From an uncultured Aquimarina sp. (GTDB lineage Bacteria > Bacteroidota > Bacteroidia > Flavobacteriales > Flavobacteriaceae): a DNA stretch of 64,000 bases. Below the pieces are notes generated by a model, which was not told the origin of the DNA, did no database searches, and saw only the letters and a list, made by a program, of their open reading frames with translations. Numbering within the stretch: position 1 is the first letter of the stretch; each line of letters begins with the position of its first letter. This document shows positions 1-64,000 of this stretch, one piece after another. The DNA is taken from contig CANNFM010000024.1 in NCBI GenBank assembly GCA_947503835.1, positions 2,787 through 66,786 of the forward strand, given 5' to 3'. Both the position numbers and the translations under genes were made by a program.

Positions 1-52
1 TTTTAGAGTTTTTAGAATTCTTCAATTTCCCCTATATTATTAAAGCTGAATA

Positions 53-202
53 TTAATGTTCTTCTTTAGTACACGTAAAAGTATCAGAAGTTAAGTTTTG
101 AATTCCTAGAGCTCCTCCTTTTATAGAGTTAGGATTTTCAAGTTTAGTAATTCTTAATTTATCAAGAGTAAGTTTAGCCTTTGGATTGTGTGAATTTTTC
201 AT
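53..202 (-). CDS. Unannotated 49-aa RiPP precursor peptide with a Bacteroidota-type double-glycine leader (putative LanA-like substrate of the adjacent split LanB)
   Basis: Hand translation of the minus strand, ATG at 202-200 and TAA at 55-53: MKNSHNPKAKLTLDKLRITKLENPNSIKGG / ALGIQNLTSDTFTCTKEEH. The leader has the LxLxKxxIxxL...IKGG pattern typical of Bacteroidota GG-type natural-product precursors. The 19-aa core is rich in Ser/Thr (5) and has one Cys. An A-rich untranslated region precedes the ATG (cataaaaacaaaaacATG). The gene lies on the same strand as, and just downstream of, the lanB-like genes. It is below the ORF-track length cutoff. Confidence 0.7.
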   Translation of the reverse strand: MKNSHNPKAKLTLDKLRITKLENPNSIKGGALGIQNLTSDTFTCTKEEH

Positions 203-230
203 GTTTTTGTTTTTATGATTTTTGATAGTG

Positions 231-259
231 CTAAAGTATAAGTAAATCTTAAAAACAAA
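231..259 (-). promoter_or_regulatory. Candidate Bacteroidota-type promoter for the precursor peptide gene (-33 TTTG, 17-bp spacer, -7 TActTTAG)
   Basis: The minus strand reads ccTTTGtttttaagatttacttaTACTTTAGcactatc...ATG. There is one mismatch to the TAnnTTTG consensus. The predicted 5' UTR is about 25-30 nt and A-rich. Confidence 0.35.
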
Positions 260-284
260 GGAGAATCGAGGCTGTAGTTGTCTG

Positions 285-320
285 GTTTTCAGGAATGCAG
301 ATGTCTGGATTCCTGAAAAC
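285..320. promoter_or_regulatory. Perfect 12-bp inverted repeat (gttttcaggaat N12 attcctgaaaac) between the AraC-like gene and the precursor peptide gene; candidate operator
   Basis: Read directly: 285-296 gttttcaggaat, 309-320 attcctgaaaac. Each arm is preceded by the direct repeat gtctgg. No U-tract follows on either strand, so it is not a canonical terminator. Confidence 0.6.
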
Positions 321-352
321 AGGTTTGTAAATAATTGAAAATCAGTTGTTTA

Positions 353-2101
353 TTAGTTTTGTTGATTTTCCGTATTATATTGCTGCTTTTCGAGTTGTTT
401 TAGGAAAAATGAGGGATAGATTCCTGTGGTTTTATAAAATGACTTGGAAAAAGCTTCAGTGGTATTAAAGCCAATCTCATTTGCGATTGCTTTTATGGTA
501 TATTTTCTAAACTTTGAATTAGACTTTAATTCTTCGACTACGTAATCAATTCTCAGCTCGTTTACATAATTACTAAAACTTTTGTCCTTATGCATGTTAA
601 TCACTTTGGATAGATACTTAGAATTTGTTTTAAATCTTTTAGATAAACTACTAACGGTTAGATTAGCTTCTAAAAATTCATTATTGTTTTCAAAAGATTC
701 AAGATTTTTAAGGATATCATTAACGATAATTTCTGAAATTCCTATGTCTGTAGGTTTAGTATTTTCGGATTTTTCTTCTGCTGTTGTTGTTAGGGTTGTT
801 TTTATAGAAGGTTTTTTGTTATCATCGAGTAGTTCAAGAAATCTTTTTTTGTAAGTTCTTTTCTTTTTCTCGTTTAAAAATAGGGTTATCATTAATGCCA
901 AAGAGATTAGAGAAAGAATCACTAAAACAATAACCTTAGTTTTATTATTTTTTTCGAGAGAGTCAATGATTTCTTGTTTTTCTAATATTAAATTAGGTGT
1001 TGAGTATTCTTCGTTAATCTGTCGGGATAAGTATTTAAAATTATTGTCGAGTATACTATCTACAGTTAATAGTTTATCAATATAAAAAATGTGCTGATCT
1101 GTATTTTTTTGTTCTTTATAATATTTGATTAGCAATTCATATGCTTCTCTTATTTTGGGGAAGAAGTATTGTGTAGAAAAGGCTATTGAGTCGACTTTTT
1201 TGAGATGGTGTATAGATTTGTTAAAATCATTTTGAGAGAAGTATATTTTACCTAAATAGAGCTCTACTCTTTCTGCAGTACCAGGGCCTTGTATTTTATA
1301 ATCTCTTAATTTCTTTAATTTAGTAATGCTATCCAGACTAGGTTGATATTGTTTTTTATAATAATGTGCCATAGCCGTAGTCAATAGAAGCCTGGTATAT
1401 AAAATACTATCTTTTGATTTTAAACTTAAGCGTATAGCTTTTTTATTGATGGTGTAAGCAGAGTCGTATTTTTTTATTGCATTATATACCGCACCAGTGG
1501 CGTAGAGAGATTTAATATAATCATATTCATACTCTTTATCCTGTTTGAATTTGTTTTCGTAGTACGTTACGGTAGATTGCAAAAGTTCTAGACCTTCTTG
1601 GTATTCGCCAAGATTATTCTTTAAAATGGCAATAAAATATTTTGTCTTAAATTTTTGATCAATATTGTCGTTTTTATTTGCAAATAAATTAGCTTTTACT
1701 AATTCATCCATAGATTTTTGATAGTCTCCCTTAGAGCCAAAAACTCTGGCTTTTAATAAATAAGCTTTAGCTGGATAATCAAAATCTTTTTCTTCTTTGG
1801 TAATTGTTATAATACTATCGGCATACAATAAAGCTTCATCGTGCTCTGAAACTGTAGCAAGCATATAGTATCCATTAGCCTTTTCAATCTTGCTTTGATC
1901 TTGCTTTGCTTTTAATAAAAAGGCTTGTGCATATATACGCGCTTTTGCAGAATCATTTATTTGCTGATTAAAATTTTCGAAAAGCTCTGCGTATTTTTTT
2001 TGAACAAGATTTATATTTTTTTCGTTGATATCCTGGGTATAGATATTTTGAAGCAATATAAAAGTTGCAAGAAAGACGATTTTGTGTTTAATTTTTTTCA
2101 T
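353..2101 (-). CDS. Membrane-anchored TPR-repeat / AraC-family (HTH_18) transcriptional regulator
   Basis: 582-aa ORF. It has an N-terminal signal/anchor (MKKIKHKIVFLATFILLQNIYTQ), then about 360 aa of TPR-like helical repeats. One internal TM helix (VIVLVILSLISLALMITLFL) is followed by a basic stretch (NEKKKRTYKKRF), which fits the positive-inside rule. The C-terminus carries an AraC-type double HTH (...TIKAIANEIGFNTTEAFSKSFYKTTGIYPSFFLKQL). Confidence 0.85.
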   Translation of the reverse strand: MKKIKHKIVFLATFILLQNIYTQDINEKNINLVQKKYAELFENFNQQINDSAKARIYAQAFLLKAKQDQSKIEKANGYYMLATVSEHDEALLYADSIITITKEEKDFDYPAKAYLLKARVFGSKGDYQKSMDELVKANLFANKNDNIDQKFKTKYFIAILKNNLGEYQEGLELLQSTVTYYENKFKQDKEYEYDYIKSLYATGAVYNAIKKYDSAYTINKKAIRLSLKSKDSILYTRLLLTTAMAHYYKKQYQPSLDSITKLKKLRDYKIQGPGTAERVELYLGKIYFSQNDFNKSIHHLKKVDSIAFSTQYFFPKIREAYELLIKYYKEQKNTDQHIFYIDKLLTVDSILDNNFKYLSRQINEEYSTPNLILEKQEIIDSLEKNNKTKVIVLVILSLISLALMITLFLNEKKKRTYKKRFLELLDDNKKPSIKTTLTTTAEEKSENTKPTDIGISEIIVNDILKNLESFENNNEFLEANLTVSSLSKRFKTNSKYLSKVINMHKDKSFSNYVNELRIDYVVEELKSNSKFRKYTIKAIANEIGFNTTEAFSKSFYKTTGIYPSFFLKQLEKQQYNTENQQN

Positions 2102-2119
2102 TTCCTAATAGATGTATTT

Positions 2120-2995
2120 TCAATTAGAATTTAATGACATAGTTTTCATAGTGTCAGAGTTATATTTTTTGTTTAGGAAATCATAAATTATAAGCTCATA
2201 AAAACGTTGTTGTGATCTAAATGCTCTATTTACCATCATATGTATATAACTACTAATAAGATTATGTAATGACATTTCTAAAGAATTATTTTTGCTATAA
2301 TTTAAAATACGTCTAATGATTTCTTCTGTTGTATTGGCTTTATTGAGCAAAATTTTATCTAAAACTTCATAAGTCTCATTTGAATACGTATCACCTAAAA
2401 AAACAGAAATTTCTTTTTTTAAATTTCCGTATTTTTTATTGAGCTGTTTATTAAGGTTTTTATCAGCATTAAATTCAGCCTTATAACTATCTTTATTTTT
2501 AGAAACTAATATTACCTTTTCTTTAACTTCATATTCAAAGTTTTCTAATAATTGATGTATTGCCTTTAACACAAACAAAAAGTATAGCTCTTCATCTTCT
2601 ATTATTGACATGGCTTGTATCAACATTGTACTTTCATGATAAAAAAGCTCTTCGGATTCTTCAATAGTATTTGATCCGTATCGCTCTATTTCTCTTTGAT
2701 ATGTGTCAACTTGTATTTTATGTATTATGTCTTCATCTATATATGATCTTAATGCTTTATTCATCAAAAGAATTACTTCATTAATCTTTTTGATTTCATT
2801 AAGATGTAATCTAATTCTTATATGATACTCTGGATCATTATATCGTATAAAAAACCACTTATCTATAAGTTTATTTTTAATTAATTGTTCTACTAATGGT
2901 TTTATGGTCTCGGTTAAAATAATGTTAGACATTCTGGCACCACAATACAATTTGTAATACAACCATTCATCACCTAATAAGAATATTCTCTTCAT
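2120..2995 (-). CDS. Lanthipeptide/thiopeptide dehydratase C-terminal glutamate-elimination domain protein (SpaB_C-like); second half of a split LanB
   Basis: 291-aa ORF beginning MKRIFLLGDEWLYYKLYCG, the W-x-Y-x-K-h-Y opening characteristic of the LanB C-terminal / thiopeptide-type bacteriocin biosynthesis domain. Its ATG (2995-2993) overlaps the upstream ORF by 26 nt, suggesting translational coupling. Confidence 0.8.
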   Translation of the reverse strand: MKRIFLLGDEWLYYKLYCGARMSNIILTETIKPLVEQLIKNKLIDKWFFIRYNDPEYHIRIRLHLNEIKKINEVILLMNKALRSYIDEDIIHKIQVDTYQREIERYGSNTIEESEELFYHESTMLIQAMSIIEDEELYFLFVLKAIHQLLENFEYEVKEKVILVSKNKDSYKAEFNADKNLNKQLNKKYGNLKKEISVFLGDTYSNETYEVLDKILLNKANTTEEIIRRILNYSKNNSLEMSLHNLISSYIHMMVNRAFRSQQRFYELIIYDFLNKKYNSDTMKTMSLNSN

Positions 2996-5276
2996 TTTTC
3001 GTTTTAGTATCTGGTGTTAGTAGTGCAGTACTTTTCTTTTTTGAATTGTTTAACTTTTCTTCATTATAAAACGAAAACACAAATTGATTAGAGTAGTTCT
3101 TTTTCTGGCTTTTTAAAATGCTTTCTTCAGTGAATAGAAATTCTTCTAGTATAAATTGAGTTCTGTTTTTTACTATGCTAAATAACATTTTAACCGAAGG
3201 CATGTTTTCCAGGTTAATTAATAAAGTATTATCATTATCTATTAATTGAACATATTGTGGAATTTGGAGTTTTGATCTCCATTTTACCACTTCGGCAACA
3301 TTGTTTTGATTGTTATCAATGCTTTCTAATAAAGAATTAATACTTTTTGTAGTGATTTTCCATCTGGCTTTCGAAAATATAAACTCTTTGTACTCTACTC
3401 TTGGCAAGAAGGTGTTTTTTTCCATCATTCCTCCCCAATAAAACCCAATAGAACTCCTTAGGTCTTGTTGTTGCAGATCGCATAAAAAATGATAAATCGG
3501 TAAACTGTTTTGCCCACTATAGTTATGGGCGTTGGTTAATTTGGGAAATATTTCTGTATTGTTTACTTTGGATCGCAGAACTATCTTATTTCGTTTTATA
3601 GAAATTAGTATATCATCAATGAAGATTTGCTGCTCTTTGGGAAGGTTGGATTTTCCTAGGTAAGGGATTTCATAATTTCGAATTGTTGCTCGGCGTATTA
3701 TATTACCTGTTCTGGATTCTGGCAAATGTATGATTTCGGTTAGAAGTTTATCATGATTCATATCTTGTTCAAGATTTGCAATATGTTGAACTTGCTTCAT
3801 GATTTGAGTATTTCCTGTAGAAAAACGTCCTAAAAGATTTGCGGCAGATGAGCCTCCCATGTTTTTTAATACAAGTTTTTGTTTACCATTAATAGTTACA
3901 ATTTCTACGAGAGAAGATACTGTGTCGGGTAAATCATTCCAGTTTGCTGGTAGATGTTCAAAATCTTGATCTTGTAATTGTAATGTATAGGCGTTATCAT
4001 CATTTAATTCTTGCAATTTCTTATGTAAGATTTCATTTGCAGGATTCCATGAGATTTTTTGAATCTCCTGATTTTGGGGTGGGATATCTATACCATCTAA
4101 AAATGGTTTATAATCTGCGGCTTCTTGATTTTGAAGATATCCAATGCCAATTTCTGTATCTAAGGCTTTTGCAAGAGGAATTTCTCGAGTCTCATATCTT
4201 TTTATGAATGCAGTTTTGAATCTTTGTAGATTAGATTCTTGTGGGGGAGTGCTTATTTTGTTTAAAAGATTCATTACCCTTTTTGCCTTGTATGCAAACT
4301 GTACATCTAGTTGATTTTGTAGCGTTTTAATGTACATATCTGTTTGAAATAAATACTTAAGTTCAAAATCTACATCAAGTTTTTTTATTTCTTCGTTGTT
4401 CTTATGGTATAGATCAACAGAATTTCCAACATTTTGATCTATTCGATCAAGAAACTCCTGAAAATAGGTGATTTGAGTAATGATTGCGTCTGTATCCTTT
4501 AATTTTTTGAGAGTTTTATGAATTTGAAGTAAAAAACCTTCCCCACTAACAGAGGGCTCTAATTCACTAACCAAAATTTGATTATCAATGAGTTGGTTTA
4601 TGAATCCCTGAGCTTCGTTTTTAGATATTTCATCGTCGACCAAAAGAGAGGCCAGTTCTTCAACTTTTTTCCCTGATTTAGCACTGTTGATAATCACTTC
4701 AAGATATGGAGTATAGGTAACGGCTTCAATGCTATGTTGCCTACGATTATGGATATTATATGTATATTCAACATATCTATACTGCTTTCCTATTTTATAT
4801 AGACTATTGTTTGGATACCATAATAATTGATTCTTTATATTTTTTTCTTTGGATAATTTTTGAGAAAATGCAACTAGAAAATTCATGTCAAACCGAGTTT
4901 GTCTTTGATTTTCAGTATAATGTTGAAGTTCAATAGTTGTTAATTTTCCAAATTTCCCGATACTACAGCCTGCAAACAGACCAAAAGGTGTACATCTTGA
5001 TGACATCCGGGAGAGGTACTTAAGTAATGAGGTTTGTAACCGTTGTATTTTTTTCTGATCCCTTGTCTGGTTTGATAACCACTTTTCTATTTCAATAAAC
5101 AGTTCTGGAGATGCTAGAAAAATAGCTTCTTTGATAGCATTGTCATTCCATATTTCCTTATACTTTTCAAATGATATCTGGTTGTCTTTAGTTAAACTGT
5201 AATAAAAATCTAAAGGTAGCAGAGGTGTGCGTATACAAAAATCATCAAAAAATGTGTATGGATTTTTTTGTTTCAA
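2970..5276 (-). CDS. Lanthipeptide dehydratase N-terminal (glutamyl-tRNA-dependent glutamylation, Lant_dehydr_N) domain protein; first half of a split LanB
   Basis: 768-aa ORF. The N-terminus ...YTFFDDFCIRTPLLPLDFY matches the conserved F-x-x-R-T-P-L-L-P start of LanB and thiopeptide dehydratases, and the size fits the glutamylation domain. The start codon at 5276-5274 is TTG, with no nearby in-frame ATG. Confidence 0.85.
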   Translation of the reverse strand: MKQKNPYTFFDDFCIRTPLLPLDFYYSLTKDNQISFEKYKEIWNDNAIKEAIFLASPELFIEIEKWLSNQTRDQKKIQRLQTSLLKYLSRMSSRCTPFGLFAGCSIGKFGKLTTIELQHYTENQRQTRFDMNFLVAFSQKLSKEKNIKNQLLWYPNNSLYKIGKQYRYVEYTYNIHNRRQHSIEAVTYTPYLEVIINSAKSGKKVEELASLLVDDEISKNEAQGFINQLIDNQILVSELEPSVSGEGFLLQIHKTLKKLKDTDAIITQITYFQEFLDRIDQNVGNSVDLYHKNNEEIKKLDVDFELKYLFQTDMYIKTLQNQLDVQFAYKAKRVMNLLNKISTPPQESNLQRFKTAFIKRYETREIPLAKALDTEIGIGYLQNQEAADYKPFLDGIDIPPQNQEIQKISWNPANEILHKKLQELNDDNAYTLQLQDQDFEHLPANWNDLPDTVSSLVEIVTINGKQKLVLKNMGGSSAANLLGRFSTGNTQIMKQVQHIANLEQDMNHDKLLTEIIHLPESRTGNIIRRATIRNYEIPYLGKSNLPKEQQIFIDDILISIKRNKIVLRSKVNNTEIFPKLTNAHNYSGQNSLPIYHFLCDLQQQDLRSSIGFYWGGMMEKNTFLPRVEYKEFIFSKARWKITTKSINSLLESIDNNQNNVAEVVKWRSKLQIPQYVQLIDNDNTLLINLENMPSVKMLFSIVKNRTQFILEEFLFTEESILKSQKKNYSNQFVFSFYNEEKLNNSKKKSTALLTPDTKTKNEENILIR

Positions 5277-5312
5277 TGTAAAAATATAAATAAGCCCCGG
5301 TTAATAAGTACA

Positions 5313-5320
5313 CAAATATA
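5313..5320 (-). promoter_or_regulatory. Candidate -7 box (TATATTTG) for the lanB operon
   Basis: The minus strand reads ctgTATATTTGtgtac, about 37 nt upstream of the TTG start at 5276. This is a perfect TAnnTTTG, but no clear -33 TTG was found. Confidence 0.3.
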
Positions 5321-5423
5321 CAGTTTTCTTTATAATTGTTTTTTTTTATTAATTCTTATTTAAAATATTGATAATCAAATAATTGATAATTTTTTTATCT
5401 CCCTTAATTCCATGAATTACGGG

Positions 5424-5443
5424 TCTTGATTCCTGAAAACGGG
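5424..5443. promoter_or_regulatory. Second copy of the half-site motif (gtctNgattcctgaaaacNgg) in the divergent lanB / NusG-NRPS intergenic region
   Basis: Positions 5424-5443 (gtcttgattcctgaaaacgg) and 302-321 plus flank (gtctggattcctgaaaacagg) share an exact 13-mer, gattcctgaaaac, and match at 19 of 21 positions overall. Both copies are intergenic. Confidence 0.5.
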
Positions 5444-5452
5444 CTTTAACCA

Positions 5453-5485
5453 TTTGTTTTGTGGTTTAGTTTTGATTTATGTTTG
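5453..5485 (+). promoter_or_regulatory. Candidate Bacteroidota-type promoter for the NusG-like/NRPS-PKS operon (-33 TTTG 5453-5456; -7 TATGTTTG 5478-5485)
   Basis: The spacer is 21 bp. An alternative -7 box, TAGTTTTG, lies at 5467-5474. This promoter would give a leader of about 340 nt before the ATG at 5835. The short motifs are common in AT-rich DNA. Confidence 0.35.
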
Positions 5486-5658
5486 TATCAGATAACGAAA
5501 CAGATATTATTAATTCATATCATATTCGATTATTGATTTTAAACTTTTTGATTAGTAAAAAAGCATCTTATAATAGCTTAAAAAAGTTAAGATGAACAAA
5601 ATTAATTTAGAAGTTATATAAAGAACAGTAAGTAACTTTTTTACTGTAGAAGATTAAG

Positions 5659-5703
5659 AGTAAAAGTAGCAGCTTTTACTATACGTTACCTTTTATTTTT
5701 TTG
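5659..5703 (+). promoter_or_regulatory. Leader-region hairpin (agtaaaag/cttttact, 8 bp) followed about 10 nt later by a T-rich tract; possible attenuator or antiterminator-recruitment element
   Basis: The stem is 5659-5666 / 5673-5680 with loop tagcag, then atacgttaccttttattttttt. A second 7-bp hairpin lies at 5625-5647. Function was not established. Confidence 0.25.
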
Positions 5704-5834
5704 AGAATATACTTGATGTGAGTCAAGGAAGCGAAGCTATAGGCTTTTTCTAGATTTCTTTTGATTATCACTATTACAAAACACGAATATATACTTAAGA
5801 TAGTAAGTAAACTATCATCTAAAACACAATAATT

Positions 5835-6362
5835 ATGGGCAAACTTCTTAAAATAGGTTGGTACGTTTTATACGTTAGATCACATCAAGAAAAAAAAGTT
5901 GACAACTTGCTAAAAGAGAGTCAGCTGGAGTCATTTCTTCCTTTGGTAAAGACTGTAAGACAATGGAGTGATAGAAAGAAAATAATTGAAGCTCCTCTTT
6001 TTCCTTCATATGTTTTCGTCAAGATTAATTCTGCACAAGATTTCTATAAAGCATCATCGATTGAAGGTGCTTGCACCTTTATTCGCTGTGGTGGTGAATA
6101 TGCATTAGCCCAAGATCATGAAATACAAAAAATTAAGCTTTTTCTCGGTTCTAAGGATATCACTAATGTTGGTAAAGTTACCAGCAATCTTGAAGTTGGA
6201 GAAACTATGATGATTCAATACGGATCCCTTGCTGGTTTAGAATGTGAAGTCTTAAAGGTAAACAATGAAAATAAGATTGTTGTTCGATTAGATTCTATAA
6301 ATCAAGGTATTACTGCAACAATACCTTCGCAATTTTTATCAAAAATCTCAAAAGCAGTGTGA
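5835..6362 (+). CDS. NusG-family specialised paralogue (UpxY/LoaP/TaA-like transcription antiterminator)
   Basis: 175-aa ORF. It has an N-terminal NGN-like region (WYVLYVRSHQEKKVDNLL...PLFPSYVFVKI) and a C-terminal KOW-like region (GETMMIQYGSLAGLECEVLKVNNENKIVVRLD). It is the first gene of the ~58 kb co-directional block, and its TGA (6360-6362) overlaps the next start. Confidence 0.85.
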   Translation: MGKLLKIGWYVLYVRSHQEKKVDNLLKESQLESFLPLVKTVRQWSDRKKIIEAPLFPSYVFVKINSAQDFYKASSIEGACTFIRCGGEYALAQDHEIQKIKLFLGSKDITNVGKVTSNLEVGETMMIQYGSLAGLECEVLKVNNENKIVVRLDSINQGITATIPSQFLSKISKAV

Positions 6363-8446
6363 TGAAAAATAAAATATCTAAGGCACAAGCGGATAATCGG
6401 TTAGATTACCAGATGCCAGAAAATAATCAAATAGAGTTCGTTACTTATATAAATTCTATCCGAGAGCGTAATCATGCTACTCAACTCATTTTTTATGGAA
6501 GAAATAATAATCAAACAAACTATAACGGATACAGAATAGAAATTAAAGAGATCGAGAAATCGATCCAACGGGTAAATATATATGTGGTAGATTGTTATGT
6601 GTGTATCGATGAAGTTAATAATAATCCAATCTTGATAGCCTATCTTATAGCAAATGAATCTTTTGTAAATGTTACAACATTGGCTATTAAATTAAAAAGA
6701 TATTTGCCTGATTATATGATCCCAACTCATTTTGTGATTATAGATGCAATTTCTTTGCTTCCTAATGGTAGAATTGATATAAAAAAATTACCAAAGCCTA
6801 AGTTTTCGGATATTAAAGAAGTGGTTAAATTGCCTTCAACAGAAGAGGAAAGAAAGATAGCGGCAATTTGGAAAGAATTATTGAAATTAGACGAAGTAGA
6901 TGTTAACGTTAGTTTTTTCGAATTAGGAGGACATTCATTGCTTGCTAATGAATTTATAAATACGGTAAGAAATGAAAAGGGAATAGATTTATCGATACAA
7001 GATTTTTATAAAAATCCAACAATTAAAGGAATTAGTAAATTAGTTCCTTCTTTAAAAAAGAAACCAAATCAAAAGATAGTTGCACCCAACCTTGAGCTTT
7101 ATCCTTTATCGTATTCTCAAGAAGCGATTTGGTCTTTGGATCAACTTGATGCTACTCATCAATTTTGTTATGAATCTAGGGCGATTAAACTAAAAGGCAA
7201 TGTAGATCATTATTTATTAGAAAAAACTTTTTCTAAACTTATAGAAAAACACGAGATTTTAAGAACGGTTTTTGAGTTGATAGAAGGAGAGCCTTTCCAA
7301 AAGATATTACCTCCATATACATTTAGCATTCCGGTTACGAATTATGTAGGATTGAAGAAAAAAGACCAGAAAAAGATAATTATTGATCGTATAGAGAATA
7401 CCAAGAACTCTTCTTTTGACATAGAAAAAACACCTCTTTTTAAAGCAGAGATGCTAAAATTTTCGACAAAAGAAAACGTTCTCATATTTTGTAGCCACAA
7501 TATGATTCTTGATAAGTGGGCTCAAAGAATTTTGTTTAAGGATTTTGTTGATGTTTATAATGAACTAAAGAGGAATCCTAATTTCGAGATTAAAAAACCG
7601 AAAGTTAGTTATAAAGACTATGCGTTTCTGGAAAAAGAAAACCTAAATGAAGCAGCCCTCAATAAACGATTAGATTTTTGGCAAGATAAACTAGAAGGTT
7701 TTTCAAATGAATTGCTGGTTCCTGTAGATAATGTTAGGCCAAAAAAGCAGGTAAAAACAAGAGAGGTTATACCGCATGTTCTATCATTAGAGTTTTCTGA
7801 GAAATTAAGACAGTTCTCTGAAATGCAGAACGTTTCCTTATTTATCACAATGATTTCGGCTTTTAAAATAATGTTGAGTAAGTATAGTAACCAAACAGAC
7901 ATTTGTGTGGGGACTTCATTAATAAATACGTTCTATCAAGGGTATCAAGAAGTTTTGGGAGCTACCGTAAATACTATTCCATTAAGAGATCGTCTTAATT
8001 ATGATCATAGCTTGTTAGAGGTTTTGGATCATGTTAAAAAAACTTGTTTAGATGCATATGCATGTGGTGATACTCCTTTTGAAAAAATTGTAGGTCGAGT
8101 ATGCCCAGAAAGAAATTTCAATCCTCAAGCATTATTTAGATATATGTTTAGTTTTATTGATTTTCCAATAAAAAATATGTCATTATTAGATGCCGAAATC
8201 GAGATAATAAAAGGATATTGTGACCTTTCTACGTTTGACATCAATGTAGTTGTAAACACAACACAAGAACAAGCTGATTTTTCTTTAGTAAATCAAACAG
8301 ATAGAAGAATTTCTTTAGAATGGCAATATAATTCTGATATTTTTAAAGCTACTACAATGGAGTATATATTATCTATGTATTTAATAACATTAAACGAGCT
8401 GATCACCAATCCCAACCAATCTCTTGGTACTACTTCTGTGATTTAA
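6359..8446 (+). CDS. Atypical NRPS protein: relic adenylation C-terminal subdomain - T (PCP) - C domain with degenerate active-site motif
   Basis: Only A8-A10-like motifs are present: YGRNNNQTNYNGYRIEIKEIE, LPDYMIP, and NGRIDIKKLP, where the A10 Lys is replaced by Arg. There is no A1-A7 core. The T domain is FFELGGHSLLA (about 6919-6948). A full-length C fold follows, with SHNMILDKW (7493-7519) in place of HHxxxDG. The track start at 6359 is GTG. The ATG at 6362 shares its A with the upstream TGA and is the likelier start. Confidence 0.85.
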   Translation: MMKNKISKAQADNRLDYQMPENNQIEFVTYINSIRERNHATQLIFYGRNNNQTNYNGYRIEIKEIEKSIQRVNIYVVDCYVCIDEVNNNPILIAYLIANESFVNVTTLAIKLKRYLPDYMIPTHFVIIDAISLLPNGRIDIKKLPKPKFSDIKEVVKLPSTEEERKIAAIWKELLKLDEVDVNVSFFELGGHSLLANEFINTVRNEKGIDLSIQDFYKNPTIKGISKLVPSLKKKPNQKIVAPNLELYPLSYSQEAIWSLDQLDATHQFCYESRAIKLKGNVDHYLLEKTFSKLIEKHEILRTVFELIEGEPFQKILPPYTFSIPVTNYVGLKKKDQKKIIIDRIENTKNSSFDIEKTPLFKAEMLKFSTKENVLIFCSHNMILDKWAQRILFKDFVDVYNELKRNPNFEIKKPKVSYKDYAFLEKENLNEAALNKRLDFWQDKLEGFSNELLVPVDNVRPKKQVKTREVIPHVLSLEFSEKLRQFSEMQNVSLFITMISAFKIMLSKYSNQTDICVGTSLINTFYQGYQEVLGATVNTIPLRDRLNYDHSLLEVLDHVKKTCLDAYACGDTPFEKIVGRVCPERNFNPQALFRYMFSFIDFPIKNMSLLDAEIEIIKGYCDLSTFDINVVVNTTQEQADFSLVNQTDRRISLEWQYNSDIFKATTMEYILSMYLITLNELITNPNQSLGTTSVI

Positions 8447-8633
8447 AGAGAAATTTCTGATTACACAGGAGGACTTCGTATCTCTAGCTAAGTTTATCAC
8501 AATATTACAAGTAACTACAATTTTTTCTTAGCCCACAGGGGTTGAGAAATCATCAAGGATTTATCATGAGTTTTTGAGAAATGAAAATTGTAAATTTTTA
8601 TAATTCCATCATCCATTAAATATTTTATATATA

Positions 8634-10300
8634 ATGAATTCTTTAAAAAAATATAAGACACTTTCTCAAGTGCTCGAATTTAGGAAAAACTCAACCAAGG
8701 GGATAACTTTTATCGAAGGTGGTGAGAAAGAAATTTTTCTTTCTTATAATGAGCTATACCATAAAGCTGTAACAAAATTGTCTTATCTGCAAAAGAAAGG
8801 AATAAAACCCCAAAATGAATTGGTGTTTCAAATTAATGATAATGAGACATTTATTATTCTTTTTTGGGCTTGTATTCTTGGAGGTATAATTCCTGTGCCG
8901 TTAAGTATTGGAAGAAATTCAGAACATAAACAGAAACTCTTCAATATTTGGCCAATATTAAATAACCCTTATTTAGCAATTTCAAAAGACGAAATTGGCA
9001 AACTTAAGAATTATGATGACAAGGATAAGTTGGCTGAGATAGAGGAAAAGATTATTGATTTTGAAGGTAAACTTAGCGGAAATAATACTGCAACAATATA
9101 TGAAGCACAAAAAGATGATATTGCTTTCATTCAATTTTCTTCGGGATCTACTGGAAACCCAAAAGGTGTAGTTTTAACTCATGAGAATTTGTTAACAAAT
9201 ATATTGGATATTAGTACGGCTTCAAGTTATGCCGAGGAAGATTCAATGATTAGCTGGATGCCACTCACTCATGATATGGGGCTTATAGGTTTTCATTTGA
9301 ACCCTTTGTTTATAGGAATGAATCATTATTTGATGCCTACGGATCTTTTTGTAAGAAGACCGTCTATATGGTTAGATAAAGCAAGTGAACACCAAATAAG
9401 TATTTTATGTTCTCCTAATTTTGGGTATAAATATATTTTAAAACATTGTAATGTTGACAGTTCAGAACAGTGGGATTTAAGTGCTGTTCGATTAATTTAC
9501 AATGGGGCAGAACCTATTTCAGAGACAATAAGTAATCAATTTTTAGAAAGTCTATCTAAATATGGATTAAAAAAATCTGCAATGTGTCCGGTTTATGGTT
9601 TAGCCGAAGCAAGTTTGGCGGTTACCATATCTAACCTTGAAGATACTGTTGTATCCTTTAATTTTGATAGAGATCAATTAAATACAGGAGATAAAGTTCG
9701 AATAACATCCAGGGAGGAAAATAATTCAGTGTCATTTGTTAAAGTAGGAAAACCGATTAATCATTGTTCGTTAAGAATTACAGATGAAAAAAATGAATTG
9801 GTTAAAGAAGAAGTAATAGGACACATTCAAATTAAAGGGGATAATGTTACATCTGGGTATTATAACAATCCTGAAGCTACTAGAAATGCTGTCATAGAAG
9901 ATGGCTGGGTTAAGACAGGAGATTTAGGTTTTATCAAAGATGAAGAACTATACGTAACAGGAAGATTAAAAGATATTATTTTTAGCAATGGGCAAAATTA
10001 CTATCCTCATGATATAGAACGTATAGCCGAAAAAGTAGATGAGATTGAACTTAATAAGGTTGCTTTTGGCGGTTTTTTTAATGGCAATACTCAAAAAGAA
10101 GAAATTATCGCTTTTGTATTTCATAGAGGAAGCTTAGATAAGTTTATCCCAATCGTAACAGCATTAAAAGAAGTGGTACATACAGAAATTGGGCTAGATA
10201 TAAATAGTGTAGTACCTGTAAAAAACATGCCGAAGACCACAAGCGGAAAGTTACAGCGCTTTAAGTTATTATCCGATTATAGAAATGGGGCTTTTGATGA
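8634..10300 (+). other. Fatty acyl-AMP ligase (FAAL) loading domain
   Basis: The motifs FSSGSTGNPKGVVLTHENLLTN and SWMPLTHDMGLIGFHLNPLFIG are FAAL-type rather than amino-acid A-domain type. An ACP follows directly. Boundaries are approximate. Confidence 0.8.
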
Positions 10301-13300
10301 AGTAAATGAAAAAGTGAAATCTTTAATTCTTGAAAAGAATTTCGACAATATAGTAGTACCTGCTAATGAGAAAGAGCATAAACTACTTACTATTTGGAAA
10401 AATGTTCTGGACTTCGAAAATATCAGTGTAGAAAAAAGCTTTTTTGAACTCGGAGGTAACTCATTAAAAGCCGCCGAAATGATGATGGCTTTGGTTAAAG
10501 AATTTCAAGTAGAAATCACACCTGATATACTCTATAAATATCAAACTATAAGAGGTTTAGCTTCAGTGTTAACTAAATTAAAACCCAAAACATATAATGC
10601 AATACCTAAGTCGGAGACTTCAAATTTTTATCCTGTTTCTAGTGCACAAAAAAGACTATACTATGCCTGGAAAATGGATAAAAGAAGTGTAGCATATAAT
10701 ACTCCTACTGCATTTAAAGTACAAGGAAGAATAAGCACTGAAAAATTAAGAAAGGTAATCAATGAATTAGTGAATAGACACGACGCCTTACGAATGGTGT
10801 TTGATGAGATGCCGAATCCTGTTTTTAGCACTGATGAAATAAATGAAGTGCCTATTTCAATTAAGAATTGTGAGCATCATACTATTCAAAACGAGCTTCG
10901 TAGACTCGTTGTGCCTTTTGATCTTACTACAGGACCATTATTTAGAATCACTGTTCTAAATATTGAAAATAAAGAGGCTATTCTGTTTTTAGATTTTCAT
11001 CATATTATTTCTGATGGAGTATCGATTCATCATTTTGTAAAAGAAATGATAACGCTATATGAAGGTAAGACATTAGAACCATTGACTATTGGTTATGGTG
11101 ATTATAGTAATTGGGAAAAAAACTATTATGATGAAGAAACTTTATCTTCACATCAATCGTATTGGTTAGACCAATTAAGAGGAGATTTACCAGAATTAAA
11201 GATAGAACCAGATTATCCAAGACCACCAATTTTTACTCCTAAAGGTGAAAAGATAGAGTTTGAATTCGATACTACTACAACTGCAAGATTAAAAACACTT
11301 GCTAATGAACAAGGGTGTACTTTACATGTGTTGATGTTTACCATGTACCATATGTTGATTGCCAAATACTCAGGAGCAAACGAAACAATAATAGGAATAC
11401 CAGTTGCAGGACGTAAACATCCAGATGTGCAATCCATGCAAGGAATGTTCGTTAACAACCTTCCGATAAGAAACACAATAAAAGGAGAACAAACAGTACG
11501 TGAAATCTTAAGAGATGTTGATGAACGTATTTCTAATGGGTTATTACATCAAGATTTTCCTTTTGATGAAATGATTACTGCAATTGCAAATACAAAGAAC
11601 ACCAGTAGAAACCCAATTTTCGATACGATGTTCGTTTATCAAAATATGGGAACCACAACACTTATTGGTCAAGATTTTACCTTGTCGAGATACTTTTTTG
11701 ATCCTGGCTATTCTAAGTTCGATATCTCCATAGAAGTTTTTGAAAATGACAAATCTCTTAAATATGGAATAGAATATAATACTACATTGTTTAAAAGAGA
11801 TATGATCCTAAATCTTCAAACATGTTTTGAAAATTTAGTAACTGAAATACTAAACGATCCAGATATTCCCTATGCAACATTATCATTACTAGACACTAAG
11901 GAAACCGATAGGTTTACTTATTTGTTTAATAATGATATTAAAACATATCCTAAAGAAAAAAGTGTATATCATCTGTTTGAAGAACAAGTACAAAGAGTAC
12001 CGAAATCGATAGCGTTAGAATTTGGTTCCCAAACGATGACATATGAAGAATTGAATGCTAAAGTTAACCACTTTGCTTTAGTACTAAAAGGAGAAGGAGT
12101 AGAGACTCAAGATGTTGTAAGTGTCTTGTTGCCAAGATCTTTTGAACTGGTGATCTCTATTCTGGGTGTAATGAAAATAGGAGGTGTATATGTTCCTTTA
12201 GATGCTGACCTACCCGAAGATCGTATTTGTTATATTTTAGAGCATAGTCAGTGTAAATATCTTATTACCAATTCTAACATGGAGTTAAAGGTTAACTCTG
12301 ATGATGAGGCTATATTTCCAGCATGTATTACCATAGATGATATCACATCGTCTAATGAGATTCTAAATACCAATATCGAATTTAAATACAGTTCTCAAAG
12401 TCCGGCATATATTTTATATACTTCCGGTACAACAGGTAAACCTAAAGGAGTTGTTGTTACAAATTCTTCTCTAACAAATTATACATGTTGGGCGGCAGAA
12501 ACATACATTAAAGAGAAATCAGCAAAATTTCCTTTATATACATCAATTTCATTTGATTTAACCGTAACCTCTATTTTTACTCCTTTAATTACTGGAAATA
12601 CAATTGTTATTTATGAAGAGGAACAGCAAGAAGTGTTGATAGAAAAAGTACTTAATGATGGTGTTGCAAACGTTGTGAAATTAACCCCATCACATCTAAA
12701 AATCATTCGAGATTTAAATATACAAGAAACACATTCAATTAAAAGATTTATAATAGGAGGTGAGGAGCTTGAAACCTCTCTGGCAAAAGATATTTACAAT
12801 CAATTTGGCGAAGATATAGAGCTATATAATGAATACGGTCCAACAGAAGCAACTGTAGGGTGCATGATATATAAGTTTGAACCAACAGATGATTTTAGAA
12901 CCGTTCCAATTGGGGTTCCTATAAAAAACACCCAAATCTATTTACTAGACGAATTCTTAAAACCTGTACCAGTCGGTGTACGAGGTGACTTATATATTTC
13001 GGGAGATGGGCTTGCACAAGGATATTTTAATAATGCCGCACTCACTAATGAGAAATTTATAGAAAATCCATTTGTAGAGGGGCAAAAAATGTATCAATCG
13101 GGAGATATTGCAGTAAGACGTTCTAATGGATTATTAGAGTATATCGGTAGATCAGACCAACAGATTAAAATTAATGGTTATAGAATTGAAATTCCTGAAA
13201 TCGAAAATTGTTTATTAGATCATTCAGGTATTAAACAAGCAATAGTCATATGTACTGATGCATCGGGAGAAAAATCATTACATGCCTATTATAGAAGCAT

Positions 13301-15092
13301 TGAAAATCAAAAAATCGATTATTCTGATTTGATAAGCTTTTTGGCAAACCGTCTGCCTTACTATATGATTCCAAGGTCATATACTTATGTAGAAAAAATG
13401 CCTTTAACCAAAAATGGTAAAATTGATCACAATGCATTACCTGAACCAGAGTTTCGAAGTGATAAAGCAGAAACAAGCTTTTCTGAAAATAGTATAGAGC
13501 AGACAATAGTAGAAGTGTGGCAAGAAATATTTGGAACTGAAAACATATCCATTAACGACAATTTCTTCGAAATGGGAGGAGACTCGATCAAGGCTGTTCA
13601 GATTTCTTCTAAATTAAACATGAATGGTATTACACTTGATGTAAAGGATATATTAACGTATCAAACCATCGCAATTACGGCACCTTATGCTAAAATTAAT
13701 CTTGAAAATGAAAAGTATGACCAGGGATTTGTCGAAGGGCTTAAAGCTTTAAACCCTATTGAAAGCTGGTTTATAAATCAAAAACTGCCAAACCCTAACT
13801 ATTATAATCAATCCGTTTTATTAAACTTCAATAAGCCAATAAATAATAAAGTCTTAAAACAAGCTTTCATGAGGTTGATTAACCATCATGATGGCTTAAG
13901 AATAAACTATAAACAAAATGAAAATAAGATATGGTTTAATGAAGCATACATAAATTATCCATTCAAAATTGAAAAATACAATATTAAAGTTGATGATGAA
14001 TTATTCGAAGTATGTACAAATATTAAAAACAGTATGGATATTGAAAATAGTTTGTTAATTAAAGCGGCTATTATTACATATCCAGATTCTTCTGAACAAT
14101 TATTTATTACAGCACATCATTTGGTTGTTGATGGAATTTCTTGGAGGATTCTACTTGATGATTTAAAGACAATTTATCAGTCGTTATTGTCAGATAATGA
14201 ACCCGTACTTCCAATGAAGACCATGTCTGTTAAAGAGTGGCAAACTTCACTTACAAGTTTAGTAGAGGAAACTAATTTTACAGCAAATGAAGTAGAGTAC
14301 TGGAAAAGTATAGAAGAAGAAGATTTTCAGTTGCCATATGATACAGAAACAAATGATTGGCGTTTTATAAACTCCAGACAAATAACGGTCAATCTTGATA
14401 AAGATCAAACAGCACACTTGTTGAAGAAAGCACATCGGTCCTATAAAACCAATATTGTTACATTATTAAGTACTGCACTCTCATTGGCACTTCAAGAATG
14501 GTTAAATAAAGAAGAGTTCGTTATTCAATTTGAAAATCACGGGAGACACATAGAGGATGTTGATGTTTCTAGAACAAGTGGATGGTTTACTGCGATGTAC
14601 CCAGTAAAACTTACCTTAATACAAGGACCAATAGATGATCAAATAAAAAGCATTAAAGAACAACTAGTGAGTGTTCCAAATAATGGACTAGGATACGGTA
14701 TTTCTAAATATATGAGAGATACAAAATTAGCTGATAATGACAAACTTTCAGAATTACGATTTAATTATCTAGGGCAATTTGATCAGGAGCTTACTAACGA
14801 TTTATTTGAATTCTCACAAGTATTTCATGGCAGTGAAGTCGGTCTTGAGAATATATTGACGACCAAGCTTGAGATTAATGCCATGGTTGTTCAAGAAAAG
14901 TTACAGATTTCTGCTAACTATAACAGTAAGTTTCATAAAAACGAAACTATATCGAGATTTTTGGAATCCTTCTTAATGAAATTATCTCTTATTATTGATC
15001 ATACCAAAAATCAAAAAGATATCCATTTCACTCCTTCTGATTTTGAAGCAATCAATTTAGAACAAGAAGAAATAGACTCACTATTCTCTTAA
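8634..15092 (+). CDS. Lipoinitiation NRPS: FAAL - ACP - C - A(Asn-type code) - T - E
   Basis: FAAL motifs: FIQFSSGSTGNPKGVVLTHENLL and SWMPLTHDMGLIG. ACP: FFELGGNSLKA (about 10441). C: FHHIISDGVS (about 10995). A: YTSGTTGKPKGV, NEYGPTEATVGC, LPYYMIP, NGKIDHNAL. By-eye specificity residues are D-L-T-K-I-G-E-V-G-K. T: FFEMGGDSIKAVQ (about 13563). E: AHHLVVDGISWRIL, ENHGRH, FNYLGQFD. Confidence 0.95.
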   Translation: MNSLKKYKTLSQVLEFRKNSTKGITFIEGGEKEIFLSYNELYHKAVTKLSYLQKKGIKPQNELVFQINDNETFIILFWACILGGIIPVPLSIGRNSEHKQKLFNIWPILNNPYLAISKDEIGKLKNYDDKDKLAEIEEKIIDFEGKLSGNNTATIYEAQKDDIAFIQFSSGSTGNPKGVVLTHENLLTNILDISTASSYAEEDSMISWMPLTHDMGLIGFHLNPLFIGMNHYLMPTDLFVRRPSIWLDKASEHQISILCSPNFGYKYILKHCNVDSSEQWDLSAVRLIYNGAEPISETISNQFLESLSKYGLKKSAMCPVYGLAEASLAVTISNLEDTVVSFNFDRDQLNTGDKVRITSREENNSVSFVKVGKPINHCSLRITDEKNELVKEEVIGHIQIKGDNVTSGYYNNPEATRNAVIEDGWVKTGDLGFIKDEELYVTGRLKDIIFSNGQNYYPHDIERIAEKVDEIELNKVAFGGFFNGNTQKEEIIAFVFHRGSLDKFIPIVTALKEVVHTEIGLDINSVVPVKNMPKTTSGKLQRFKLLSDYRNGAFDEVNEKVKSLILEKNFDNIVVPANEKEHKLLTIWKNVLDFENISVEKSFFELGGNSLKAAEMMMALVKEFQVEITPDILYKYQTIRGLASVLTKLKPKTYNAIPKSETSNFYPVSSAQKRLYYAWKMDKRSVAYNTPTAFKVQGRISTEKLRKVINELVNRHDALRMVFDEMPNPVFSTDEINEVPISIKNCEHHTIQNELRRLVVPFDLTTGPLFRITVLNIENKEAILFLDFHHIISDGVSIHHFVKEMITLYEGKTLEPLTIGYGDYSNWEKNYYDEETLSSHQSYWLDQLRGDLPELKIEPDYPRPPIFTPKGEKIEFEFDTTTTARLKTLANEQGCTLHVLMFTMYHMLIAKYSGANETIIGIPVAGRKHPDVQSMQGMFVNNLPIRNTIKGEQTVREILRDVDERISNGLLHQDFPFDEMITAIANTKNTSRNPIFDTMFVYQNMGTTTLIGQDFTLSRYFFDPGYSKFDISIEVFENDKSLKYGIEYNTTLFKRDMILNLQTCFENLVTEILNDPDIPYATLSLLDTKETDRFTYLFNNDIKTYPKEKSVYHLFEEQVQRVPKSIALEFGSQTMTYEELNAKVNHFALVLKGEGVETQDVVSVLLPRSFELVISILGVMKIGGVYVPLDADLPEDRICYILEHSQCKYLITNSNMELKVNSDDEAIFPACITIDDITSSNEILNTNIEFKYSSQSPAYILYTSGTTGKPKGVVVTNSSLTNYTCWAAETYIKEKSAKFPLYTSISFDLTVTSIFTPLITGNTIVIYEEEQQEVLIEKVLNDGVANVVKLTPSHLKIIRDLNIQETHSIKRFIIGGEELETSLAKDIYNQFGEDIELYNEYGPTEATVGCMIYKFEPTDDFRTVPIGVPIKNTQIYLLDEFLKPVPVGVRGDLYISGDGLAQGYFNNAALTNEKFIENPFVEGQKMYQSGDIAVRRSNGLLEYIGRSDQQIKINGYRIEIPEIENCLLDHSGIKQAIVICTDASGEKSLHAYYRSIENQKIDYSDLISFLANRLPYYMIPRSYTYVEKMPLTKNGKIDHNALPEPEFRSDKAETSFSENSIEQTIVEVWQEIFGTENISINDNFFEMGGDSIKAVQISSKLNMNGITLDVKDILTYQTIAITAPYAKINLENEKYDQGFVEGLKALNPIESWFINQKLPNPNYYNQSVLLNFNKPINNKVLKQAFMRLINHHDGLRINYKQNENKIWFNEAYINYPFKIEKYNIKVDDELFEVCTNIKNSMDIENSLLIKAAIITYPDSSEQLFITAHHLVVDGISWRILLDDLKTIYQSLLSDNEPVLPMKTMSVKEWQTSLTSLVEETNFTANEVEYWKSIEEEDFQLPYDTETNDWRFINSRQITVNLDKDQTAHLLKKAHRSYKTNIVTLLSTALSLALQEWLNKEEFVIQFENHGRHIEDVDVSRTSGWFTAMYPVKLTLIQGPIDDQIKSIKEQLVSVPNNGLGYGISKYMRDTKLADNDKLSELRFNYLGQFDQELTNDLFEFSQVFHGSEVGLENILTTKLEINAMVVQEKLQISANYNSKFHKNETISRFLESFLMKLSLIIDHTKNQKDIHFTPSDFEAINLEQEEIDSLFS

Positions 15093-15143
15093 ATAGTACT
15101 TATAAAACACTCATTTTACAATTATTAAATAAAAAACAATGAT

Positions 15144-16130
15144 ATGAAATCACATGATATACAAATAATTTCGGGTAAAAAAATGTTGCTTCAAATCGAT
15201 GATAACAAGGTTAATATTTTTGATTGGCTACATCAATATAAAGAAGATATAGAAGATTTTATTTCTGTTAATGGAGCACTATTAATTCGTGGCTTGGGGG
15301 TTTCTAATGATAAAGAATTTGGAGAAGCTTTAGAATTAGTATTTGGAGAAGAATTAGCAAATTATACATACAGATCTACTCCAAGAAGAGAAGTAAATCA
15401 AAGTAAAGTGTATACAGCAACAGAATATCATGCTTCTGAGGTAATTCCTCAACATAACGAAAATGCGTATTCGAATTCTTGGCCAATGAGAATAGGATTT
15501 ACCTGTTTGGTTCCTGCTGATAAAATGGGGAATACTCCAATTTCGGATAGTAGAGAAGCATACCAAAAAATTCCTATTGAAATAAGAGAAGAATTCGAAA
15601 GAAAGAACATCAAGTATGTTAGAAACTATTCAGATATAGATTTGCCATGGGAAGAAGTATTTCAAACCACTAGCAAGACAGAGGTAGAGCAATATTGTAA
15701 TGAAAACAATCTAACATTTGAATGGACAGATAATGGATTGAGAACTAGTCAGGTAAATCAAGCTACGATCATGCATCCAACTACAAAAGAGATGTTGTGG
15801 TTTAACCAAGCTCATTTGTTTCACTCTAGTAACTTAGATTCAGAAATTAGAGAAGGATTAATAGAGTTGTTTGGTGAAGATAATTTACCACGTAATTCGT
15901 TCTTTGGTGATGGTACCCCAATTGACGAAGAAGCACTTTCGATCATAAGAAAAGTGTTTGAGGATACTAAATTTTCTTTTCAATGGAGTAAAGGAGACTT
16001 ACTTCTTCTAGACAATATGTTATATACGCACGGAAGAGAACCTTATGAAGGAAACAGAAAAATCCTTGTAGGAATGGCTAAAAAATATAGCTCTCAAATG
16101 CGTCGTAGTAGAGTATCTACAGATTTATAA
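15144..16130 (+). CDS. TauD/TfdA-family Fe(II)/2-oxoglutarate dioxygenase (SyrP/AsnO-like amino-acid beta-hydroxylase candidate)
   Basis: 328-aa ORF. It has an H-x-E facial-triad candidate (QHNENAY), a distal His (LYTHGREPY) and the typical ~330-aa size of NRPS-associated hydroxylases. It is embedded between NRPS genes. Confidence 0.75.
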   Translation: MKSHDIQIISGKKMLLQIDDNKVNIFDWLHQYKEDIEDFISVNGALLIRGLGVSNDKEFGEALELVFGEELANYTYRSTPRREVNQSKVYTATEYHASEVIPQHNENAYSNSWPMRIGFTCLVPADKMGNTPISDSREAYQKIPIEIREEFERKNIKYVRNYSDIDLPWEEVFQTTSKTEVEQYCNENNLTFEWTDNGLRTSQVNQATIMHPTTKEMLWFNQAHLFHSSNLDSEIREGLIELFGEDNLPRNSFFGDGTPIDEEALSIIRKVFEDTKFSFQWSKGDLLLLDNMLYTHGREPYEGNRKILVGMAKKYSSQMRRSRVSTDL

Positions 16131-16466
16131 TTCTCTATCTTGATTTACGATATATTCAATAATATTTGTAAAGTATTATTTGAATAAAATTACCACTATA
16201 GCGCTTCATGATTACTTAGAAAATCATTAATATTTATGTTTGTTTTTTTGGACAATTCATCAAAAAATTAAGCAAATATAATAACTCACATAAAGAATAA
16301 TAGATGTGGGTAGAATTCACTTCAATACATAGAAAGAGTACATCTGTATTCTGCTGTAAACTGTTTAATGTATTAATAACAATTGCGAATTATCAAGGGA
16401 AGATAATGACGTAGTTATGCTTTAGAATCTCTCTTTTAGAAAGTAAAAACTGATAAAATTTTAATA

Positions 16467-17981
16467 ATGATAAGTATTCCTTTTAAACCATTTAAAACAT
16501 TCAGAAAAGACATTTGTAGTTGTATACTTTTTTTGGGTATCGCCCAATTAGGATTTACACAACTAAATAATCAGTATGATATTGTTTTGCAAGGAGGAAG
16601 AGTAATAGACCCTGAAACAAAACTTGACGCTATTCGAAATATAGGTATCCGTGATGGGCAAATTATTGAAATTTCAACTAAACCATTATCTGGAGCCGAA
16701 AACATTAATGTTTCTGGTCTAATTGTATCACCGGGGTTTATTGATTTGCATGTACATGGGATTACTAATGTAGAGCAAGAATACCAAATTAAAGATGGAG
16801 TAACCACTGCACTAGAGTTAGAGTGGGGGCTACCATTTTTAAAAGAATGGTATGAGCTGCGAAAGTCAAAAGCTATAATAAATTTTGGAGCAAGTGTTAA
16901 TTGGCCCATAACCAGAGTGCAATCGTTGGCTTCTTACCAAGAACAGCTAAGTTCTTTAAAAGAAACAATGTCTACAAAAGGTTTACCCGTGACAATGACT
17001 ATGCCCGCTTTTGGAAGAAGCTTTTATCAAGAACTACCTGTAGAGAAAATACCAGCGATGCTAGAGCATGTTCGGGCATCGCTAAAGAGTGGAGGATTAG
17101 GTATTAGTATGCCTATTGGGTATTTACCTGGCGCCAGTACCGAAGAAGTTTTTAGAACATATCAATTAGCCGGAGAGTTAAAATCACCTGTTTATGCACA
17201 TGTTAGAGAGGGTGGGATTATTGCCATTCAGCAAGTTATTTCTGATGCAGTGCTTACTAATGCTCCATTGCATATTTCTCATATCAATAGTATGGCTTTA
17301 AGCAACATTAATTTAGCTATTGAGATGGTGGATATCGCTCAAAAATCTGGATTTGATATCACAACAGAACTATATCCATATACAGCGGGTTCAACAGATT
17401 TAAAGTCCGCGATTTTTGATACGGGTTGGCAAAAAAAGTTGGGTATAAGTTTTAAAGATTTGCAGTGGGTTGCTTCTGGAGAACGATTAACAGAAGAAAC
17501 CTTTGCCAAGTATAGAAAAGAAGGAGGGACAGTTGTAATACATAATATGAAACCGGAGTGGATAGCATCAGGAGTTGCTTCAAAGAGTACAATTATAGCA
17601 TCAGACGGAATGCCATATGCAAAGTTAGCTCACCCTAGATCTTCAGGTACTTTCTCTAGAGTTTTAGGAAAATATGTTAGAGAGGATAAAGTACTAGATC
17701 TTATTGAAGCGATAAAGAAAATTACATTTCTTCCAGCAAAGAGATTGGAGATAATTGCCCCTGTAATGCAACGTAAAGGTAGAATTCAAGAAGGCGCAGA
17801 TGCAGATATTACAATATTCAATTTTGATAAAATAATAGACAAATCTACGTTCGAAAAAGGAATACAACCTTCAGAAGGAGTAGAATATGTTTTGGTTAAT
17901 GGTATTCCAGTTCTAAGAAAAGGAAAAATTGTAGAAAATGTTTTTCCTGGTCAACCTATTTACGGGAAATACAAAGATTGA
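16467..17981 (+). CDS. Secreted amidohydrolase-superfamily enzyme, N-acyl-D-amino-acid deacylase (D-aminoacylase, COG3653)-like
   Basis: 504-aa ORF with an N-terminal signal-like segment (basic n-region FKPFKTFRKD, hydrophobic ICSCILFLGIAQLGF). The core matches D-aminoacylases: DIVLQGGRVIDP, VSPGFIDLHVHG (HxH metal motif), DGVTT, and C-terminal GRIQEGADADITIFN...VEYVLVNGIPVLRKGK. Confidence 0.75.
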   Translation: MISIPFKPFKTFRKDICSCILFLGIAQLGFTQLNNQYDIVLQGGRVIDPETKLDAIRNIGIRDGQIIEISTKPLSGAENINVSGLIVSPGFIDLHVHGITNVEQEYQIKDGVTTALELEWGLPFLKEWYELRKSKAIINFGASVNWPITRVQSLASYQEQLSSLKETMSTKGLPVTMTMPAFGRSFYQELPVEKIPAMLEHVRASLKSGGLGISMPIGYLPGASTEEVFRTYQLAGELKSPVYAHVREGGIIAIQQVISDAVLTNAPLHISHINSMALSNINLAIEMVDIAQKSGFDITTELYPYTAGSTDLKSAIFDTGWQKKLGISFKDLQWVASGERLTEETFAKYRKEGGTVVIHNMKPEWIASGVASKSTIIASDGMPYAKLAHPRSSGTFSRVLGKYVREDKVLDLIEAIKKITFLPAKRLEIIAPVMQRKGRIQEGADADITIFNFDKIIDKSTFEKGIQPSEGVEYVLVNGIPVLRKGKIVENVFPGQPIYGKYKD

Positions 17982-18046
17982 TTTCAATGTACATCACTCA
18001 ATAAACTTCAATTCAAATTGATATACAAAACTATTAAAAGGAACTA

Positions 18047-21000
18047 ATGGCTAACAAGATCGACAAACAAAACGTTCAAGATATTTTTGAACTGAGTATG
18101 GTTCAAAAAGGAATGCTATTTCATCATTTAAAGGACGAAAGCGAAAACACATACAATGCCCAATTGGTATTTACTATTAATGGCAATTTAGATGTGAATA
18201 TATTACAATCTGCATTAAATGGTGTGCAAATTAATCATGAAGCTTTGCGTTCTGTTTTTAGATGGGAAGAAGTAAGCAAGCCTTTACAAATTATTTTAAA
18301 AACCGCTCCCATTAAGATCCAATATTATGATGTTTCTGATAAAAATGAAAGGGAACGTCAAATGTATATTGAAGAGTATGCTTTGAAAGATCAAAAAAAA
18401 CGTTTTGATCTTTCACAAGTTCCGATGCGAGTATCCGTAATAAAAGAGACAGAAACATCCTTTGTATTATGTATTACAAATCATCATATACTATATGATG
18501 GATGGAGCACGGGCATTTTATTAAAAGAACTTTTTGTCAATTATAATGAAATCGTTACTGGAAATGAGGTAAAAGCAAAACAAAAAATATCATATAAGAG
18601 ATATATCCTGTCTAAGCAAAAAGAAAATGATTTAGAAAAAGAACATGACTATTGGAAGAAATATTTGAAAGAATATCAAATTACTTCATGTTTTTCTAAA
18701 AAAGATAACGAAAATCAAACAGGGGAATCGGTAGAAAAAAAGCATTTAAAAGTTGGAATAGAATCAATTAAAAAACTATCCAAAGAACAAAAAATAACGC
18801 CAGCAGCCATAATTTATGCCGCCATTGGTGTTTTACTTCAAAAACTTACTGCAACTTCTGATATTGTTCTTGGGACTACAGTATCCGGAAGAGATGCGAC
18901 TATTGAAGGTGTAGAAGATCTTGTGGGTAACTTTATCAATACAATCCCATTAAGGATAACCAATGAAGGCAATGATGCTGATACATCATTTATTGAGGTC
19001 GCAAAAGGAGTCTATGAAGAAGGGTTAGTAAGAAACCAAAATACAAACACTTCTTACTATGAAATAAAAAAATTGCTGGAACTCAAAGCGTCTGAAGAAC
19101 TATTTGATGTTGTCGTTGTTGTCGAGAACTATCCCTTAGATGAAAAAGCTATCAATGGAAATCCAGATTTTGAAGTTAAGTTAAAATCGGTATACGAAAA
19201 TACCGGGATTCCTTTGGTAATTACTGTGTTTTTAAAGGAAGAGTTAGAGTTAGAATTGATCTATCAACCTTCAATAATCAGCGAAGATAATATAGATTTA
19301 TTTTCAGTTTCTTTAGAAAGAATATTGAATCAAATTCAAGAAAACCCTACAGTACCCGCACATTCTTTTGGGCTTTTAAGCGAAAAAGAAATGGCTTGGC
19401 AAATAGAGACCTTCAATGAAACTGCAAAAGAACTGCCAAAATCAGAGACCGTACTTTCTCTTTTTGCCAAGCAGCAAATATCTACTCCTAATAAAGTGGC
19501 CGTTATATGTGGATCAGAGCAATTGACATATCAAGAATTGGGAGATTTATCTGATAAAATTGCGGCCTATCTAAAACAAGAAAAAGGAATTCAAAAGGGA
19601 GAATTGGTAGGTTTAATGCTAGGAAGAGATTTTAATTTAGTTCCGATAATTTTAGGTGTTTTAAAGGCTGGAGCTGCCTATGTGCCTATTGACCCAACGT
19701 ATCCGGTTGTAAGAATTAATAATATTCTAGAACAGTCGAAATTAGGACTTTTAGTAACAGAGAATAAGGATATAGCTTCATCATTAAGCACAACTTCTCA
19801 GATTATTGATGTGCAAGACCTAATGATAAGTCTTCCAGAAATAAATGTTTTATCGCAAGAAAATACTCTAAAAGATGACCTGGCTTACGTAATTTTTACA
19901 TCTGGATCTACTGGAACTCCAAAAGGAGTTATGATAGAGCATGCTACTTTGCTAAATTATATTTACTGGGCTGCAACTTATTATGTGAAGGAAGAAGAGC
20001 TCACTTTTCCATTATATTCTTCTATTTCCTTTGACTTAACAGTTACATCGATTTTTACACCATTAATAACAGGAAATACTATTATCGTTTATAAAGATGA
20101 AACTAATCGACTTCCAATTGATGCAGTACTTAAGGATAATAGAATTAACATCGTTAAGTTAACTCCTTCACACTTAAAAATAATCAGAGATAATGATCTG
20201 TTTGATGCAGCTACAAGTACTATTCGAAAGCTAATTGTAGGAGGAGAAGAATTAGAATATCATCTGGCTAAAGATATTATAGAAAAATTCAACGGTGATG
20301 TAACGATTTATAACGAATATGGGCCTACAGAAGCAACCGTTGGTTGTATGATTTATGATTTTGATACTTCTCTAAACACAGGGTCGGTATCACTAGGAAA
20401 CCCTATTAATAATACTCAGGTTTATATTCTGGATCCTAATATGAACCCTGTTCCGGTTGGGGTAAAAGGAGAATTATATATAGCAGGAGAAGGATTAGCA
20501 AGAGGATACTTGGGTAGAAAGGATTTAACCCAGGAACGATTTATCGAAAATCCCTTTAACCCTGGTAAAAAGATGTATAAAACAGGAGATTATGCCATTA
20601 GGGAGAAAGGCAATCATATCCTTTTTAATGGCAGAATAGATGAGCAGATAAAAATATCGGGTTATAGAATCGAACTAAAAGAAATTGAGAATACTCTTTC
20701 TACATATCCCAAAATTAAAGAATCGGTAGTAGCAGTTAAGGAAAAAGATAATAACAAGATACTGGTAGCATATTATTTGTCAGATAGCGAAATTGCTATC
20801 GATAGTTTAAAAAAATATGTAGAAGATAAACTCCCTACATATATGCTTCCTATGTATTACATAAAACTAGAAGCATTACCCCTAACCTCAAATGGAAAAC
20901 TAGACTATAAGAAATTACCTGAGGCAGATTCCTTAGTAGTTGATGATTATCACGCACCTTCGACTACCATAGAAAAATTATTGGTTAAGCATTGGTCCGA

Positions 21001-24000
21001 TGTGTTGAAAGTTCCTGTAATCAGTACTACAGATAATTATTTTTTGATTGGGGGGGATTCAATAAAATCAATTCAAATAAGTTCAAAAATGAGAGCTGAT
21101 GGTTTTGAGGTATCAGTTCAGGATATTTTTAGAAATCCAACAATTAAAGCGTTAGCTTCTGTAACTAAACCTTTAACAACTCCGATAGATCAATCGACAG
21201 TTACTGGTGAAGTTGTATTAAGCCCAATTCAGCAATGGTTTTTCGATAAATCTGAAACAGATCAACATCATTTTAATCAATCGTCTGTACTGAGTTTTGA
21301 TTCAAAAGTAACAGTACAAACGGTTCAAAAAATATTTTCTGAAATTCTTACTCATCACGATGCCCTTCGTATGGTTTTTAAGAAAGAGGGAGAAAATATC
21401 CATCAACAAAATCAAGAGGATACAATAAAGGTTGATATAAAGGAATATGATTTAACGCCAATAGAAAACCCAGAGGAGACGATCCTTTATCATGCTAATG
21501 ATTTACAATCTCAGATAGATTTAGCTAATGGCCCTTTACTAAAATTAGGGTTATTTCAGACTAAAACTGGAAGTCGCTTGCTCATCGTGATACATCATTT
21601 AGTTATAGATGGAATTTCATGGCGAATTTTATTGGAAGATATAGATACCTTATATGGCCAAATCATAGATAATAGTCCTGTTAAACTTCCTTTAAAGACA
21701 GATTCTTTTAAAAATTGGTCACAAGCACTCAAAAAATATACGAATAGTGAAAGCTATCAAAAAGGCAAATCATATTGGGAAACTCATTTAGAAAAAGAAA
21801 ACTCAATAATTAAAAGAGATTTTCCTGATGGCCTTAATATCTATAAGAACCATGGTAGCGAGATATTAGAATTAAATGAACTTGAGACAAAGCAATTACT
21901 AACGCAAGCACATGCTGCATATGGAACACAAATAAATGAACTCTTAATGTCGGCATTTTTATTAGCCGTAAGCAAGAAATTTGACGTCAATGATATATGG
22001 GTTGATTTAGAAGGACATGGAAGAGAAGAAATTGTTCCAGGAATTAATGTAGGTCGTACGTTAGGTTGGTTTACAAGTATCTATCCGGTTTTGTTAGAGA
22101 AAAGAGGTGAAGATATTTCGGATGTGATAAGAAATGTAAAAGAAAGGTTAAGAACCGTCCCAAATAAAGGGGTAGATTATTTGATGACTCAGTACACCGA
22201 TGTACTTCCTTTAGAGGAAAAAAGTAACGCAGGTATTAGTTTCAACTATTTAGGACAATTTGAGTCGGCATATGAAAATTTTCACATGCTGAAAGAGAGT
22301 AAAGGAGATGAGATTTCTCTAAATATGGAACAACCCTATGATTGGAATGTTATAGGATGGGTTTCTGATGAAAAACTAAAATTAGAACTGGTTTATAGTA
22401 CACAACAGTATCAAAAAGAAACCATAGTTTCTTTTATAGAATTATTCAAAGAAAGCCTACACGATGTTATCACTCACTGTTGTCAGCATAATGAGGTAAC
22501 GTTAACTCCTTCAGATTTAACGTACAATGAATTGTCTATTGATGATTTAGATCAAATTCAATCTAATTTAGAGATAGAAGATATTTATAAATTGGCACCA
22601 ACCCAAGAAGGAATGCTATTTCATTCCATTTTGGAGCCTACTTCTAAAGTTTATTTTGATCAAAAGGTATTGACACTTCAGGGAGCTGTAAATGTTGATG
22701 CAATCAAAAAAAGTATGCAAGCTTTAGTCGATCGTTATGAGGTTTTTAGAACAGTATATAAGCATGAGAACCTAGAATATCCTTTGCAAATTGTACTAAA
22801 AGAAAGAGATATAGATGTCGATTATATTGATGTTCAAGAAGCGTGCAACACTCAATCTATACAAGAAGTTGTCGATACCTACATCCAAAAGGATAGAGTC
22901 AAACGCTTCAATTTGTTAAAGGATGTGCTAATGCGCGTTACCCTTCTAAAAGTAAAAGAAGAAGAATACCGAATGATTTGGTCAAACCATCATATTGCTA
23001 TGGATGGTTGGTGTACTACTCTATTATGGAATGATTTTCAGAAACTATATGTTGGATTTAGCAAGAATATACCATTAAAGTTAGAAGGAGTACCTAAATA
23101 TTCTGAGTATATAAAGTGGCTTCAACAAAGAGATCAACAAGAATCAAAAAGCTATTGGTTTAAGTATTTGGAGAATTACGAGAAAACAATTTCCATTCCA
23201 AAAAACAATAACACAAAAGAGGAAACTTATGATTTGCAAAGTCACTCATTTTCGTTGAATAAAGAAAATACTCAAGCAATACAGCAGTTATCAAAGAAAT
23301 GTGCAGTAACCTTGAGTACTATCTTTCAGGCAGCTTGGGGAATTTTGCTATCCAAGTATAACCATACAAGTGATATCATATTTGGTAATGTCGTTTCGGG
23401 AAGAAATTCTGAAATAGAAGGAGTAGATAGTATTGTGGGACTCTTTATCAAAATCCTTCCCGTAAGGATTGCGTATACGGAGCAAGATACTATAGCCTCA
23501 ATATTGAGAAAAAGCCAAGAAAAAGCTTTCGAAGTACAAGCTCATCATGAGTCATCTCTATTAGAAATCCAAGAACAGACACCTTTAGGGAATAGATTGT
23601 TTGATCATATCATGGTTTTTGAAAACTATCCTATTTCTAATGGAATTCAAGGAGTGGACGATCCCAATTATGGATTTTCGGTAGAGGAAATTGAGGTTCA
23701 TGAGCAAACGAATTATGATCTGAATGTAATTATCATTCCTGGAGAAGTTATCAAAGTACAGGTTGATTACAATCAAAATATTTATAGTAATGTAATAATT
23801 AAGGAAGTTCTTTCTCATTTCGAAAACATCATAGAGCAATTAATTAATGATGTAAACATGCCGATCACTAAATTAAAATTGGTGAGCGATCAGGAAAGAA
23901 CCAATTTACTTAATGAATCAAACAAAACTCAAATAAAGTATCCTAAAAATGAAACGCTCGTTGATCTATTTTTAAAACAGGTACAAGAGCATCCGGATAA

Positions 24001-25801
24001 CATAGCGATTAAGTATGGAGATGAATCAATTAGCTACAAAAAGCTTCATGAAAAAAGTAGTCAAGTAGCATGTTTATTGAGCGATTTAGGCGTTAAAAGT
24101 GATTGTGTTGTAGGTCTATACATGGATAAGTCTATTGATTTAATTGTCGGCATTTTAGGAGTGTTAAAGGCAGGAGGAGCTTATTTGCCTATTGATATCA
24201 ATTACCCAAAAGACAGGAAAGAATATATTATTCGAGATAGTGGATCGTCTATAATATTAACCACTACAGCCTCTGGTGAAGTAACCGAAACAGTAGAAGG
24301 AGTAAGGGTAATCAATATTGAAGAAGCATTTGAGAGAACATTAACCCTTCAAGAACTTGAAATTAATAATGTAAGAAGTTCTTCGGATCTATGTTACATC
24401 ATTTATACTTCAGGGACAACGGGAAATCCAAAAGGGGTAATGATAGAGCATCGAAATGTAGTTCGATTACTTTTTAATGAAAATCCATTATATGATTTTA
24501 CTTCCAATGATATCTGGACTTTGTTTCATAGTCACTGTTTTGATGTCAGTGTTTGGGAAATATTTGGATCACTATTATTTGGAGGAAAATTAATCGTAAT
24601 ACCTCAATCTATTGCCAGGGATTCAAAAGCTTATCTAGATATATTGAAGAAAGAAAAAGTTACGATGTTAAATCAAACACCAAGTTCTTTTTATAATTTG
24701 ATTCAAGCAGAATTAGTTAGTGAAGAATTGTTGACGGAATTAAGTCATGTAATACTTGCAGGAGAGGAGTTAAACCCTCGAAAGTTAAAAAAATGGAAAG
24801 CAAAATATCCCGGTATTAAATTGATAAATATGTACGGGCCGACAGAGACAACGGTGTATGCTACCTATAAGGAAATTACAGATTACGAAATTGAAAACAA
24901 CATAAGTAATATAGGGGTTCCTATCCCTACGTTATCTACAATCTTATTAGATGAGTATAAAAATGTAGTGCCAAGAGGAGTAGCGGGAGAACTTTATATA
25001 GGAGGAAGCGGATTAGCTAGGGGGTATTTGAATAAAGAAGAATTAACGAATCAAAAATTCATTCAGAACCCATACAATCCTAGTGAAAAGTTATATAAGT
25101 CTGGAGATTTGGCAGTCTTATTGAATTCGGGAGAATTGGAGTATAAAGGGAGAATTGATAAGCAGGTTCAATTACGCGGGTACAGAATAGAATTAGGAGA
25201 AATAGAAAGTAAATTATTAACGCATTCGAAAGTAGATGAAGTAGTAGTAGCATTGAAAGAATGGTCTGATGATAAATATATCATTGCCTACTATAAATCA
25301 AATGAAACTATAGATGTTGAAGAACTTAGAGGGTTTGTTTTTGGAAAACTTCCAGAATATATGGTGCCTTCGTTTTTCATAAAACTTGATGAGATACCAT
25401 TAACTTCTAATGGGAAATTAGATACTAAAGCGTTACCAAAACCTCAATTGGATAACGTAGAATCTATATCAAAACCTAAAAATGAAATTCAGAAAGAATT
25501 AGTGAATATTTGGTCTGAGATATTAGGGCTTTCTAAAGAAAAAATTGGAATACACAGCAATTTCTTTGATATAGGAGGGAATTCATTGAAATTGATGATA
25601 ATGGCAGATAAGATTAGTTCTGTTTTTAATATAGAAGTTACCGTTTCTCAGGTTTTTGATTCACCAAAAATAATAATGTTAGCGCATTTTGTGGACCGTT
25701 TGGTAAATGATAAACAAGTCCTCAATACAAAAGAAAAAGAGGGCGCAGAAGAACATTTACACATTATGAATGATACCCTAAACTTATTAAATCAAAATTA
25801 A
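18047..25801 (+). CDS. NRPS: C(DCL-type) - A(Asn-type) - T - E - C(DCL-type) - A(Thr-like) - T
   Basis: C1: NHHILYDGWS (about 18479). A1: FTSGSTGTPKGV, NEYGPTEATVGC, code D-L-T-K-I-G-E-V-G-K. T1: FLIGGDSIKSIQ. E: IHHLVIDGISWRIL (about 21592). C2: PTQEGMLFH, NHHIAMDGWC (about 22985). A2: YTSGTTGNPKGV, FDVSVWE, NMYGPTETTVYA, code D-V-W-N-I-A-M-V-Y-K (7/10 matches to the Thr code DFWNIGMVHK). T2: FFDIGGNSLKL. There is a short C-terminal tail. Confidence 0.95.
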   Translation: MANKIDKQNVQDIFELSMVQKGMLFHHLKDESENTYNAQLVFTINGNLDVNILQSALNGVQINHEALRSVFRWEEVSKPLQIILKTAPIKIQYYDVSDKNERERQMYIEEYALKDQKKRFDLSQVPMRVSVIKETETSFVLCITNHHILYDGWSTGILLKELFVNYNEIVTGNEVKAKQKISYKRYILSKQKENDLEKEHDYWKKYLKEYQITSCFSKKDNENQTGESVEKKHLKVGIESIKKLSKEQKITPAAIIYAAIGVLLQKLTATSDIVLGTTVSGRDATIEGVEDLVGNFINTIPLRITNEGNDADTSFIEVAKGVYEEGLVRNQNTNTSYYEIKKLLELKASEELFDVVVVVENYPLDEKAINGNPDFEVKLKSVYENTGIPLVITVFLKEELELELIYQPSIISEDNIDLFSVSLERILNQIQENPTVPAHSFGLLSEKEMAWQIETFNETAKELPKSETVLSLFAKQQISTPNKVAVICGSEQLTYQELGDLSDKIAAYLKQEKGIQKGELVGLMLGRDFNLVPIILGVLKAGAAYVPIDPTYPVVRINNILEQSKLGLLVTENKDIASSLSTTSQIIDVQDLMISLPEINVLSQENTLKDDLAYVIFTSGSTGTPKGVMIEHATLLNYIYWAATYYVKEEELTFPLYSSISFDLTVTSIFTPLITGNTIIVYKDETNRLPIDAVLKDNRINIVKLTPSHLKIIRDNDLFDAATSTIRKLIVGGEELEYHLAKDIIEKFNGDVTIYNEYGPTEATVGCMIYDFDTSLNTGSVSLGNPINNTQVYILDPNMNPVPVGVKGELYIAGEGLARGYLGRKDLTQERFIENPFNPGKKMYKTGDYAIREKGNHILFNGRIDEQIKISGYRIELKEIENTLSTYPKIKESVVAVKEKDNNKILVAYYLSDSEIAIDSLKKYVEDKLPTYMLPMYYIKLEALPLTSNGKLDYKKLPEADSLVVDDYHAPSTTIEKLLVKHWSDVLKVPVISTTDNYFLIGGDSIKSIQISSKMRADGFEVSVQDIFRNPTIKALASVTKPLTTPIDQSTVTGEVVLSPIQQWFFDKSETDQHHFNQSSVLSFDSKVTVQTVQKIFSEILTHHDALRMVFKKEGENIHQQNQEDTIKVDIKEYDLTPIENPEETILYHANDLQSQIDLANGPLLKLGLFQTKTGSRLLIVIHHLVIDGISWRILLEDIDTLYGQIIDNSPVKLPLKTDSFKNWSQALKKYTNSESYQKGKSYWETHLEKENSIIKRDFPDGLNIYKNHGSEILELNELETKQLLTQAHAAYGTQINELLMSAFLLAVSKKFDVNDIWVDLEGHGREEIVPGINVGRTLGWFTSIYPVLLEKRGEDISDVIRNVKERLRTVPNKGVDYLMTQYTDVLPLEEKSNAGISFNYLGQFESAYENFHMLKESKGDEISLNMEQPYDWNVIGWVSDEKLKLELVYSTQQYQKETIVSFIELFKESLHDVITHCCQHNEVTLTPSDLTYNELSIDDLDQIQSNLEIEDIYKLAPTQEGMLFHSILEPTSKVYFDQKVLTLQGAVNVDAIKKSMQALVDRYEVFRTVYKHENLEYPLQIVLKERDIDVDYIDVQEACNTQSIQEVVDTYIQKDRVKRFNLLKDVLMRVTLLKVKEEEYRMIWSNHHIAMDGWCTTLLWNDFQKLYVGFSKNIPLKLEGVPKYSEYIKWLQQRDQQESKSYWFKYLENYEKTISIPKNNNTKEETYDLQSHSFSLNKENTQAIQQLSKKCAVTLSTIFQAAWGILLSKYNHTSDIIFGNVVSGRNSEIEGVDSIVGLFIKILPVRIAYTEQDTIASILRKSQEKAFEVQAHHESSLLEIQEQTPLGNRLFDHIMVFENYPISNGIQGVDDPNYGFSVEEIEVHEQTNYDLNVIIIPGEVIKVQVDYNQNIYSNVIIKEVLSHFENIIEQLINDVNMPITKLKLVSDQERTNLLNESNKTQIKYPKNETLVDLFLKQVQEHPDNIAIKYGDESISYKKLHEKSSQVACLLSDLGVKSDCVVGLYMDKSIDLIVGILGVLKAGGAYLPIDINYPKDRKEYIIRDSGSSIILTTTASGEVTETVEGVRVINIEEAFERTLTLQELEINNVRSSSDLCYIIYTSGTTGNPKGVMIEHRNVVRLLFNENPLYDFTSNDIWTLFHSHCFDVSVWEIFGSLLFGGKLIVIPQSIARDSKAYLDILKKEKVTMLNQTPSSFYNLIQAELVSEELLTELSHVILAGEELNPRKLKKWKAKYPGIKLINMYGPTETTVYATYKEITDYEIENNISNIGVPIPTLSTILLDEYKNVVPRGVAGELYIGGSGLARGYLNKEELTNQKFIQNPYNPSEKLYKSGDLAVLLNSGELEYKGRIDKQVQLRGYRIELGEIESKLLTHSKVDEVVVALKEWSDDKYIIAYYKSNETIDVEELRGFVFGKLPEYMVPSFFIKLDEIPLTSNGKLDTKALPKPQLDNVESISKPKNEIQKELVNIWSEILGLSKEKIGIHSNFFDIGGNSLKLMIMADKISSVFNIEVTVSQVFDSPKIIMLAHFVDRLVNDKQVLNTKEKEGAEEHLHIMNDTLNLLNQN

Positions 25802-25809
25802 AAGAAGCC

Positions 25810-28800
25810 ATGGTAAAATACACAGGATTAGAAATTGCCGTTGTCGGTATGTCATGCAAATTTCCAGAAGCTGATACTATAGAAGAGTTCTGGAAAAATT
25901 TAAAAAAGGGCAAAAATAGCATTAGTCAATTTACTGAAGAAGAGGCTTTAAAAGAGGATGAAGAGTCGCTAGTAAAGCAATCCTCATATGTAAAGGCAAA
26001 TGCATATTTAAAAAATAAGAAATATTTTGATTCAGAGTTTTTTGGATATACCCCTCATGAAGCAGAGTTAATGGATCCACAAGTAAGACTTTATCATGAG
26101 TGTTGCTGGGAAGCCCTAGAAGACAGCGGGTATACATCAAAAAACCCAAAGCTTAAAATAGGAGTGTTTTCTGCTGGATACCCTAATATTCCATGGATGT
26201 TGCGCGCATCGCAAAATACCAATAAGAATGAATTTGTAGATGGCTTTACATCTTCTCATTTAATAGATGCTACTTTTTTAAGTTCTAGAATTTCATATAA
26301 ATTCGACCTTAAAGGTCCTGCGATATTTCTGCAAACCGCATGTTCTTCTTCATTAGTGGCTATCCACGAAGGGTGCAATAGTTTATTACTTGGAGAATGT
26401 AATATGGTATTAGTAGGAGGGGTAAATGTTAGACATTATTCCAAAAAAGGATATGTATTTCAAGAAGGGATGATACACTCAAAAGATGGTACATGTAGAC
26501 CATTCGATGCTCAATCTAGTGGTACTGTAGGAGGAGAAGGAGTTGGAGTGGTTGTATTAAAAAGACTAAAAGATGCAATTCGAGATAAAGATAATATTCA
26601 TGCAATTATAAAAGGTACTGCCATTAATAATGATGGAAGTGCTAAGGTGGGATACACAGCTCCTAGTGTTCGCGGACAGGTTGAGGTAATTAAGAAAGCC
26701 CATACTATGGCACGAGTAGATGCTGATACTATAAGTTATGTGGAAGCTCACGGAACAGCAACTTCATTAGGAGATCCTATAGAAATCGAAGCATTGAATA
26801 CTGCCTTTGGGAAGAATAATAAAAAAGGGTGCGCAATAGGGTCGGTAAAGTCTAATATCGGACATTTAGATGCGGCAGCAGGTGTTGCAGGATTTATAAA
26901 AACAGTGCTTGCTCTAAAACATAGAGAATTACCTCCTAGTTTACATTATACAGAACAAAACCCAGCTATTAGTTTTTCGCAAGGTCCTTTCTTTGTAAAC
27001 GATCAATTGACAAATTGGGGAAGCTCATCAGATCTTTTGAGAGCAGGTGTAAGTTCTTTTGGTATTGGAGGGACAAACGCCCACTTAGTGCTTCAGGAAG
27101 CACCTGCTAAAGAAACTTTCAAACAAAAAAGAAAGAATCACTTATTACCATTGTCTGCTAAAACTGTTTCTGGATTTCAAGGTAATGTAGCAAAACTTAA
27201 AAAATTTATTGAAGAAAATCAACAGATAAACTTAGCAGATACAGCATATACATTACAGACAGGAAGGGAACGATTTAAGTATAGAAAGGCCATTGTTTGT
27301 GAAAATACAAGTAGTACTTTAAAACAATTAGAGGCCTTGTCTTTAATGCAACCAGTCTCTTCTAACCACCAAGAAGAATTACAACATGTTGTATTTATGT
27401 TTCCTGGACAAGGAATGCAATATGTTAACATGTGTGCAGATCTATATTCTTCAGAAGAAACATTTCGTGAAGAAATAGATACTTGTTTAGAACTAGCTAA
27501 AAAGTATACAACAGCAGATTTGCATTCAATATTATTTTCAAATGAAGCTTCCAAAAAGATTAATCAAACGGAATATGCACAACCTCTTTTGTTTTTTGTA
27601 GAATACGCATTAGCAAAACAATTGTCCAAGTGGGGAGTAACCCCAGATTATATGATTGGTCATAGTATCGGAGAATATACGGCAGCATGTTTGAGTGGTG
27701 TTTTCGAATTGGAAGATGCCATTCGATTGGTTATAAAAAGAGGATTGTTAATGAGTAAAGTAAGTAAAGGTGCAATGCTCAGTATCAGTTCCAGTAGCGA
27801 TAAAGTTAACTCATATCTAAAAACTTACGATACTATTGATTTAGCAGTGGTAAACAGTGACAGTGCCGTTGTTGTTTCAGGGACGATTGAGGATATCGAT
27901 GCATTTAAAGGTTTCCTAGATGACGAGGGTATTCAGTCCAAAAAGTTACATACGTCGCATGCATTTCATTCTAGAATGATGGATAATGTATTGAATGAAT
28001 TCGAAGAAGAACTAAAACAAGTTACAATAAAGTCTCCTAAAATCCCATTCGTATCTAATCTATCAGGAGATTTTGTTAATGGTCATGAGGTTAAGGAACC
28101 GTCCTATTGGACAAAACATCTTAGAGGTACAGTCAATTTTAAACAAGGAGTAGATACTTTATTATCTCAAGGTGACGCTTGCTTTATAGAAGTAGGACCA
28201 GGAAGCGTATTGAGTAATTATGTGAATGAAAATGAGCATAAAACAGATAACCATCGTACAGTAAATACAGTAAGACATATAAAGTACAATATCGATGATC
28301 AACAATACTTCCTTGAGAAAATAGGGGAACTTTGGGAATTTGGAATAGAAATCGACTGGGAGCAATTCTATGGAGAAGAACAAAGGTGTAAAATTTCATT
28401 GCCGACCTATGCTTTTGAAAGAAAAGAATATACTACTGATTTTAATTTCGAAAGACTACTAAACTCAACATCGTCCTCAAACATCGATGAATTCAGTGAG
28501 CATCCTAACGAATTAATCAATACCTATAATTGGAAGCGTTCTACTCTTCCGAATACAGCCGAAGAACTAGAGGGTCAAAAGAGAAATTTTCTGATTTTTA
28601 GTGGAAATGAAACCTTTAGTCACGCTATTATTGAAACGTTAAAGGAAAAGCAACAAGGTGTAATTGAGGTTAAACTTGGAGAACAATTCAAGAAGATTAA
28701 CGAAGGATTATTTGAAATTAATATATCTGCTTTAGATCAGGTAGAACAATTGTGGGATGCACTTAGAAATATAGATTTCAATGCAAATGAAATCATTTAT

Positions 28801-31800
28801 GGTGTACCGCTATCTGAAAAATATACCTCCCCTAATTATAACGAAATTGATAAAGGGTTAGGAGAAAATTATCTTGGGATATCGTATATTTCAAAGGCCC
28901 TTGCGAACTATCAACCTAATGAGGAGGTGAAGATTACGGTACTTGGTAATCATTTAGCCAATGTAATGCCTACAGATTTTGTAGATCCTTTGAAAGCGTT
29001 GGTACTTTCACCAGCAAAAATTATTCCTTCTGAGATGAATACACTACGATGTAAAGTAGTAGATATTCCATATCCATTTGTTTATGATACTGAACATTTA
29101 GACTATGCAGAAAAGGTAATCAATGAAATGTTTTACAAAACAGATGATGCCCTTGTCGCTTATAGGTATGCAGAACGTTGGACTAGAGATATAACCTCAT
29201 TAGTAGCAAACGAAAAAACGGTATCAAACACCCAACTCGTTGACGGAGGAACCTATCTCATTGTCGGAGGAACAGGAGGAATAGGGCTATCCATAGTTGC
29301 TGAAATGAGTTCTAAAATTAATGGAAAATTCATTTTGGTACATCGTAAAGATTTTCCAAGAAAAGAGGCTTGGTCAAAATGGATCAGCACTCATGATGAA
29401 AGCAATGAAATTGTAAAAAAGATTAGAAAAATTCAGGAAATTGAAAATGAAGGGTCTACCATTGAATTACACCAGTTAGATGTTGCCAATGAATCTGGCG
29501 TAAAATCGTTCTTAGAAGATAAACAAAAGAACAATGAACAAATTAAAGGTTTGATTTGGGCAGCGGGAGAGGTTGACTATGGTGGGATTATACTCAATAG
29601 ATCGAAGAATGATTTGATAAAGTATAGTACTTCAAAAGTTCATGGGATTTTATTGTTTGAGAAATATATGGAGTTCTCAAACCTGGATTTTCTTGCTTTA
29701 TTTTCATCCATCGGAAATGTTATTTATCAAATAAAGTTTGGACAAGTAGGATATAATGCTGGTAATGAGTTTTTAGAAAGCTACTCACATTACGCGAAGA
29801 AGCAATGGGGTATTCATGCATTTACAATAAATTGGTGTGACTGGTATGATATTGGATTGACCTTTAATTCAATAATAGAACAAGATCAGATTGAAGATAT
29901 TGACGAAATTAATTCTAGAATTAGCCATGCTATTTCTCCAGATAAAGGAGTAGAAACTTTTTTCAGATGTCTTAACAGTAAAGAGACTACATTCAGCATA
30001 TTTCCTGAAAAATTGGAAGATGAGATTCAATTTCAACGAAATAGATTAAAAGAATTTCAAAACGCTCAGGCAAAATCAGAAGGTGAGGAGCAAACAAGTA
30101 TAGAAGTAGTAGATAGCTTAGAAAATGCTATTCTAAATGAATATTCGAACTTTTTTGGAAAAGAACTTAGCCTCACAGATAACTTTTTTGAACTAGGAGG
30201 AGATTCTTTAAAGGCTATGAATTTAGTTGCTAGAATAAACCAATTAGGTTTGAATCTGACTATCAATGATATTTATCAAAACCCAACAATCAAGGAGCTG
30301 TTAGATAGTGCGTTAGAGTCTGGTGTGGAAGCAGAAACCATAAATATTCCTAAGGCATCTTCGAAAGAATATTATACGGTATCCTCTGAACAGAACAGAA
30401 TGTTTCTGTTACAGGAATTAGATGTAGATAGTACATTGTATAATGAAACGGAAATATTATGGATCATTGGAGAATTGGATAAAAATAAAGTTGAAAAAGC
30501 CTTTAAGCAAATTATCGAAAGACATGAAAGTTTGCGAACTTCATACCTGTTTGATACTGGTGAATTAAAACAAAAAGTATCAGATGATTTTGATTTTCAA
30601 CTTACATTATCAAAGCTTTCTGAACATAAAATAAATGAATTTGTAGACTCTTTTATTACTCCCTTTGATTTAAGAAATGAAAAGGAACCATTATTGAGAG
30701 TTGGTTTATTAGAAAAAAGCCCAACAGAGCACTTACTAATTATGGATTCTCACCATATTGTAATGGACGGAGCTTCAAGATTTATAATACGTGAAGAGTT
30801 CAACAAGTTAATGAATGAAGAAAGTATAGAACCCTTAAAACTACAGTATAAAGATTACGCCGAATGGCAAAATAGTGAAGAACAAAAAGTGTTAGCGGAC
30901 AAAGAGAAAACTTTTTGGTTGAAGGAGTTTTCAGGAGAATTAGAGCCTTTAGAATTGCCTATAGATTTTACTAGACCAGTTCAAAGGAATAATGAAGGTG
31001 ATGTAGTTCGTTTTGAAATTGGACAAGAAGAAACTAAAAAATTAAAGAGTATTGCCGCAGCCGATGGAACGACTATATATACAGTTTTAGTTGCCGTTAT
31101 TAATGTATTACTTAGTAAGTTATCAAGTCAAGAAGATATAGTAATCGGAACTCCTGTTGCAGGTAGACAACATGCAGACCTAGAAAATCTGATAGGTATG
31201 TTCGTCAATACATTATGTTTACGTAATTATCCAGAAGGACAAAAATCTTTTAAAGAGTTTTTGTCTGAGGTAAAAGGAAAAACATTAGACTGTTTACAAC
31301 ATCAATCTTATCCGTTTGAAGAGTTGGTTACTGAGCTTAAGATAGCCAGAGACAATAGTAGAAACCCTCTCTTTGATGTAATGTTTGTATATCAAAATTA
31401 CGAAGAGGCTAAAAATGAAACTGAAGGTTTGGTTTTCAAGCCCGAACAGTTTAATCACACTTCTTCTAGGTTTGATATGACACTTTTGGCGGTTGATGAT
31501 GCGGATCAATTATTCTTAAGGCTTATTTTTTCTACAGAACTATTTACCAGAGAAACTGTTCAACGATTTGTTTCTTACTTCAAGAGTATTGTGACTTCCA
31601 TTATTAATAATCAAGAGGCGTTACTTTCAGATATTGATATTTTACCGATAGAAGAGAAACAAAAAATAGTGCTAGATTTTAATGATACAAAGGTAAATGA
31701 TGTAGAAAAAAGTGTAGCTGAATTATTTGCAGAACAAGTAACTAAATATCCTGATAATATTGCCTTAATTCATGATGATGAACAAATCACTTATTTAGAG

Positions 31801-34800
31801 TTAGATAGAAAAGCAAATGCCATAGCTAAGCTAATTCATGACCAACTTTCTGGCTCTGATCATAAAATAGGATTACTTTTTAATCATTCTATTGAAATGG
31901 TAGCATGCTTACTAGGAGTGGTGAAATCTGGTTACGCTTATGTTCCCTTATCCGCTGAAGATCCTAATGATAGAAAACAATATATTTTGTCTGATTGTGG
32001 TGCAAGTCTATTACTTGTGCAAGAAGAGATTTACAATCAATTCGATGAGAGCTCAATAATCATTGAAGAAGAAAAAATTGTTGTTGTAGGTGAAATTAAT
32101 CAGGAAGAGAAAGCTCCTATTGATCCTCTTAGTATAAATACAAATGATTTATTATATGCAATTTATACATCCGGTACTACCGGAAAGCCTAAAGGAGTAG
32201 AAATCAGACACAAAGGAATAGTAAATTATGCACTTTGGGGGATAGACTACCATAATTTAACTCATGAAGACGTAACGTTGCAGTTAGTGTCATATCATTT
32301 TGATGGTTTTGGGTCTAACTTTTATCAGGCTATATTATCGGGAGGTGCAATGATTACAGTGCCTCGAGAATTAAAATTAGATGTGCAACACATTGTAAAA
32401 CAGATTGATACTAAAAGGGTTACTAATTTTGCAATTCTCCCAGGTTTATATAACGAAATACTAGATGAAATAAAGTTACAACAACTTGAGAATGAAATTC
32501 GATTTGTTGTTTTAGCAGGAGAAAAGTCAGGTCTTAATTTAATTCAAAAAAGTAAAAAGATATTGCCGTCAATAAGTCTTGAAAATCAGTATGGACCAAC
32601 AGAGACCACAATAGGGTCAACACATAATTTGACACTGGATATTGATTCAGCTTCCAATATAGGAAAACCAATATGGAATACGGCAATATATATTCTTGAT
32701 AATAAATCTAATATACTGCCGATAGGAGTAAAAGGAGAAATACATATTGCAGGAAAAGGAATTGCTAAAGGGTATATTAATAATAGTGACTTAACTAATG
32801 AAAAATTCATAGTAAATCCATTTGGCACCTACGAAAAAATGTATAAAACCGGAGATGTTGGTAGGTGGCTTTCAGATGGAACTATTGAAATAGAAGGAAG
32901 GAAGGACGATCAAATCAAAATAAGAGGATTTAGAGTTGAGCCTGGAGAAATTAGTAATCATATTACTGTTCATGAAAATGTAAGTCAGTCTGCTGTTATC
33001 ATTAAAGAAAAATCAGGACAAAAATACCTAGCAGCCTATTATATTTCTGAAATAGACATAAGTGCAAATGAATTACGGGATTTCTTATCTCAGCGGGTGC
33101 CGGATTACATGATTCCTTCATATTTCATTAGAATGGAAAAGTTTCCGTATACCTTAAATGGTAAACTTAATAAAAGATTAATGCCAGAACCTGCAGAGGA
33201 TACTTCAGAATATGCATCTGCTATAACACCTGAAGAAGAAATATTAGTGGAAGTGTGGAGTAAGGTATTAGGGGCTAAAAACATAGGTGTACTTGATAAT
33301 TTCTTTCTCATAGGTGGAGATTCTATTAAATCTATACAGATAAGTTCAAGGTTAAGATCATTAGGATATGAAGTTTCTGTAAAAGATATTCTAACCTCTA
33401 GAGATATTAGAACTCTAGCAACAAAAATTACAGAAACGCAAAAACAATCAGATCAATCATCAGTTACTGGTGACGCGATATTGAGTCCAATTCAGCACTG
33501 GTTTTTTGAAAACAATTCTACAGAGAGAAATCACTTTAATCAATCTGTATTGCTTGATTTTGATAGTATTACAGAAGAAGAGGTCAAAATAATTTTCGAA
33601 AAGATTCAAGAACACCATGATGTTTTAAGAACAGTTTATAAAGAAAATACCGAAGAACCAACATCTTGTTATTTAGACACTGATGAATCTCCGGTTTCGT
33701 TACATGTTTTTGATTTAAGAGGCGCCAAAGATGCTTCGGCGGTTATGTTATCTGAAAGTAGAAAAATACAGTCAGGTATTAATATACATACCGGCCCTTT
33801 AATGCATTTAGGATTATTTAAAATGGATAAAGGGAGTCGTTTGTTGATTGTAATACATCATTTAGCAGTCGACGGAGTTTCTTGGCGCATTTTATTCGAA
33901 GATATTGAAACATTATACCAACAAATAAAAAATAAAGAAGCTCTTAAATTACCTTTAAAAACAGATTCTTTTAAAAGTTGGACCAATAAGTTATTAAACT
34001 ATTCTAAGAGTACTAGAATGGAATCTGCAAAAACGTATTGGAAACAAGAGTTACAAAGATCACATTCTGTATTAAAAAGAGATAATCCAGACGGAGAGAA
34101 TATATTTAAGTATAAAGCTGTTGAGCAATTTCAATTAGACGAAGAAATTACATCAAAACTATTATCCGACGTTCATTTCCCGTTTGGAACTCAGATAAAT
34201 GATATTTTATTAACCGCATTTTTGTGGACGTATAGCGAGTTTTTTAATACCAACGATGTTCTCATTGATTTAGAAAGTCATGGGAGAGAAAATTTAGGAC
34301 AGGATGAAAATATAAGTCGCACAGTTGGTTGGTTTACAAGTTTTTATCCGGTTTTACTGCAGACAGAAAAAATAGATCCTAATAACTTAAGCAGTGTCGT
34401 AAAAGAAGTAAAAGAAAAACTACGTAAAATTCCTAACAAAGGAATTGATTATTTAATTTACAAATACTTCACAGAAAATGGTATTGATACCCAAAACAAT
34501 ACGCAGATAAGCTTTAACTATCTCGGTCAGTTTGATTCAGATATAGAAAATAGCTCTTTTACTATTGGAAAAGAAGATAAAGGAGATGAGATATCACCAA
34601 ATAAGCAAAGAGATTATGATTGGGATCTCGCAGGTATTATTACAGAAGGAAAGCTTACTATGAGTATCATGTATAGTAGCAAGCAGTATAATCAAGATAC
34701 CATACAAGCTGTAATAAATTTATTAAAAACAAACTTAGAAAAGCTTATTACGTTTTGTGTTAACTATAGTAAAAAAGAATTTTCCCCATCAGATTTTACT

Positions 34801-36153
34801 TATAAAGAGCTTTCTTTTAATCAGCTAGATGATATTTCGGAGAGTTTTGATATTCAAAATATTTATCCACTATCTCCAATGCAAGAAGGGATGTTGTTTC
34901 ATTATTTGATGAACCCGGACTCAGAAAGTTATCTCGGACAAATGACGTTCGAAATTCATGGAGAATTAGATATTGAAGCTGTTAAAGAAAGCATGGATGA
35001 ATTAATAGCCAGACATGAAGTTTTACGTACTGTTTTTCTTCATGAAGGCTATGAAAGACCAATACAAATAGTTCTAAAAGAAAGAAAATCAAATGTACAA
35101 TATAGAGATCTGTTACGCGAAGTATCAGCAGATAGTATTATAAAAGAGGTTGATAGGTGTAAAGAAAATCAAAGCCATAACAACTTCAATCTTAGTAAAG
35201 ATCTGCTCATGAGGTTAACAGTATTGCGTACGGATGAAGAAAAATATACGCTTATCTGGAACTATCACCATATACTAATGGATGGTTGGTGTACAGCTAC
35301 TATTTTATCTGAGTTTAGAGAAATGTACTCAAGTAGAAAAAAAGGATTAAAAGTAGAGTTGCCTTTTGTTAATTCATATTATAACTACATAGAATGGCTG
35401 GAAAACAGGGATAAACAAATCTCGAAGAGCTATTGGGAAAATTACTTAGAAGGTTATCATCAACCAGTGTCAATGCCAAAAACCAATCTAAGTTCTGGTA
35501 AAGATGAGGATTATGATTTAGCCATTGAACATTTGAAAATTGAAAAAAGCGAAACTGATCTTTTGCAACAACTAACTGTAGAATATGGTGTAACCATTAA
35601 TACAATCATTCAATGTGCCTGGGGAATGTTATTAGCCAAGTATAATAATGTTAACGAAGTCGTATTTGGAGCTGTTGTTTCAGGAAGACCTACCGAGATC
35701 GAAGGAATAGAAAGTATGATAGGATTGTTCATCAATACTATTCCTGTAAGGATTAAGTATAATGATGGAGAAGATTTGGGAGATGTATTGAAACAATTGC
35801 AAGAAAATGCACTGGAAAAAGAACAGCATCAATACCATCCTCTGTCAGAAATTCAAACCTATAGTACTTTAGGAAGAGAGCTATTTGATCATATAGTTAT
35901 TGTAGAAAATTACCCGGTTTTAGAAGATCAGGGAACGAGCACCGATAAAACGGACTTTTTAGTGAAAAATGTCGAAATGTTTGTGCAATCAAATTACGAT
36001 CTGTCTTTGGTAGTTGTACCAAATGATGAAATTGAAATTAAAATCGAATATAATGCTAATGTGTACGATAGAACTACAGTACAAAACATATTAGCACATT
36101 TGAATCATGTGATTCTTCAAGTCTTATTGCCTAGCGAAGTTGAAGTTGTTTAA
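25810..36153 (+). CDS. Hybrid PKS-NRPS: KS - AT(malonyl-type) - KR - ACP - C - A - T - E - C(DCL-type)
   Basis: KS: TACSSSLVA, EAHGTATSLGDP, SNIGHLD. AT: GHSIGE plus HAFHS, a malonyl-type signature. KR: GGTGGIG Rossmann motif and S...YNAGN. ACP: FFELGGDSLKA (about 30196). C: SHHIVMDGAS. A: YTSGTTGKPKGV, NQYGPTETTIGS, code D-G-S-I-V-A-Q-I-G-K (unassigned, weakly Tyr-like). T: FLIGGDSIKSIQ. E: IHHLAVDGVSWRIL. The terminal C has SPMQEGMLFH and YHHILMDGWC. The protein ends at the C-A linker. Confidence 0.95.
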   Translation: MVKYTGLEIAVVGMSCKFPEADTIEEFWKNLKKGKNSISQFTEEEALKEDEESLVKQSSYVKANAYLKNKKYFDSEFFGYTPHEAELMDPQVRLYHECCWEALEDSGYTSKNPKLKIGVFSAGYPNIPWMLRASQNTNKNEFVDGFTSSHLIDATFLSSRISYKFDLKGPAIFLQTACSSSLVAIHEGCNSLLLGECNMVLVGGVNVRHYSKKGYVFQEGMIHSKDGTCRPFDAQSSGTVGGEGVGVVVLKRLKDAIRDKDNIHAIIKGTAINNDGSAKVGYTAPSVRGQVEVIKKAHTMARVDADTISYVEAHGTATSLGDPIEIEALNTAFGKNNKKGCAIGSVKSNIGHLDAAAGVAGFIKTVLALKHRELPPSLHYTEQNPAISFSQGPFFVNDQLTNWGSSSDLLRAGVSSFGIGGTNAHLVLQEAPAKETFKQKRKNHLLPLSAKTVSGFQGNVAKLKKFIEENQQINLADTAYTLQTGRERFKYRKAIVCENTSSTLKQLEALSLMQPVSSNHQEELQHVVFMFPGQGMQYVNMCADLYSSEETFREEIDTCLELAKKYTTADLHSILFSNEASKKINQTEYAQPLLFFVEYALAKQLSKWGVTPDYMIGHSIGEYTAACLSGVFELEDAIRLVIKRGLLMSKVSKGAMLSISSSSDKVNSYLKTYDTIDLAVVNSDSAVVVSGTIEDIDAFKGFLDDEGIQSKKLHTSHAFHSRMMDNVLNEFEEELKQVTIKSPKIPFVSNLSGDFVNGHEVKEPSYWTKHLRGTVNFKQGVDTLLSQGDACFIEVGPGSVLSNYVNENEHKTDNHRTVNTVRHIKYNIDDQQYFLEKIGELWEFGIEIDWEQFYGEEQRCKISLPTYAFERKEYTTDFNFERLLNSTSSSNIDEFSEHPNELINTYNWKRSTLPNTAEELEGQKRNFLIFSGNETFSHAIIETLKEKQQGVIEVKLGEQFKKINEGLFEINISALDQVEQLWDALRNIDFNANEIIYGVPLSEKYTSPNYNEIDKGLGENYLGISYISKALANYQPNEEVKITVLGNHLANVMPTDFVDPLKALVLSPAKIIPSEMNTLRCKVVDIPYPFVYDTEHLDYAEKVINEMFYKTDDALVAYRYAERWTRDITSLVANEKTVSNTQLVDGGTYLIVGGTGGIGLSIVAEMSSKINGKFILVHRKDFPRKEAWSKWISTHDESNEIVKKIRKIQEIENEGSTIELHQLDVANESGVKSFLEDKQKNNEQIKGLIWAAGEVDYGGIILNRSKNDLIKYSTSKVHGILLFEKYMEFSNLDFLALFSSIGNVIYQIKFGQVGYNAGNEFLESYSHYAKKQWGIHAFTINWCDWYDIGLTFNSIIEQDQIEDIDEINSRISHAISPDKGVETFFRCLNSKETTFSIFPEKLEDEIQFQRNRLKEFQNAQAKSEGEEQTSIEVVDSLENAILNEYSNFFGKELSLTDNFFELGGDSLKAMNLVARINQLGLNLTINDIYQNPTIKELLDSALESGVEAETINIPKASSKEYYTVSSEQNRMFLLQELDVDSTLYNETEILWIIGELDKNKVEKAFKQIIERHESLRTSYLFDTGELKQKVSDDFDFQLTLSKLSEHKINEFVDSFITPFDLRNEKEPLLRVGLLEKSPTEHLLIMDSHHIVMDGASRFIIREEFNKLMNEESIEPLKLQYKDYAEWQNSEEQKVLADKEKTFWLKEFSGELEPLELPIDFTRPVQRNNEGDVVRFEIGQEETKKLKSIAAADGTTIYTVLVAVINVLLSKLSSQEDIVIGTPVAGRQHADLENLIGMFVNTLCLRNYPEGQKSFKEFLSEVKGKTLDCLQHQSYPFEELVTELKIARDNSRNPLFDVMFVYQNYEEAKNETEGLVFKPEQFNHTSSRFDMTLLAVDDADQLFLRLIFSTELFTRETVQRFVSYFKSIVTSIINNQEALLSDIDILPIEEKQKIVLDFNDTKVNDVEKSVAELFAEQVTKYPDNIALIHDDEQITYLELDRKANAIAKLIHDQLSGSDHKIGLLFNHSIEMVACLLGVVKSGYAYVPLSAEDPNDRKQYILSDCGASLLLVQEEIYNQFDESSIIIEEEKIVVVGEINQEEKAPIDPLSINTNDLLYAIYTSGTTGKPKGVEIRHKGIVNYALWGIDYHNLTHEDVTLQLVSYHFDGFGSNFYQAILSGGAMITVPRELKLDVQHIVKQIDTKRVTNFAILPGLYNEILDEIKLQQLENEIRFVVLAGEKSGLNLIQKSKKILPSISLENQYGPTETTIGSTHNLTLDIDSASNIGKPIWNTAIYILDNKSNILPIGVKGEIHIAGKGIAKGYINNSDLTNEKFIVNPFGTYEKMYKTGDVGRWLSDGTIEIEGRKDDQIKIRGFRVEPGEISNHITVHENVSQSAVIIKEKSGQKYLAAYYISEIDISANELRDFLSQRVPDYMIPSYFIRMEKFPYTLNGKLNKRLMPEPAEDTSEYASAITPEEEILVEVWSKVLGAKNIGVLDNFFLIGGDSIKSIQISSRLRSLGYEVSVKDILTSRDIRTLATKITETQKQSDQSSVTGDAILSPIQHWFFENNSTERNHFNQSVLLDFDSITEEEVKIIFEKIQEHHDVLRTVYKENTEEPTSCYLDTDESPVSLHVFDLRGAKDASAVMLSESRKIQSGINIHTGPLMHLGLFKMDKGSRLLIVIHHLAVDGVSWRILFEDIETLYQQIKNKEALKLPLKTDSFKSWTNKLLNYSKSTRMESAKTYWKQELQRSHSVLKRDNPDGENIFKYKAVEQFQLDEEITSKLLSDVHFPFGTQINDILLTAFLWTYSEFFNTNDVLIDLESHGRENLGQDENISRTVGWFTSFYPVLLQTEKIDPNNLSSVVKEVKEKLRKIPNKGIDYLIYKYFTENGIDTQNNTQISFNYLGQFDSDIENSSFTIGKEDKGDEISPNKQRDYDWDLAGIITEGKLTMSIMYSSKQYNQDTIQAVINLLKTNLEKLITFCVNYSKKEFSPSDFTYKELSFNQLDDISESFDIQNIYPLSPMQEGMLFHYLMNPDSESYLGQMTFEIHGELDIEAVKESMDELIARHEVLRTVFLHEGYERPIQIVLKERKSNVQYRDLLREVSADSIIKEVDRCKENQSHNNFNLSKDLLMRLTVLRTDEEKYTLIWNYHHILMDGWCTATILSEFREMYSSRKKGLKVELPFVNSYYNYIEWLENRDKQISKSYWENYLEGYHQPVSMPKTNLSSGKDEDYDLAIEHLKIEKSETDLLQQLTVEYGVTINTIIQCAWGMLLAKYNNVNEVVFGAVVSGRPTEIEGIESMIGLFINTIPVRIKYNDGEDLGDVLKQLQENALEKEQHQYHPLSEIQTYSTLGRELFDHIVIVENYPVLEDQGTSTDKTDFLVKNVEMFVQSNYDLSLVVVPNDEIEIKIEYNANVYDRTTVQNILAHLNHVILQVLLPSEVEVV

Positions 36154-36201
36154 CTCACTCTAAGCTCAAAAATCAATTATTAACATTTAATAAAGAAAAC
36201 A

Positions 36202-39200
36202 TTGGAACAGTCTAAATTGAATCTCAAAGGGATCAATCTCTTTGATATTAACTTGCTATCAGAAGTAGAGAAGAATCAGTATCTGTATGAGTTTAATAAG
36301 ACAAATGCTGATTTTCCGAGTGAGTCGACCATAACCGCTTTGTTCGAAGAGCAGGCTAGAAAAACACCCGATCATGTAGCACTGCAAACTGCAAATCAAA
36401 ACATGACCTTCAAGGAACTAAATGATGAGGCCAATAAATTTGCAACGTATTTAGCGAATCAATATGGGACCAAACCAGGTGATTTGATTGGGATAATGTT
36501 AGAAAGAGAGCACTATTTAATTCCTGCAATATTGGGAGTTTTAAAGGCAGGTGCCACGTATGTGCCTATAGATCTAAACTATCCAGAAGAAAGAATCAAA
36601 AGAATTATTACTGATTCTAAAATTAATACCCTGGTTGTTAGAGGAGAGCACAAACTTTCTACAGAAAAGGATCTGTCTATTTTGAATTTAAACAAAGAAC
36701 AAAAGAAGATAAAGGCCCAAAAACCTAAGAAGAATAAAGAAAGAAAGAATACCGATCTGGCCTATATAATTTATACTTCGGGATCTACAGGAAACCCTAA
36801 AGGAGTAATGATAGAGGACAAAGCATTAGTTAATTATGCATTTTGGGCGGCAAACTATTATTTCCAGGGAGAAAAAGCGACTATGCCTTTATACTCGTCT
36901 ATTTCTTTTGACCTAACGATTACGTCTATTTTTGCGCCGTTAATTACAGGAAATACTATAGTAGTATATAAAGAGGATGAAACTACGGTTCTAATAGAAA
37001 AAATCATAGAAGAAAATCTTTGTGATACTATAAAACTAACCCCGTCTCATCTAAAAATTATAAAAGAAAGTGTTGTATTAAAAAACCAGATAGCAAAAGG
37101 GACAAACATAAAAAGATTTATCGTTGGAGGAGAAGAGCTGTCCATGAATTTGGCAACAGCTATTCATGAATTATTTAATAACAATATAGAAATATATAAT
37201 GAGTACGGACCTACAGAAGCGACTGTAGGGTGTATGATCTATAAATACAATAATAAAGACAAAAGTCCGTCTGTTTCTATAGGTATGCCTATTAATAATA
37301 CCCAGATTTATATACTAGACGATTTTTTAAATCCAGTAGCTAACGGAATGCTGGGAGAATTATACATCTCAGGAGAAGGGGTAGCTAGAGGGTACTTGTT
37401 CAATGACACATTAACAAAAGAATGTTTTCTTGAAAATCCTTTTGTTCCTGGTACAACGATGTACAAAACAGGGGATTTTGCAAAAAGAATGCCGGATGGT
37501 ACTATTGTTTTTTCTGGTCGAAAAGATGATCAGGTAAAAATTAACGCGTATCGTATTGAGTTGGGAGAAATAGAAAATCAATTATCAAAATATACAGAAA
37601 TTGATGACTGTGCAGTAGCAACGAAAGACAATGATGACGAAAAATATGTTGTAGCTTATTATACGGCTAAAGAAGAAATAGAATCAATCAACTTAAAACG
37701 ATTCTTACAAGAAAGATTACCAGATTATATGCTACCATCTTATTTTGTGAAAATGGAGCAAATCCCTTTAACGGTTAATGGTAAACTTGATAAATCTGCA
37801 TTGCCTTATCCAGAGATTCTTTCAAAGAAAGAATATATAGCACCAGTAAGTACAACCGAAAAGGTATTACAAAAAATTTGGTCTGAGCTATTAGGATTAG
37901 CCGAAGATGAAATTGGGGTCACCCAAAATTTCCTAGAGCTTGGAGGTCATTCGATCAAGGTGATGTTAATGTTAAATAAGATTCAGAAAGAGCTTAATGT
38001 TAGAGTGCCAATGAATGAGGCATTTGATAACCTCGAAATTCAGAGTTTGGCTAAATACATTGATAGTTTAAACAAAGAAACAGCCTACAGTCCAGTAAAA
38101 AGAGCTTCCGAAAATGAGTTTTACCCATTGTCGTCTGCACAAAAACGACTTTATTTTTTACATGAATTTAATTCTGAAGCTATTACCTACAATATTCCTA
38201 AAATAGTCAAAATTAAAGGTAAGCTGAATAAGAGTGGGATTAAGAATGCATTTCAAAAACTCGTAAAACGTCATGAAATTTTAAGAACATCATTCCTTAT
38301 GGAAGATGCTAATCCAGTGCAAAAAGTTCATGATAATGTGAATTTTGAGTTAGAATGTTACGAATGCGAAGAAAATAAGCTTAATACTACCATCAAAGAA
38401 TTTATTAGACCATTTAATCTGCAAGAACCTTCCTTACTTAGAGTGGGATTAGTTAAAATTTCGAAAGAAGAGCATGTACTTATTGTAGATATGCATCACA
38501 TTATCACTGATGGTGTTTCAGAAAGCATACTAATCAAGGAATTTATGGCTTTGTATGATAAGCAAAAATTACCTAAACTTTCTGTACAATACAAAGACTA
38601 TGTAGAGTGGCAAATGGAAAAATCTCAACAACTTGTATTACAAAGGCAAAAAGAATATTGGTTGGATGAATTTAAAAATAAGCAATCTAGCTTAAACTTA
38701 CCATCAGATTATACCAGACCCGCTGTCAATACTAATGAAGGAGCAGTAGTACATTTCAGTTTAAATACTAAAAAAACTAATGCATTAAAAGGGCTAGCTA
38801 AGCAAGAACAAACCACACTTTATGTAGTATTACTTTCGGTATTTAATATTCTGCTAAGTAAATTAACTAATGAAGAAGATATAACCATAGGAAGCCCTGT
38901 TGCCGGAAGACAACATACAGATATAGAATCTGTTGTTGGAGTGTTCATTAATATGCTGGCGTTAAGAAATTTCCCAAAAGGAGATCTTAGTTTTACGACA
39001 TTTTTGTCAAATGTAAAATCTAAAGTATTAGATGCATTTAATCATCAGGAATACCCGTATGAAGAATTAATTGATGCATTAGAACTTGGTAGGGATATCA
39101 ATCATAATCCATTGTTTGATGTCATGTTTGCTTATCAGAATTTTGACAATGAACCATTAGAAATTTCTAATTTAGAAGTTACACCGTATGAGCCAGAGCA

Positions 39201-42200
39201 TAATGTATCTAAACTTAACTTGAGTTTGCAAGTTTATGAAACTACCGATGAACTTCAATTACAATTTGAGTATTCAACTCAATTATTCAAAGAAGAAACA
39301 ATACAAAGATTTATTTCATATTTCAATGAAATTATATCCGAAGTTACTTCTAATCCGGTTATCGCGATTAATGATATAGAAGCACTTCCAGAAAAAGAAA
39401 AACAAACACTTTTAGTAGAATTTAATACTACAACAAAAGATTTTTCTGAACAGGAAACGGTCGTGTCTTTATTTGAGAAGCAAGCATTAAAAACACCTAA
39501 CAAGATAGCAGTTGTTTATGAAGGGCAAACATTAACATACCAAGATATCGATGAAAAATCAAATCAGTTAGCTCATTATCTTAAGAACTCTTGTCAAATT
39601 GAAAAAAATGATGTGGTAGGTTTTATGATGGATCGCTCTGAAAGTTTAGTAATAGGTCTGTTGGGTATATTAAAAGCAGGAGCTGCTTATTTACCAATTG
39701 ATCCAGCCTATCCCAAAGAACGAATATCATATGTGTTACAAGATAGTGGTGCCAAAGTATTGTTGATCGATGAAGAAATAGAGAGCGAAGTTACAATAGA
39801 TAAAAAAGTTGTTTATCTAAGTCAAACCGAAAATGAGAAGAAAACCAATCCATCTAATCATATAAGTCCTGATGATATCTGTTATTTAATATATACATCT
39901 GGATCGACAGGTAAACCAAAAGGAGTAGTTATCACACATCAAAATGTAGTAAATTTTATAGCAGGTATTAGTGATCGTATCCCAGCTACAGAAAAAGATG
40001 CGATGTTAGCAGTAACCAGTACCTCATTTGATATTTCTGTTCTCGAACTTTTTTGGACGATATGTAATGGAGTAGAGATCGTAATACACCCTTCTAATGT
40101 TTCTTTATCTGGTCTTGATAGATATGTGGCTGGAGAGGATTTATCTATGGATTTTAGTTTGTTTTTCTTTTCTAGCTATAACAACAAGGAAGCTAATAAA
40201 TATAACTTACTATTAGAGTCTGCAAAATTTGCTGATAAAGCAGGATTTAATGCGGTCTGGACACCCGAACGACATTTTCACGAATTTGGTGGTTTATACC
40301 CTAATCCTTCAATTACCAGTGCTGCACTTGCTATGATTACAAATCAAGTCGAGCTTAGAAGTGGTAGTATCGTGGCTCCGTTACATGATCCCATACGTAT
40401 TGTAGAAGAATGGTCTGTAGTTGATAACCTGTCTAACGGTCGGGTATCCTTATCATTTGCTTCAGGTTGGAACCCTAATGATTTCTCATTAGCTAAAGAT
40501 TCATATAAAGAGAGACACAAAATCTTGCACGAGCAAGTAGATGTAATGAAAAAATTATGGAGAGGAGAATCTATTAAAAGAGAAAACGGTTTAGGACAAG
40601 AAGTAGATATAGCTGTTTTTCCGAGACCTATTCAAAAAGAAATGCCAATCTGGATAACCTCAAGTGGTAATGTAGAAACCTTTAAAAGTGCAGGAGCAAG
40701 TGGTGCTAATTTGTTAACACATTTGTTAGGACAAAACATCGATGATCTTGAAGAAAAAATCAAACTATATAAACAAGCTCGGGTAGAAAATGGCTATGAT
40801 GAAAGCGGAGGAAAAATAGCAGTGATGCTGCATTCTTTTATTGGTGAAGATATTGAAGAAGTTGAAAGTATTGTTGAGGAGCCATTTACCGAATATTTAA
40901 AAACTTCAATAGGGGTTGATAAATTGCTGATGGAACAGTCTGGATTAAATGCTGATGATATTGATGGTGATGAAATGAAGGTTTTATTAAAGAATGCATT
41001 CAAACGATATTACCAAAATAGCTCACTGATTGGTACAAAAAGCAAATGTAGCGAGTTGGTTTTAAAACTAAAGAAGATTGGTGTTGATGAAATAGCATGT
41101 TTGATTGACTTTGGGGTAGATAATGATAAAGTTTTAGAAAGTTTAACTCATTTAGAGGAGCTAAAACAGTTATTTGCCTTAAAAGGGAATAAAGCTCACC
41201 AACCAATAACAATGATGCAATCTACACCGTCATTTATAAAAATGACTCAAGAAGGTGGGAGTTCAGGAAAATTCTTAGAATCATTACAAACATTATTACT
41301 TGGAGGTGAAGCGGTACCTAAAATACTGGTTAAACAATTACAAGAAAAAATGTCTTCAGATATTTATAATATGTATGGACCTACAGAAACTACCGTTTGG
41401 TCATCGATACATAAATTTTCAGAAAAAGACACAAAAGTTACCGTAGGAACTCCAATTCTTAATACCCAAATCCTAATCCTAAATCAAAATAAGAAAATGG
41501 TGCCTATAGGGGTTCCTGGAACACTCTACATTGGTGGTAAAGGAGTTTCTAAAGGGTATTGGAAAAATGATAAGTTAACAAATGAAAGATTTATACAAAA
41601 TCCTTTTAAGAAAGACGATATCATCTATAATACCGGTGATATAGCGAAGTGGAATGCCAATGGAACTATAGAGTTAATTGGTAGAGAAGATGCCCAGGTA
41701 AAAATAAGAGGACATAGAATAGAACTGGGAGAGATCGAATCACAATTAAATACCCATGATTTGATTCAGCAATCTGTCGTAGTGTGTAATGATATAGAAG
41801 GAGAAAAATATTTGGCAGCTTTCTATATGGCATCAGAAGTATTAGATTCTAATGACATCAGAACGTACTTGTATGATTACTTACCTAGTTATATGCAACC
41901 TTCATTTTTTATACAATTAGATGAAATGCCACTTACGCCAAATGGAAAAGTTGACAAAAAAGCACTACCCAATCCTTTATTGGTTCATGAAAATGATTTT
42001 GTAGCTCCATCTAATAGCGAAGAAGAATCGTTGGTAGAGATCTGGTCAGAGGTCTTAGAGATTCATATAAATCGAATTAGTGTAGAAAAGAGTTTCTTTG
42101 AATTAGGTGGAAATTCATTGAAAATATTGAAACTAAACTCCTTAATGAAAGAAAAACTTGATTGGGAGGTTTCTATACCAGAAATGTTCCGGTATCCATC

Positions 42201-42321
42201 AATCGCATCATTAATTGCATATAAAAACAGTTCGAAACCTAGTGAAGAAGATTATAAAAAAGTAGCTGAAGACGAGGTTTCAGAAATGGAAAGTATGTTT
42301 AATCTTATCGAACAAGAATAA
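36202..42321 (+). CDS. NRPS: A(Asn-type) - T - C - A(Gly-type, interrupted by luciferase-like monooxygenase domain) - T
   Basis: The protein starts directly in a C-A linker/A1 region (LSEVEKNQYLYEFNKT). The start codon at 36202 is TTG, and the first in-frame ATG is codon 68. A1: YTSGSTGNPKGV, NEYGPTEATVGC, code D-L-T-K-I-G-E-V-G-K. T: FLELGGHSIKV. C: MHHIITDGVS. A2: YTSGSTGKPKGV and SFDISVLE, then about 346 aa of LLM-like insert (MDFSLFFFSSY...), then NMYGPTETTVWS. The A2 code is D-I-L-Q-L-G-M-V-W-K (Gly-type). T: FFELGGNSLKIL. Confidence 0.95.
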   Translation: MEQSKLNLKGINLFDINLLSEVEKNQYLYEFNKTNADFPSESTITALFEEQARKTPDHVALQTANQNMTFKELNDEANKFATYLANQYGTKPGDLIGIMLEREHYLIPAILGVLKAGATYVPIDLNYPEERIKRIITDSKINTLVVRGEHKLSTEKDLSILNLNKEQKKIKAQKPKKNKERKNTDLAYIIYTSGSTGNPKGVMIEDKALVNYAFWAANYYFQGEKATMPLYSSISFDLTITSIFAPLITGNTIVVYKEDETTVLIEKIIEENLCDTIKLTPSHLKIIKESVVLKNQIAKGTNIKRFIVGGEELSMNLATAIHELFNNNIEIYNEYGPTEATVGCMIYKYNNKDKSPSVSIGMPINNTQIYILDDFLNPVANGMLGELYISGEGVARGYLFNDTLTKECFLENPFVPGTTMYKTGDFAKRMPDGTIVFSGRKDDQVKINAYRIELGEIENQLSKYTEIDDCAVATKDNDDEKYVVAYYTAKEEIESINLKRFLQERLPDYMLPSYFVKMEQIPLTVNGKLDKSALPYPEILSKKEYIAPVSTTEKVLQKIWSELLGLAEDEIGVTQNFLELGGHSIKVMLMLNKIQKELNVRVPMNEAFDNLEIQSLAKYIDSLNKETAYSPVKRASENEFYPLSSAQKRLYFLHEFNSEAITYNIPKIVKIKGKLNKSGIKNAFQKLVKRHEILRTSFLMEDANPVQKVHDNVNFELECYECEENKLNTTIKEFIRPFNLQEPSLLRVGLVKISKEEHVLIVDMHHIITDGVSESILIKEFMALYDKQKLPKLSVQYKDYVEWQMEKSQQLVLQRQKEYWLDEFKNKQSSLNLPSDYTRPAVNTNEGAVVHFSLNTKKTNALKGLAKQEQTTLYVVLLSVFNILLSKLTNEEDITIGSPVAGRQHTDIESVVGVFINMLALRNFPKGDLSFTTFLSNVKSKVLDAFNHQEYPYEELIDALELGRDINHNPLFDVMFAYQNFDNEPLEISNLEVTPYEPEHNVSKLNLSLQVYETTDELQLQFEYSTQLFKEETIQRFISYFNEIISEVTSNPVIAINDIEALPEKEKQTLLVEFNTTTKDFSEQETVVSLFEKQALKTPNKIAVVYEGQTLTYQDIDEKSNQLAHYLKNSCQIEKNDVVGFMMDRSESLVIGLLGILKAGAAYLPIDPAYPKERISYVLQDSGAKVLLIDEEIESEVTIDKKVVYLSQTENEKKTNPSNHISPDDICYLIYTSGSTGKPKGVVITHQNVVNFIAGISDRIPATEKDAMLAVTSTSFDISVLELFWTICNGVEIVIHPSNVSLSGLDRYVAGEDLSMDFSLFFFSSYNNKEANKYNLLLESAKFADKAGFNAVWTPERHFHEFGGLYPNPSITSAALAMITNQVELRSGSIVAPLHDPIRIVEEWSVVDNLSNGRVSLSFASGWNPNDFSLAKDSYKERHKILHEQVDVMKKLWRGESIKRENGLGQEVDIAVFPRPIQKEMPIWITSSGNVETFKSAGASGANLLTHLLGQNIDDLEEKIKLYKQARVENGYDESGGKIAVMLHSFIGEDIEEVESIVEEPFTEYLKTSIGVDKLLMEQSGLNADDIDGDEMKVLLKNAFKRYYQNSSLIGTKSKCSELVLKLKKIGVDEIACLIDFGVDNDKVLESLTHLEELKQLFALKGNKAHQPITMMQSTPSFIKMTQEGGSSGKFLESLQTLLLGGEAVPKILVKQLQEKMSSDIYNMYGPTETTVWSSIHKFSEKDTKVTVGTPILNTQILILNQNKKMVPIGVPGTLYIGGKGVSKGYWKNDKLTNERFIQNPFKKDDIIYNTGDIAKWNANGTIELIGREDAQVKIRGHRIELGEIESQLNTHDLIQQSVVVCNDIEGEKYLAAFYMASEVLDSNDIRTYLYDYLPSYMQPSFFIQLDEMPLTPNGKVDKKALPNPLLVHENDFVAPSNSEEESLVEIWSEVLEIHINRISVEKSFFELGGNSLKILKLNSLMKEKLDWEVSIPEMFRYPSIASLIAYKNSSKPSEEDYKKVAEDEVSEMESMFNLIEQE
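40147..41185 (+). other. Luciferase-like monooxygenase (LLM/MOx) domain inserted in the Gly-type A domain between the A4 and A5 motifs
   Basis: About 346 aa (MDFSLFFFSSYNN...AVWTPERHFHEFGGLYPNPS...VDEIACLIDFG) lie between FDISVLE (A4) and NMYGPTETT (A5). This resembles the natural-product LLM domain found inside MtaG/MelG-type A domains. Boundaries are approximate. Confidence 0.8.
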
Positions 42322-42333
42322 CCTTTATTTCAT

Positions 42334-45300
42334 ATGAAAAAATATAACGGTGTAGAAATTGCCATTGTAGGAATGTCAGGGCAATTTCCAGGGGCAAAGA
42401 ATATTGACCAGTTTTGGGAAAATCTCAAAAACGGAGTAGAGTCAATAGACTTTTTTACTGATGAAGAACTTTTAGAAGAAGGAGAAACAACCAATACAAT
42501 AAATAACCCTTCTTATGTAAAAGCTAATGCTTATTTAGAAGATAAACAATTTTTTGATTCAGAGTTTTTTGGATACACTCCTTCTGAAGCAAAATTGATG
42601 GATCCTCAAGCAAGATTGTTTCATGAAAATTGTTGGAAAGCATTAGAAGATGCTGGGTATGATATTACCACCAATACCGACAAGATTGGACTTTTTGCAG
42701 GAGCTTCATCTAATGTAAATTGGTTGACCTATGCTTCGATATCTAATATGGATAATGCAGTTAATAATTTTAATGCATTTCATCTAAGGGATATTACTTT
42801 TATGTGCTCTAGAGTATCGTATCTTTTGAATCTTCAAGGACCTTCAATGCACATTAATACTGCATGTTCTACATCATTGGTGGCCATTCAAAGAGCATGT
42901 ATGAGTTTATTATTACGCGAATGTAAAATGGCTATCGCTGGTGGTGTAACAGTTAAAAATCATTCTAAAAAAGGATACTTTTATGAAGAGGGAATGATAG
43001 ATTCTTCTGACGGGCATTGTAAAACTTTCGACGCAGACGCAGATGGAACAATTGGGGGAGAAGGTGTAGGAGTAGTCATATTAAAAAGATTATCTGATGC
43101 CATTAATGATGGAGATCATATATATGCTGTAATAAAGGGGAGTGGAATCAATAATGATGGATCTAATAAAATAGCATATACTGCGCCAAGTATTGATGGA
43201 CAATCACAGGCTATCCATAAAGCCATGAGTATGGGGAAGATAGAACCTGAAAGTATTAGTTATATCGAAGCGCATGGAACAGCTACTAAGTTGGGAGATC
43301 CAATCGAGGTCGAAGCACTAACACATTCTTATGGTAAAAGTGAAGAAAAATATTGTGCTATTGGATCTGTAAAGTCAAATATTGGTCACTTGGATATTGC
43401 TGCAGGTGTTGCAGGTTTTATAAAAACTGCAATGTCTTTAAAAAATAAGGTAATTCCGCCTTCTCTGCACTTTAAAAATCCTAACCCTAAAATAAACTTT
43501 TTAGAAAGTCCATTTTATGTTAATACTACTTTAAAAGAATGGACAAATGATAAATATCCTTTAAGAGCAGGGGTAAGTTCTTTTGGTATCGGAGGGACAA
43601 ATGCACATGTTATACTTGAAGAAGCTCCAGAAATAGATCCTTCTTCAGCGAGTAGAGATTATCAATTACTAACGTTTTCTGCTAAAACTACTGCTGCTTT
43701 AGAAAGAAATATACAACGGTTTTCAGAATTTATTAAAAAAGATAATGAATTAAAATTATCAGATATAGCTTCTACTTTACAGACCGGACGAGCGTCTTTA
43801 GGATACAGAAAGACTATAGTATGCAAAGGAAAAGAAAATGTAGCTGATGCATTGTCAAATCTAAAAATAGAGCACACTAATAAATCTATTTCAAAAAAGA
43901 GAAAACCTAATGTAGTTTTTATGTTTTCAGGGCAAGGTTCTCAATATGCTAATATGTGCCTTGATCTATATAATAGTGAAGAAGTTTTTAAAGAAAGTTT
44001 GGATAAGAGCTTTGAGATTTTAGGGCGTTTCACAGATAAGGATCTAAAAAGTATCTTATTTTCCGAAAATGAAACCGAAATAAATAATACAGAAAATGCA
44101 CAACCTTTATTATTTAGTATTGAGTATGCTCTTGCAGAATTATTGATTTCTTGGGGTATACACCCCGAAGTTATGGTTGGACATAGTATTGGAGAGTATG
44201 TTGCAGCTTGTTTGAGTGGCGTATTTTCATTAGAGGATGCATTATTTTTAGTATTACAGAGAGGAGAGCTAATGCAAAAAGCATCTAGAGGAACAATGCT
44301 TAGTGTATCTATATCTGAAGAAGAGTTACAACCCTATCTTTTACGAAATAATGCAATTTCTTTAGCAGCGGTAAATAGTTCGGACCTATGTGTACTTTCT
44401 GGGAGTCATGAGGAGATTGCAAAAATTAAGGCAATCTTAGAGCAAAAAGAATTTTCTTGTAAAGAATTGAGAACATCGCATGCATTCCACTCTCACATGA
44501 TGGATGAAATTTTAGAAGAGTTTAGAAATATTATCAACACTATTCAGCTAAAATCACCTCAAAAGGCTTTTTATTCAAATCTTACCGGAGAATTAGTTTC
44601 AGACTCACAAGTTCTAAATCCGGAATATTGGGTAAATCACTTAAGGGGCACAGTTAGGTTTTCGAAATGTGTAGAAAACCTTACCAAGAAAGAAGAGACT
44701 TTGTTCATTGAAGTAGGACCCGGAAGAGTACTAAGCTCATTAGTAAAGTCTAATTCTTCTCGTAAGAAAAGTCAAAAAGCTATAAACTTAGTGCGACATG
44801 CTTCAGAAGAAATTAATGATCAACAATATTTGTTATCAAGTTTAGGAAGTATTTGGGAAGAAGGGGTTGAACCAGATTGGACTACTTTTTATAAAGATGA
44901 AGTACGTCATAAACTGTCTTTACCCACATATTCATTTGATAAAGTAGCATATCCAACTAATGTTGATGCTTATAAAATGATGAGAGAACTCTCAGGTACT
45001 ATTAAAGAAAATGATATTTCGACATACTATGAACCTTCATGGAAAAAAACATCTTTAGTCTCGGCTAATGAGAAACCTGAAAGTAAAACTAATTTGTTAT
45101 TTATTGATGATTTAGGTGTTGGGGAGTCACTTTTGAAAGAGCTAAAGGAAAATAACGAAACGGTAATTTGTGTTTCTAAAGGAGAAGACTTTTATATCGA
45201 TAATTCTGTATATTCTGTAAATCCAGAAAATCCAGATAGTATAAATGAGCTATTTGCTAGCTTAAATCAAAACAAAATATATCCTAATAGAATTTTATAC

Positions 45301-48300
45301 GGTTGGTCAATATCAGACAAAAAAGCTGAAACTTCTTTAAACTATAAAATTGAAGAAACTAACTTTTTTACTCTTTTTAATATAATCAAAAGCTTTAATG
45401 CTCATTTTGATCTTGAAGAAAAAGAGTTAATCGTAATAACCAATAATTTGCATTCAATTACAGGAAACGAAAAAGGAAATTCTGAAGAAGGAATGCAACT
45501 CGGGTTATTAAAGGTAATTGCGCAGGAATACTCAGGAGTTGTTACTGGTCATATAGATATCTCATTAAATTCAAATAACAATAAAAAAGATGCAGAACGA
45601 TTATTTCAGGAAATTTTGTACAAAGAACCTGGAAAAAGTGTTGCATTAAGAAATGGAAGCAGGTGGTCGCAGATTTATGAGCCGATAAAGGTAGATACTA
45701 GTAAGAAAGAAAGTGTATTTAAGAACCAAGGGACATATTTAATTACCGGGGGATTAGGTAACTTAGGATATACACTGTCAAAATATCTATTAGAAAAATT
45801 TAGTGTAAAAGTAATTCTTACTGGGCGGACTGAATTACCAAATCGAAGCGAATGGTCAAAATTGTTGGCGAATAAAGAAGCAAATAGTAGCGTTGCAACA
45901 AGAATTGAAAGATATCAAGAACTCGAAAAACTTAATGGACAAGTAGAGTATTATTCTTGTGATATTATTAATAAATCAAATTTTGAAGAACTAATCTCAA
46001 AGATCGAAAAAGTAAACTCAATAAATGGAGTTGTGCATGCTGCTGGGGTTATACATGGAACCTCGATCAATTTGATTGAAAACTTGACAAAAGAAGATTT
46101 TGAAGATCAGTTTTTTGCCAAAACAATAGGAGTCAAGGTTTTAAATGAAGTCTTTAAAGACAAAAAACTAGATTTTAGTTTAATAGTATCTTCGTTATCC
46201 TCAATTCTTGGCGGATTAGGTTTTGCAGCTTACGCTTCTGCCAATAGCTTTATGGATTATTTCGTAAAAGAAAAATTAGCTACCGGAGATCTAGAAAATT
46301 GGCAATGTGTAAACTTTGATGGATTAAATTTTTCAGACACCTCGACAGATAATGATAGTCTTAATAAATCAGAAATATTAGAAGCTGTTGAACATGTTTT
46401 ATCATTAAAAAATCTTCATCAAATTGTCGTTTCAAAATCTGATTTACAACAACGATTAGATAATTGGATAAAACGTAATGTTGAAGAAGATGCTACCGAA
46501 GAAAGTACTTCTCCAATATTAGATGAAAGGTTACAAGCTGCACATGTATCACTTAATTCTCTTGAAGAAGGATTAATAGCATTGTGGGAAGATTTCTTTG
46601 GGAAATCTATAGAGATTGAGGATAATTTCTTTGAAATTGGCGGAGATTCTTTAAAAGCATTAACGATGCTTAGAAGAATTCATAAAACCTTTAATGTAGA
46701 ACTATCGATTAAAGAATTTTTTGATTGCGGAACAGTTCGCCTAATCAGTGAACGTATTAACAAGAAAAAAGCAGAATTAGAAAACCAATCAAACAATTAC
46801 GTTACCATACCCAAGGCAGAGACTCAAGAGTATTATCACTTAAGCTCAGTTCAAAAACGCTTATATTTCCTTTACGAATATGCTAAAGATTCTTTAGCTT
46901 ATAACTTACCACAAATAGTAAAATTAGAAGGAAATCTAAATAAAGAACGCCTCGTAAAGGTTTTTGAAAGACTTTTACAAAGGCATGAGAGCTTACGCAC
47001 TTCTTTTTCATTAATTAATGGAGTGCCCATGCAAAAAATAGAGGAGCTTACTTCTTTTGAGATAATCGAGATAAAAGCAAAATCCGATGAGATAAGCACA
47101 ATCATCAATGATTTTATTACCCCATTTGATTTGAGTAAAGCGCCTTTAATACGAGTAGGACTTGTTCAAGTTAGTGATTTAGAGCATATTTTGATGGTAG
47201 ATATGCATCATATCATCACCGATGGAATCTCACAAGGGATATTGATTTCGGATTTTATGAAGCTATATAATAATGAAGAATTACCAGAATTAAGGCTTCA
47301 ATATAAAGATTATGCAAACTGGCAGGGTCATGAAGAACAACAAAAACGTATATCAAGTCAAAAGGAATTTTGGTTAGAACAGTTCTCAGATGAGGTTAAA
47401 TTAACTAATTTACCTACCGACTTTGTTCGACCTTTAGAGTCCAGTAATAAAGGAGAGTCAGTGTGGATCAAACTAGCGAAAGATGAGATAAAAGGTTTGG
47501 TAAAACTTGCTGATAATGAGCAAGCGACCAATTACATGGTTTTGTTGTCAATATTTAATATACTGTTATCAAAACTAAGTAATCAAGAAGATATTACTAT
47601 AGGATCACCCGTTGCTGGTCGTCAACATTCAGATTTTGATAATGTTATCGGGATGTTTGTCAATACACTTTCAATACGTAATTACCCTAAAGGAGACTAT
47701 ACATTTAGAGAGTTTCTTGCAGAGGTTAAACAAAGAGCTATTGCATGTTTTGATAATCAAGATTATCCTTATGAAGAATTGGTTGAAGGACTTAAAATTG
47801 ATAGAGAGAAAGGAAGAAACCCATTATTTGATACCATGTTTGAGTATCAAATAAGTACCGAAGAAACTCAACTAAAAATTCCTGAACTAGAATTAACCAT
47901 TTTTAATGGTGTTGACGAAAAAATTCTTAATGTATCCAAGTTTGATCTCTTACTTTCTGCTCTAGAGAACGGAGATGATCTAAGACTTAAACTAGAATAT
48001 TCATATGATCTCTTTAGAAGTGAAACAGTGGAGAGGTTTATAAAGTATTATAAGAGAATTATTAATCAGGTCATAGAAAACCCTGATTGTAAGCTAGCCG
48101 ATATAAAATTATTAGATCTTAAAGAAGAAGGAAAGCTTTTAGAACTGTTAAACGATACAGATCAGGCATATAAAAAAGAAGAGACTATTTTAGAGCTTTT
48201 TGAAAAACAAGTAGAACGCAATCCAAATCAAATTGCAATTCAGGATGAAAATACTTGTTTGACTTACAAAGAGCTACAAAGTAAGTCGAATCAAATTTAT

Positions 48301-51258
48301 GGATATCTACAAAGTGAAAAGAATATTAAGGTAGGTGATACTATCGGAATATTACTAGATCGGGATGAATATTTGATCCCTTCTATTCTTGGGACATTAA
48401 AAACCGGTGCGGCGTTTGTTCCTATCGATCTAAAGCTCCCACAAGAAAGGATAAATGCGATTATTGAAGGAGCAAATTTAAAAGCGTTAATAACAAGTAA
48501 TAAAAGTCTGCTAAAAGATTCTATCCCATCTGCGATTAATCTTGACGAGGTGATTCATGATCTTGAAACTTTTGAAAGACCATATGTAAGTCATTCTGTA
48601 AAAAGTACTGATTTGGCATACATCATTTATACTTCAGGATCTACAGGCACACCAAAAGGAGTGATGATAGAGCACCAATCATTGGCCAATTATATCAATT
48701 GGGCAACAAAAACATATGTAAATAATGAGAAATCAACATTTGCATTGTTCACTTCTATTTCCTTTGACCTAACAATTACTTCAATTTTTACTCCATTAAT
48801 TACAGGAGATAAAATTGTCTTGTATCCTGAAAATGAAAATGAAATATTAGTTGAGAAAGTTTTTTTAAATGATGAAGTGGATGTAATAAAGCTTACTCCC
48901 TCACATTTAAAAATCATTAAGAACTCATCTTGTTCTGCATCAAATACAACATCTAAAACACTTATTGTTGGAGGTGAAAATTTTGAAACATCTCTTGCAA
49001 GGTCTATTGGTGAACAGTTTGCAAATAAAATGATTCAGTATAATGAATACGGACCAACTGAAGCAACGGTAGGTTGTATGATTTATGAGTTTAATGCTAA
49101 AGAACAAACCAACTCTGTGCCCATAGGGAAGCCAATTGACAATATGCAGGTATATGTGCTGGATAAAAACTTAAACTTAGTGCCTAACGGTGTTGATGGA
49201 GAGTTATTTCTCTCTGGAGACGGAATCTCAAGAGGATACTGGAACAATTTAGATTTAACAGCTGAAAAGTTTTTGAACAATCCGTTTATTGATGGAACAA
49301 AAATGTATCAAACCGGAGATGTTGTAACCCAATTGGAAGATGGAAATTTGATATATAAAGGAAGAATCGATGATCAAGTTAAAATTAGAGGATTCAGAAT
49401 TGAATTAGGAGAGGTTGAAGCACAAATAGAAATTAATGAACATATAAAAGAAGTACATGTTATTCCAAAAAATATTCAAGATGAGCAAGCTTTATTTGCA
49501 TACTATGTGGCTGATAAAAAAATAGATGCATCAGAGCTAAAAACGTTTTTAGAAAATAGTTTACCAGAATATATGATTCCTTCTAATTTCATACAAATGG
49601 AGGAAATGCCATTAACCCAAAACGGTAAACTTGATAAAAAAGCATTGCCAGAAGTGTTAACCGATAGTGATTATGTAGCTCCTTCAAGTGCATTAGAGAA
49701 AGAACTGGTTCAAATATTTGCGAAGGTATTAAAACTGGAAGAAGATACCGTTAGCACCGATAAGAGCTTCTTTGAGCTCGGAGGAAATTCAATACGAGTA
49801 ATACTTTTAATTAGTGCAATTAGAAAATTAAATGCAGTTAAACTAAATCTGAAGGATGTTTTTGATAATCCGTCTGTGCAAAAATTAGCTAAGATCATTG
49901 AGAAAACATCAGTGCAAGAAGAAGTAGCAATTCCTAAAGTGGATACACAAGAATTTTATCCAACTTCTCCAGCACAAGAAAGGATGTATTATCAGCAATC
50001 TTTGGATACAGAAGATTTAGGATGGAATATCTTTACTGCCATGGAGATTAGTGATGAAAGTAGTGCAGAAACACTAGAGGCTACATTTCAAAAACTTATT
50101 GATCGTCATGAATGTCTAAGAACAAGTTTTATTCTACTAGAAGATGGTGTAGCACAAAAAGTGAATGAAGAAGTATGCTTTAAGCTTCAACATTTGGAAG
50201 AAAATCAATTCGATACTGTAGAAGGAGCTTTTTCAAGTTTTGTTCGTTCTTTTGATTTATCGGAGCCCTCATTATTTCGATGTGCTTTATTAAAAAGAAA
50301 AAAAGCTTCAGATCTTTTATTTATAGATGTTCATCATATTGTTTGTGATGGAATATCACTTGATATTCTGATTAAAGATTTTACGGCATTGTATTTTGAA
50401 GAAAATCTGGAACCTATTGCAACTCGTTACGTAGATTATGCTTCTTGGCAAAGAAATTCGAAACTTAAAATTGAAAAACAAGAAGGATACTGGAGTAATA
50501 AACTTAAAGGCAAATTACCTCGACTTGAGCTACTAACGCGTAAAAATCGAAACGAAGTTGGAACTTTTTATGTGGATGTAGATAGATTAGATGTTACAGG
50601 CTCTTTATACGAAGGAATAAAGGAGAAAACAAAGCAAGCCAAAGTATCTAATTTCATGTTCTTGCTATCAGTATACTATATTCTATTATCAAAAATCTCA
50701 GGGAAAAGTGATGTTATAATTGGTACAGACGTACTAGGAAGAACCCACACTTCTCTTAAAAATCTTGTAGGGACATTTGTGAACATTCTACCATTACGAA
50801 TAGATGTTAACGCTGTCATGTCTTACAAGCAATTTTTAGAAGAAGTAAAAACATCTGTACTTGAAGCTTATGATAATCAAGATTTTCAATTTGATCAGAT
50901 GGTTGATATAGTTGATAAAGAAGAAAGAGTAGTAAGAAACCCTATAGTAGATGTGCATTTCGCTGTTTCTGATACGGTTGAAGGTGATGAGGAGCTGGAA
51001 ACATTAAAGTTCAATCCTATCCTAATTAATAACAATACCAGAACTTCTCCTTATGAATTTAAGATTGAAGTAAGTGAAAGCAATCATCAGATGCATATTG
51101 ATTTTATTTATTGTAAAGAACTTTATGATAAAGAAATGATAAGTGTATTAAAAGAGTACTTCTCAAACATACTAAATACAATTTTGGAAGATGATATGGT
51201 TGAAATTCAAGATATTATGTTAGAGAACCAGGTTATGGATTTTAGTTTTGAGCTGTAG
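42334..51258 (+). CDS. Hybrid PKS-NRPS: KS - AT(malonyl-type) - KR - ACP - C - A(Asn-type) - T - C
   Basis: KS: TACSTSLVA, EAHGTATKLGDP, SNIGHLD. AT: GHSIGE plus HAFHS. KR: TGGLGNLG and YASAN. ACP: FFEIGGDSLKA. C: MHHIITDGIS. A: YTSGSTGTPKGV, NEYGPTEATVGC, code D-L-T-K-I-G-E-V-G-K. T: FFELGGNSIRV. The terminal C has VHHIVCDGIS (about 50329). The protein ends after the C domain. Confidence 0.95.
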   Translation: MKKYNGVEIAIVGMSGQFPGAKNIDQFWENLKNGVESIDFFTDEELLEEGETTNTINNPSYVKANAYLEDKQFFDSEFFGYTPSEAKLMDPQARLFHENCWKALEDAGYDITTNTDKIGLFAGASSNVNWLTYASISNMDNAVNNFNAFHLRDITFMCSRVSYLLNLQGPSMHINTACSTSLVAIQRACMSLLLRECKMAIAGGVTVKNHSKKGYFYEEGMIDSSDGHCKTFDADADGTIGGEGVGVVILKRLSDAINDGDHIYAVIKGSGINNDGSNKIAYTAPSIDGQSQAIHKAMSMGKIEPESISYIEAHGTATKLGDPIEVEALTHSYGKSEEKYCAIGSVKSNIGHLDIAAGVAGFIKTAMSLKNKVIPPSLHFKNPNPKINFLESPFYVNTTLKEWTNDKYPLRAGVSSFGIGGTNAHVILEEAPEIDPSSASRDYQLLTFSAKTTAALERNIQRFSEFIKKDNELKLSDIASTLQTGRASLGYRKTIVCKGKENVADALSNLKIEHTNKSISKKRKPNVVFMFSGQGSQYANMCLDLYNSEEVFKESLDKSFEILGRFTDKDLKSILFSENETEINNTENAQPLLFSIEYALAELLISWGIHPEVMVGHSIGEYVAACLSGVFSLEDALFLVLQRGELMQKASRGTMLSVSISEEELQPYLLRNNAISLAAVNSSDLCVLSGSHEEIAKIKAILEQKEFSCKELRTSHAFHSHMMDEILEEFRNIINTIQLKSPQKAFYSNLTGELVSDSQVLNPEYWVNHLRGTVRFSKCVENLTKKEETLFIEVGPGRVLSSLVKSNSSRKKSQKAINLVRHASEEINDQQYLLSSLGSIWEEGVEPDWTTFYKDEVRHKLSLPTYSFDKVAYPTNVDAYKMMRELSGTIKENDISTYYEPSWKKTSLVSANEKPESKTNLLFIDDLGVGESLLKELKENNETVICVSKGEDFYIDNSVYSVNPENPDSINELFASLNQNKIYPNRILYGWSISDKKAETSLNYKIEETNFFTLFNIIKSFNAHFDLEEKELIVITNNLHSITGNEKGNSEEGMQLGLLKVIAQEYSGVVTGHIDISLNSNNNKKDAERLFQEILYKEPGKSVALRNGSRWSQIYEPIKVDTSKKESVFKNQGTYLITGGLGNLGYTLSKYLLEKFSVKVILTGRTELPNRSEWSKLLANKEANSSVATRIERYQELEKLNGQVEYYSCDIINKSNFEELISKIEKVNSINGVVHAAGVIHGTSINLIENLTKEDFEDQFFAKTIGVKVLNEVFKDKKLDFSLIVSSLSSILGGLGFAAYASANSFMDYFVKEKLATGDLENWQCVNFDGLNFSDTSTDNDSLNKSEILEAVEHVLSLKNLHQIVVSKSDLQQRLDNWIKRNVEEDATEESTSPILDERLQAAHVSLNSLEEGLIALWEDFFGKSIEIEDNFFEIGGDSLKALTMLRRIHKTFNVELSIKEFFDCGTVRLISERINKKKAELENQSNNYVTIPKAETQEYYHLSSVQKRLYFLYEYAKDSLAYNLPQIVKLEGNLNKERLVKVFERLLQRHESLRTSFSLINGVPMQKIEELTSFEIIEIKAKSDEISTIINDFITPFDLSKAPLIRVGLVQVSDLEHILMVDMHHIITDGISQGILISDFMKLYNNEELPELRLQYKDYANWQGHEEQQKRISSQKEFWLEQFSDEVKLTNLPTDFVRPLESSNKGESVWIKLAKDEIKGLVKLADNEQATNYMVLLSIFNILLSKLSNQEDITIGSPVAGRQHSDFDNVIGMFVNTLSIRNYPKGDYTFREFLAEVKQRAIACFDNQDYPYEELVEGLKIDREKGRNPLFDTMFEYQISTEETQLKIPELELTIFNGVDEKILNVSKFDLLLSALENGDDLRLKLEYSYDLFRSETVERFIKYYKRIINQVIENPDCKLADIKLLDLKEEGKLLELLNDTDQAYKKEETILELFEKQVERNPNQIAIQDENTCLTYKELQSKSNQIYGYLQSEKNIKVGDTIGILLDRDEYLIPSILGTLKTGAAFVPIDLKLPQERINAIIEGANLKALITSNKSLLKDSIPSAINLDEVIHDLETFERPYVSHSVKSTDLAYIIYTSGSTGTPKGVMIEHQSLANYINWATKTYVNNEKSTFALFTSISFDLTITSIFTPLITGDKIVLYPENENEILVEKVFLNDEVDVIKLTPSHLKIIKNSSCSASNTTSKTLIVGGENFETSLARSIGEQFANKMIQYNEYGPTEATVGCMIYEFNAKEQTNSVPIGKPIDNMQVYVLDKNLNLVPNGVDGELFLSGDGISRGYWNNLDLTAEKFLNNPFIDGTKMYQTGDVVTQLEDGNLIYKGRIDDQVKIRGFRIELGEVEAQIEINEHIKEVHVIPKNIQDEQALFAYYVADKKIDASELKTFLENSLPEYMIPSNFIQMEEMPLTQNGKLDKKALPEVLTDSDYVAPSSALEKELVQIFAKVLKLEEDTVSTDKSFFELGGNSIRVILLISAIRKLNAVKLNLKDVFDNPSVQKLAKIIEKTSVQEEVAIPKVDTQEFYPTSPAQERMYYQQSLDTEDLGWNIFTAMEISDESSAETLEATFQKLIDRHECLRTSFILLEDGVAQKVNEEVCFKLQHLEENQFDTVEGAFSSFVRSFDLSEPSLFRCALLKRKKASDLLFIDVHHIVCDGISLDILIKDFTALYFEENLEPIATRYVDYASWQRNSKLKIEKQEGYWSNKLKGKLPRLELLTRKNRNEVGTFYVDVDRLDVTGSLYEGIKEKTKQAKVSNFMFLLSVYYILLSKISGKSDVIIGTDVLGRTHTSLKNLVGTFVNILPLRIDVNAVMSYKQFLEEVKTSVLEAYDNQDFQFDQMVDIVDKEERVVRNPIVDVHFAVSDTVEGDEELETLKFNPILINNNTRTSPYEFKIEVSESNHQMHIDFIYCKELYDKEMISVLKEYFSNILNTILEDDMVEIQDIMLENQVMDFSFEL

Positions 51259-51310
51259 TCATTCAAAATCGATTTGAACATTAATTTATTAAAAAATACA
51301 ATATAAAATT

Positions 51311-53173
51311 ATGTGCGGAATTTGTGGTTTTTTGAAATTCGATAGTGGGGTTTCGGGAGAAGATAATAGAATAATTGAAAATATGAATAATAAACTTATT
51401 CATAGAGGTCCCGATGCTCAGGATACATTACTTTTTGATAATGTTGCATTAGGATTTACCAGATTAAGTATTATCGGATTAGAAAATGGTATGCAACCTA
51501 TATATAACGAAGATAGGTCAATATTAGTAGTATGTAATGGAGAAATCTTCAACTACATCGAATTAAAAAAAGAATTAAAAAATGCAGGACATGTTTTTAG
51601 AACAGAATCGGATGTAGAAGTTATTGTTCATTTGTATGAAACATATGGCACTGATTTCTTAGATAAGTTAAATGGCCAGTTTGCGTTTGCGTTATATGAT
51701 ACAAAAGAGAAAAGACTTTTTTGCGCACGAGATCAAATGGGTATTATTCCATTTTTTTACACTTTTGTTGAGAACACATTTATTTTTGGTTCAGAAATTA
51801 AAGCTATCCTAGAGCATCCTTCGGTAAAAAGACAAGTAGACCTAACCGGATTGGATCAAGTATTTACTTTTCCGGGATTAGTAAGCCCAAGAACTATGTT
51901 CAAGGATATTAAAAGTCTAGAGAATGGACATTTTCTTTTGGTTAATGCTTATGGAGAAATAAAAGATGTTGAATACTGGGATTTGATGTATCCGGAAGGA
52001 GAAATGAAAATGAACGGTAAACCAGAAACTGCTTATATAAATGAGTTAGAGGAAGTGTTTAATAATGCTATTAATTTAAGGTTAAGGGCCGATGTTCCTT
52101 CTGGGTTATACTTAAGTGGAGGATTAGACTCTTCAATGATAACCGCAAAAGTCAATCAATTAGTTCCGGATATAAAGAAAGAGGCATTTTCAATTGATTT
52201 CATAGACTCACAATATTCAGAGTCTGTCTATCAAAAATTAATAGCAGAGCAAAGTAATGCAAAGCTTAATCAGAAAACATTCTTCTATGATGATATTAGC
52301 GAAAGATTACTGCATTCTGTTTATCATAGTGAGTGTCCTATTAAAGAAACATATAACACAGCATCATTGTCGCTATCTGAAGCAGTTAGAGAAAAAGATA
52401 TAAAAGTAATTCTCTCTGGTGAAGGAGCCGATGAATTCTTTGCAGGATATGTGGGGTACAGGTTTGATAAAATGAAAGGATTAAATACCACTCAAGATCC
52501 AATAGCTCCAGAAGAACGAGCGTTGAGAAAAAAACTCTGGGGAGACGAATCTTTTTTCTATGAAAGAAATTATACCGAGTTTAATTCACTCAAAAAAGGT
52601 TTGTATTCAGCAGATGTTAATGCTTCGTTCGACGAAATCAATTGCTTAAATCATACGCTAATTAATACAGATCGTATAAAAAACAGGGATGTATTAAATA
52701 AAAGAGCATATATCGATTATAAGATGAGGTTGGTCGATCATTTGGTTTCTGATCACGGTGATAGAATGGCCATGGCAAATTCAGTAGAGGTACGATATCC
52801 ATTTTTAGATAAGGAACTCATAGAGTATTCAACACATTTGCCTTCTGACTTAAAACTTAATGGATTTACAGAGAAGTATATTTTGAAACAAATGGCGACT
52901 CGATTTTTACCAAAGAAAGTCTTCGAAAGAGAAAAATTTCATTTCATTGCTCCGGGAAGCCCTTATTTATTACAAAAGAATATCGAATATATTAATGATT
53001 TATTGTCATACGATTTGATAAAGAAACAAGGATATTTTAATCCAGACGAAATCGAAAAACTTAAAAAGAAGTATAGCCAAAAAGGGTTTACAGTCAATGC
53101 TCCTTTTGAAAGTGATTTATTAATTGTTGTAATCACTTTTGGAATGCTTTTAGATAAGTTTTTTAAATCTTAA
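51311..53173 (+). CDS. Asparagine synthetase B-family glutamine-dependent amidotransferase
   Basis: 620-aa ORF. The N-terminal MCGICG fits an Ntn-type class II glutamine amidotransferase with Cys2 as nucleophile. A PP-loop LSGGLDSS is present in the synthetase domain. The gene is inserted between two NRPS genes. Confidence 0.9.
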   Translation: MCGICGFLKFDSGVSGEDNRIIENMNNKLIHRGPDAQDTLLFDNVALGFTRLSIIGLENGMQPIYNEDRSILVVCNGEIFNYIELKKELKNAGHVFRTESDVEVIVHLYETYGTDFLDKLNGQFAFALYDTKEKRLFCARDQMGIIPFFYTFVENTFIFGSEIKAILEHPSVKRQVDLTGLDQVFTFPGLVSPRTMFKDIKSLENGHFLLVNAYGEIKDVEYWDLMYPEGEMKMNGKPETAYINELEEVFNNAINLRLRADVPSGLYLSGGLDSSMITAKVNQLVPDIKKEAFSIDFIDSQYSESVYQKLIAEQSNAKLNQKTFFYDDISERLLHSVYHSECPIKETYNTASLSLSEAVREKDIKVILSGEGADEFFAGYVGYRFDKMKGLNTTQDPIAPEERALRKKLWGDESFFYERNYTEFNSLKKGLYSADVNASFDEINCLNHTLINTDRIKNRDVLNKRAYIDYKMRLVDHLVSDHGDRMAMANSVEVRYPFLDKELIEYSTHLPSDLKLNGFTEKYILKQMATRFLPKKVFEREKFHFIAPGSPYLLQKNIEYINDLLSYDLIKKQGYFNPDEIEKLKKKYSQKGFTVNAPFESDLLIVVITFGMLLDKFFKS

Positions 53174-53397
53174 TTACCTCCTGTCTTTACAATAGACTTT
53201 TATAAGGAAACCCTTTAGCATAAACAGATTATTTTAAAAATGTAGCGAAGCTACTGTTCCTGCAGTAGTTTCTCGTTGCAATGGAGTTCCTTATTCATAA
53301 AACAGAATAAACCAAGGAAAGAAATTGAAATCATTTCTCACTTCTTAAAAAATACAAACAACATTCATAAACAATAATAACTGAAAAAAACACTGTT

Positions 53398-56300
53398 ATG
53401 ATTTTTCAAAATGAACTAATAAAAAGCTTTAAAGCGCATCATAATCAAGTAGCTATAGATAATGGAGATGCACTGGTAACGTATGCCGATGTATTGAAAA
53501 TTGCAAACAAGATTACCAATATCTTATTGAATAATGGAATGTCTTCTGAAGCCTTTGTAGGTATACAATTGACAGATAAAACAAATCTGATTTACGCTAT
53601 CATAGGAACCTTAAATGCTAGAGGAGTCATTGTTCCTTTGGATGTTACACTGCCAAACAATAGAATGGAAAATATTATAAAGGATTTGAATCTATCCTAT
53701 ATGATTACTACCAAAGACAGTCCATTACTAAGTCAAAATCCATCTATAGAATATATTTTCATAGAAGATATAATGGATTCAGAAAACGATATTGACCATC
53801 AAAATATTGAGTATCCAAAATATGATTCACAAGATAGTGCTTATGTATATTTCACTTCAGGAACTACAGGAAAGCCTAAAGGTATAATAGGTAAGAACAA
53901 TAGTTTATTGCAATTTTTAAAATGGGAAATAGATACTTTTTCTATTACTTCAGGAACCAGAGTCAGTCAGTTTATTAGTCCTTATTTTGATGCTTTTCTA
54001 AGAGATGTTTTTGCCCCCTTATTGGCAGGAGGAACTATTTGTATCCCACCGGCTGATGAAGATTTCTTTACACCCGAAAAAATGGTGTCTTGGATCGATG
54101 AAGCAAAAATTAATTTAATTCACTGTGTTCCGAGTTTATTTAGAGTATTTAGCAACAATCAAATTACTGCCGATAATTTTAAAACTCTTACTCATGTTTT
54201 AATGTCTGGAGAAAAAATAATTCCTTCAGAATTAGTCAATTGGTATACCGTATTTGATGCAAGAATACAGCTGGTTAACTTATATGGGACAACAGAAACT
54301 ACAATGATTAGGACCTGTTACAAAATTAAGCCAGAAGATGTTGAATTGCCAAAAATGCCGATAGGCTCACCAATTAACGATACACAGCTTTTGGTTGCAG
54401 ATGAAAAATTAAAACCTTGTAATGTCTTTGTGCCGGGTGATCTGTACATTATTACTCCGTATACAACCAAAGGGTATTTAAACAATGAAGAATTAAACGC
54501 CGAAAAATTTCTAAAAGTAAATTCTCCAACATTGGGTGAGGCTTTTGCTTTTAAAACAGGAGATAAAGCCAGAATGATGCCAGGCGGTGTTATTGATCTA
54601 ATGGGGCGAGAAGATAGACAAGTAAAATTGAGAGGTATAAGAGTAGAATTAGATGAAATAGAGAATGTATTAACACAATCTGAATATGTTAAGAATGCCA
54701 TAGTTATAAAACATTCTGGAGATGAAGAAACCGGATCAACAACCGATTCTACCCATGGTAATGAGTCTTTAATAGCATTTGTGATAAAAGATAATACTTC
54801 AAATCAAGCAAATTTTAAAGATACCATTTTAACATACCTGAATGATAATTTACCATCGTATATGATGCCATCTGATGTTATAGAAGTAACAGATTTTCCA
54901 CTTTTAGATAATGGAAAAGTTAATTATAAGGGATTGCTCAACTATTTAGAAACCAATGAAGTTGTACTTCCGGTAAACAAAATAGAATCAGAACTTCTGG
55001 CAATTTGGAAAGAAATCTTAGGGGATAAAGAAATATCAACCGAAGATAGTTTTCACACTATCGGAGGAAACTCACTAGCAATCATGAGGTTGATTGGAAA
55101 GATCTACAAAGAATATAATGTTAGGATTTCGCTGAACGAAATGTTTAGTAACCTTACGATACAAAAACAAGCAGAGTATATAAAGCAAGCAAATAAAGAT
55201 AATATATTAACCATAACTAAGGCTGAAGAAAAAGAGGCTTACCATTTAACAGCTGCCCAAGAACGTATATATTTCAATTATGAGTTAGACAAAAGTAGTA
55301 CAGCTTTTAATCTTCCAATGTCATGGGTTATTAACGGAAATTTTGATAAACAAAAATTACAAAACGCTTTTTTGGCATTAATCGATAGACACGAAAGCTT
55401 ACGAACAGAATTTAAATTTGTAGACGGAAAGCTTCAGCAGGTGCTAAAAAAATCAGTCGCTTTTAGTTTAGAAGAAATTAGTGCTACACACAAAACTGCA
55501 AAACAAAAGATCTTAGATTTTATACGACCATTTGATTTAGAAAATGCACCGTTAATACGTTGTGGTCTTCTTACAATCGATGAAAATGAAACCATTATGG
55601 TTGTAGATATTCATCACATTGTATGTGATGGAATTTCTCAAAACAATATATTCTCGGATTTATTAAAACTATACAAAGAAGAAGAACTCTTACCATTGCC
55701 ACTGCAGTATAAAGATTATGCAGAGTGGGAAAACGAATTCAAAATGACAGATGATTACATCTCTCATAGAGAGTTTTGGCTTAAAACTTTCGAGGGAGAG
55801 TTACCAAAGCTTACTTTTCCGACAGCAAAAACCGATACTAATCAAAATATAAACAAAGGAGGGAATACTTCTTTTAAGATAGAAAAGAGTGTGCTGGCCA
55901 AAATTACAGATAATTTCAATAACAAAGAGATTACTACTTTTTCTACATTATACTCATTATTTCATTTATACCTGTATCAATTTACTGCACAAGAAGATAT
56001 TGTAATTGGAATTAATAGCTCTGGAAGACTTCAAGATGAGCTCGAGGACGCAGTGGGTATGTTTACAAAAACCCTACCTATTAGGTATGCGTTAAAACCA
56101 CATATGAAATTTCAAGACTATGTTAAGGAAATTCATCAGTTGCTAATTCAGGCAAATAGTGCACAGATTTATGATTTGTCAAATATTGTAAAAGACATCA
56201 ATAATAGTAGAAAAACAGCTGTAGATAGTCTGTTTGAAGTGATGTTAGTGTTCCAAAATTTTGAAGAGAAAAAAGTAGACCTGGATGAGGTAAACTTTTC

Positions 56301-56556
56301 TTCATATGAATTCGAAAATACAGCGTATAAATACCCTATTACATTATTTGCCAGTGAAGGCGATGATGCTATGTTTTTCAGGATGGAGTACTCAACGGCT
56401 CATTTTACCAAAGAGGATGTAGATACTATCATAGCACAGTTTAAAGAATTAGTCACTAAAGTTTCTAAAGACATAGAAGCTGAGGTTATTCAATATATTG
56501 ATAATGAGTTTGCTGTGACTTCATTAAAAGAAGAGGAAATCGCCTTTGATTTTTAA
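53398..56556 (+). CDS. NRPS: A(unassigned specificity) - T - C
   Basis: The protein starts in an A domain with no preceding C. A: YFTSGTTGKPKGI, YFDAFLRD, NLYGTTETTMI, GREDRQVKLRGIRVELDEIE, LPSYMMP, NGKVNYKGL. The by-eye code D-A-R-H-L-S-L-M-I-K is not recognised. T: FHTIGGNSLAIM. C: IHHIVCDGIS (about 55609). Confidence 0.93.
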   Translation: MIFQNELIKSFKAHHNQVAIDNGDALVTYADVLKIANKITNILLNNGMSSEAFVGIQLTDKTNLIYAIIGTLNARGVIVPLDVTLPNNRMENIIKDLNLSYMITTKDSPLLSQNPSIEYIFIEDIMDSENDIDHQNIEYPKYDSQDSAYVYFTSGTTGKPKGIIGKNNSLLQFLKWEIDTFSITSGTRVSQFISPYFDAFLRDVFAPLLAGGTICIPPADEDFFTPEKMVSWIDEAKINLIHCVPSLFRVFSNNQITADNFKTLTHVLMSGEKIIPSELVNWYTVFDARIQLVNLYGTTETTMIRTCYKIKPEDVELPKMPIGSPINDTQLLVADEKLKPCNVFVPGDLYIITPYTTKGYLNNEELNAEKFLKVNSPTLGEAFAFKTGDKARMMPGGVIDLMGREDRQVKLRGIRVELDEIENVLTQSEYVKNAIVIKHSGDEETGSTTDSTHGNESLIAFVIKDNTSNQANFKDTILTYLNDNLPSYMMPSDVIEVTDFPLLDNGKVNYKGLLNYLETNEVVLPVNKIESELLAIWKEILGDKEISTEDSFHTIGGNSLAIMRLIGKIYKEYNVRISLNEMFSNLTIQKQAEYIKQANKDNILTITKAEEKEAYHLTAAQERIYFNYELDKSSTAFNLPMSWVINGNFDKQKLQNAFLALIDRHESLRTEFKFVDGKLQQVLKKSVAFSLEEISATHKTAKQKILDFIRPFDLENAPLIRCGLLTIDENETIMVVDIHHIVCDGISQNNIFSDLLKLYKEEELLPLPLQYKDYAEWENEFKMTDDYISHREFWLKTFEGELPKLTFPTAKTDTNQNINKGGNTSFKIEKSVLAKITDNFNNKEITTFSTLYSLFHLYLYQFTAQEDIVIGINSSGRLQDELEDAVGMFTKTLPIRYALKPHMKFQDYVKEIHQLLIQANSAQIYDLSNIVKDINNSRKTAVDSLFEVMLVFQNFEEKKVDLDEVNFSSYEFENTAYKYPITLFASEGDDAMFFRMEYSTAHFTKEDVDTIIAQFKELVTKVSKDIEAEVIQYIDNEFAVTSLKEEEIAFDF

Positions 56557-56665
56557 TACACAGAAAAAATTATTGATTACTTCATTGTGAATTCTACCCG
56601 TTTTTTACCCTAAAAATATGGATAAGGGTATACATTTTATAGAAATATATTAAAAAATAAAGTTC

Positions 56666-59600
56666 ATGTCAGCAAAATCAAATTTAGATTTAGAAGCAAT
56701 AAAAGCCAACAAAAATATAATGGTAAGAACCTATTGGAAGAATAGGTTGGAAGGAATGGAATGGAATGATTTTTTTGATCATAAAATGCCTTCAGACATC
56801 ACTGAAGAAGGAATCCGGGGGACATATACACTGCGTAATAGTGATGAGAAATTATTTCAAAATTTGAACCGAATAGCTAGTACTTCTAAGGCAAAACATA
56901 TGCTATTACTAGCAGGGTTAGAAGTTTTGGCATACAAATACTCCTCTAAGAACGACATTTGCGTATTTACACCAACGTATGCCGAGAATAAAAACTCTGA
57001 AAAAGAACAATCAATAATTCCTGTTCGTATGAGCGATTTTGGGAATAAAACATTTCCAGAATTTTTAATGGCTTTAAAGGATAACTTAGTGAATGACTTT
57101 ACTTATGGTAATTATCCAGTAGATCGGATTTTACAAAAGGAGAGTGATGAAATAAAAGACATGCCTACTGTAGGAATGTTAGTTCAGGGAATTCAGGATG
57201 AAAATCTACTTAATGCTCTTCTGCCTGATCTCGTATTCAAGTTTGAATTGAACGATACTTTAGTATTAACATTAGAGTATAATAGCAGTAAGTATAATGA
57301 AGTATATATCAAAGGGATAGCTGAACATTATTTTCATCTTCTTTCAGAACTTTTTGCAAATAAAGAAAAGCCAATCAATACAATCGAATTGATTTCTTCT
57401 AATGATAAATTGATGATTTTAGAAGAGTTTAATAATACCAAAACACCCTATCCAGCAGACAAAACAATGCTCGACTTTTTTGCAATACAGACTCAAAATA
57501 ATCCCGATAATATTGCAATTCAAATAAATGATAAATATTTGACGTATAAAGAGCTTGACGAAAAATCAAATCAAGTTGCAAATTTTATAAGTGAAAAATA
57601 CGTAGAAAAAGGAAATGTCTTTGGCGTACAAATGGAGCGTTCATTAGGGCTGATGATTACAATTTTCGGAGTTCTAAAATCGGGAAATATTTACCTGCCT
57701 CTTTCTGAAAGTCATCCGATCGATAGAATTCAATATGCTTTAGAAAACAGTCAGGCAAAAGCTCTTTTTACAAAACCAGAACATTTTGAGAATTTTAATG
57801 ACAAAATTGATTGTTTAAATCCTGTAGAGGCAAAGAAGTGTTCAAATGTATATGAAAACCGTGCTTTACCAGATGATATAGCCTATATTATATACACCTC
57901 AGGTTCTACAGGAAGACCTAAAGGAGTATTAATTAAGCATACTTCTTTAGTCAATAGATTGAACTGGATGCAAAACCAGTATCAATTAAACGAAAATGAT
58001 GTAATTCTTCAAAAAACACCAATAGTTTTTGATGTATCTGTATGGGAGTTATTTTGGTGGTCTATGTGCGGTGCAAAATTGGTTTTAGCGGATCCTGGAG
58101 CTGAAAAAGAACCACAAAAAATTTGTGCAATTATTGAAAAACAGAAAGTTACCACATTGCATTTTGTTCCTTCAATGTTAAATGCATTACTGTCATATTT
58201 ATCAAAAAATGAAGATGAATATACTTTACAAAGCATAAAAAATCTTTTTACCAGTGGAGAAGAACTTAAGGTAAATGATGCTATAGGCTTTTTAGATTAC
58301 TGTCCAAATGCGCAATTACACAACCTGTATGGTCCAACAGAGGCCACTATTGATGTGTCATACCATCAAGTGTCTAGAACTACAAACTACCGCTCAATCC
58401 CGATTGGAAGACCTATTGATAATACACAACTATTTATACTTAATAAAGAGTTACAACATCAACCTATAGGTATTCCAGGAGAGTTGTTCATAGGAGGAGT
58501 AAATCTTTCTCCAGGATATTGCAATCAACCCGAATTGACAAAAGAAAGATTCATAGAAAACCCGTTTGATCAACAATCAATACTGTACAAAACAGGTGAT
58601 TTGGCCAGGTGGCTCCCTAGTGGGGAAATAGAATTTTTAGGAAGAATTGACAATCAGGTCAAAATTAGAGGAAACAGAATTGAGTTAGGAGAAATAGAAT
58701 TAGCTGTTCAATCATGCAAAGGAGTAAACAGCACAGTAGTTTTAACAAAAGAAGGTCAAAGTGGATTACAGTTAATAGGATATGTTGTTACAAATCAAGA
58801 ATACTCAGAAGATCACCTAAGAGAGGTGCTGGCATCTAAATTGCCAGAGTATATGATTCCTTCGTATTTTATTACTATTGATCAAGTTCCGGTTACTATA
58901 AACGGTAAAGTAGATAGGAAAGCATTGTTATCTCTAAAAGTGCAAAGTGAGAATAAGTATGTTGCTCCAAGAACAGATTTAGAAAAGAAGTTAGAAGGTC
59001 ATTGGAAACAAATACTGGGACTCGAAAAAATTGGTATTCATGACAACTTTTTTAGAACAGGAGGGGATTCTATACTTGCTATCCGATTAATTGGAGCATT
59101 AAATAGTGAATTGTCTGTTACCATAGCAATGGTAGATCTCTATGAGAATGACACCATTGAAAAAATGGCTTTATTTATCGAATCTAGTGGTACATCTAAT
59201 ACTTCAGAGTTATATGAGGATGTCATTAAAGAAGTAGAGAATTTTGGAGAAACATACTTAAAAACATATCCAAACGAACAGATTCAAACTGTCTTTCCGA
59301 TGAGTGATATCGAGATGGCAATGTGCTTTATTCATAAATCGAGACCCAATGATATATTGTACTTCGAACAGTTGATGCAACCGGTATTTTATAAAGATCT
59401 CGATCTCGAAATATTACAAAAAGCTCTCGACCTTATGGTGGATAAGCATGAGATTTTGAGAACGGGTTTTAATATGGAAAGATTTGCACATATTGTATAC
59501 AAAGAAGTAGACACCGCAATTCAATTCTATGACTACAGTGAGTATTCAAAAGAAGAACAAAATCAGAAGATTAATGAAGATTTAGAAAGAAGCAGACCAG

Positions 59601-62600
59601 ACCATTTTGATCTTAATGCAGAAAAACTTTGGAGAATTATTATTTATAAAATAGGAAAGGATCATCATGAAATCTTATTTGAATACCACCATGCCATTAT
59701 AGATGGTTGGAGTTTTGCTTCTTTATTAACCGAATGGAATAATACGTATGTTCAATTATTGAAGACAAAAGTTGAAACATTACCTAAACTCAAAGCAACT
59801 TTTAAAGATTATATCGTACAAGAGCTTTTCAACAAAAAGAATGAAGAAACACGAAATTTCTGGAAAGAGGAACTAAAAGGGTATAAAAGACTAAAACTCA
59901 ATTCTGATATAGAATCAAGAGTGTTTAGATCTGTTAGAGATATTTATCCTCAACAATTATTGAAAGATTTAGAAAAGGCTGCTCAATTAGGAAATACAAC
60001 GGTCAAAAACATGTTGCTTTCGGCCTACTTGTATGCTATGAAAATACTTTCAGGAGAAAATGATCTTCTTGTTGGTTTAGTAACGTTTACAAGGCCGTTA
60101 AAACCAGATGGAGAAAAAGTTTTGGGATGTTTCTTAAATACAATTCCTCTAAGAGTTCAGATACCAGAGGCATTAACATGGAGCGATTACATCTCTATAA
60201 TTGATAAAAAGGTTTTAGAAGTTAAAAAATATGAACACCTTTCCTTATTTGAAATTAACCAACTTGTAGGGGGGAGTAATGAAGGTAATCCGCTATTTGA
60301 TACTTTCTTTAACTATATTAACTGGCATGTTAAAGATGAAATGTTGTTTGAAAAATTTAGTAATGAAGAAAGTAATAGAATTGAGTTTGATACTTTTTTA
60401 AGAGGAAATACATTTTTCGATGCGAATTATGATGTTACCAATGACAGGATCATTTGTATGCATGAATATTCTTCTCCTTTTATGACTAAAGAGATGTATG
60501 ATCTTTATAATGATATATTTTTGAATGTATTATCAAGGATGGTAGAATCTCCTCAAGAAACGATCAATCCACAAGACTTTTTATGGAAACCAATGAATCA
60601 TCTCATAGAAGAAAAAATAAATGATTATACTCAGGAAAATTTACGCTCAGAAAAACAAATTCCGGCCTCATATCGTCAGCAAAAACAATGGTCAGATATA
60701 GTTGAGAAAAAACAAAATGATGTTCCTTCGAATATTACTTCGGTAATTGATTTTAAAGAGGTTGTAGAAGTTGATTTGCTCAAAAAAAGTGTTCAAGAAG
60801 TAGCAAATACTCATGAGGCGCTTAGATGCCAATTAGTTTTTAAGGAAGAAAAATTGTGCCAGAATATTGTAAGTAGCTATCCTGATATAATTGAAACTTT
60901 AATTGTTGAAAATGAGCAAGATGTCTTAGAGCTAGTTAATTCAGTCTCTCATGAATCTATTAATTTAAATGAACTGCTTTTTAAAGTAAAAGTAGTACAA
61001 ACCAAGAATGGTACCCATAAGCTACTGCTGTGTATGCACAACACAATTGTTGATTCTTTTTCAATACAAAAAATTGTTGAAGAAATAGTTGAAACATATA
61101 AGGCACTAGTCAATAAAGAAAACCGGGTGCTCAATATTCCCCCTGTAAACTATTCTGGTTTTATTTCTTGGGAGAAAGAGGTATTGATGAAGTTATATCC
61201 GAAAATGATAGAATTTTGGAAGGACCAATTAAAAGAAGATATTGAACCAGTACAATTACCTAAAGTACTTTCAAAAGATAATCAGGAGACTTATACTCCT
61301 AGTACGGTAAATGTAAATATTCCAGAAGTAACGTTAAAAAAACTGTTCGATTATGCATTTGCAAATGATGTAAGTACAAATACAATATTTATGGCAGCCT
61401 TTAAAGTATTGCTACATAAATACGGTCACCAGCAAAATATAACGATAGGAGCTATTGAAAAAAACAGAAATTATAAAGCTTTAAAGCATATAGTTGGAGG
61501 CATGGATAATATCATGGCTGTACAAAGTGATATATCTAAGGAAAAAACATTTAGCACATATTTACCTGAGCTCGAAGCGGTATATGAAAAAGGACTTGAT
61601 CATTTAGCTATACCATTTGAAAAACTGATGGCAGAGCTTAACATGAGAAATCAAGTAGCCAACGATATTCCTCAATTAAACGTTTTATATCAATTTGAAG
61701 AAGAAAAAACGGAGGTAACTACAATTCTTGGAGACTCAGAATACACATGGTCACACAACTATTTGGCGAGTCAATCGTCTGATATTAGTTTATGGTTAAA
61801 AAAGAAGGAGAATTGCGTTAACGGAAAACTTGTTTTTGATTCTAGATATTTTGATAATGAGTTTATGGAATCCTTTGTAGTTCATTATGCTCATATACTA
61901 AATGAATTGATTAACAATCCAGACACTAAACTTTCTGAGATAGACATTTTATCTGATAAAGAAAAGGGTCAGCTTTTAGAAGGTTTTAATGCTACAGATG
62001 TTGAGTTTACAAAGTGTAACTCTGTATTAGAGCTATTTGAAGCCCAAGTTTCGAAGACACCAGATGCTCTGGCAGTTATCCATAAAGACACTACGTTGAC
62101 CTACCAGGAGCTTGATAAGCAAGTACGTCAAATGAGTTCATATTTATTGACAAAAAAGAATGTTGAGTTAGAAGAGCGAGTAGGTATTATGTTGGATCGC
62201 GAATCCTTTTTGATTCCTACGATATATGGTGTTTTAAAGTCAGGATGTGCTTATGTTCCTATTGATCCAAAATTACCCTTTGCCAGAGTTAAAGCTATTT
62301 TAGAAGATGCTGGGATCCGTGTTTTAGTAACACGAGGAGAATATTTGACCGAAACCGTATTAAATGAGGAGATTGAAGTTGTTGATCTAAATAAAGAAGT
62401 TACCGCTATTAGTCAGATGTCTGTTTTAGATAGCTATCCTAATGTATCTTCAGACAACTTAGCGTATATTATCTATACTTCAGGTTCTACGGGTACTCCC
62501 AAAGGAGTTATGATAGAACATGGCTCTTTATTGAATACGATTCAGAGTATGGATAGCCTATATCCATTAACTTCAGATGATGTGTATATGTTTAAGACGA

Positions 62601-63838
62601 CTCATTCTTTTGATGTTTCTGTGGCAGAGTTGTTTGGCTGGTTTCATTCTGGTGGTAAACTGTGCATCCTACCCGCAGGCGCTTCGGGGAATGCAGATAA
62701 AATTATAGAAGAGATTCACCGCAATCAAGTTACCCATATCAGTTTTGTGCCTTCGATGTTTTCCATTTTTGTAGAAGGTCTAAAGAGCACTGGCGTGGAT
62801 AAGCTATCGAGTTTAAAATATATTTTCTTGGCAGGAGAGGCTCTGCCGAGTGATTTGATATCAGATTTTAATGCTCTTAATACGGATATTGTTTTAGAAA
62901 ACATTTATGGACCCACAGAAGCCACTATTTATTGTAGTAGATATGCTACACAAGATTGGCAGGGACAATCCAGAGTCCCTATAGGCAAGCCATTGAGTAA
63001 TATGAAGCTATTTATACTGGATTCAAATTCTAAGGTTGTACCTGTAGGAGTAGCAGGGGAGTTGTGTGTAGGAGGAGATAGTTTAGCTAGAGGATATATG
63101 AATAATGATGCGCTTACTACCTCAAAGTTTGTCACCTTAGAATCTTTACATAATACACGAGTATACAAGACCGGTGATTTGGCGCGTTGGTTACCAGATG
63201 GGAATATTGAATATTTGGGACGAATCGATGATCAGGTAAAAATTAGAGGATTTAGAATAGAGTTAGAAGAAATATCAAATTGTTTAAATCGCTATGATCA
63301 GATTGGTAAAAGCATTGTAGTTGTCAAGGAGAAAGGCGGAGATAAATTTATAGTTGCCTATTATACTTCAGAAGCAGAGATTGCCAAGGCAGATTTAAAA
63401 GAGTTTCTCTCGGATCATCTTCCTGACTATATGCTACCTACTTTTTATGTTCATCTAACAGCACTTCCTTTAAACTCAAGTGGTAAAATAGATAGAAAGA
63501 ACTTGCCAGAACCCAAAATAGGAAAGGAGAATGAGTTTGTAGCATCCACTACTGCAACAGAAAAAATATTGGAAGAAATATGGTCTCAAGTACTTGGTTT
63601 ATCAGTTAATTCAATAGGAATCAGCAGGAACTTTTTCGAATTAGGAGGACATTCTTTAAAGGCAATGATTTTGATTAATAAAATCGCTAAAGAGTTTGAT
63701 ATGGTATTTCCATTAGAAAAGGTGTTTGAAAAACCTACCATTAGAGAACAAGCAGAATTTATTGACATCAATCAATGGTTATTAAATAGTCACACAGCAA
63801 ACGTGCCGTTAGAAACGGTTCAAGAAGTTATCATATAG
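56666..63838 (+). CDS. NRPS: partial C (C-terminal subdomain only) - A(Ser-type) - T - C - C*(degenerate motif) - A(unassigned) - T
   Basis: The N-terminal ~240 aa resemble the acceptor-side half of a C domain (YWKNRLEG..., ...IIPVRMS...) with no HHxxxDG. A1: YTSGSTGRPKGV, FDVSVWE, NLYGPTEATIDVS, code D-V-W-H-F-S-L-I-D-K (Ser). T: FFRTGGDSILAI. C: YHHAIIDGWS (about 59685). C*: CMHNTIVDSFS (61031-61060). A2: YTSGSTGTPKGV, FDVSVAE, NIYGPTEATIYC, code D-V-A-S-F-A-I-I-Y-K (unassigned). T: FFELGGHSLKAM. No TE or R domain is present. Confidence 0.95.
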   Translation: MSAKSNLDLEAIKANKNIMVRTYWKNRLEGMEWNDFFDHKMPSDITEEGIRGTYTLRNSDEKLFQNLNRIASTSKAKHMLLLAGLEVLAYKYSSKNDICVFTPTYAENKNSEKEQSIIPVRMSDFGNKTFPEFLMALKDNLVNDFTYGNYPVDRILQKESDEIKDMPTVGMLVQGIQDENLLNALLPDLVFKFELNDTLVLTLEYNSSKYNEVYIKGIAEHYFHLLSELFANKEKPINTIELISSNDKLMILEEFNNTKTPYPADKTMLDFFAIQTQNNPDNIAIQINDKYLTYKELDEKSNQVANFISEKYVEKGNVFGVQMERSLGLMITIFGVLKSGNIYLPLSESHPIDRIQYALENSQAKALFTKPEHFENFNDKIDCLNPVEAKKCSNVYENRALPDDIAYIIYTSGSTGRPKGVLIKHTSLVNRLNWMQNQYQLNENDVILQKTPIVFDVSVWELFWWSMCGAKLVLADPGAEKEPQKICAIIEKQKVTTLHFVPSMLNALLSYLSKNEDEYTLQSIKNLFTSGEELKVNDAIGFLDYCPNAQLHNLYGPTEATIDVSYHQVSRTTNYRSIPIGRPIDNTQLFILNKELQHQPIGIPGELFIGGVNLSPGYCNQPELTKERFIENPFDQQSILYKTGDLARWLPSGEIEFLGRIDNQVKIRGNRIELGEIELAVQSCKGVNSTVVLTKEGQSGLQLIGYVVTNQEYSEDHLREVLASKLPEYMIPSYFITIDQVPVTINGKVDRKALLSLKVQSENKYVAPRTDLEKKLEGHWKQILGLEKIGIHDNFFRTGGDSILAIRLIGALNSELSVTIAMVDLYENDTIEKMALFIESSGTSNTSELYEDVIKEVENFGETYLKTYPNEQIQTVFPMSDIEMAMCFIHKSRPNDILYFEQLMQPVFYKDLDLEILQKALDLMVDKHEILRTGFNMERFAHIVYKEVDTAIQFYDYSEYSKEEQNQKINEDLERSRPDHFDLNAEKLWRIIIYKIGKDHHEILFEYHHAIIDGWSFASLLTEWNNTYVQLLKTKVETLPKLKATFKDYIVQELFNKKNEETRNFWKEELKGYKRLKLNSDIESRVFRSVRDIYPQQLLKDLEKAAQLGNTTVKNMLLSAYLYAMKILSGENDLLVGLVTFTRPLKPDGEKVLGCFLNTIPLRVQIPEALTWSDYISIIDKKVLEVKKYEHLSLFEINQLVGGSNEGNPLFDTFFNYINWHVKDEMLFEKFSNEESNRIEFDTFLRGNTFFDANYDVTNDRIICMHEYSSPFMTKEMYDLYNDIFLNVLSRMVESPQETINPQDFLWKPMNHLIEEKINDYTQENLRSEKQIPASYRQQKQWSDIVEKKQNDVPSNITSVIDFKEVVEVDLLKKSVQEVANTHEALRCQLVFKEEKLCQNIVSSYPDIIETLIVENEQDVLELVNSVSHESINLNELLFKVKVVQTKNGTHKLLLCMHNTIVDSFSIQKIVEEIVETYKALVNKENRVLNIPPVNYSGFISWEKEVLMKLYPKMIEFWKDQLKEDIEPVQLPKVLSKDNQETYTPSTVNVNIPEVTLKKLFDYAFANDVSTNTIFMAAFKVLLHKYGHQQNITIGAIEKNRNYKALKHIVGGMDNIMAVQSDISKEKTFSTYLPELEAVYEKGLDHLAIPFEKLMAELNMRNQVANDIPQLNVLYQFEEEKTEVTTILGDSEYTWSHNYLASQSSDISLWLKKKENCVNGKLVFDSRYFDNEFMESFVVHYAHILNELINNPDTKLSEIDILSDKEKGQLLEGFNATDVEFTKCNSVLELFEAQVSKTPDALAVIHKDTTLTYQELDKQVRQMSSYLLTKKNVELEERVGIMLDRESFLIPTIYGVLKSGCAYVPIDPKLPFARVKAILEDAGIRVLVTRGEYLTETVLNEEIEVVDLNKEVTAISQMSVLDSYPNVSSDNLAYIIYTSGSTGTPKGVMIEHGSLLNTIQSMDSLYPLTSDDVYMFKTTHSFDVSVAELFGWFHSGGKLCILPAGASGNADKIIEEIHRNQVTHISFVPSMFSIFVEGLKSTGVDKLSSLKYIFLAGEALPSDLISDFNALNTDIVLENIYGPTEATIYCSRYATQDWQGQSRVPIGKPLSNMKLFILDSNSKVVPVGVAGELCVGGDSLARGYMNNDALTTSKFVTLESLHNTRVYKTGDLARWLPDGNIEYLGRIDDQVKIRGFRIELEEISNCLNRYDQIGKSIVVVKEKGGDKFIVAYYTSEAEIAKADLKEFLSDHLPDYMLPTFYVHLTALPLNSSGKIDRKNLPEPKIGKENEFVASTTATEKILEEIWSQVLGLSVNSIGISRNFFELGGHSLKAMILINKIAKEFDMVFPLEKVFEKPTIREQAEFIDINQWLLNSHTANVPLETVQEVII

Positions 63839-63895
63839 ATAATTTGAAGTGAAAAAGCATTTATTATAATATCTACAACGCAAAACCTAAAGAAT

Positions 63896-63922
63896 ATATA
63901 CAATAGTATATTGCCTTTTTTT
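63896..63922 (+). terminator. Weak candidate intrinsic terminator after the last NRPS gene
   Basis: The stem is atatac/gtatat (6 bp, AT-rich) with loop aata, then tgcc and a run of seven T (63916-63922). It lies about 60 nt after the stop at 63838. Confidence 0.3.
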
Positions 63923-64000
63923 ATCACGTTTTTTTAGTCATTATTTCGAACTAGTATTAAACTGGTGAGAACAAAAAAACCAATTTCGAGAATTATACCA

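What the first reader, a model, noticed from the sequence alone, without database searches (positions are those of the whole stretch)
39480..42321. Gly-type A domain interrupted by a luciferase-like monooxygenase, placed mid-line and feeding a KS
The second module of the 36202 ORF has Gly-type residues (D-I-L-Q-L-G-M-V-W-K, against Gly DILQLGLIWK). It carries a ~346-aa LLM domain between the A4 and A5 motifs (about 40147-41185). The known precedent, MtaG/MelG of myxothiazol/melithiazol, is a terminal module: alpha-hydroxylation of the tethered Gly causes fragmentation and leaves a terminal amide. Here the module has no TE and hands over to the KS of the next protein. There are two possibilities. 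An alpha-hydroxy-Gly (hemiaminal) unit is extended by the PKS. Alternatively, the line is programmed to break mid-way, releasing an N-terminal lipopeptide carboxamide while a glyoxylyl unit continues. Either would be unusual chemistry.
Basis: partly seen in the sequence, partly recalled or inferred. Interest (0 to 1): 0.75.

Follow-up and report, generated by a model that had tools for sequence, protein, structure and literature searches.

The report
Mid-line glycine-hydroxylating NRPS module feeding a ketosynthase
A glycine-loading module of a large lipopeptide assembly line carries a built-in flavin oxygenase and passes its product to a polyketide module; this layout turns out to be common in bacterial genomes, but I found no described product for it, and it most likely installs a hydroxylated (hemiaminal) glycine unit rather than cutting the chain.

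Summary
ORF 36202-42321 reads A(Asn)-T-C-A(Gly)-T. The Gly-type A domain (DILQLGMVWK) is split between motifs A4 and A5 by an intact MupA/Atu3671-type luciferase-like monooxygenase (TIGR04020, 489 bits against a cut-off of 244). There is no TE. Twelve bases downstream starts a KS-AT-KR-ACP-C-A(Asn)-T-C protein with an intact KS triad.

MtaG/MelG are not the only precedent. Solanimycin SolF has a mid-line Gly/flavin-monooxygenase module whose alpha-hydroxyglycine is retained. Among 80 related loci from species-representative genomes, about 32 have A(LLM)-T followed by a KS, about 18 by C or E, and only about 5 by TE.

Relatives give indirect evidence that the hydroxyl stays on the chain:
- Two have a true E domain plus a D-donor-type C after the Gly(LLM) module.
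- Ten carry an FkbM-type methyltransferase inside the same A domain, and eight of those feed a KS.
- One syntenic cluster has two such modules in one line.

Best reading: on-line alpha-hydroxylation of Asn-Gly-S-T, then malonyl extension and ketoreduction to a 4-amino-3,4-dihydroxybutanoyl hemiaminal. Programmed mid-line scission is not excluded. I rate it a new variant of a known kind, of moderate interest.

The parts
36202..42321 (+). NRPS ORF 'o11': A(Asn)-T-C-A(Gly, LLM-interrupted)-T, 2039 aa. It begins with A-T, which completes the split module opened by the terminal C domain of ORF 25810-36153.
   Evidence: ORF list; Pfam; motif map; specificity codes.
38116..39414 (+). Condensation domain (aa 639-1071, HHIITDG). 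It joins the Asn-terminated chain to Gly. It is an ordinary L-donor-like (LCL-like) type.
   Evidence: Pfam Condensation E=1.5e-124. It clusters with the window's non-post-E C domains.
39481..40146 (+). N-terminal part of the Gly A domain (motifs A1-A4). A3 is YTSGSTGKPK at 39892-39921. A4 is FDISVLE at 40027-40047 and gives code positions 235/236/239 = D, I, L.
   Evidence: Translation; motif map; code.
40153..41166 (+). Luciferase-like monooxygenase (MOx) domain inserted between A4 and A5. It belongs to the MupA/Atu3671 family and is predicted to be an FMNH2/O2-dependent alpha-hydroxylase of carrier-bound thioesters.
   Evidence: TIGR04020 at 488.9 bits against a 244.45 cut-off. PF00296 at E=4.6e-42. 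PDB 6KET (PuwE) at E=3.4e-119. 68 of 69 family-conserved columns kept.
41269..42021 (+). C-terminal part of the Gly A domain (A5 NMYGPTE at 41368, A8 GREDAQVKIRGHRIE, A10 PNGKVD). It gives code positions 278-517 = Q, L, G, M, V, W, K. No methyltransferase is inserted here, unlike in some relatives.
   Evidence: tblastn with FkbM-type and N-MT-type queries found nothing in the window.
42034..42237 (+). Thiolation domain of the Gly module (FFELGGNSL; Ser codon at 42115-42117). It is followed by a short acidic C-terminal tail and the stop codon. There is no TE, C or E.
   Evidence: Pfam PP-binding, 2 stretches; motif map; tail sequence.
42334..51258 (+). Next protein 'o12': KS (42355-43473), AT (43915-44820, malonyl-type HAFH), KR (45730-46287), ACP (46573-46758), C (46825-48141), A(Asn) (48199-49629), T, C. 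It receives the chain from the Gly(LLM)-T.
   Evidence: Pfam; KS Cys-His-His and AT motifs; Asn code.
51311..53173 (+). Asparagine synthetase (AsnB)-like gene lying between the C-terminal C domain of o12 and the A-T-C protein 53398-56556. The same position is conserved in relatives. It probably supplies Asn for the four Asn modules.
   Evidence: Pfam Asn_synthase/GATase. Synteny in L001 and L084 and in L004.
15144..16130 (+). TauD-family dioxygenase inside the cluster. It is a candidate beta-hydroxylase of Asn/Asp residues. It gives context only and is not part of the Gly module.
   Evidence: Pfam TauD E=7.1e-36.

Best explanation
The module is a working, mid-line Gly module with an embedded alpha-hydroxylase.

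Proposed steps:
1. The A domain loads Gly on its T domain.
2. The preceding C domain attaches the growing lipopeptide, which ends in Asn.
3. The embedded LLM domain uses reduced FMN and O2 to hydroxylate the alpha-carbon of the tethered N-acyl-glycyl thioester. This gives a carbinolamide (alpha-hydroxyglycine).
4. With no TE or lyase present, the intermediate is not cleaved. It passes to the KS of the next protein.
5. It is extended with malonate, and the new beta-keto group is reduced by the KR.
6. The chain then carries a 4-amino-3,4-dihydroxybutanoyl unit, an N-acyl hemiaminal next to a secondary alcohol. This is the motif of pederin-type aminals.
7. NRPS extension continues (Asn and onward).

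Shown here: domain identities, their integrity, their order, the Gly-type pocket, and the family-wide genomic context.

Inferred: that the LLM hydroxylates the Gly alpha-carbon, that this happens after condensation, that the KS accepts the hydroxylated chain, and that the hemiaminal persists.
For: 1. The LLM is a high-scoring, intact member of TIGR04020 (68 of 69 conserved columns).
2. Its closest solved relative is the PuwE oxygenase domain (6KET, E=3.4e-119). [quoted passage not shown]
3. A mid-line Gly module with an embedded flavin monooxygenase gives a retained alpha-hydroxyglycine in solanimycin B (PMC10204066).
4. A(LLM)-T followed directly by KS is the commonest context of this domain (about 32 of 80 loci, across many phyla). 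The full string C-A(LLM)-T-KS-AT-KR-C-A recurs in Fluviicola (L057) and in a Bacilli MAG (L021).
5. In L006 and L054 a Gly-coded A(LLM)-T is followed in the same polypeptide by a true E domain (HHxxxDG, EGHGRE, TVGWFT, FNYLG). The next C domain is of the type that follows E domains (D-donor, DCL-like). That makes sense only if the alpha-carbon is stereogenic and the residue stays in the chain.
6. Ten loci carry an FkbM-family methyltransferase (PF05050) inside the same A domain, about 800 nt after the LLM. Eight of these then feed a KS. This is consistent with trapping the hydroxyl as a methyl aminal before PKS extension.
7. The closest syntenic cluster (L084) has two Gly(LLM) modules in one line, both followed by ordinary L-donor-like C domains.
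8. The window's LLM sits in a Bacteroidota subclade whose seven other members are all non-terminal (six followed by C, one at a contig end). TE-followed modules are scattered across the tree and do not form a clade.
9. From established knowledge: peptidyl-alpha-hydroxyglycine is stable enough at neutral pH that animals need a separate lyase (PAL) to cleave it.
Against: - There is no product and no biochemical datum for this cluster, or for any A(LLM a4-a5)-T to KS system that I could find.
- The only characterised or proposed a4-a5 LLM-interrupted Gly modules (MtaG, MelG, FshJ and the crz-like clusters) are terminal, and their reported or proposed outcome is cleavage to a carboxamide. The domain's chemistry can therefore lead to scission.
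- The E-domain and methyltransferase arguments come from relatives whose LLM is 48-56% identical, not from this module. The window module has neither feature.
- FkbM-type O-methylation of the hemiaminal is inferred from the family name only.
- The window contains no flavin reductase gene.
- A free hemiaminal may not survive in the final product.
Confidence: 0.55

Rival explanations
1. Programmed mid-line scission. After hydroxylation, the carbinolamide collapses on the T domain. This releases the upstream lipopeptide as an Asn-carboxamide and leaves glyoxylyl-S-T. The KS then uses glyoxylyl-S-T as a starter for a second product (glyoxylyl + malonate, reduction, then Asn and onward). One gene line would make two molecules.
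For: - Carboxamide release is the reported or proposed outcome for the a4-a5 LLM-interrupted Gly modules with a described or predicted product (MtaG/MelG, FshJ).
- A comparable split-and-reuse logic, via alpha-hydroxylation of Val, was proposed for megapolipeptins (PMC11411415).
- TE-followed and KS-followed LLMs are interleaved in the tree, so the oxygenase itself is probably the same.
Against: - There is no TE or lyase here.
- In relatives, the C domains downstream of A(LLM)-T are ordinary L-donor-like (LCL-like) elongation types, not starter-like.
- An E domain plus a D-donor-type (DCL-like) C after Gly(LLM) in L006 and L054 would have no function on a glyoxylyl unit.
- L084 would be cut into three pieces.
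- An FkbM methyltransferase inside the same A domain suggests the hydroxyl is kept and capped.
- Solanimycin B keeps the hydroxyl.
Confidence: 0.15
2. Latent cleavage site. The hydroxylated unit is carried through the whole assembly. After release, the hemiaminal breaks down, either spontaneously or through the clustered amidohydrolase. This yields a peptide-Asn-carboxamide and an aldehyde-bearing second fragment. It would be a pro-drug-like maturation step.
For: - Acyclic carbinolamides can fragment to amide plus aldehyde (discussed in PMC10204066).
- An amidohydrolase-family gene lies in the cluster at 16467-17981.
Against: - N-acyl hemiaminals next to an oxygenated carbon are isolable in known natural products (the pederin family, spergualin; from established knowledge).
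- Nothing links the amidohydrolase to this step.
- The relatives with a methyltransferase would block such cleavage.
Confidence: 0.15
3. The oxygenase is silent, partly skipped, or does different chemistry. Options are further oxidation to an oxalyl/alpha-keto unit, or dehydration to an N-acylimine that captures a nucleophile and forms a cross-link. The main product would then carry either a plain Gly-derived 4-amino-3-hydroxybutanoyl unit or a cyclised aminal.
For: - Solanimycin A is made by skipping the hydroxylation.
- There is no flavin reductase gene in the window.
- Neighbouring Asn side chains and the KR-derived hydroxyl are potential internal nucleophiles (inference).
Against: - The LLM keeps 68 of 69 strongly conserved positions, which argues against decay.
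- Two-component flavin oxygenases commonly use housekeeping reductases (established knowledge).
- No direct evidence supports the alternative chemistries.
Confidence: 0.12

Closest known systems
MtaG / MelG (myxothiazol, melithiazol) and FshJ (fischerazoles): C-A(MOx)-T-TE terminal amide-forming modules
   Same: - Gly-type A domain interrupted between A4 and A5 by an embedded monooxygenase (MOx) domain (a TIGR04020-type LLM in the window module).
- The proposed reaction is alpha-hydroxylation of tethered N-acyl-glycine.
   Different: - Those modules are the last in the line and carry a TE. The carbinolamide fragments to a terminal carboxamide plus glyoxylate.
- Here the module is internal, has no TE, and is followed by KS-AT-KR-ACP and at least four more NRPS modules.
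Solanimycin SolF module 4 (Dickeya solani)
   Same: - Mid-line Gly module with an embedded flavin monooxygenase.
- The hydroxylated residue is passed on and retained (solanimycin B).
- It is part of a hybrid NRPS/PKS line (PMC10204066).
   Different: - In SolF the oxygenase is inserted between a8 and a9, not a4 and a5.
- The next step there is a C domain (Ser), not a KS.
- I did not check whether the SolF oxygenase is of the LLM class.
PuwE oxygenase domain (puwainaphycin; PDB 6KET) and other LLM domains inside PKS modules (microginin, palmerolide module 9)
   Same: - Closest solved homologue of the insert (E=3.4e-119).
- The proposed reaction is the same: alpha-hydroxylation of a carrier-bound thioester, with the hydroxyl kept in the product.
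   Different: - Those domains sit in PKS modules (KS-AT-...-Ox) and act on acyl or beta-aminoacyl chains.
- They are not inside an A domain and do not act on glycine.
Pederin/onnamide-type N-acyl aminal formation (trans-AT PKS-NRPS with the free-standing LLM OnnC)
   Same: - The predicted product motif is the same: a glycine-derived carbon bearing N and O, directly extended by a PKS to an oxygenated carbon.
- An LLM is the proposed hydroxylase in that pathway (Lackner et al. 2017, as cited in PMC8739492). That OnnC acts on the glycine alpha-carbon is my own recollection and inference, not stated in the passage I read.
   Different: - Those are trans-AT systems with a discrete oxygenase and O-methylation.
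- Here the line is cis-AT, the oxygenase is embedded in the A domain, and no methyltransferase is present in the window.
- This is a resemblance of outcome only, not membership.

Membership tests
LLM (MOx)-interrupted Gly adenylation domain (MtaG/MelG type) | The insert is a natural-product LLM (TIGR04020 / PF00296) scoring above the curated cut-off. | tested here: met
   TIGR04020 at 488.9 bits against 244.45, full model 1-341. PF00296 at E=4.6e-42.
LLM (MOx)-interrupted Gly adenylation domain (MtaG/MelG type) | The insertion lies between A-domain core motifs A4 and A5, with the rest of the A domain and the T domain intact. | tested here: met
   A4 FDISVLE at aa 1276; LLM at aa 1318-1655; A5 NMYGPTE at aa 1723. 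A3, A8, A10 and GGNSL are present. All 120 best protein hits have the LLM at the same place.
LLM (MOx)-interrupted Gly adenylation domain (MtaG/MelG type) | Glycine-type specificity code. | tested here: met
   DILQLGMVWK (plus hand placement of position 278). The D-I-L...M-I/V-W-K core is shared by nearly all homologues. No NRPSpredictor run was possible.
LLM (MOx)-interrupted Gly adenylation domain (MtaG/MelG type) | FMN-dependent alpha-hydroxylation of the tethered glycyl residue. | not testable with these tools
   Only sequence integrity could be checked: 68 of 69 conserved columns are kept.
MtaG/MelG terminal amide-forming release module | It is the last module of the line, followed by a TE that releases glyoxylate while the product leaves as a carboxamide. 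| tested here: not met
   There is no TE in the ORF or anywhere in the window. The T domain is followed by a stop codon, and 12 nt later by a KS-starting protein.
Solanimycin SolF-type mid-line Gly hydroxylating module | An internal module whose hydroxylated Gly is passed to the next module. | tested here: inconclusive
   The internal position is met. Transfer of the hydroxylated residue is inferred from relatives only.
Solanimycin SolF-type mid-line Gly hydroxylating module | The oxygenase is inserted between a8 and a9. | tested here: not met
   Here the insertion is between a4 and a5. The SolF position is taken from PMC10204066.
PKS-module LLM alpha-hydroxylase (PuwE type) | The LLM domain lies in a PKS module after KS-AT (and AmT), not inside an A domain. 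| tested here: not met
   The window LLM is flanked by the two halves of an A domain. PKS-embedded LLMs do exist among the relatives (L031, L052, L067, L072, L076).

The most novel reading that the evidence does not exclude
The module is a built-in chain-scission point. Hydroxylation of the tethered Asn-Gly makes the line release an N-terminal lipopeptide carboxamide in mid-assembly. The leftover glyoxylyl thioester then primes the KS and seeds a second, different product. One co-linear gene line would be programmed to make two molecules.

If this were general, the many A(LLM)-T to KS loci found across phyla would all be 'release-and-restart' junctions.
Probability: 0.15. Interest if true: 0.85.

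Novelty: new variant of a known kind. Interest (0 to 1): 0.5.

Why it matters
If the favoured reading is right, an A domain with an embedded oxygenase is a compact, cis-AT way of building N-acyl hemiaminal units (or, with the extra methyltransferase, N,O-acetal units) inside hybrid peptide-polyketides. That motif carries the activity of the pederin family, and its biosynthetic origin is poorly defined.

The survey shows this junction is widespread and outnumbers the textbook terminal MtaG arrangement. It occurs in Acidobacteriota, Chloroflexota, Bacteroidota, cyanobacteria, myxobacteria and actinomycetes. Yet I found no described product. One reconstitution would therefore annotate hundreds of clusters.

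Current genome-mining rules would also need revising. They read 'A-MOx' as 'terminal amide', which would be wrong for most loci. If the scission reading is right instead, it would be a new way for one assembly line to make two products.

Tried and rejected
- Source organism. An exact-sequence look-up of the window's TauD protein found no record. The genome-contig scan gave at best 62% identity for the LLM. The organism is therefore unidentified. I infer Bacteroidota from the best hits and the 32% GC content.
- KS comparison. I asked whether KSs that follow A(LLM)-T form their own group, and whether the o12 KS is a copy of the o10 KS. Identities are a flat 47-60% with no separation, and the o10 and o12 PKS modules are only 41% identical. 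This test does not discriminate.
- Donor type of the downstream C domains, as a test for glyoxylyl donors. They look like ordinary L-donor-like (LCL-like) elongation domains. The references were only the window's own C domains, so this is weak evidence.
- Literature. Searches for TIGR04020, PuwE/6KET, 'methoxyglycine', and hydroxyglycine with PKS terms found no characterised A(LLM)-T to KS system. The PuwE search was mostly noise.
- L004. The domain after T looked E-like by BLAST but lacks HHxxxD, so I did not count it as an E domain.
- First specificity-code extraction. It used fixed offsets that misplaced positions 278, 299 and 301. It was corrected by motif anchoring.
- Non-colinear protein order (o9 to o12, and o11 to o10). 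I rejected this as irrelevant, because the Gly(LLM)-T would still hand over to a KS.
- Structure prediction. Not run, because the sequence match to a solved homologue was already decisive.

Full report
**What is there.**

The window is low in GC (about 32%). From about 6.3 kb to its end it carries one plus-strand NRPS/PKS operon. The domain order from Pfam and motif mapping is:

| ORF | Coordinates | Domains |
|---|---|---|
| o5 | 6359-8446 | ?-T-C |
| o6 | 8634-15092 | A(FAAL-like)-T-C-A-T-E |
| – | 15144-16130 | TauD dioxygenase |
| – | 16467-17981 | amidohydrolase |
| o9 | 18047-25801 | C-A-T-E-C-A-T |
| o10 | 25810-36153 | KS-AT-KR-ACP-C-A-T-E-C |
| o11 | 36202-42321 | A-T-C-A(LLM)-T |
| o12 | 42334-51258 | KS-AT-KR-ACP-C-A-T-C |
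| – | 51311-53173 | AsnB-like |
| o14 | 53398-56556 | A-T-C |
| o15 | 56666-63838 | x-A-T-C/E-C-A-T |

No thioesterase is seen before the window ends.

Specificity codes were read on GrsA numbering. My remembered GrsA fragment reproduced DAWTIAAICK with K at position 517.
- Four modules carry the Asn code DLTKIGEVGK: o6_A2, o9_A1, o11_A1 and o12_A1.
- One carries a Ser code (o15_A1).
- The module in question reads DILQLGMVWK, a Gly type.

- The second A domain of o11 is split by a luciferase-like monooxygenase. Pfam Bac_luciferase matches aa 1320-1629 at E=4.6e-42. NCBIfam TIGR04020 (MupA/Atu3671 family) matches aa 1318-1655 over the full model at 488.9 bits, against a cut-off of 244.45. This is window 40153-41166.
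- The insert lies between A4 (FDISVLE, aa 1276) and A5 (NMYGPTE, aa 1723). A3, A8, A10 and the T-domain serine motif are intact.
- The LLM keeps 68 of the 69 columns that are at least 95% conserved among 204 homologues. Its closest solved relative is the PuwE oxygenase domain, PDB 6KET, at E=3.4e-119.
- The ORF ends about 70 residues after the T-domain serine motif. Twelve bases later o12 begins with a KS that has the Cys-His-His triad, followed by a malonyl-type AT (HAFH), a KR and an ACP.

**How unusual is it?**

A protein search with the A(LLM)-T region returned thousands of hits. The 120 best all have the LLM at the same place in a Gly-type A domain. Most are C-A(LLM)-T proteins that stop right after the T domain, and only a few carry a TE.

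I then scanned one genome per species using an alignment of LLM domains. The best identity was only 62%, so the source genome is not in that collection.

What follows A(LLM)-T breaks down as:

| Next domain | Loci | Notes |
|---|---|---|
| KS | about 32 | 16 with no gap; the others have an extra domain or gene in between |
| C or E | about 18 | |
| TE | about 5 | |

In a further handful of loci the LLM sits in a PKS module instead.

So the MtaG-like terminal arrangement is the minority, and 'feeding a KS' is the commonest context. It occurs in Acidobacteriota, Chloroflexota, Bacteroidota, cyanobacteria, myxobacteria, actinomycetes and others. The full string C-A(LLM)-T-KS-AT-KR-C-A seen in the window recurs in Fluviicola (L057) and in a Bacilli MAG (L021).

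**Where this copy comes from.**

- In a neighbour-joining tree of LLM domains, the window groups with Bacteroidota sequences (L083, L001, L003, L084, L084b, L004, L005). Six of these seven are followed by C domains; L083 stops at a contig end. TE-followed modules are scattered through the tree and do not form a clade.
- Two relatives are syntenic with the window.
  - L084 reads...A(LLM)-T | C...NRPS | C-A(LLM)-T | C-A-T-C | AsnB | A-T-C | ....
  - Fulvivirgaceae PWU4 (L001) reads: A(LLM)-T-C | AsnB | JmjC/ankyrin | A-T-C | ....
- The C domain that follows A(LLM)-T in L084 and L003 is most similar (45%) to the C domain that follows the ACP in o12. The window therefore looks like the same lipopeptide family with a KS-AT-KR-ACP module inserted after the Gly(LLM) module.
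- That PKS module is not a recent copy of the o10 PKS module. The two are 41% identical overall and 58% in the KS.

**What the oxygenase does, and what happens next.**

- Members of TIGR04020 are proposed or shown to hydroxylate the alpha-carbon of carrier-bound thioesters. Examples are the PuwE Ox domain, the palmerolide module 9 LLM and MupA.
- For Gly modules with the a4-a5 insert, the reported or proposed cases are terminal and lead to a carboxamide plus glyoxylate. These are MtaG/MelG, FshJ and the crz-like clusters.
- Solanimycin SolF module 4 is a mid-line Gly module with an embedded flavin monooxygenase. There the alpha-hydroxyglycine is retained in solanimycin B, and the chain is extended by further NRPS and PKS steps. 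The oxygenase is inserted at a8-a9 in that case.

So both fates exist. The question is which one applies when a KS follows.

**Evidence bearing on retention versus scission.** None of it is direct for this module.

- In L006 (Bacteroidetes MAG) and L054 (Gemmatimonadales), a Gly-coded A(LLM)-T is followed in the same polypeptide by a genuine E domain (HHxxxDG, EGHGRE, TVGWFT, FNYLG). The next C domain is most similar to the window's post-E, D-donor-type C domains. An epimerase on glycine makes sense only if the alpha-carbon has become stereogenic and the residue is passed on.
- Ten of the 80 loci carry a second insert in the same A domain, about 800 nt after the LLM. It is an FkbM-family methyltransferase (PF05050). 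Eight of these feed a KS. FkbM-family enzymes are O-methyltransferases, so trapping of the new hydroxyl as a methyl aminal before PKS extension is the natural reading. This is inference.
- L084 has two Gly(LLM) modules in one line. Scission would cut that line into three.
- The C domains downstream of A(LLM)-T in relatives look like ordinary elongation (LCL-like) domains, not starter-like ones. This is weak, because only internal references were used.
- From established knowledge, peptidyl-alpha-hydroxyglycine is stable enough that animal amidation needs a separate lyase. N-acyl hemiaminals next to an oxygenated carbon are isolable, as in the pederin family and spergualin.

**Best explanation (confidence about 0.55).**

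Gly is loaded and acylated by the Asn-terminated chain. The embedded LLM hydroxylates the alpha-carbon. The carbinolamide passes to the o12 KS, is extended with malonate and is reduced by the KR. This gives a 4-amino-3,4-dihydroxybutanoyl hemiaminal unit, after which Asn and further residues are added.

**Rivals.**
- Programmed mid-line scission, releasing a lipopeptide-Asn-carboxamide and restarting from glyoxylyl-S-T (about 0.15).
- A hemiaminal that survives assembly but serves as a latent cleavage site (about 0.15).
- A skipped oxygenase or different chemistry, such as capture of an N-acylimine or further oxidation (about 0.12).

**Comparison and verdict.**

- The module meets every sequence criterion of the LLM-interrupted Gly A domain family.
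- It fails the criterion that defines the MtaG/MelG release module, which is a terminal position with a TE.
- It most likely works like solanimycin SolF module 4, but differs in the insertion site and in handing over to a KS.
- Its predicted product motif resembles the pederin-type N-acyl aminal, which is made in trans-AT systems for which a discrete LLM (OnnC) has been proposed as a hydroxylase.

It is a new variant of a known kind. It is ordinary in genomes but, as far as ten full-text searches could show, has no described product.

Noticed in passing
L012, L014, L016, L020, L025, L027, L028, L037, L039, L061 (about 800 nt after the LLM match in each; e.g. L020 11738-13186): These are doubly interrupted Gly A domains. 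The LLM sits between a4 and a5, and an FkbM-family methyltransferase (PF05050) sits between a8 and a10 of the same A domain, followed by T. Eight of the ten then feed a KS. Six other loci (L017, L029, L043, L045, L069, L080) have a class-I, N-MT-type methyltransferase at that position instead. The 2020 catalogue of interrupted A domains that I read has no occurrence of the terms FkbM, glycine, a4-a5 or monooxygenase and mentions MOx only in general terms, so it does not appear to cover this combination.
   Followed up: partly
L026, L034, L041, L043, L048, L051, L055, L059, L062, L063, L073, L077, L082; proteins P0064, P0074, P0079-P0081, P0084, P0087 and others: Loading modules of the form formyltransferase-A(Gly, LLM)-T, with no C domain. 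Five loci show the compact set F-A(LLM)-T, KS-AT-KR-(ACP)-TE. They occur in Chloroflexota, Phycisphaerae, Gammaproteobacteria and others. The product is unknown; formally it would be an N-formyl-alpha-hydroxyglycine extended by one ketide.
   Followed up: partly
L084 142-1164 and 12230-13255: The closest syntenic cluster (JGI metagenome 3300072121) has two Gly(LLM) modules in one assembly line, both followed by C domains.
   Followed up: partly
window 51311-53173; L001 14931-16790; L084 18887-20776; L004: An AsnB-like asparagine synthetase gene sits at a conserved position. It lies between a protein that ends in a C domain and an A-T-C protein that completes that split module. The window line has four modules with the identical Asn code DLTKIGEVGK, plus a TauD dioxygenase at 15144-16130.
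   Followed up: partly
window 2120-5276 (- strand) and 353-2101 (- strand): A split LanB-type lanthipeptide dehydratase (Lant_dehydr_N, 768 aa, and Lant_dehydr_C, 291 aa) lies next to an AraC/TPR regulator. They are divergent from the NRPS operon. I did not look for a precursor peptide gene.
   Followed up: no
window 5835-6362 (+ strand): A NusG-family gene sits directly upstream of, and overlaps by a few bases, the first NRPS gene. It is probably a dedicated antiterminator for the roughly 58 kb operon.
   Followed up: no
window 24404-25801 (o9 second A domain) and 25810 onward: The other NRPS-to-KS junction in the line is fed by an A domain with the unassigned code DVWNIAMVYK. Three further codes are also unassigned: o10 DGSAVAQIGK, o14 DARHLSLMIK and o15_A2 DVASFAIIYK.
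   Followed up: no
window 56666-57400 (o15 N-terminus) and o15 aa ~870-1320; P0005 N-terminus (L001 10001-10700): o15 has about 230 residues before its first A domain, and a C/E-like domain (HHAIIDG) of unclear type. The PWU4 homologue P0005 likewise starts with a partial C-like segment. These may be docking or structural remnants of split modules.
   Followed up: no
L012 13206-15256, L025 13187-15376, L015 and L020 gaps between T and KS: In several Acidobacteriota and Chloroflexota loci, genes are inserted between the Gly(LLM)-T and the KS. They include an FkbH-like HAD phosphatase, a second FkbM-type methyltransferase and an acyl-CoA dehydrogenase-like gene. They resemble genes for making hydroxy- or methoxymalonyl-ACP. 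Only the second FkbM-type methyltransferase is confirmed by Pfam; the HAD match was below the Pfam cut-off (21 vs 26.4 bits), and the FkbH-like and acyl-CoA dehydrogenase-like assignments rest on my reading of the sequences.
   Followed up: partly
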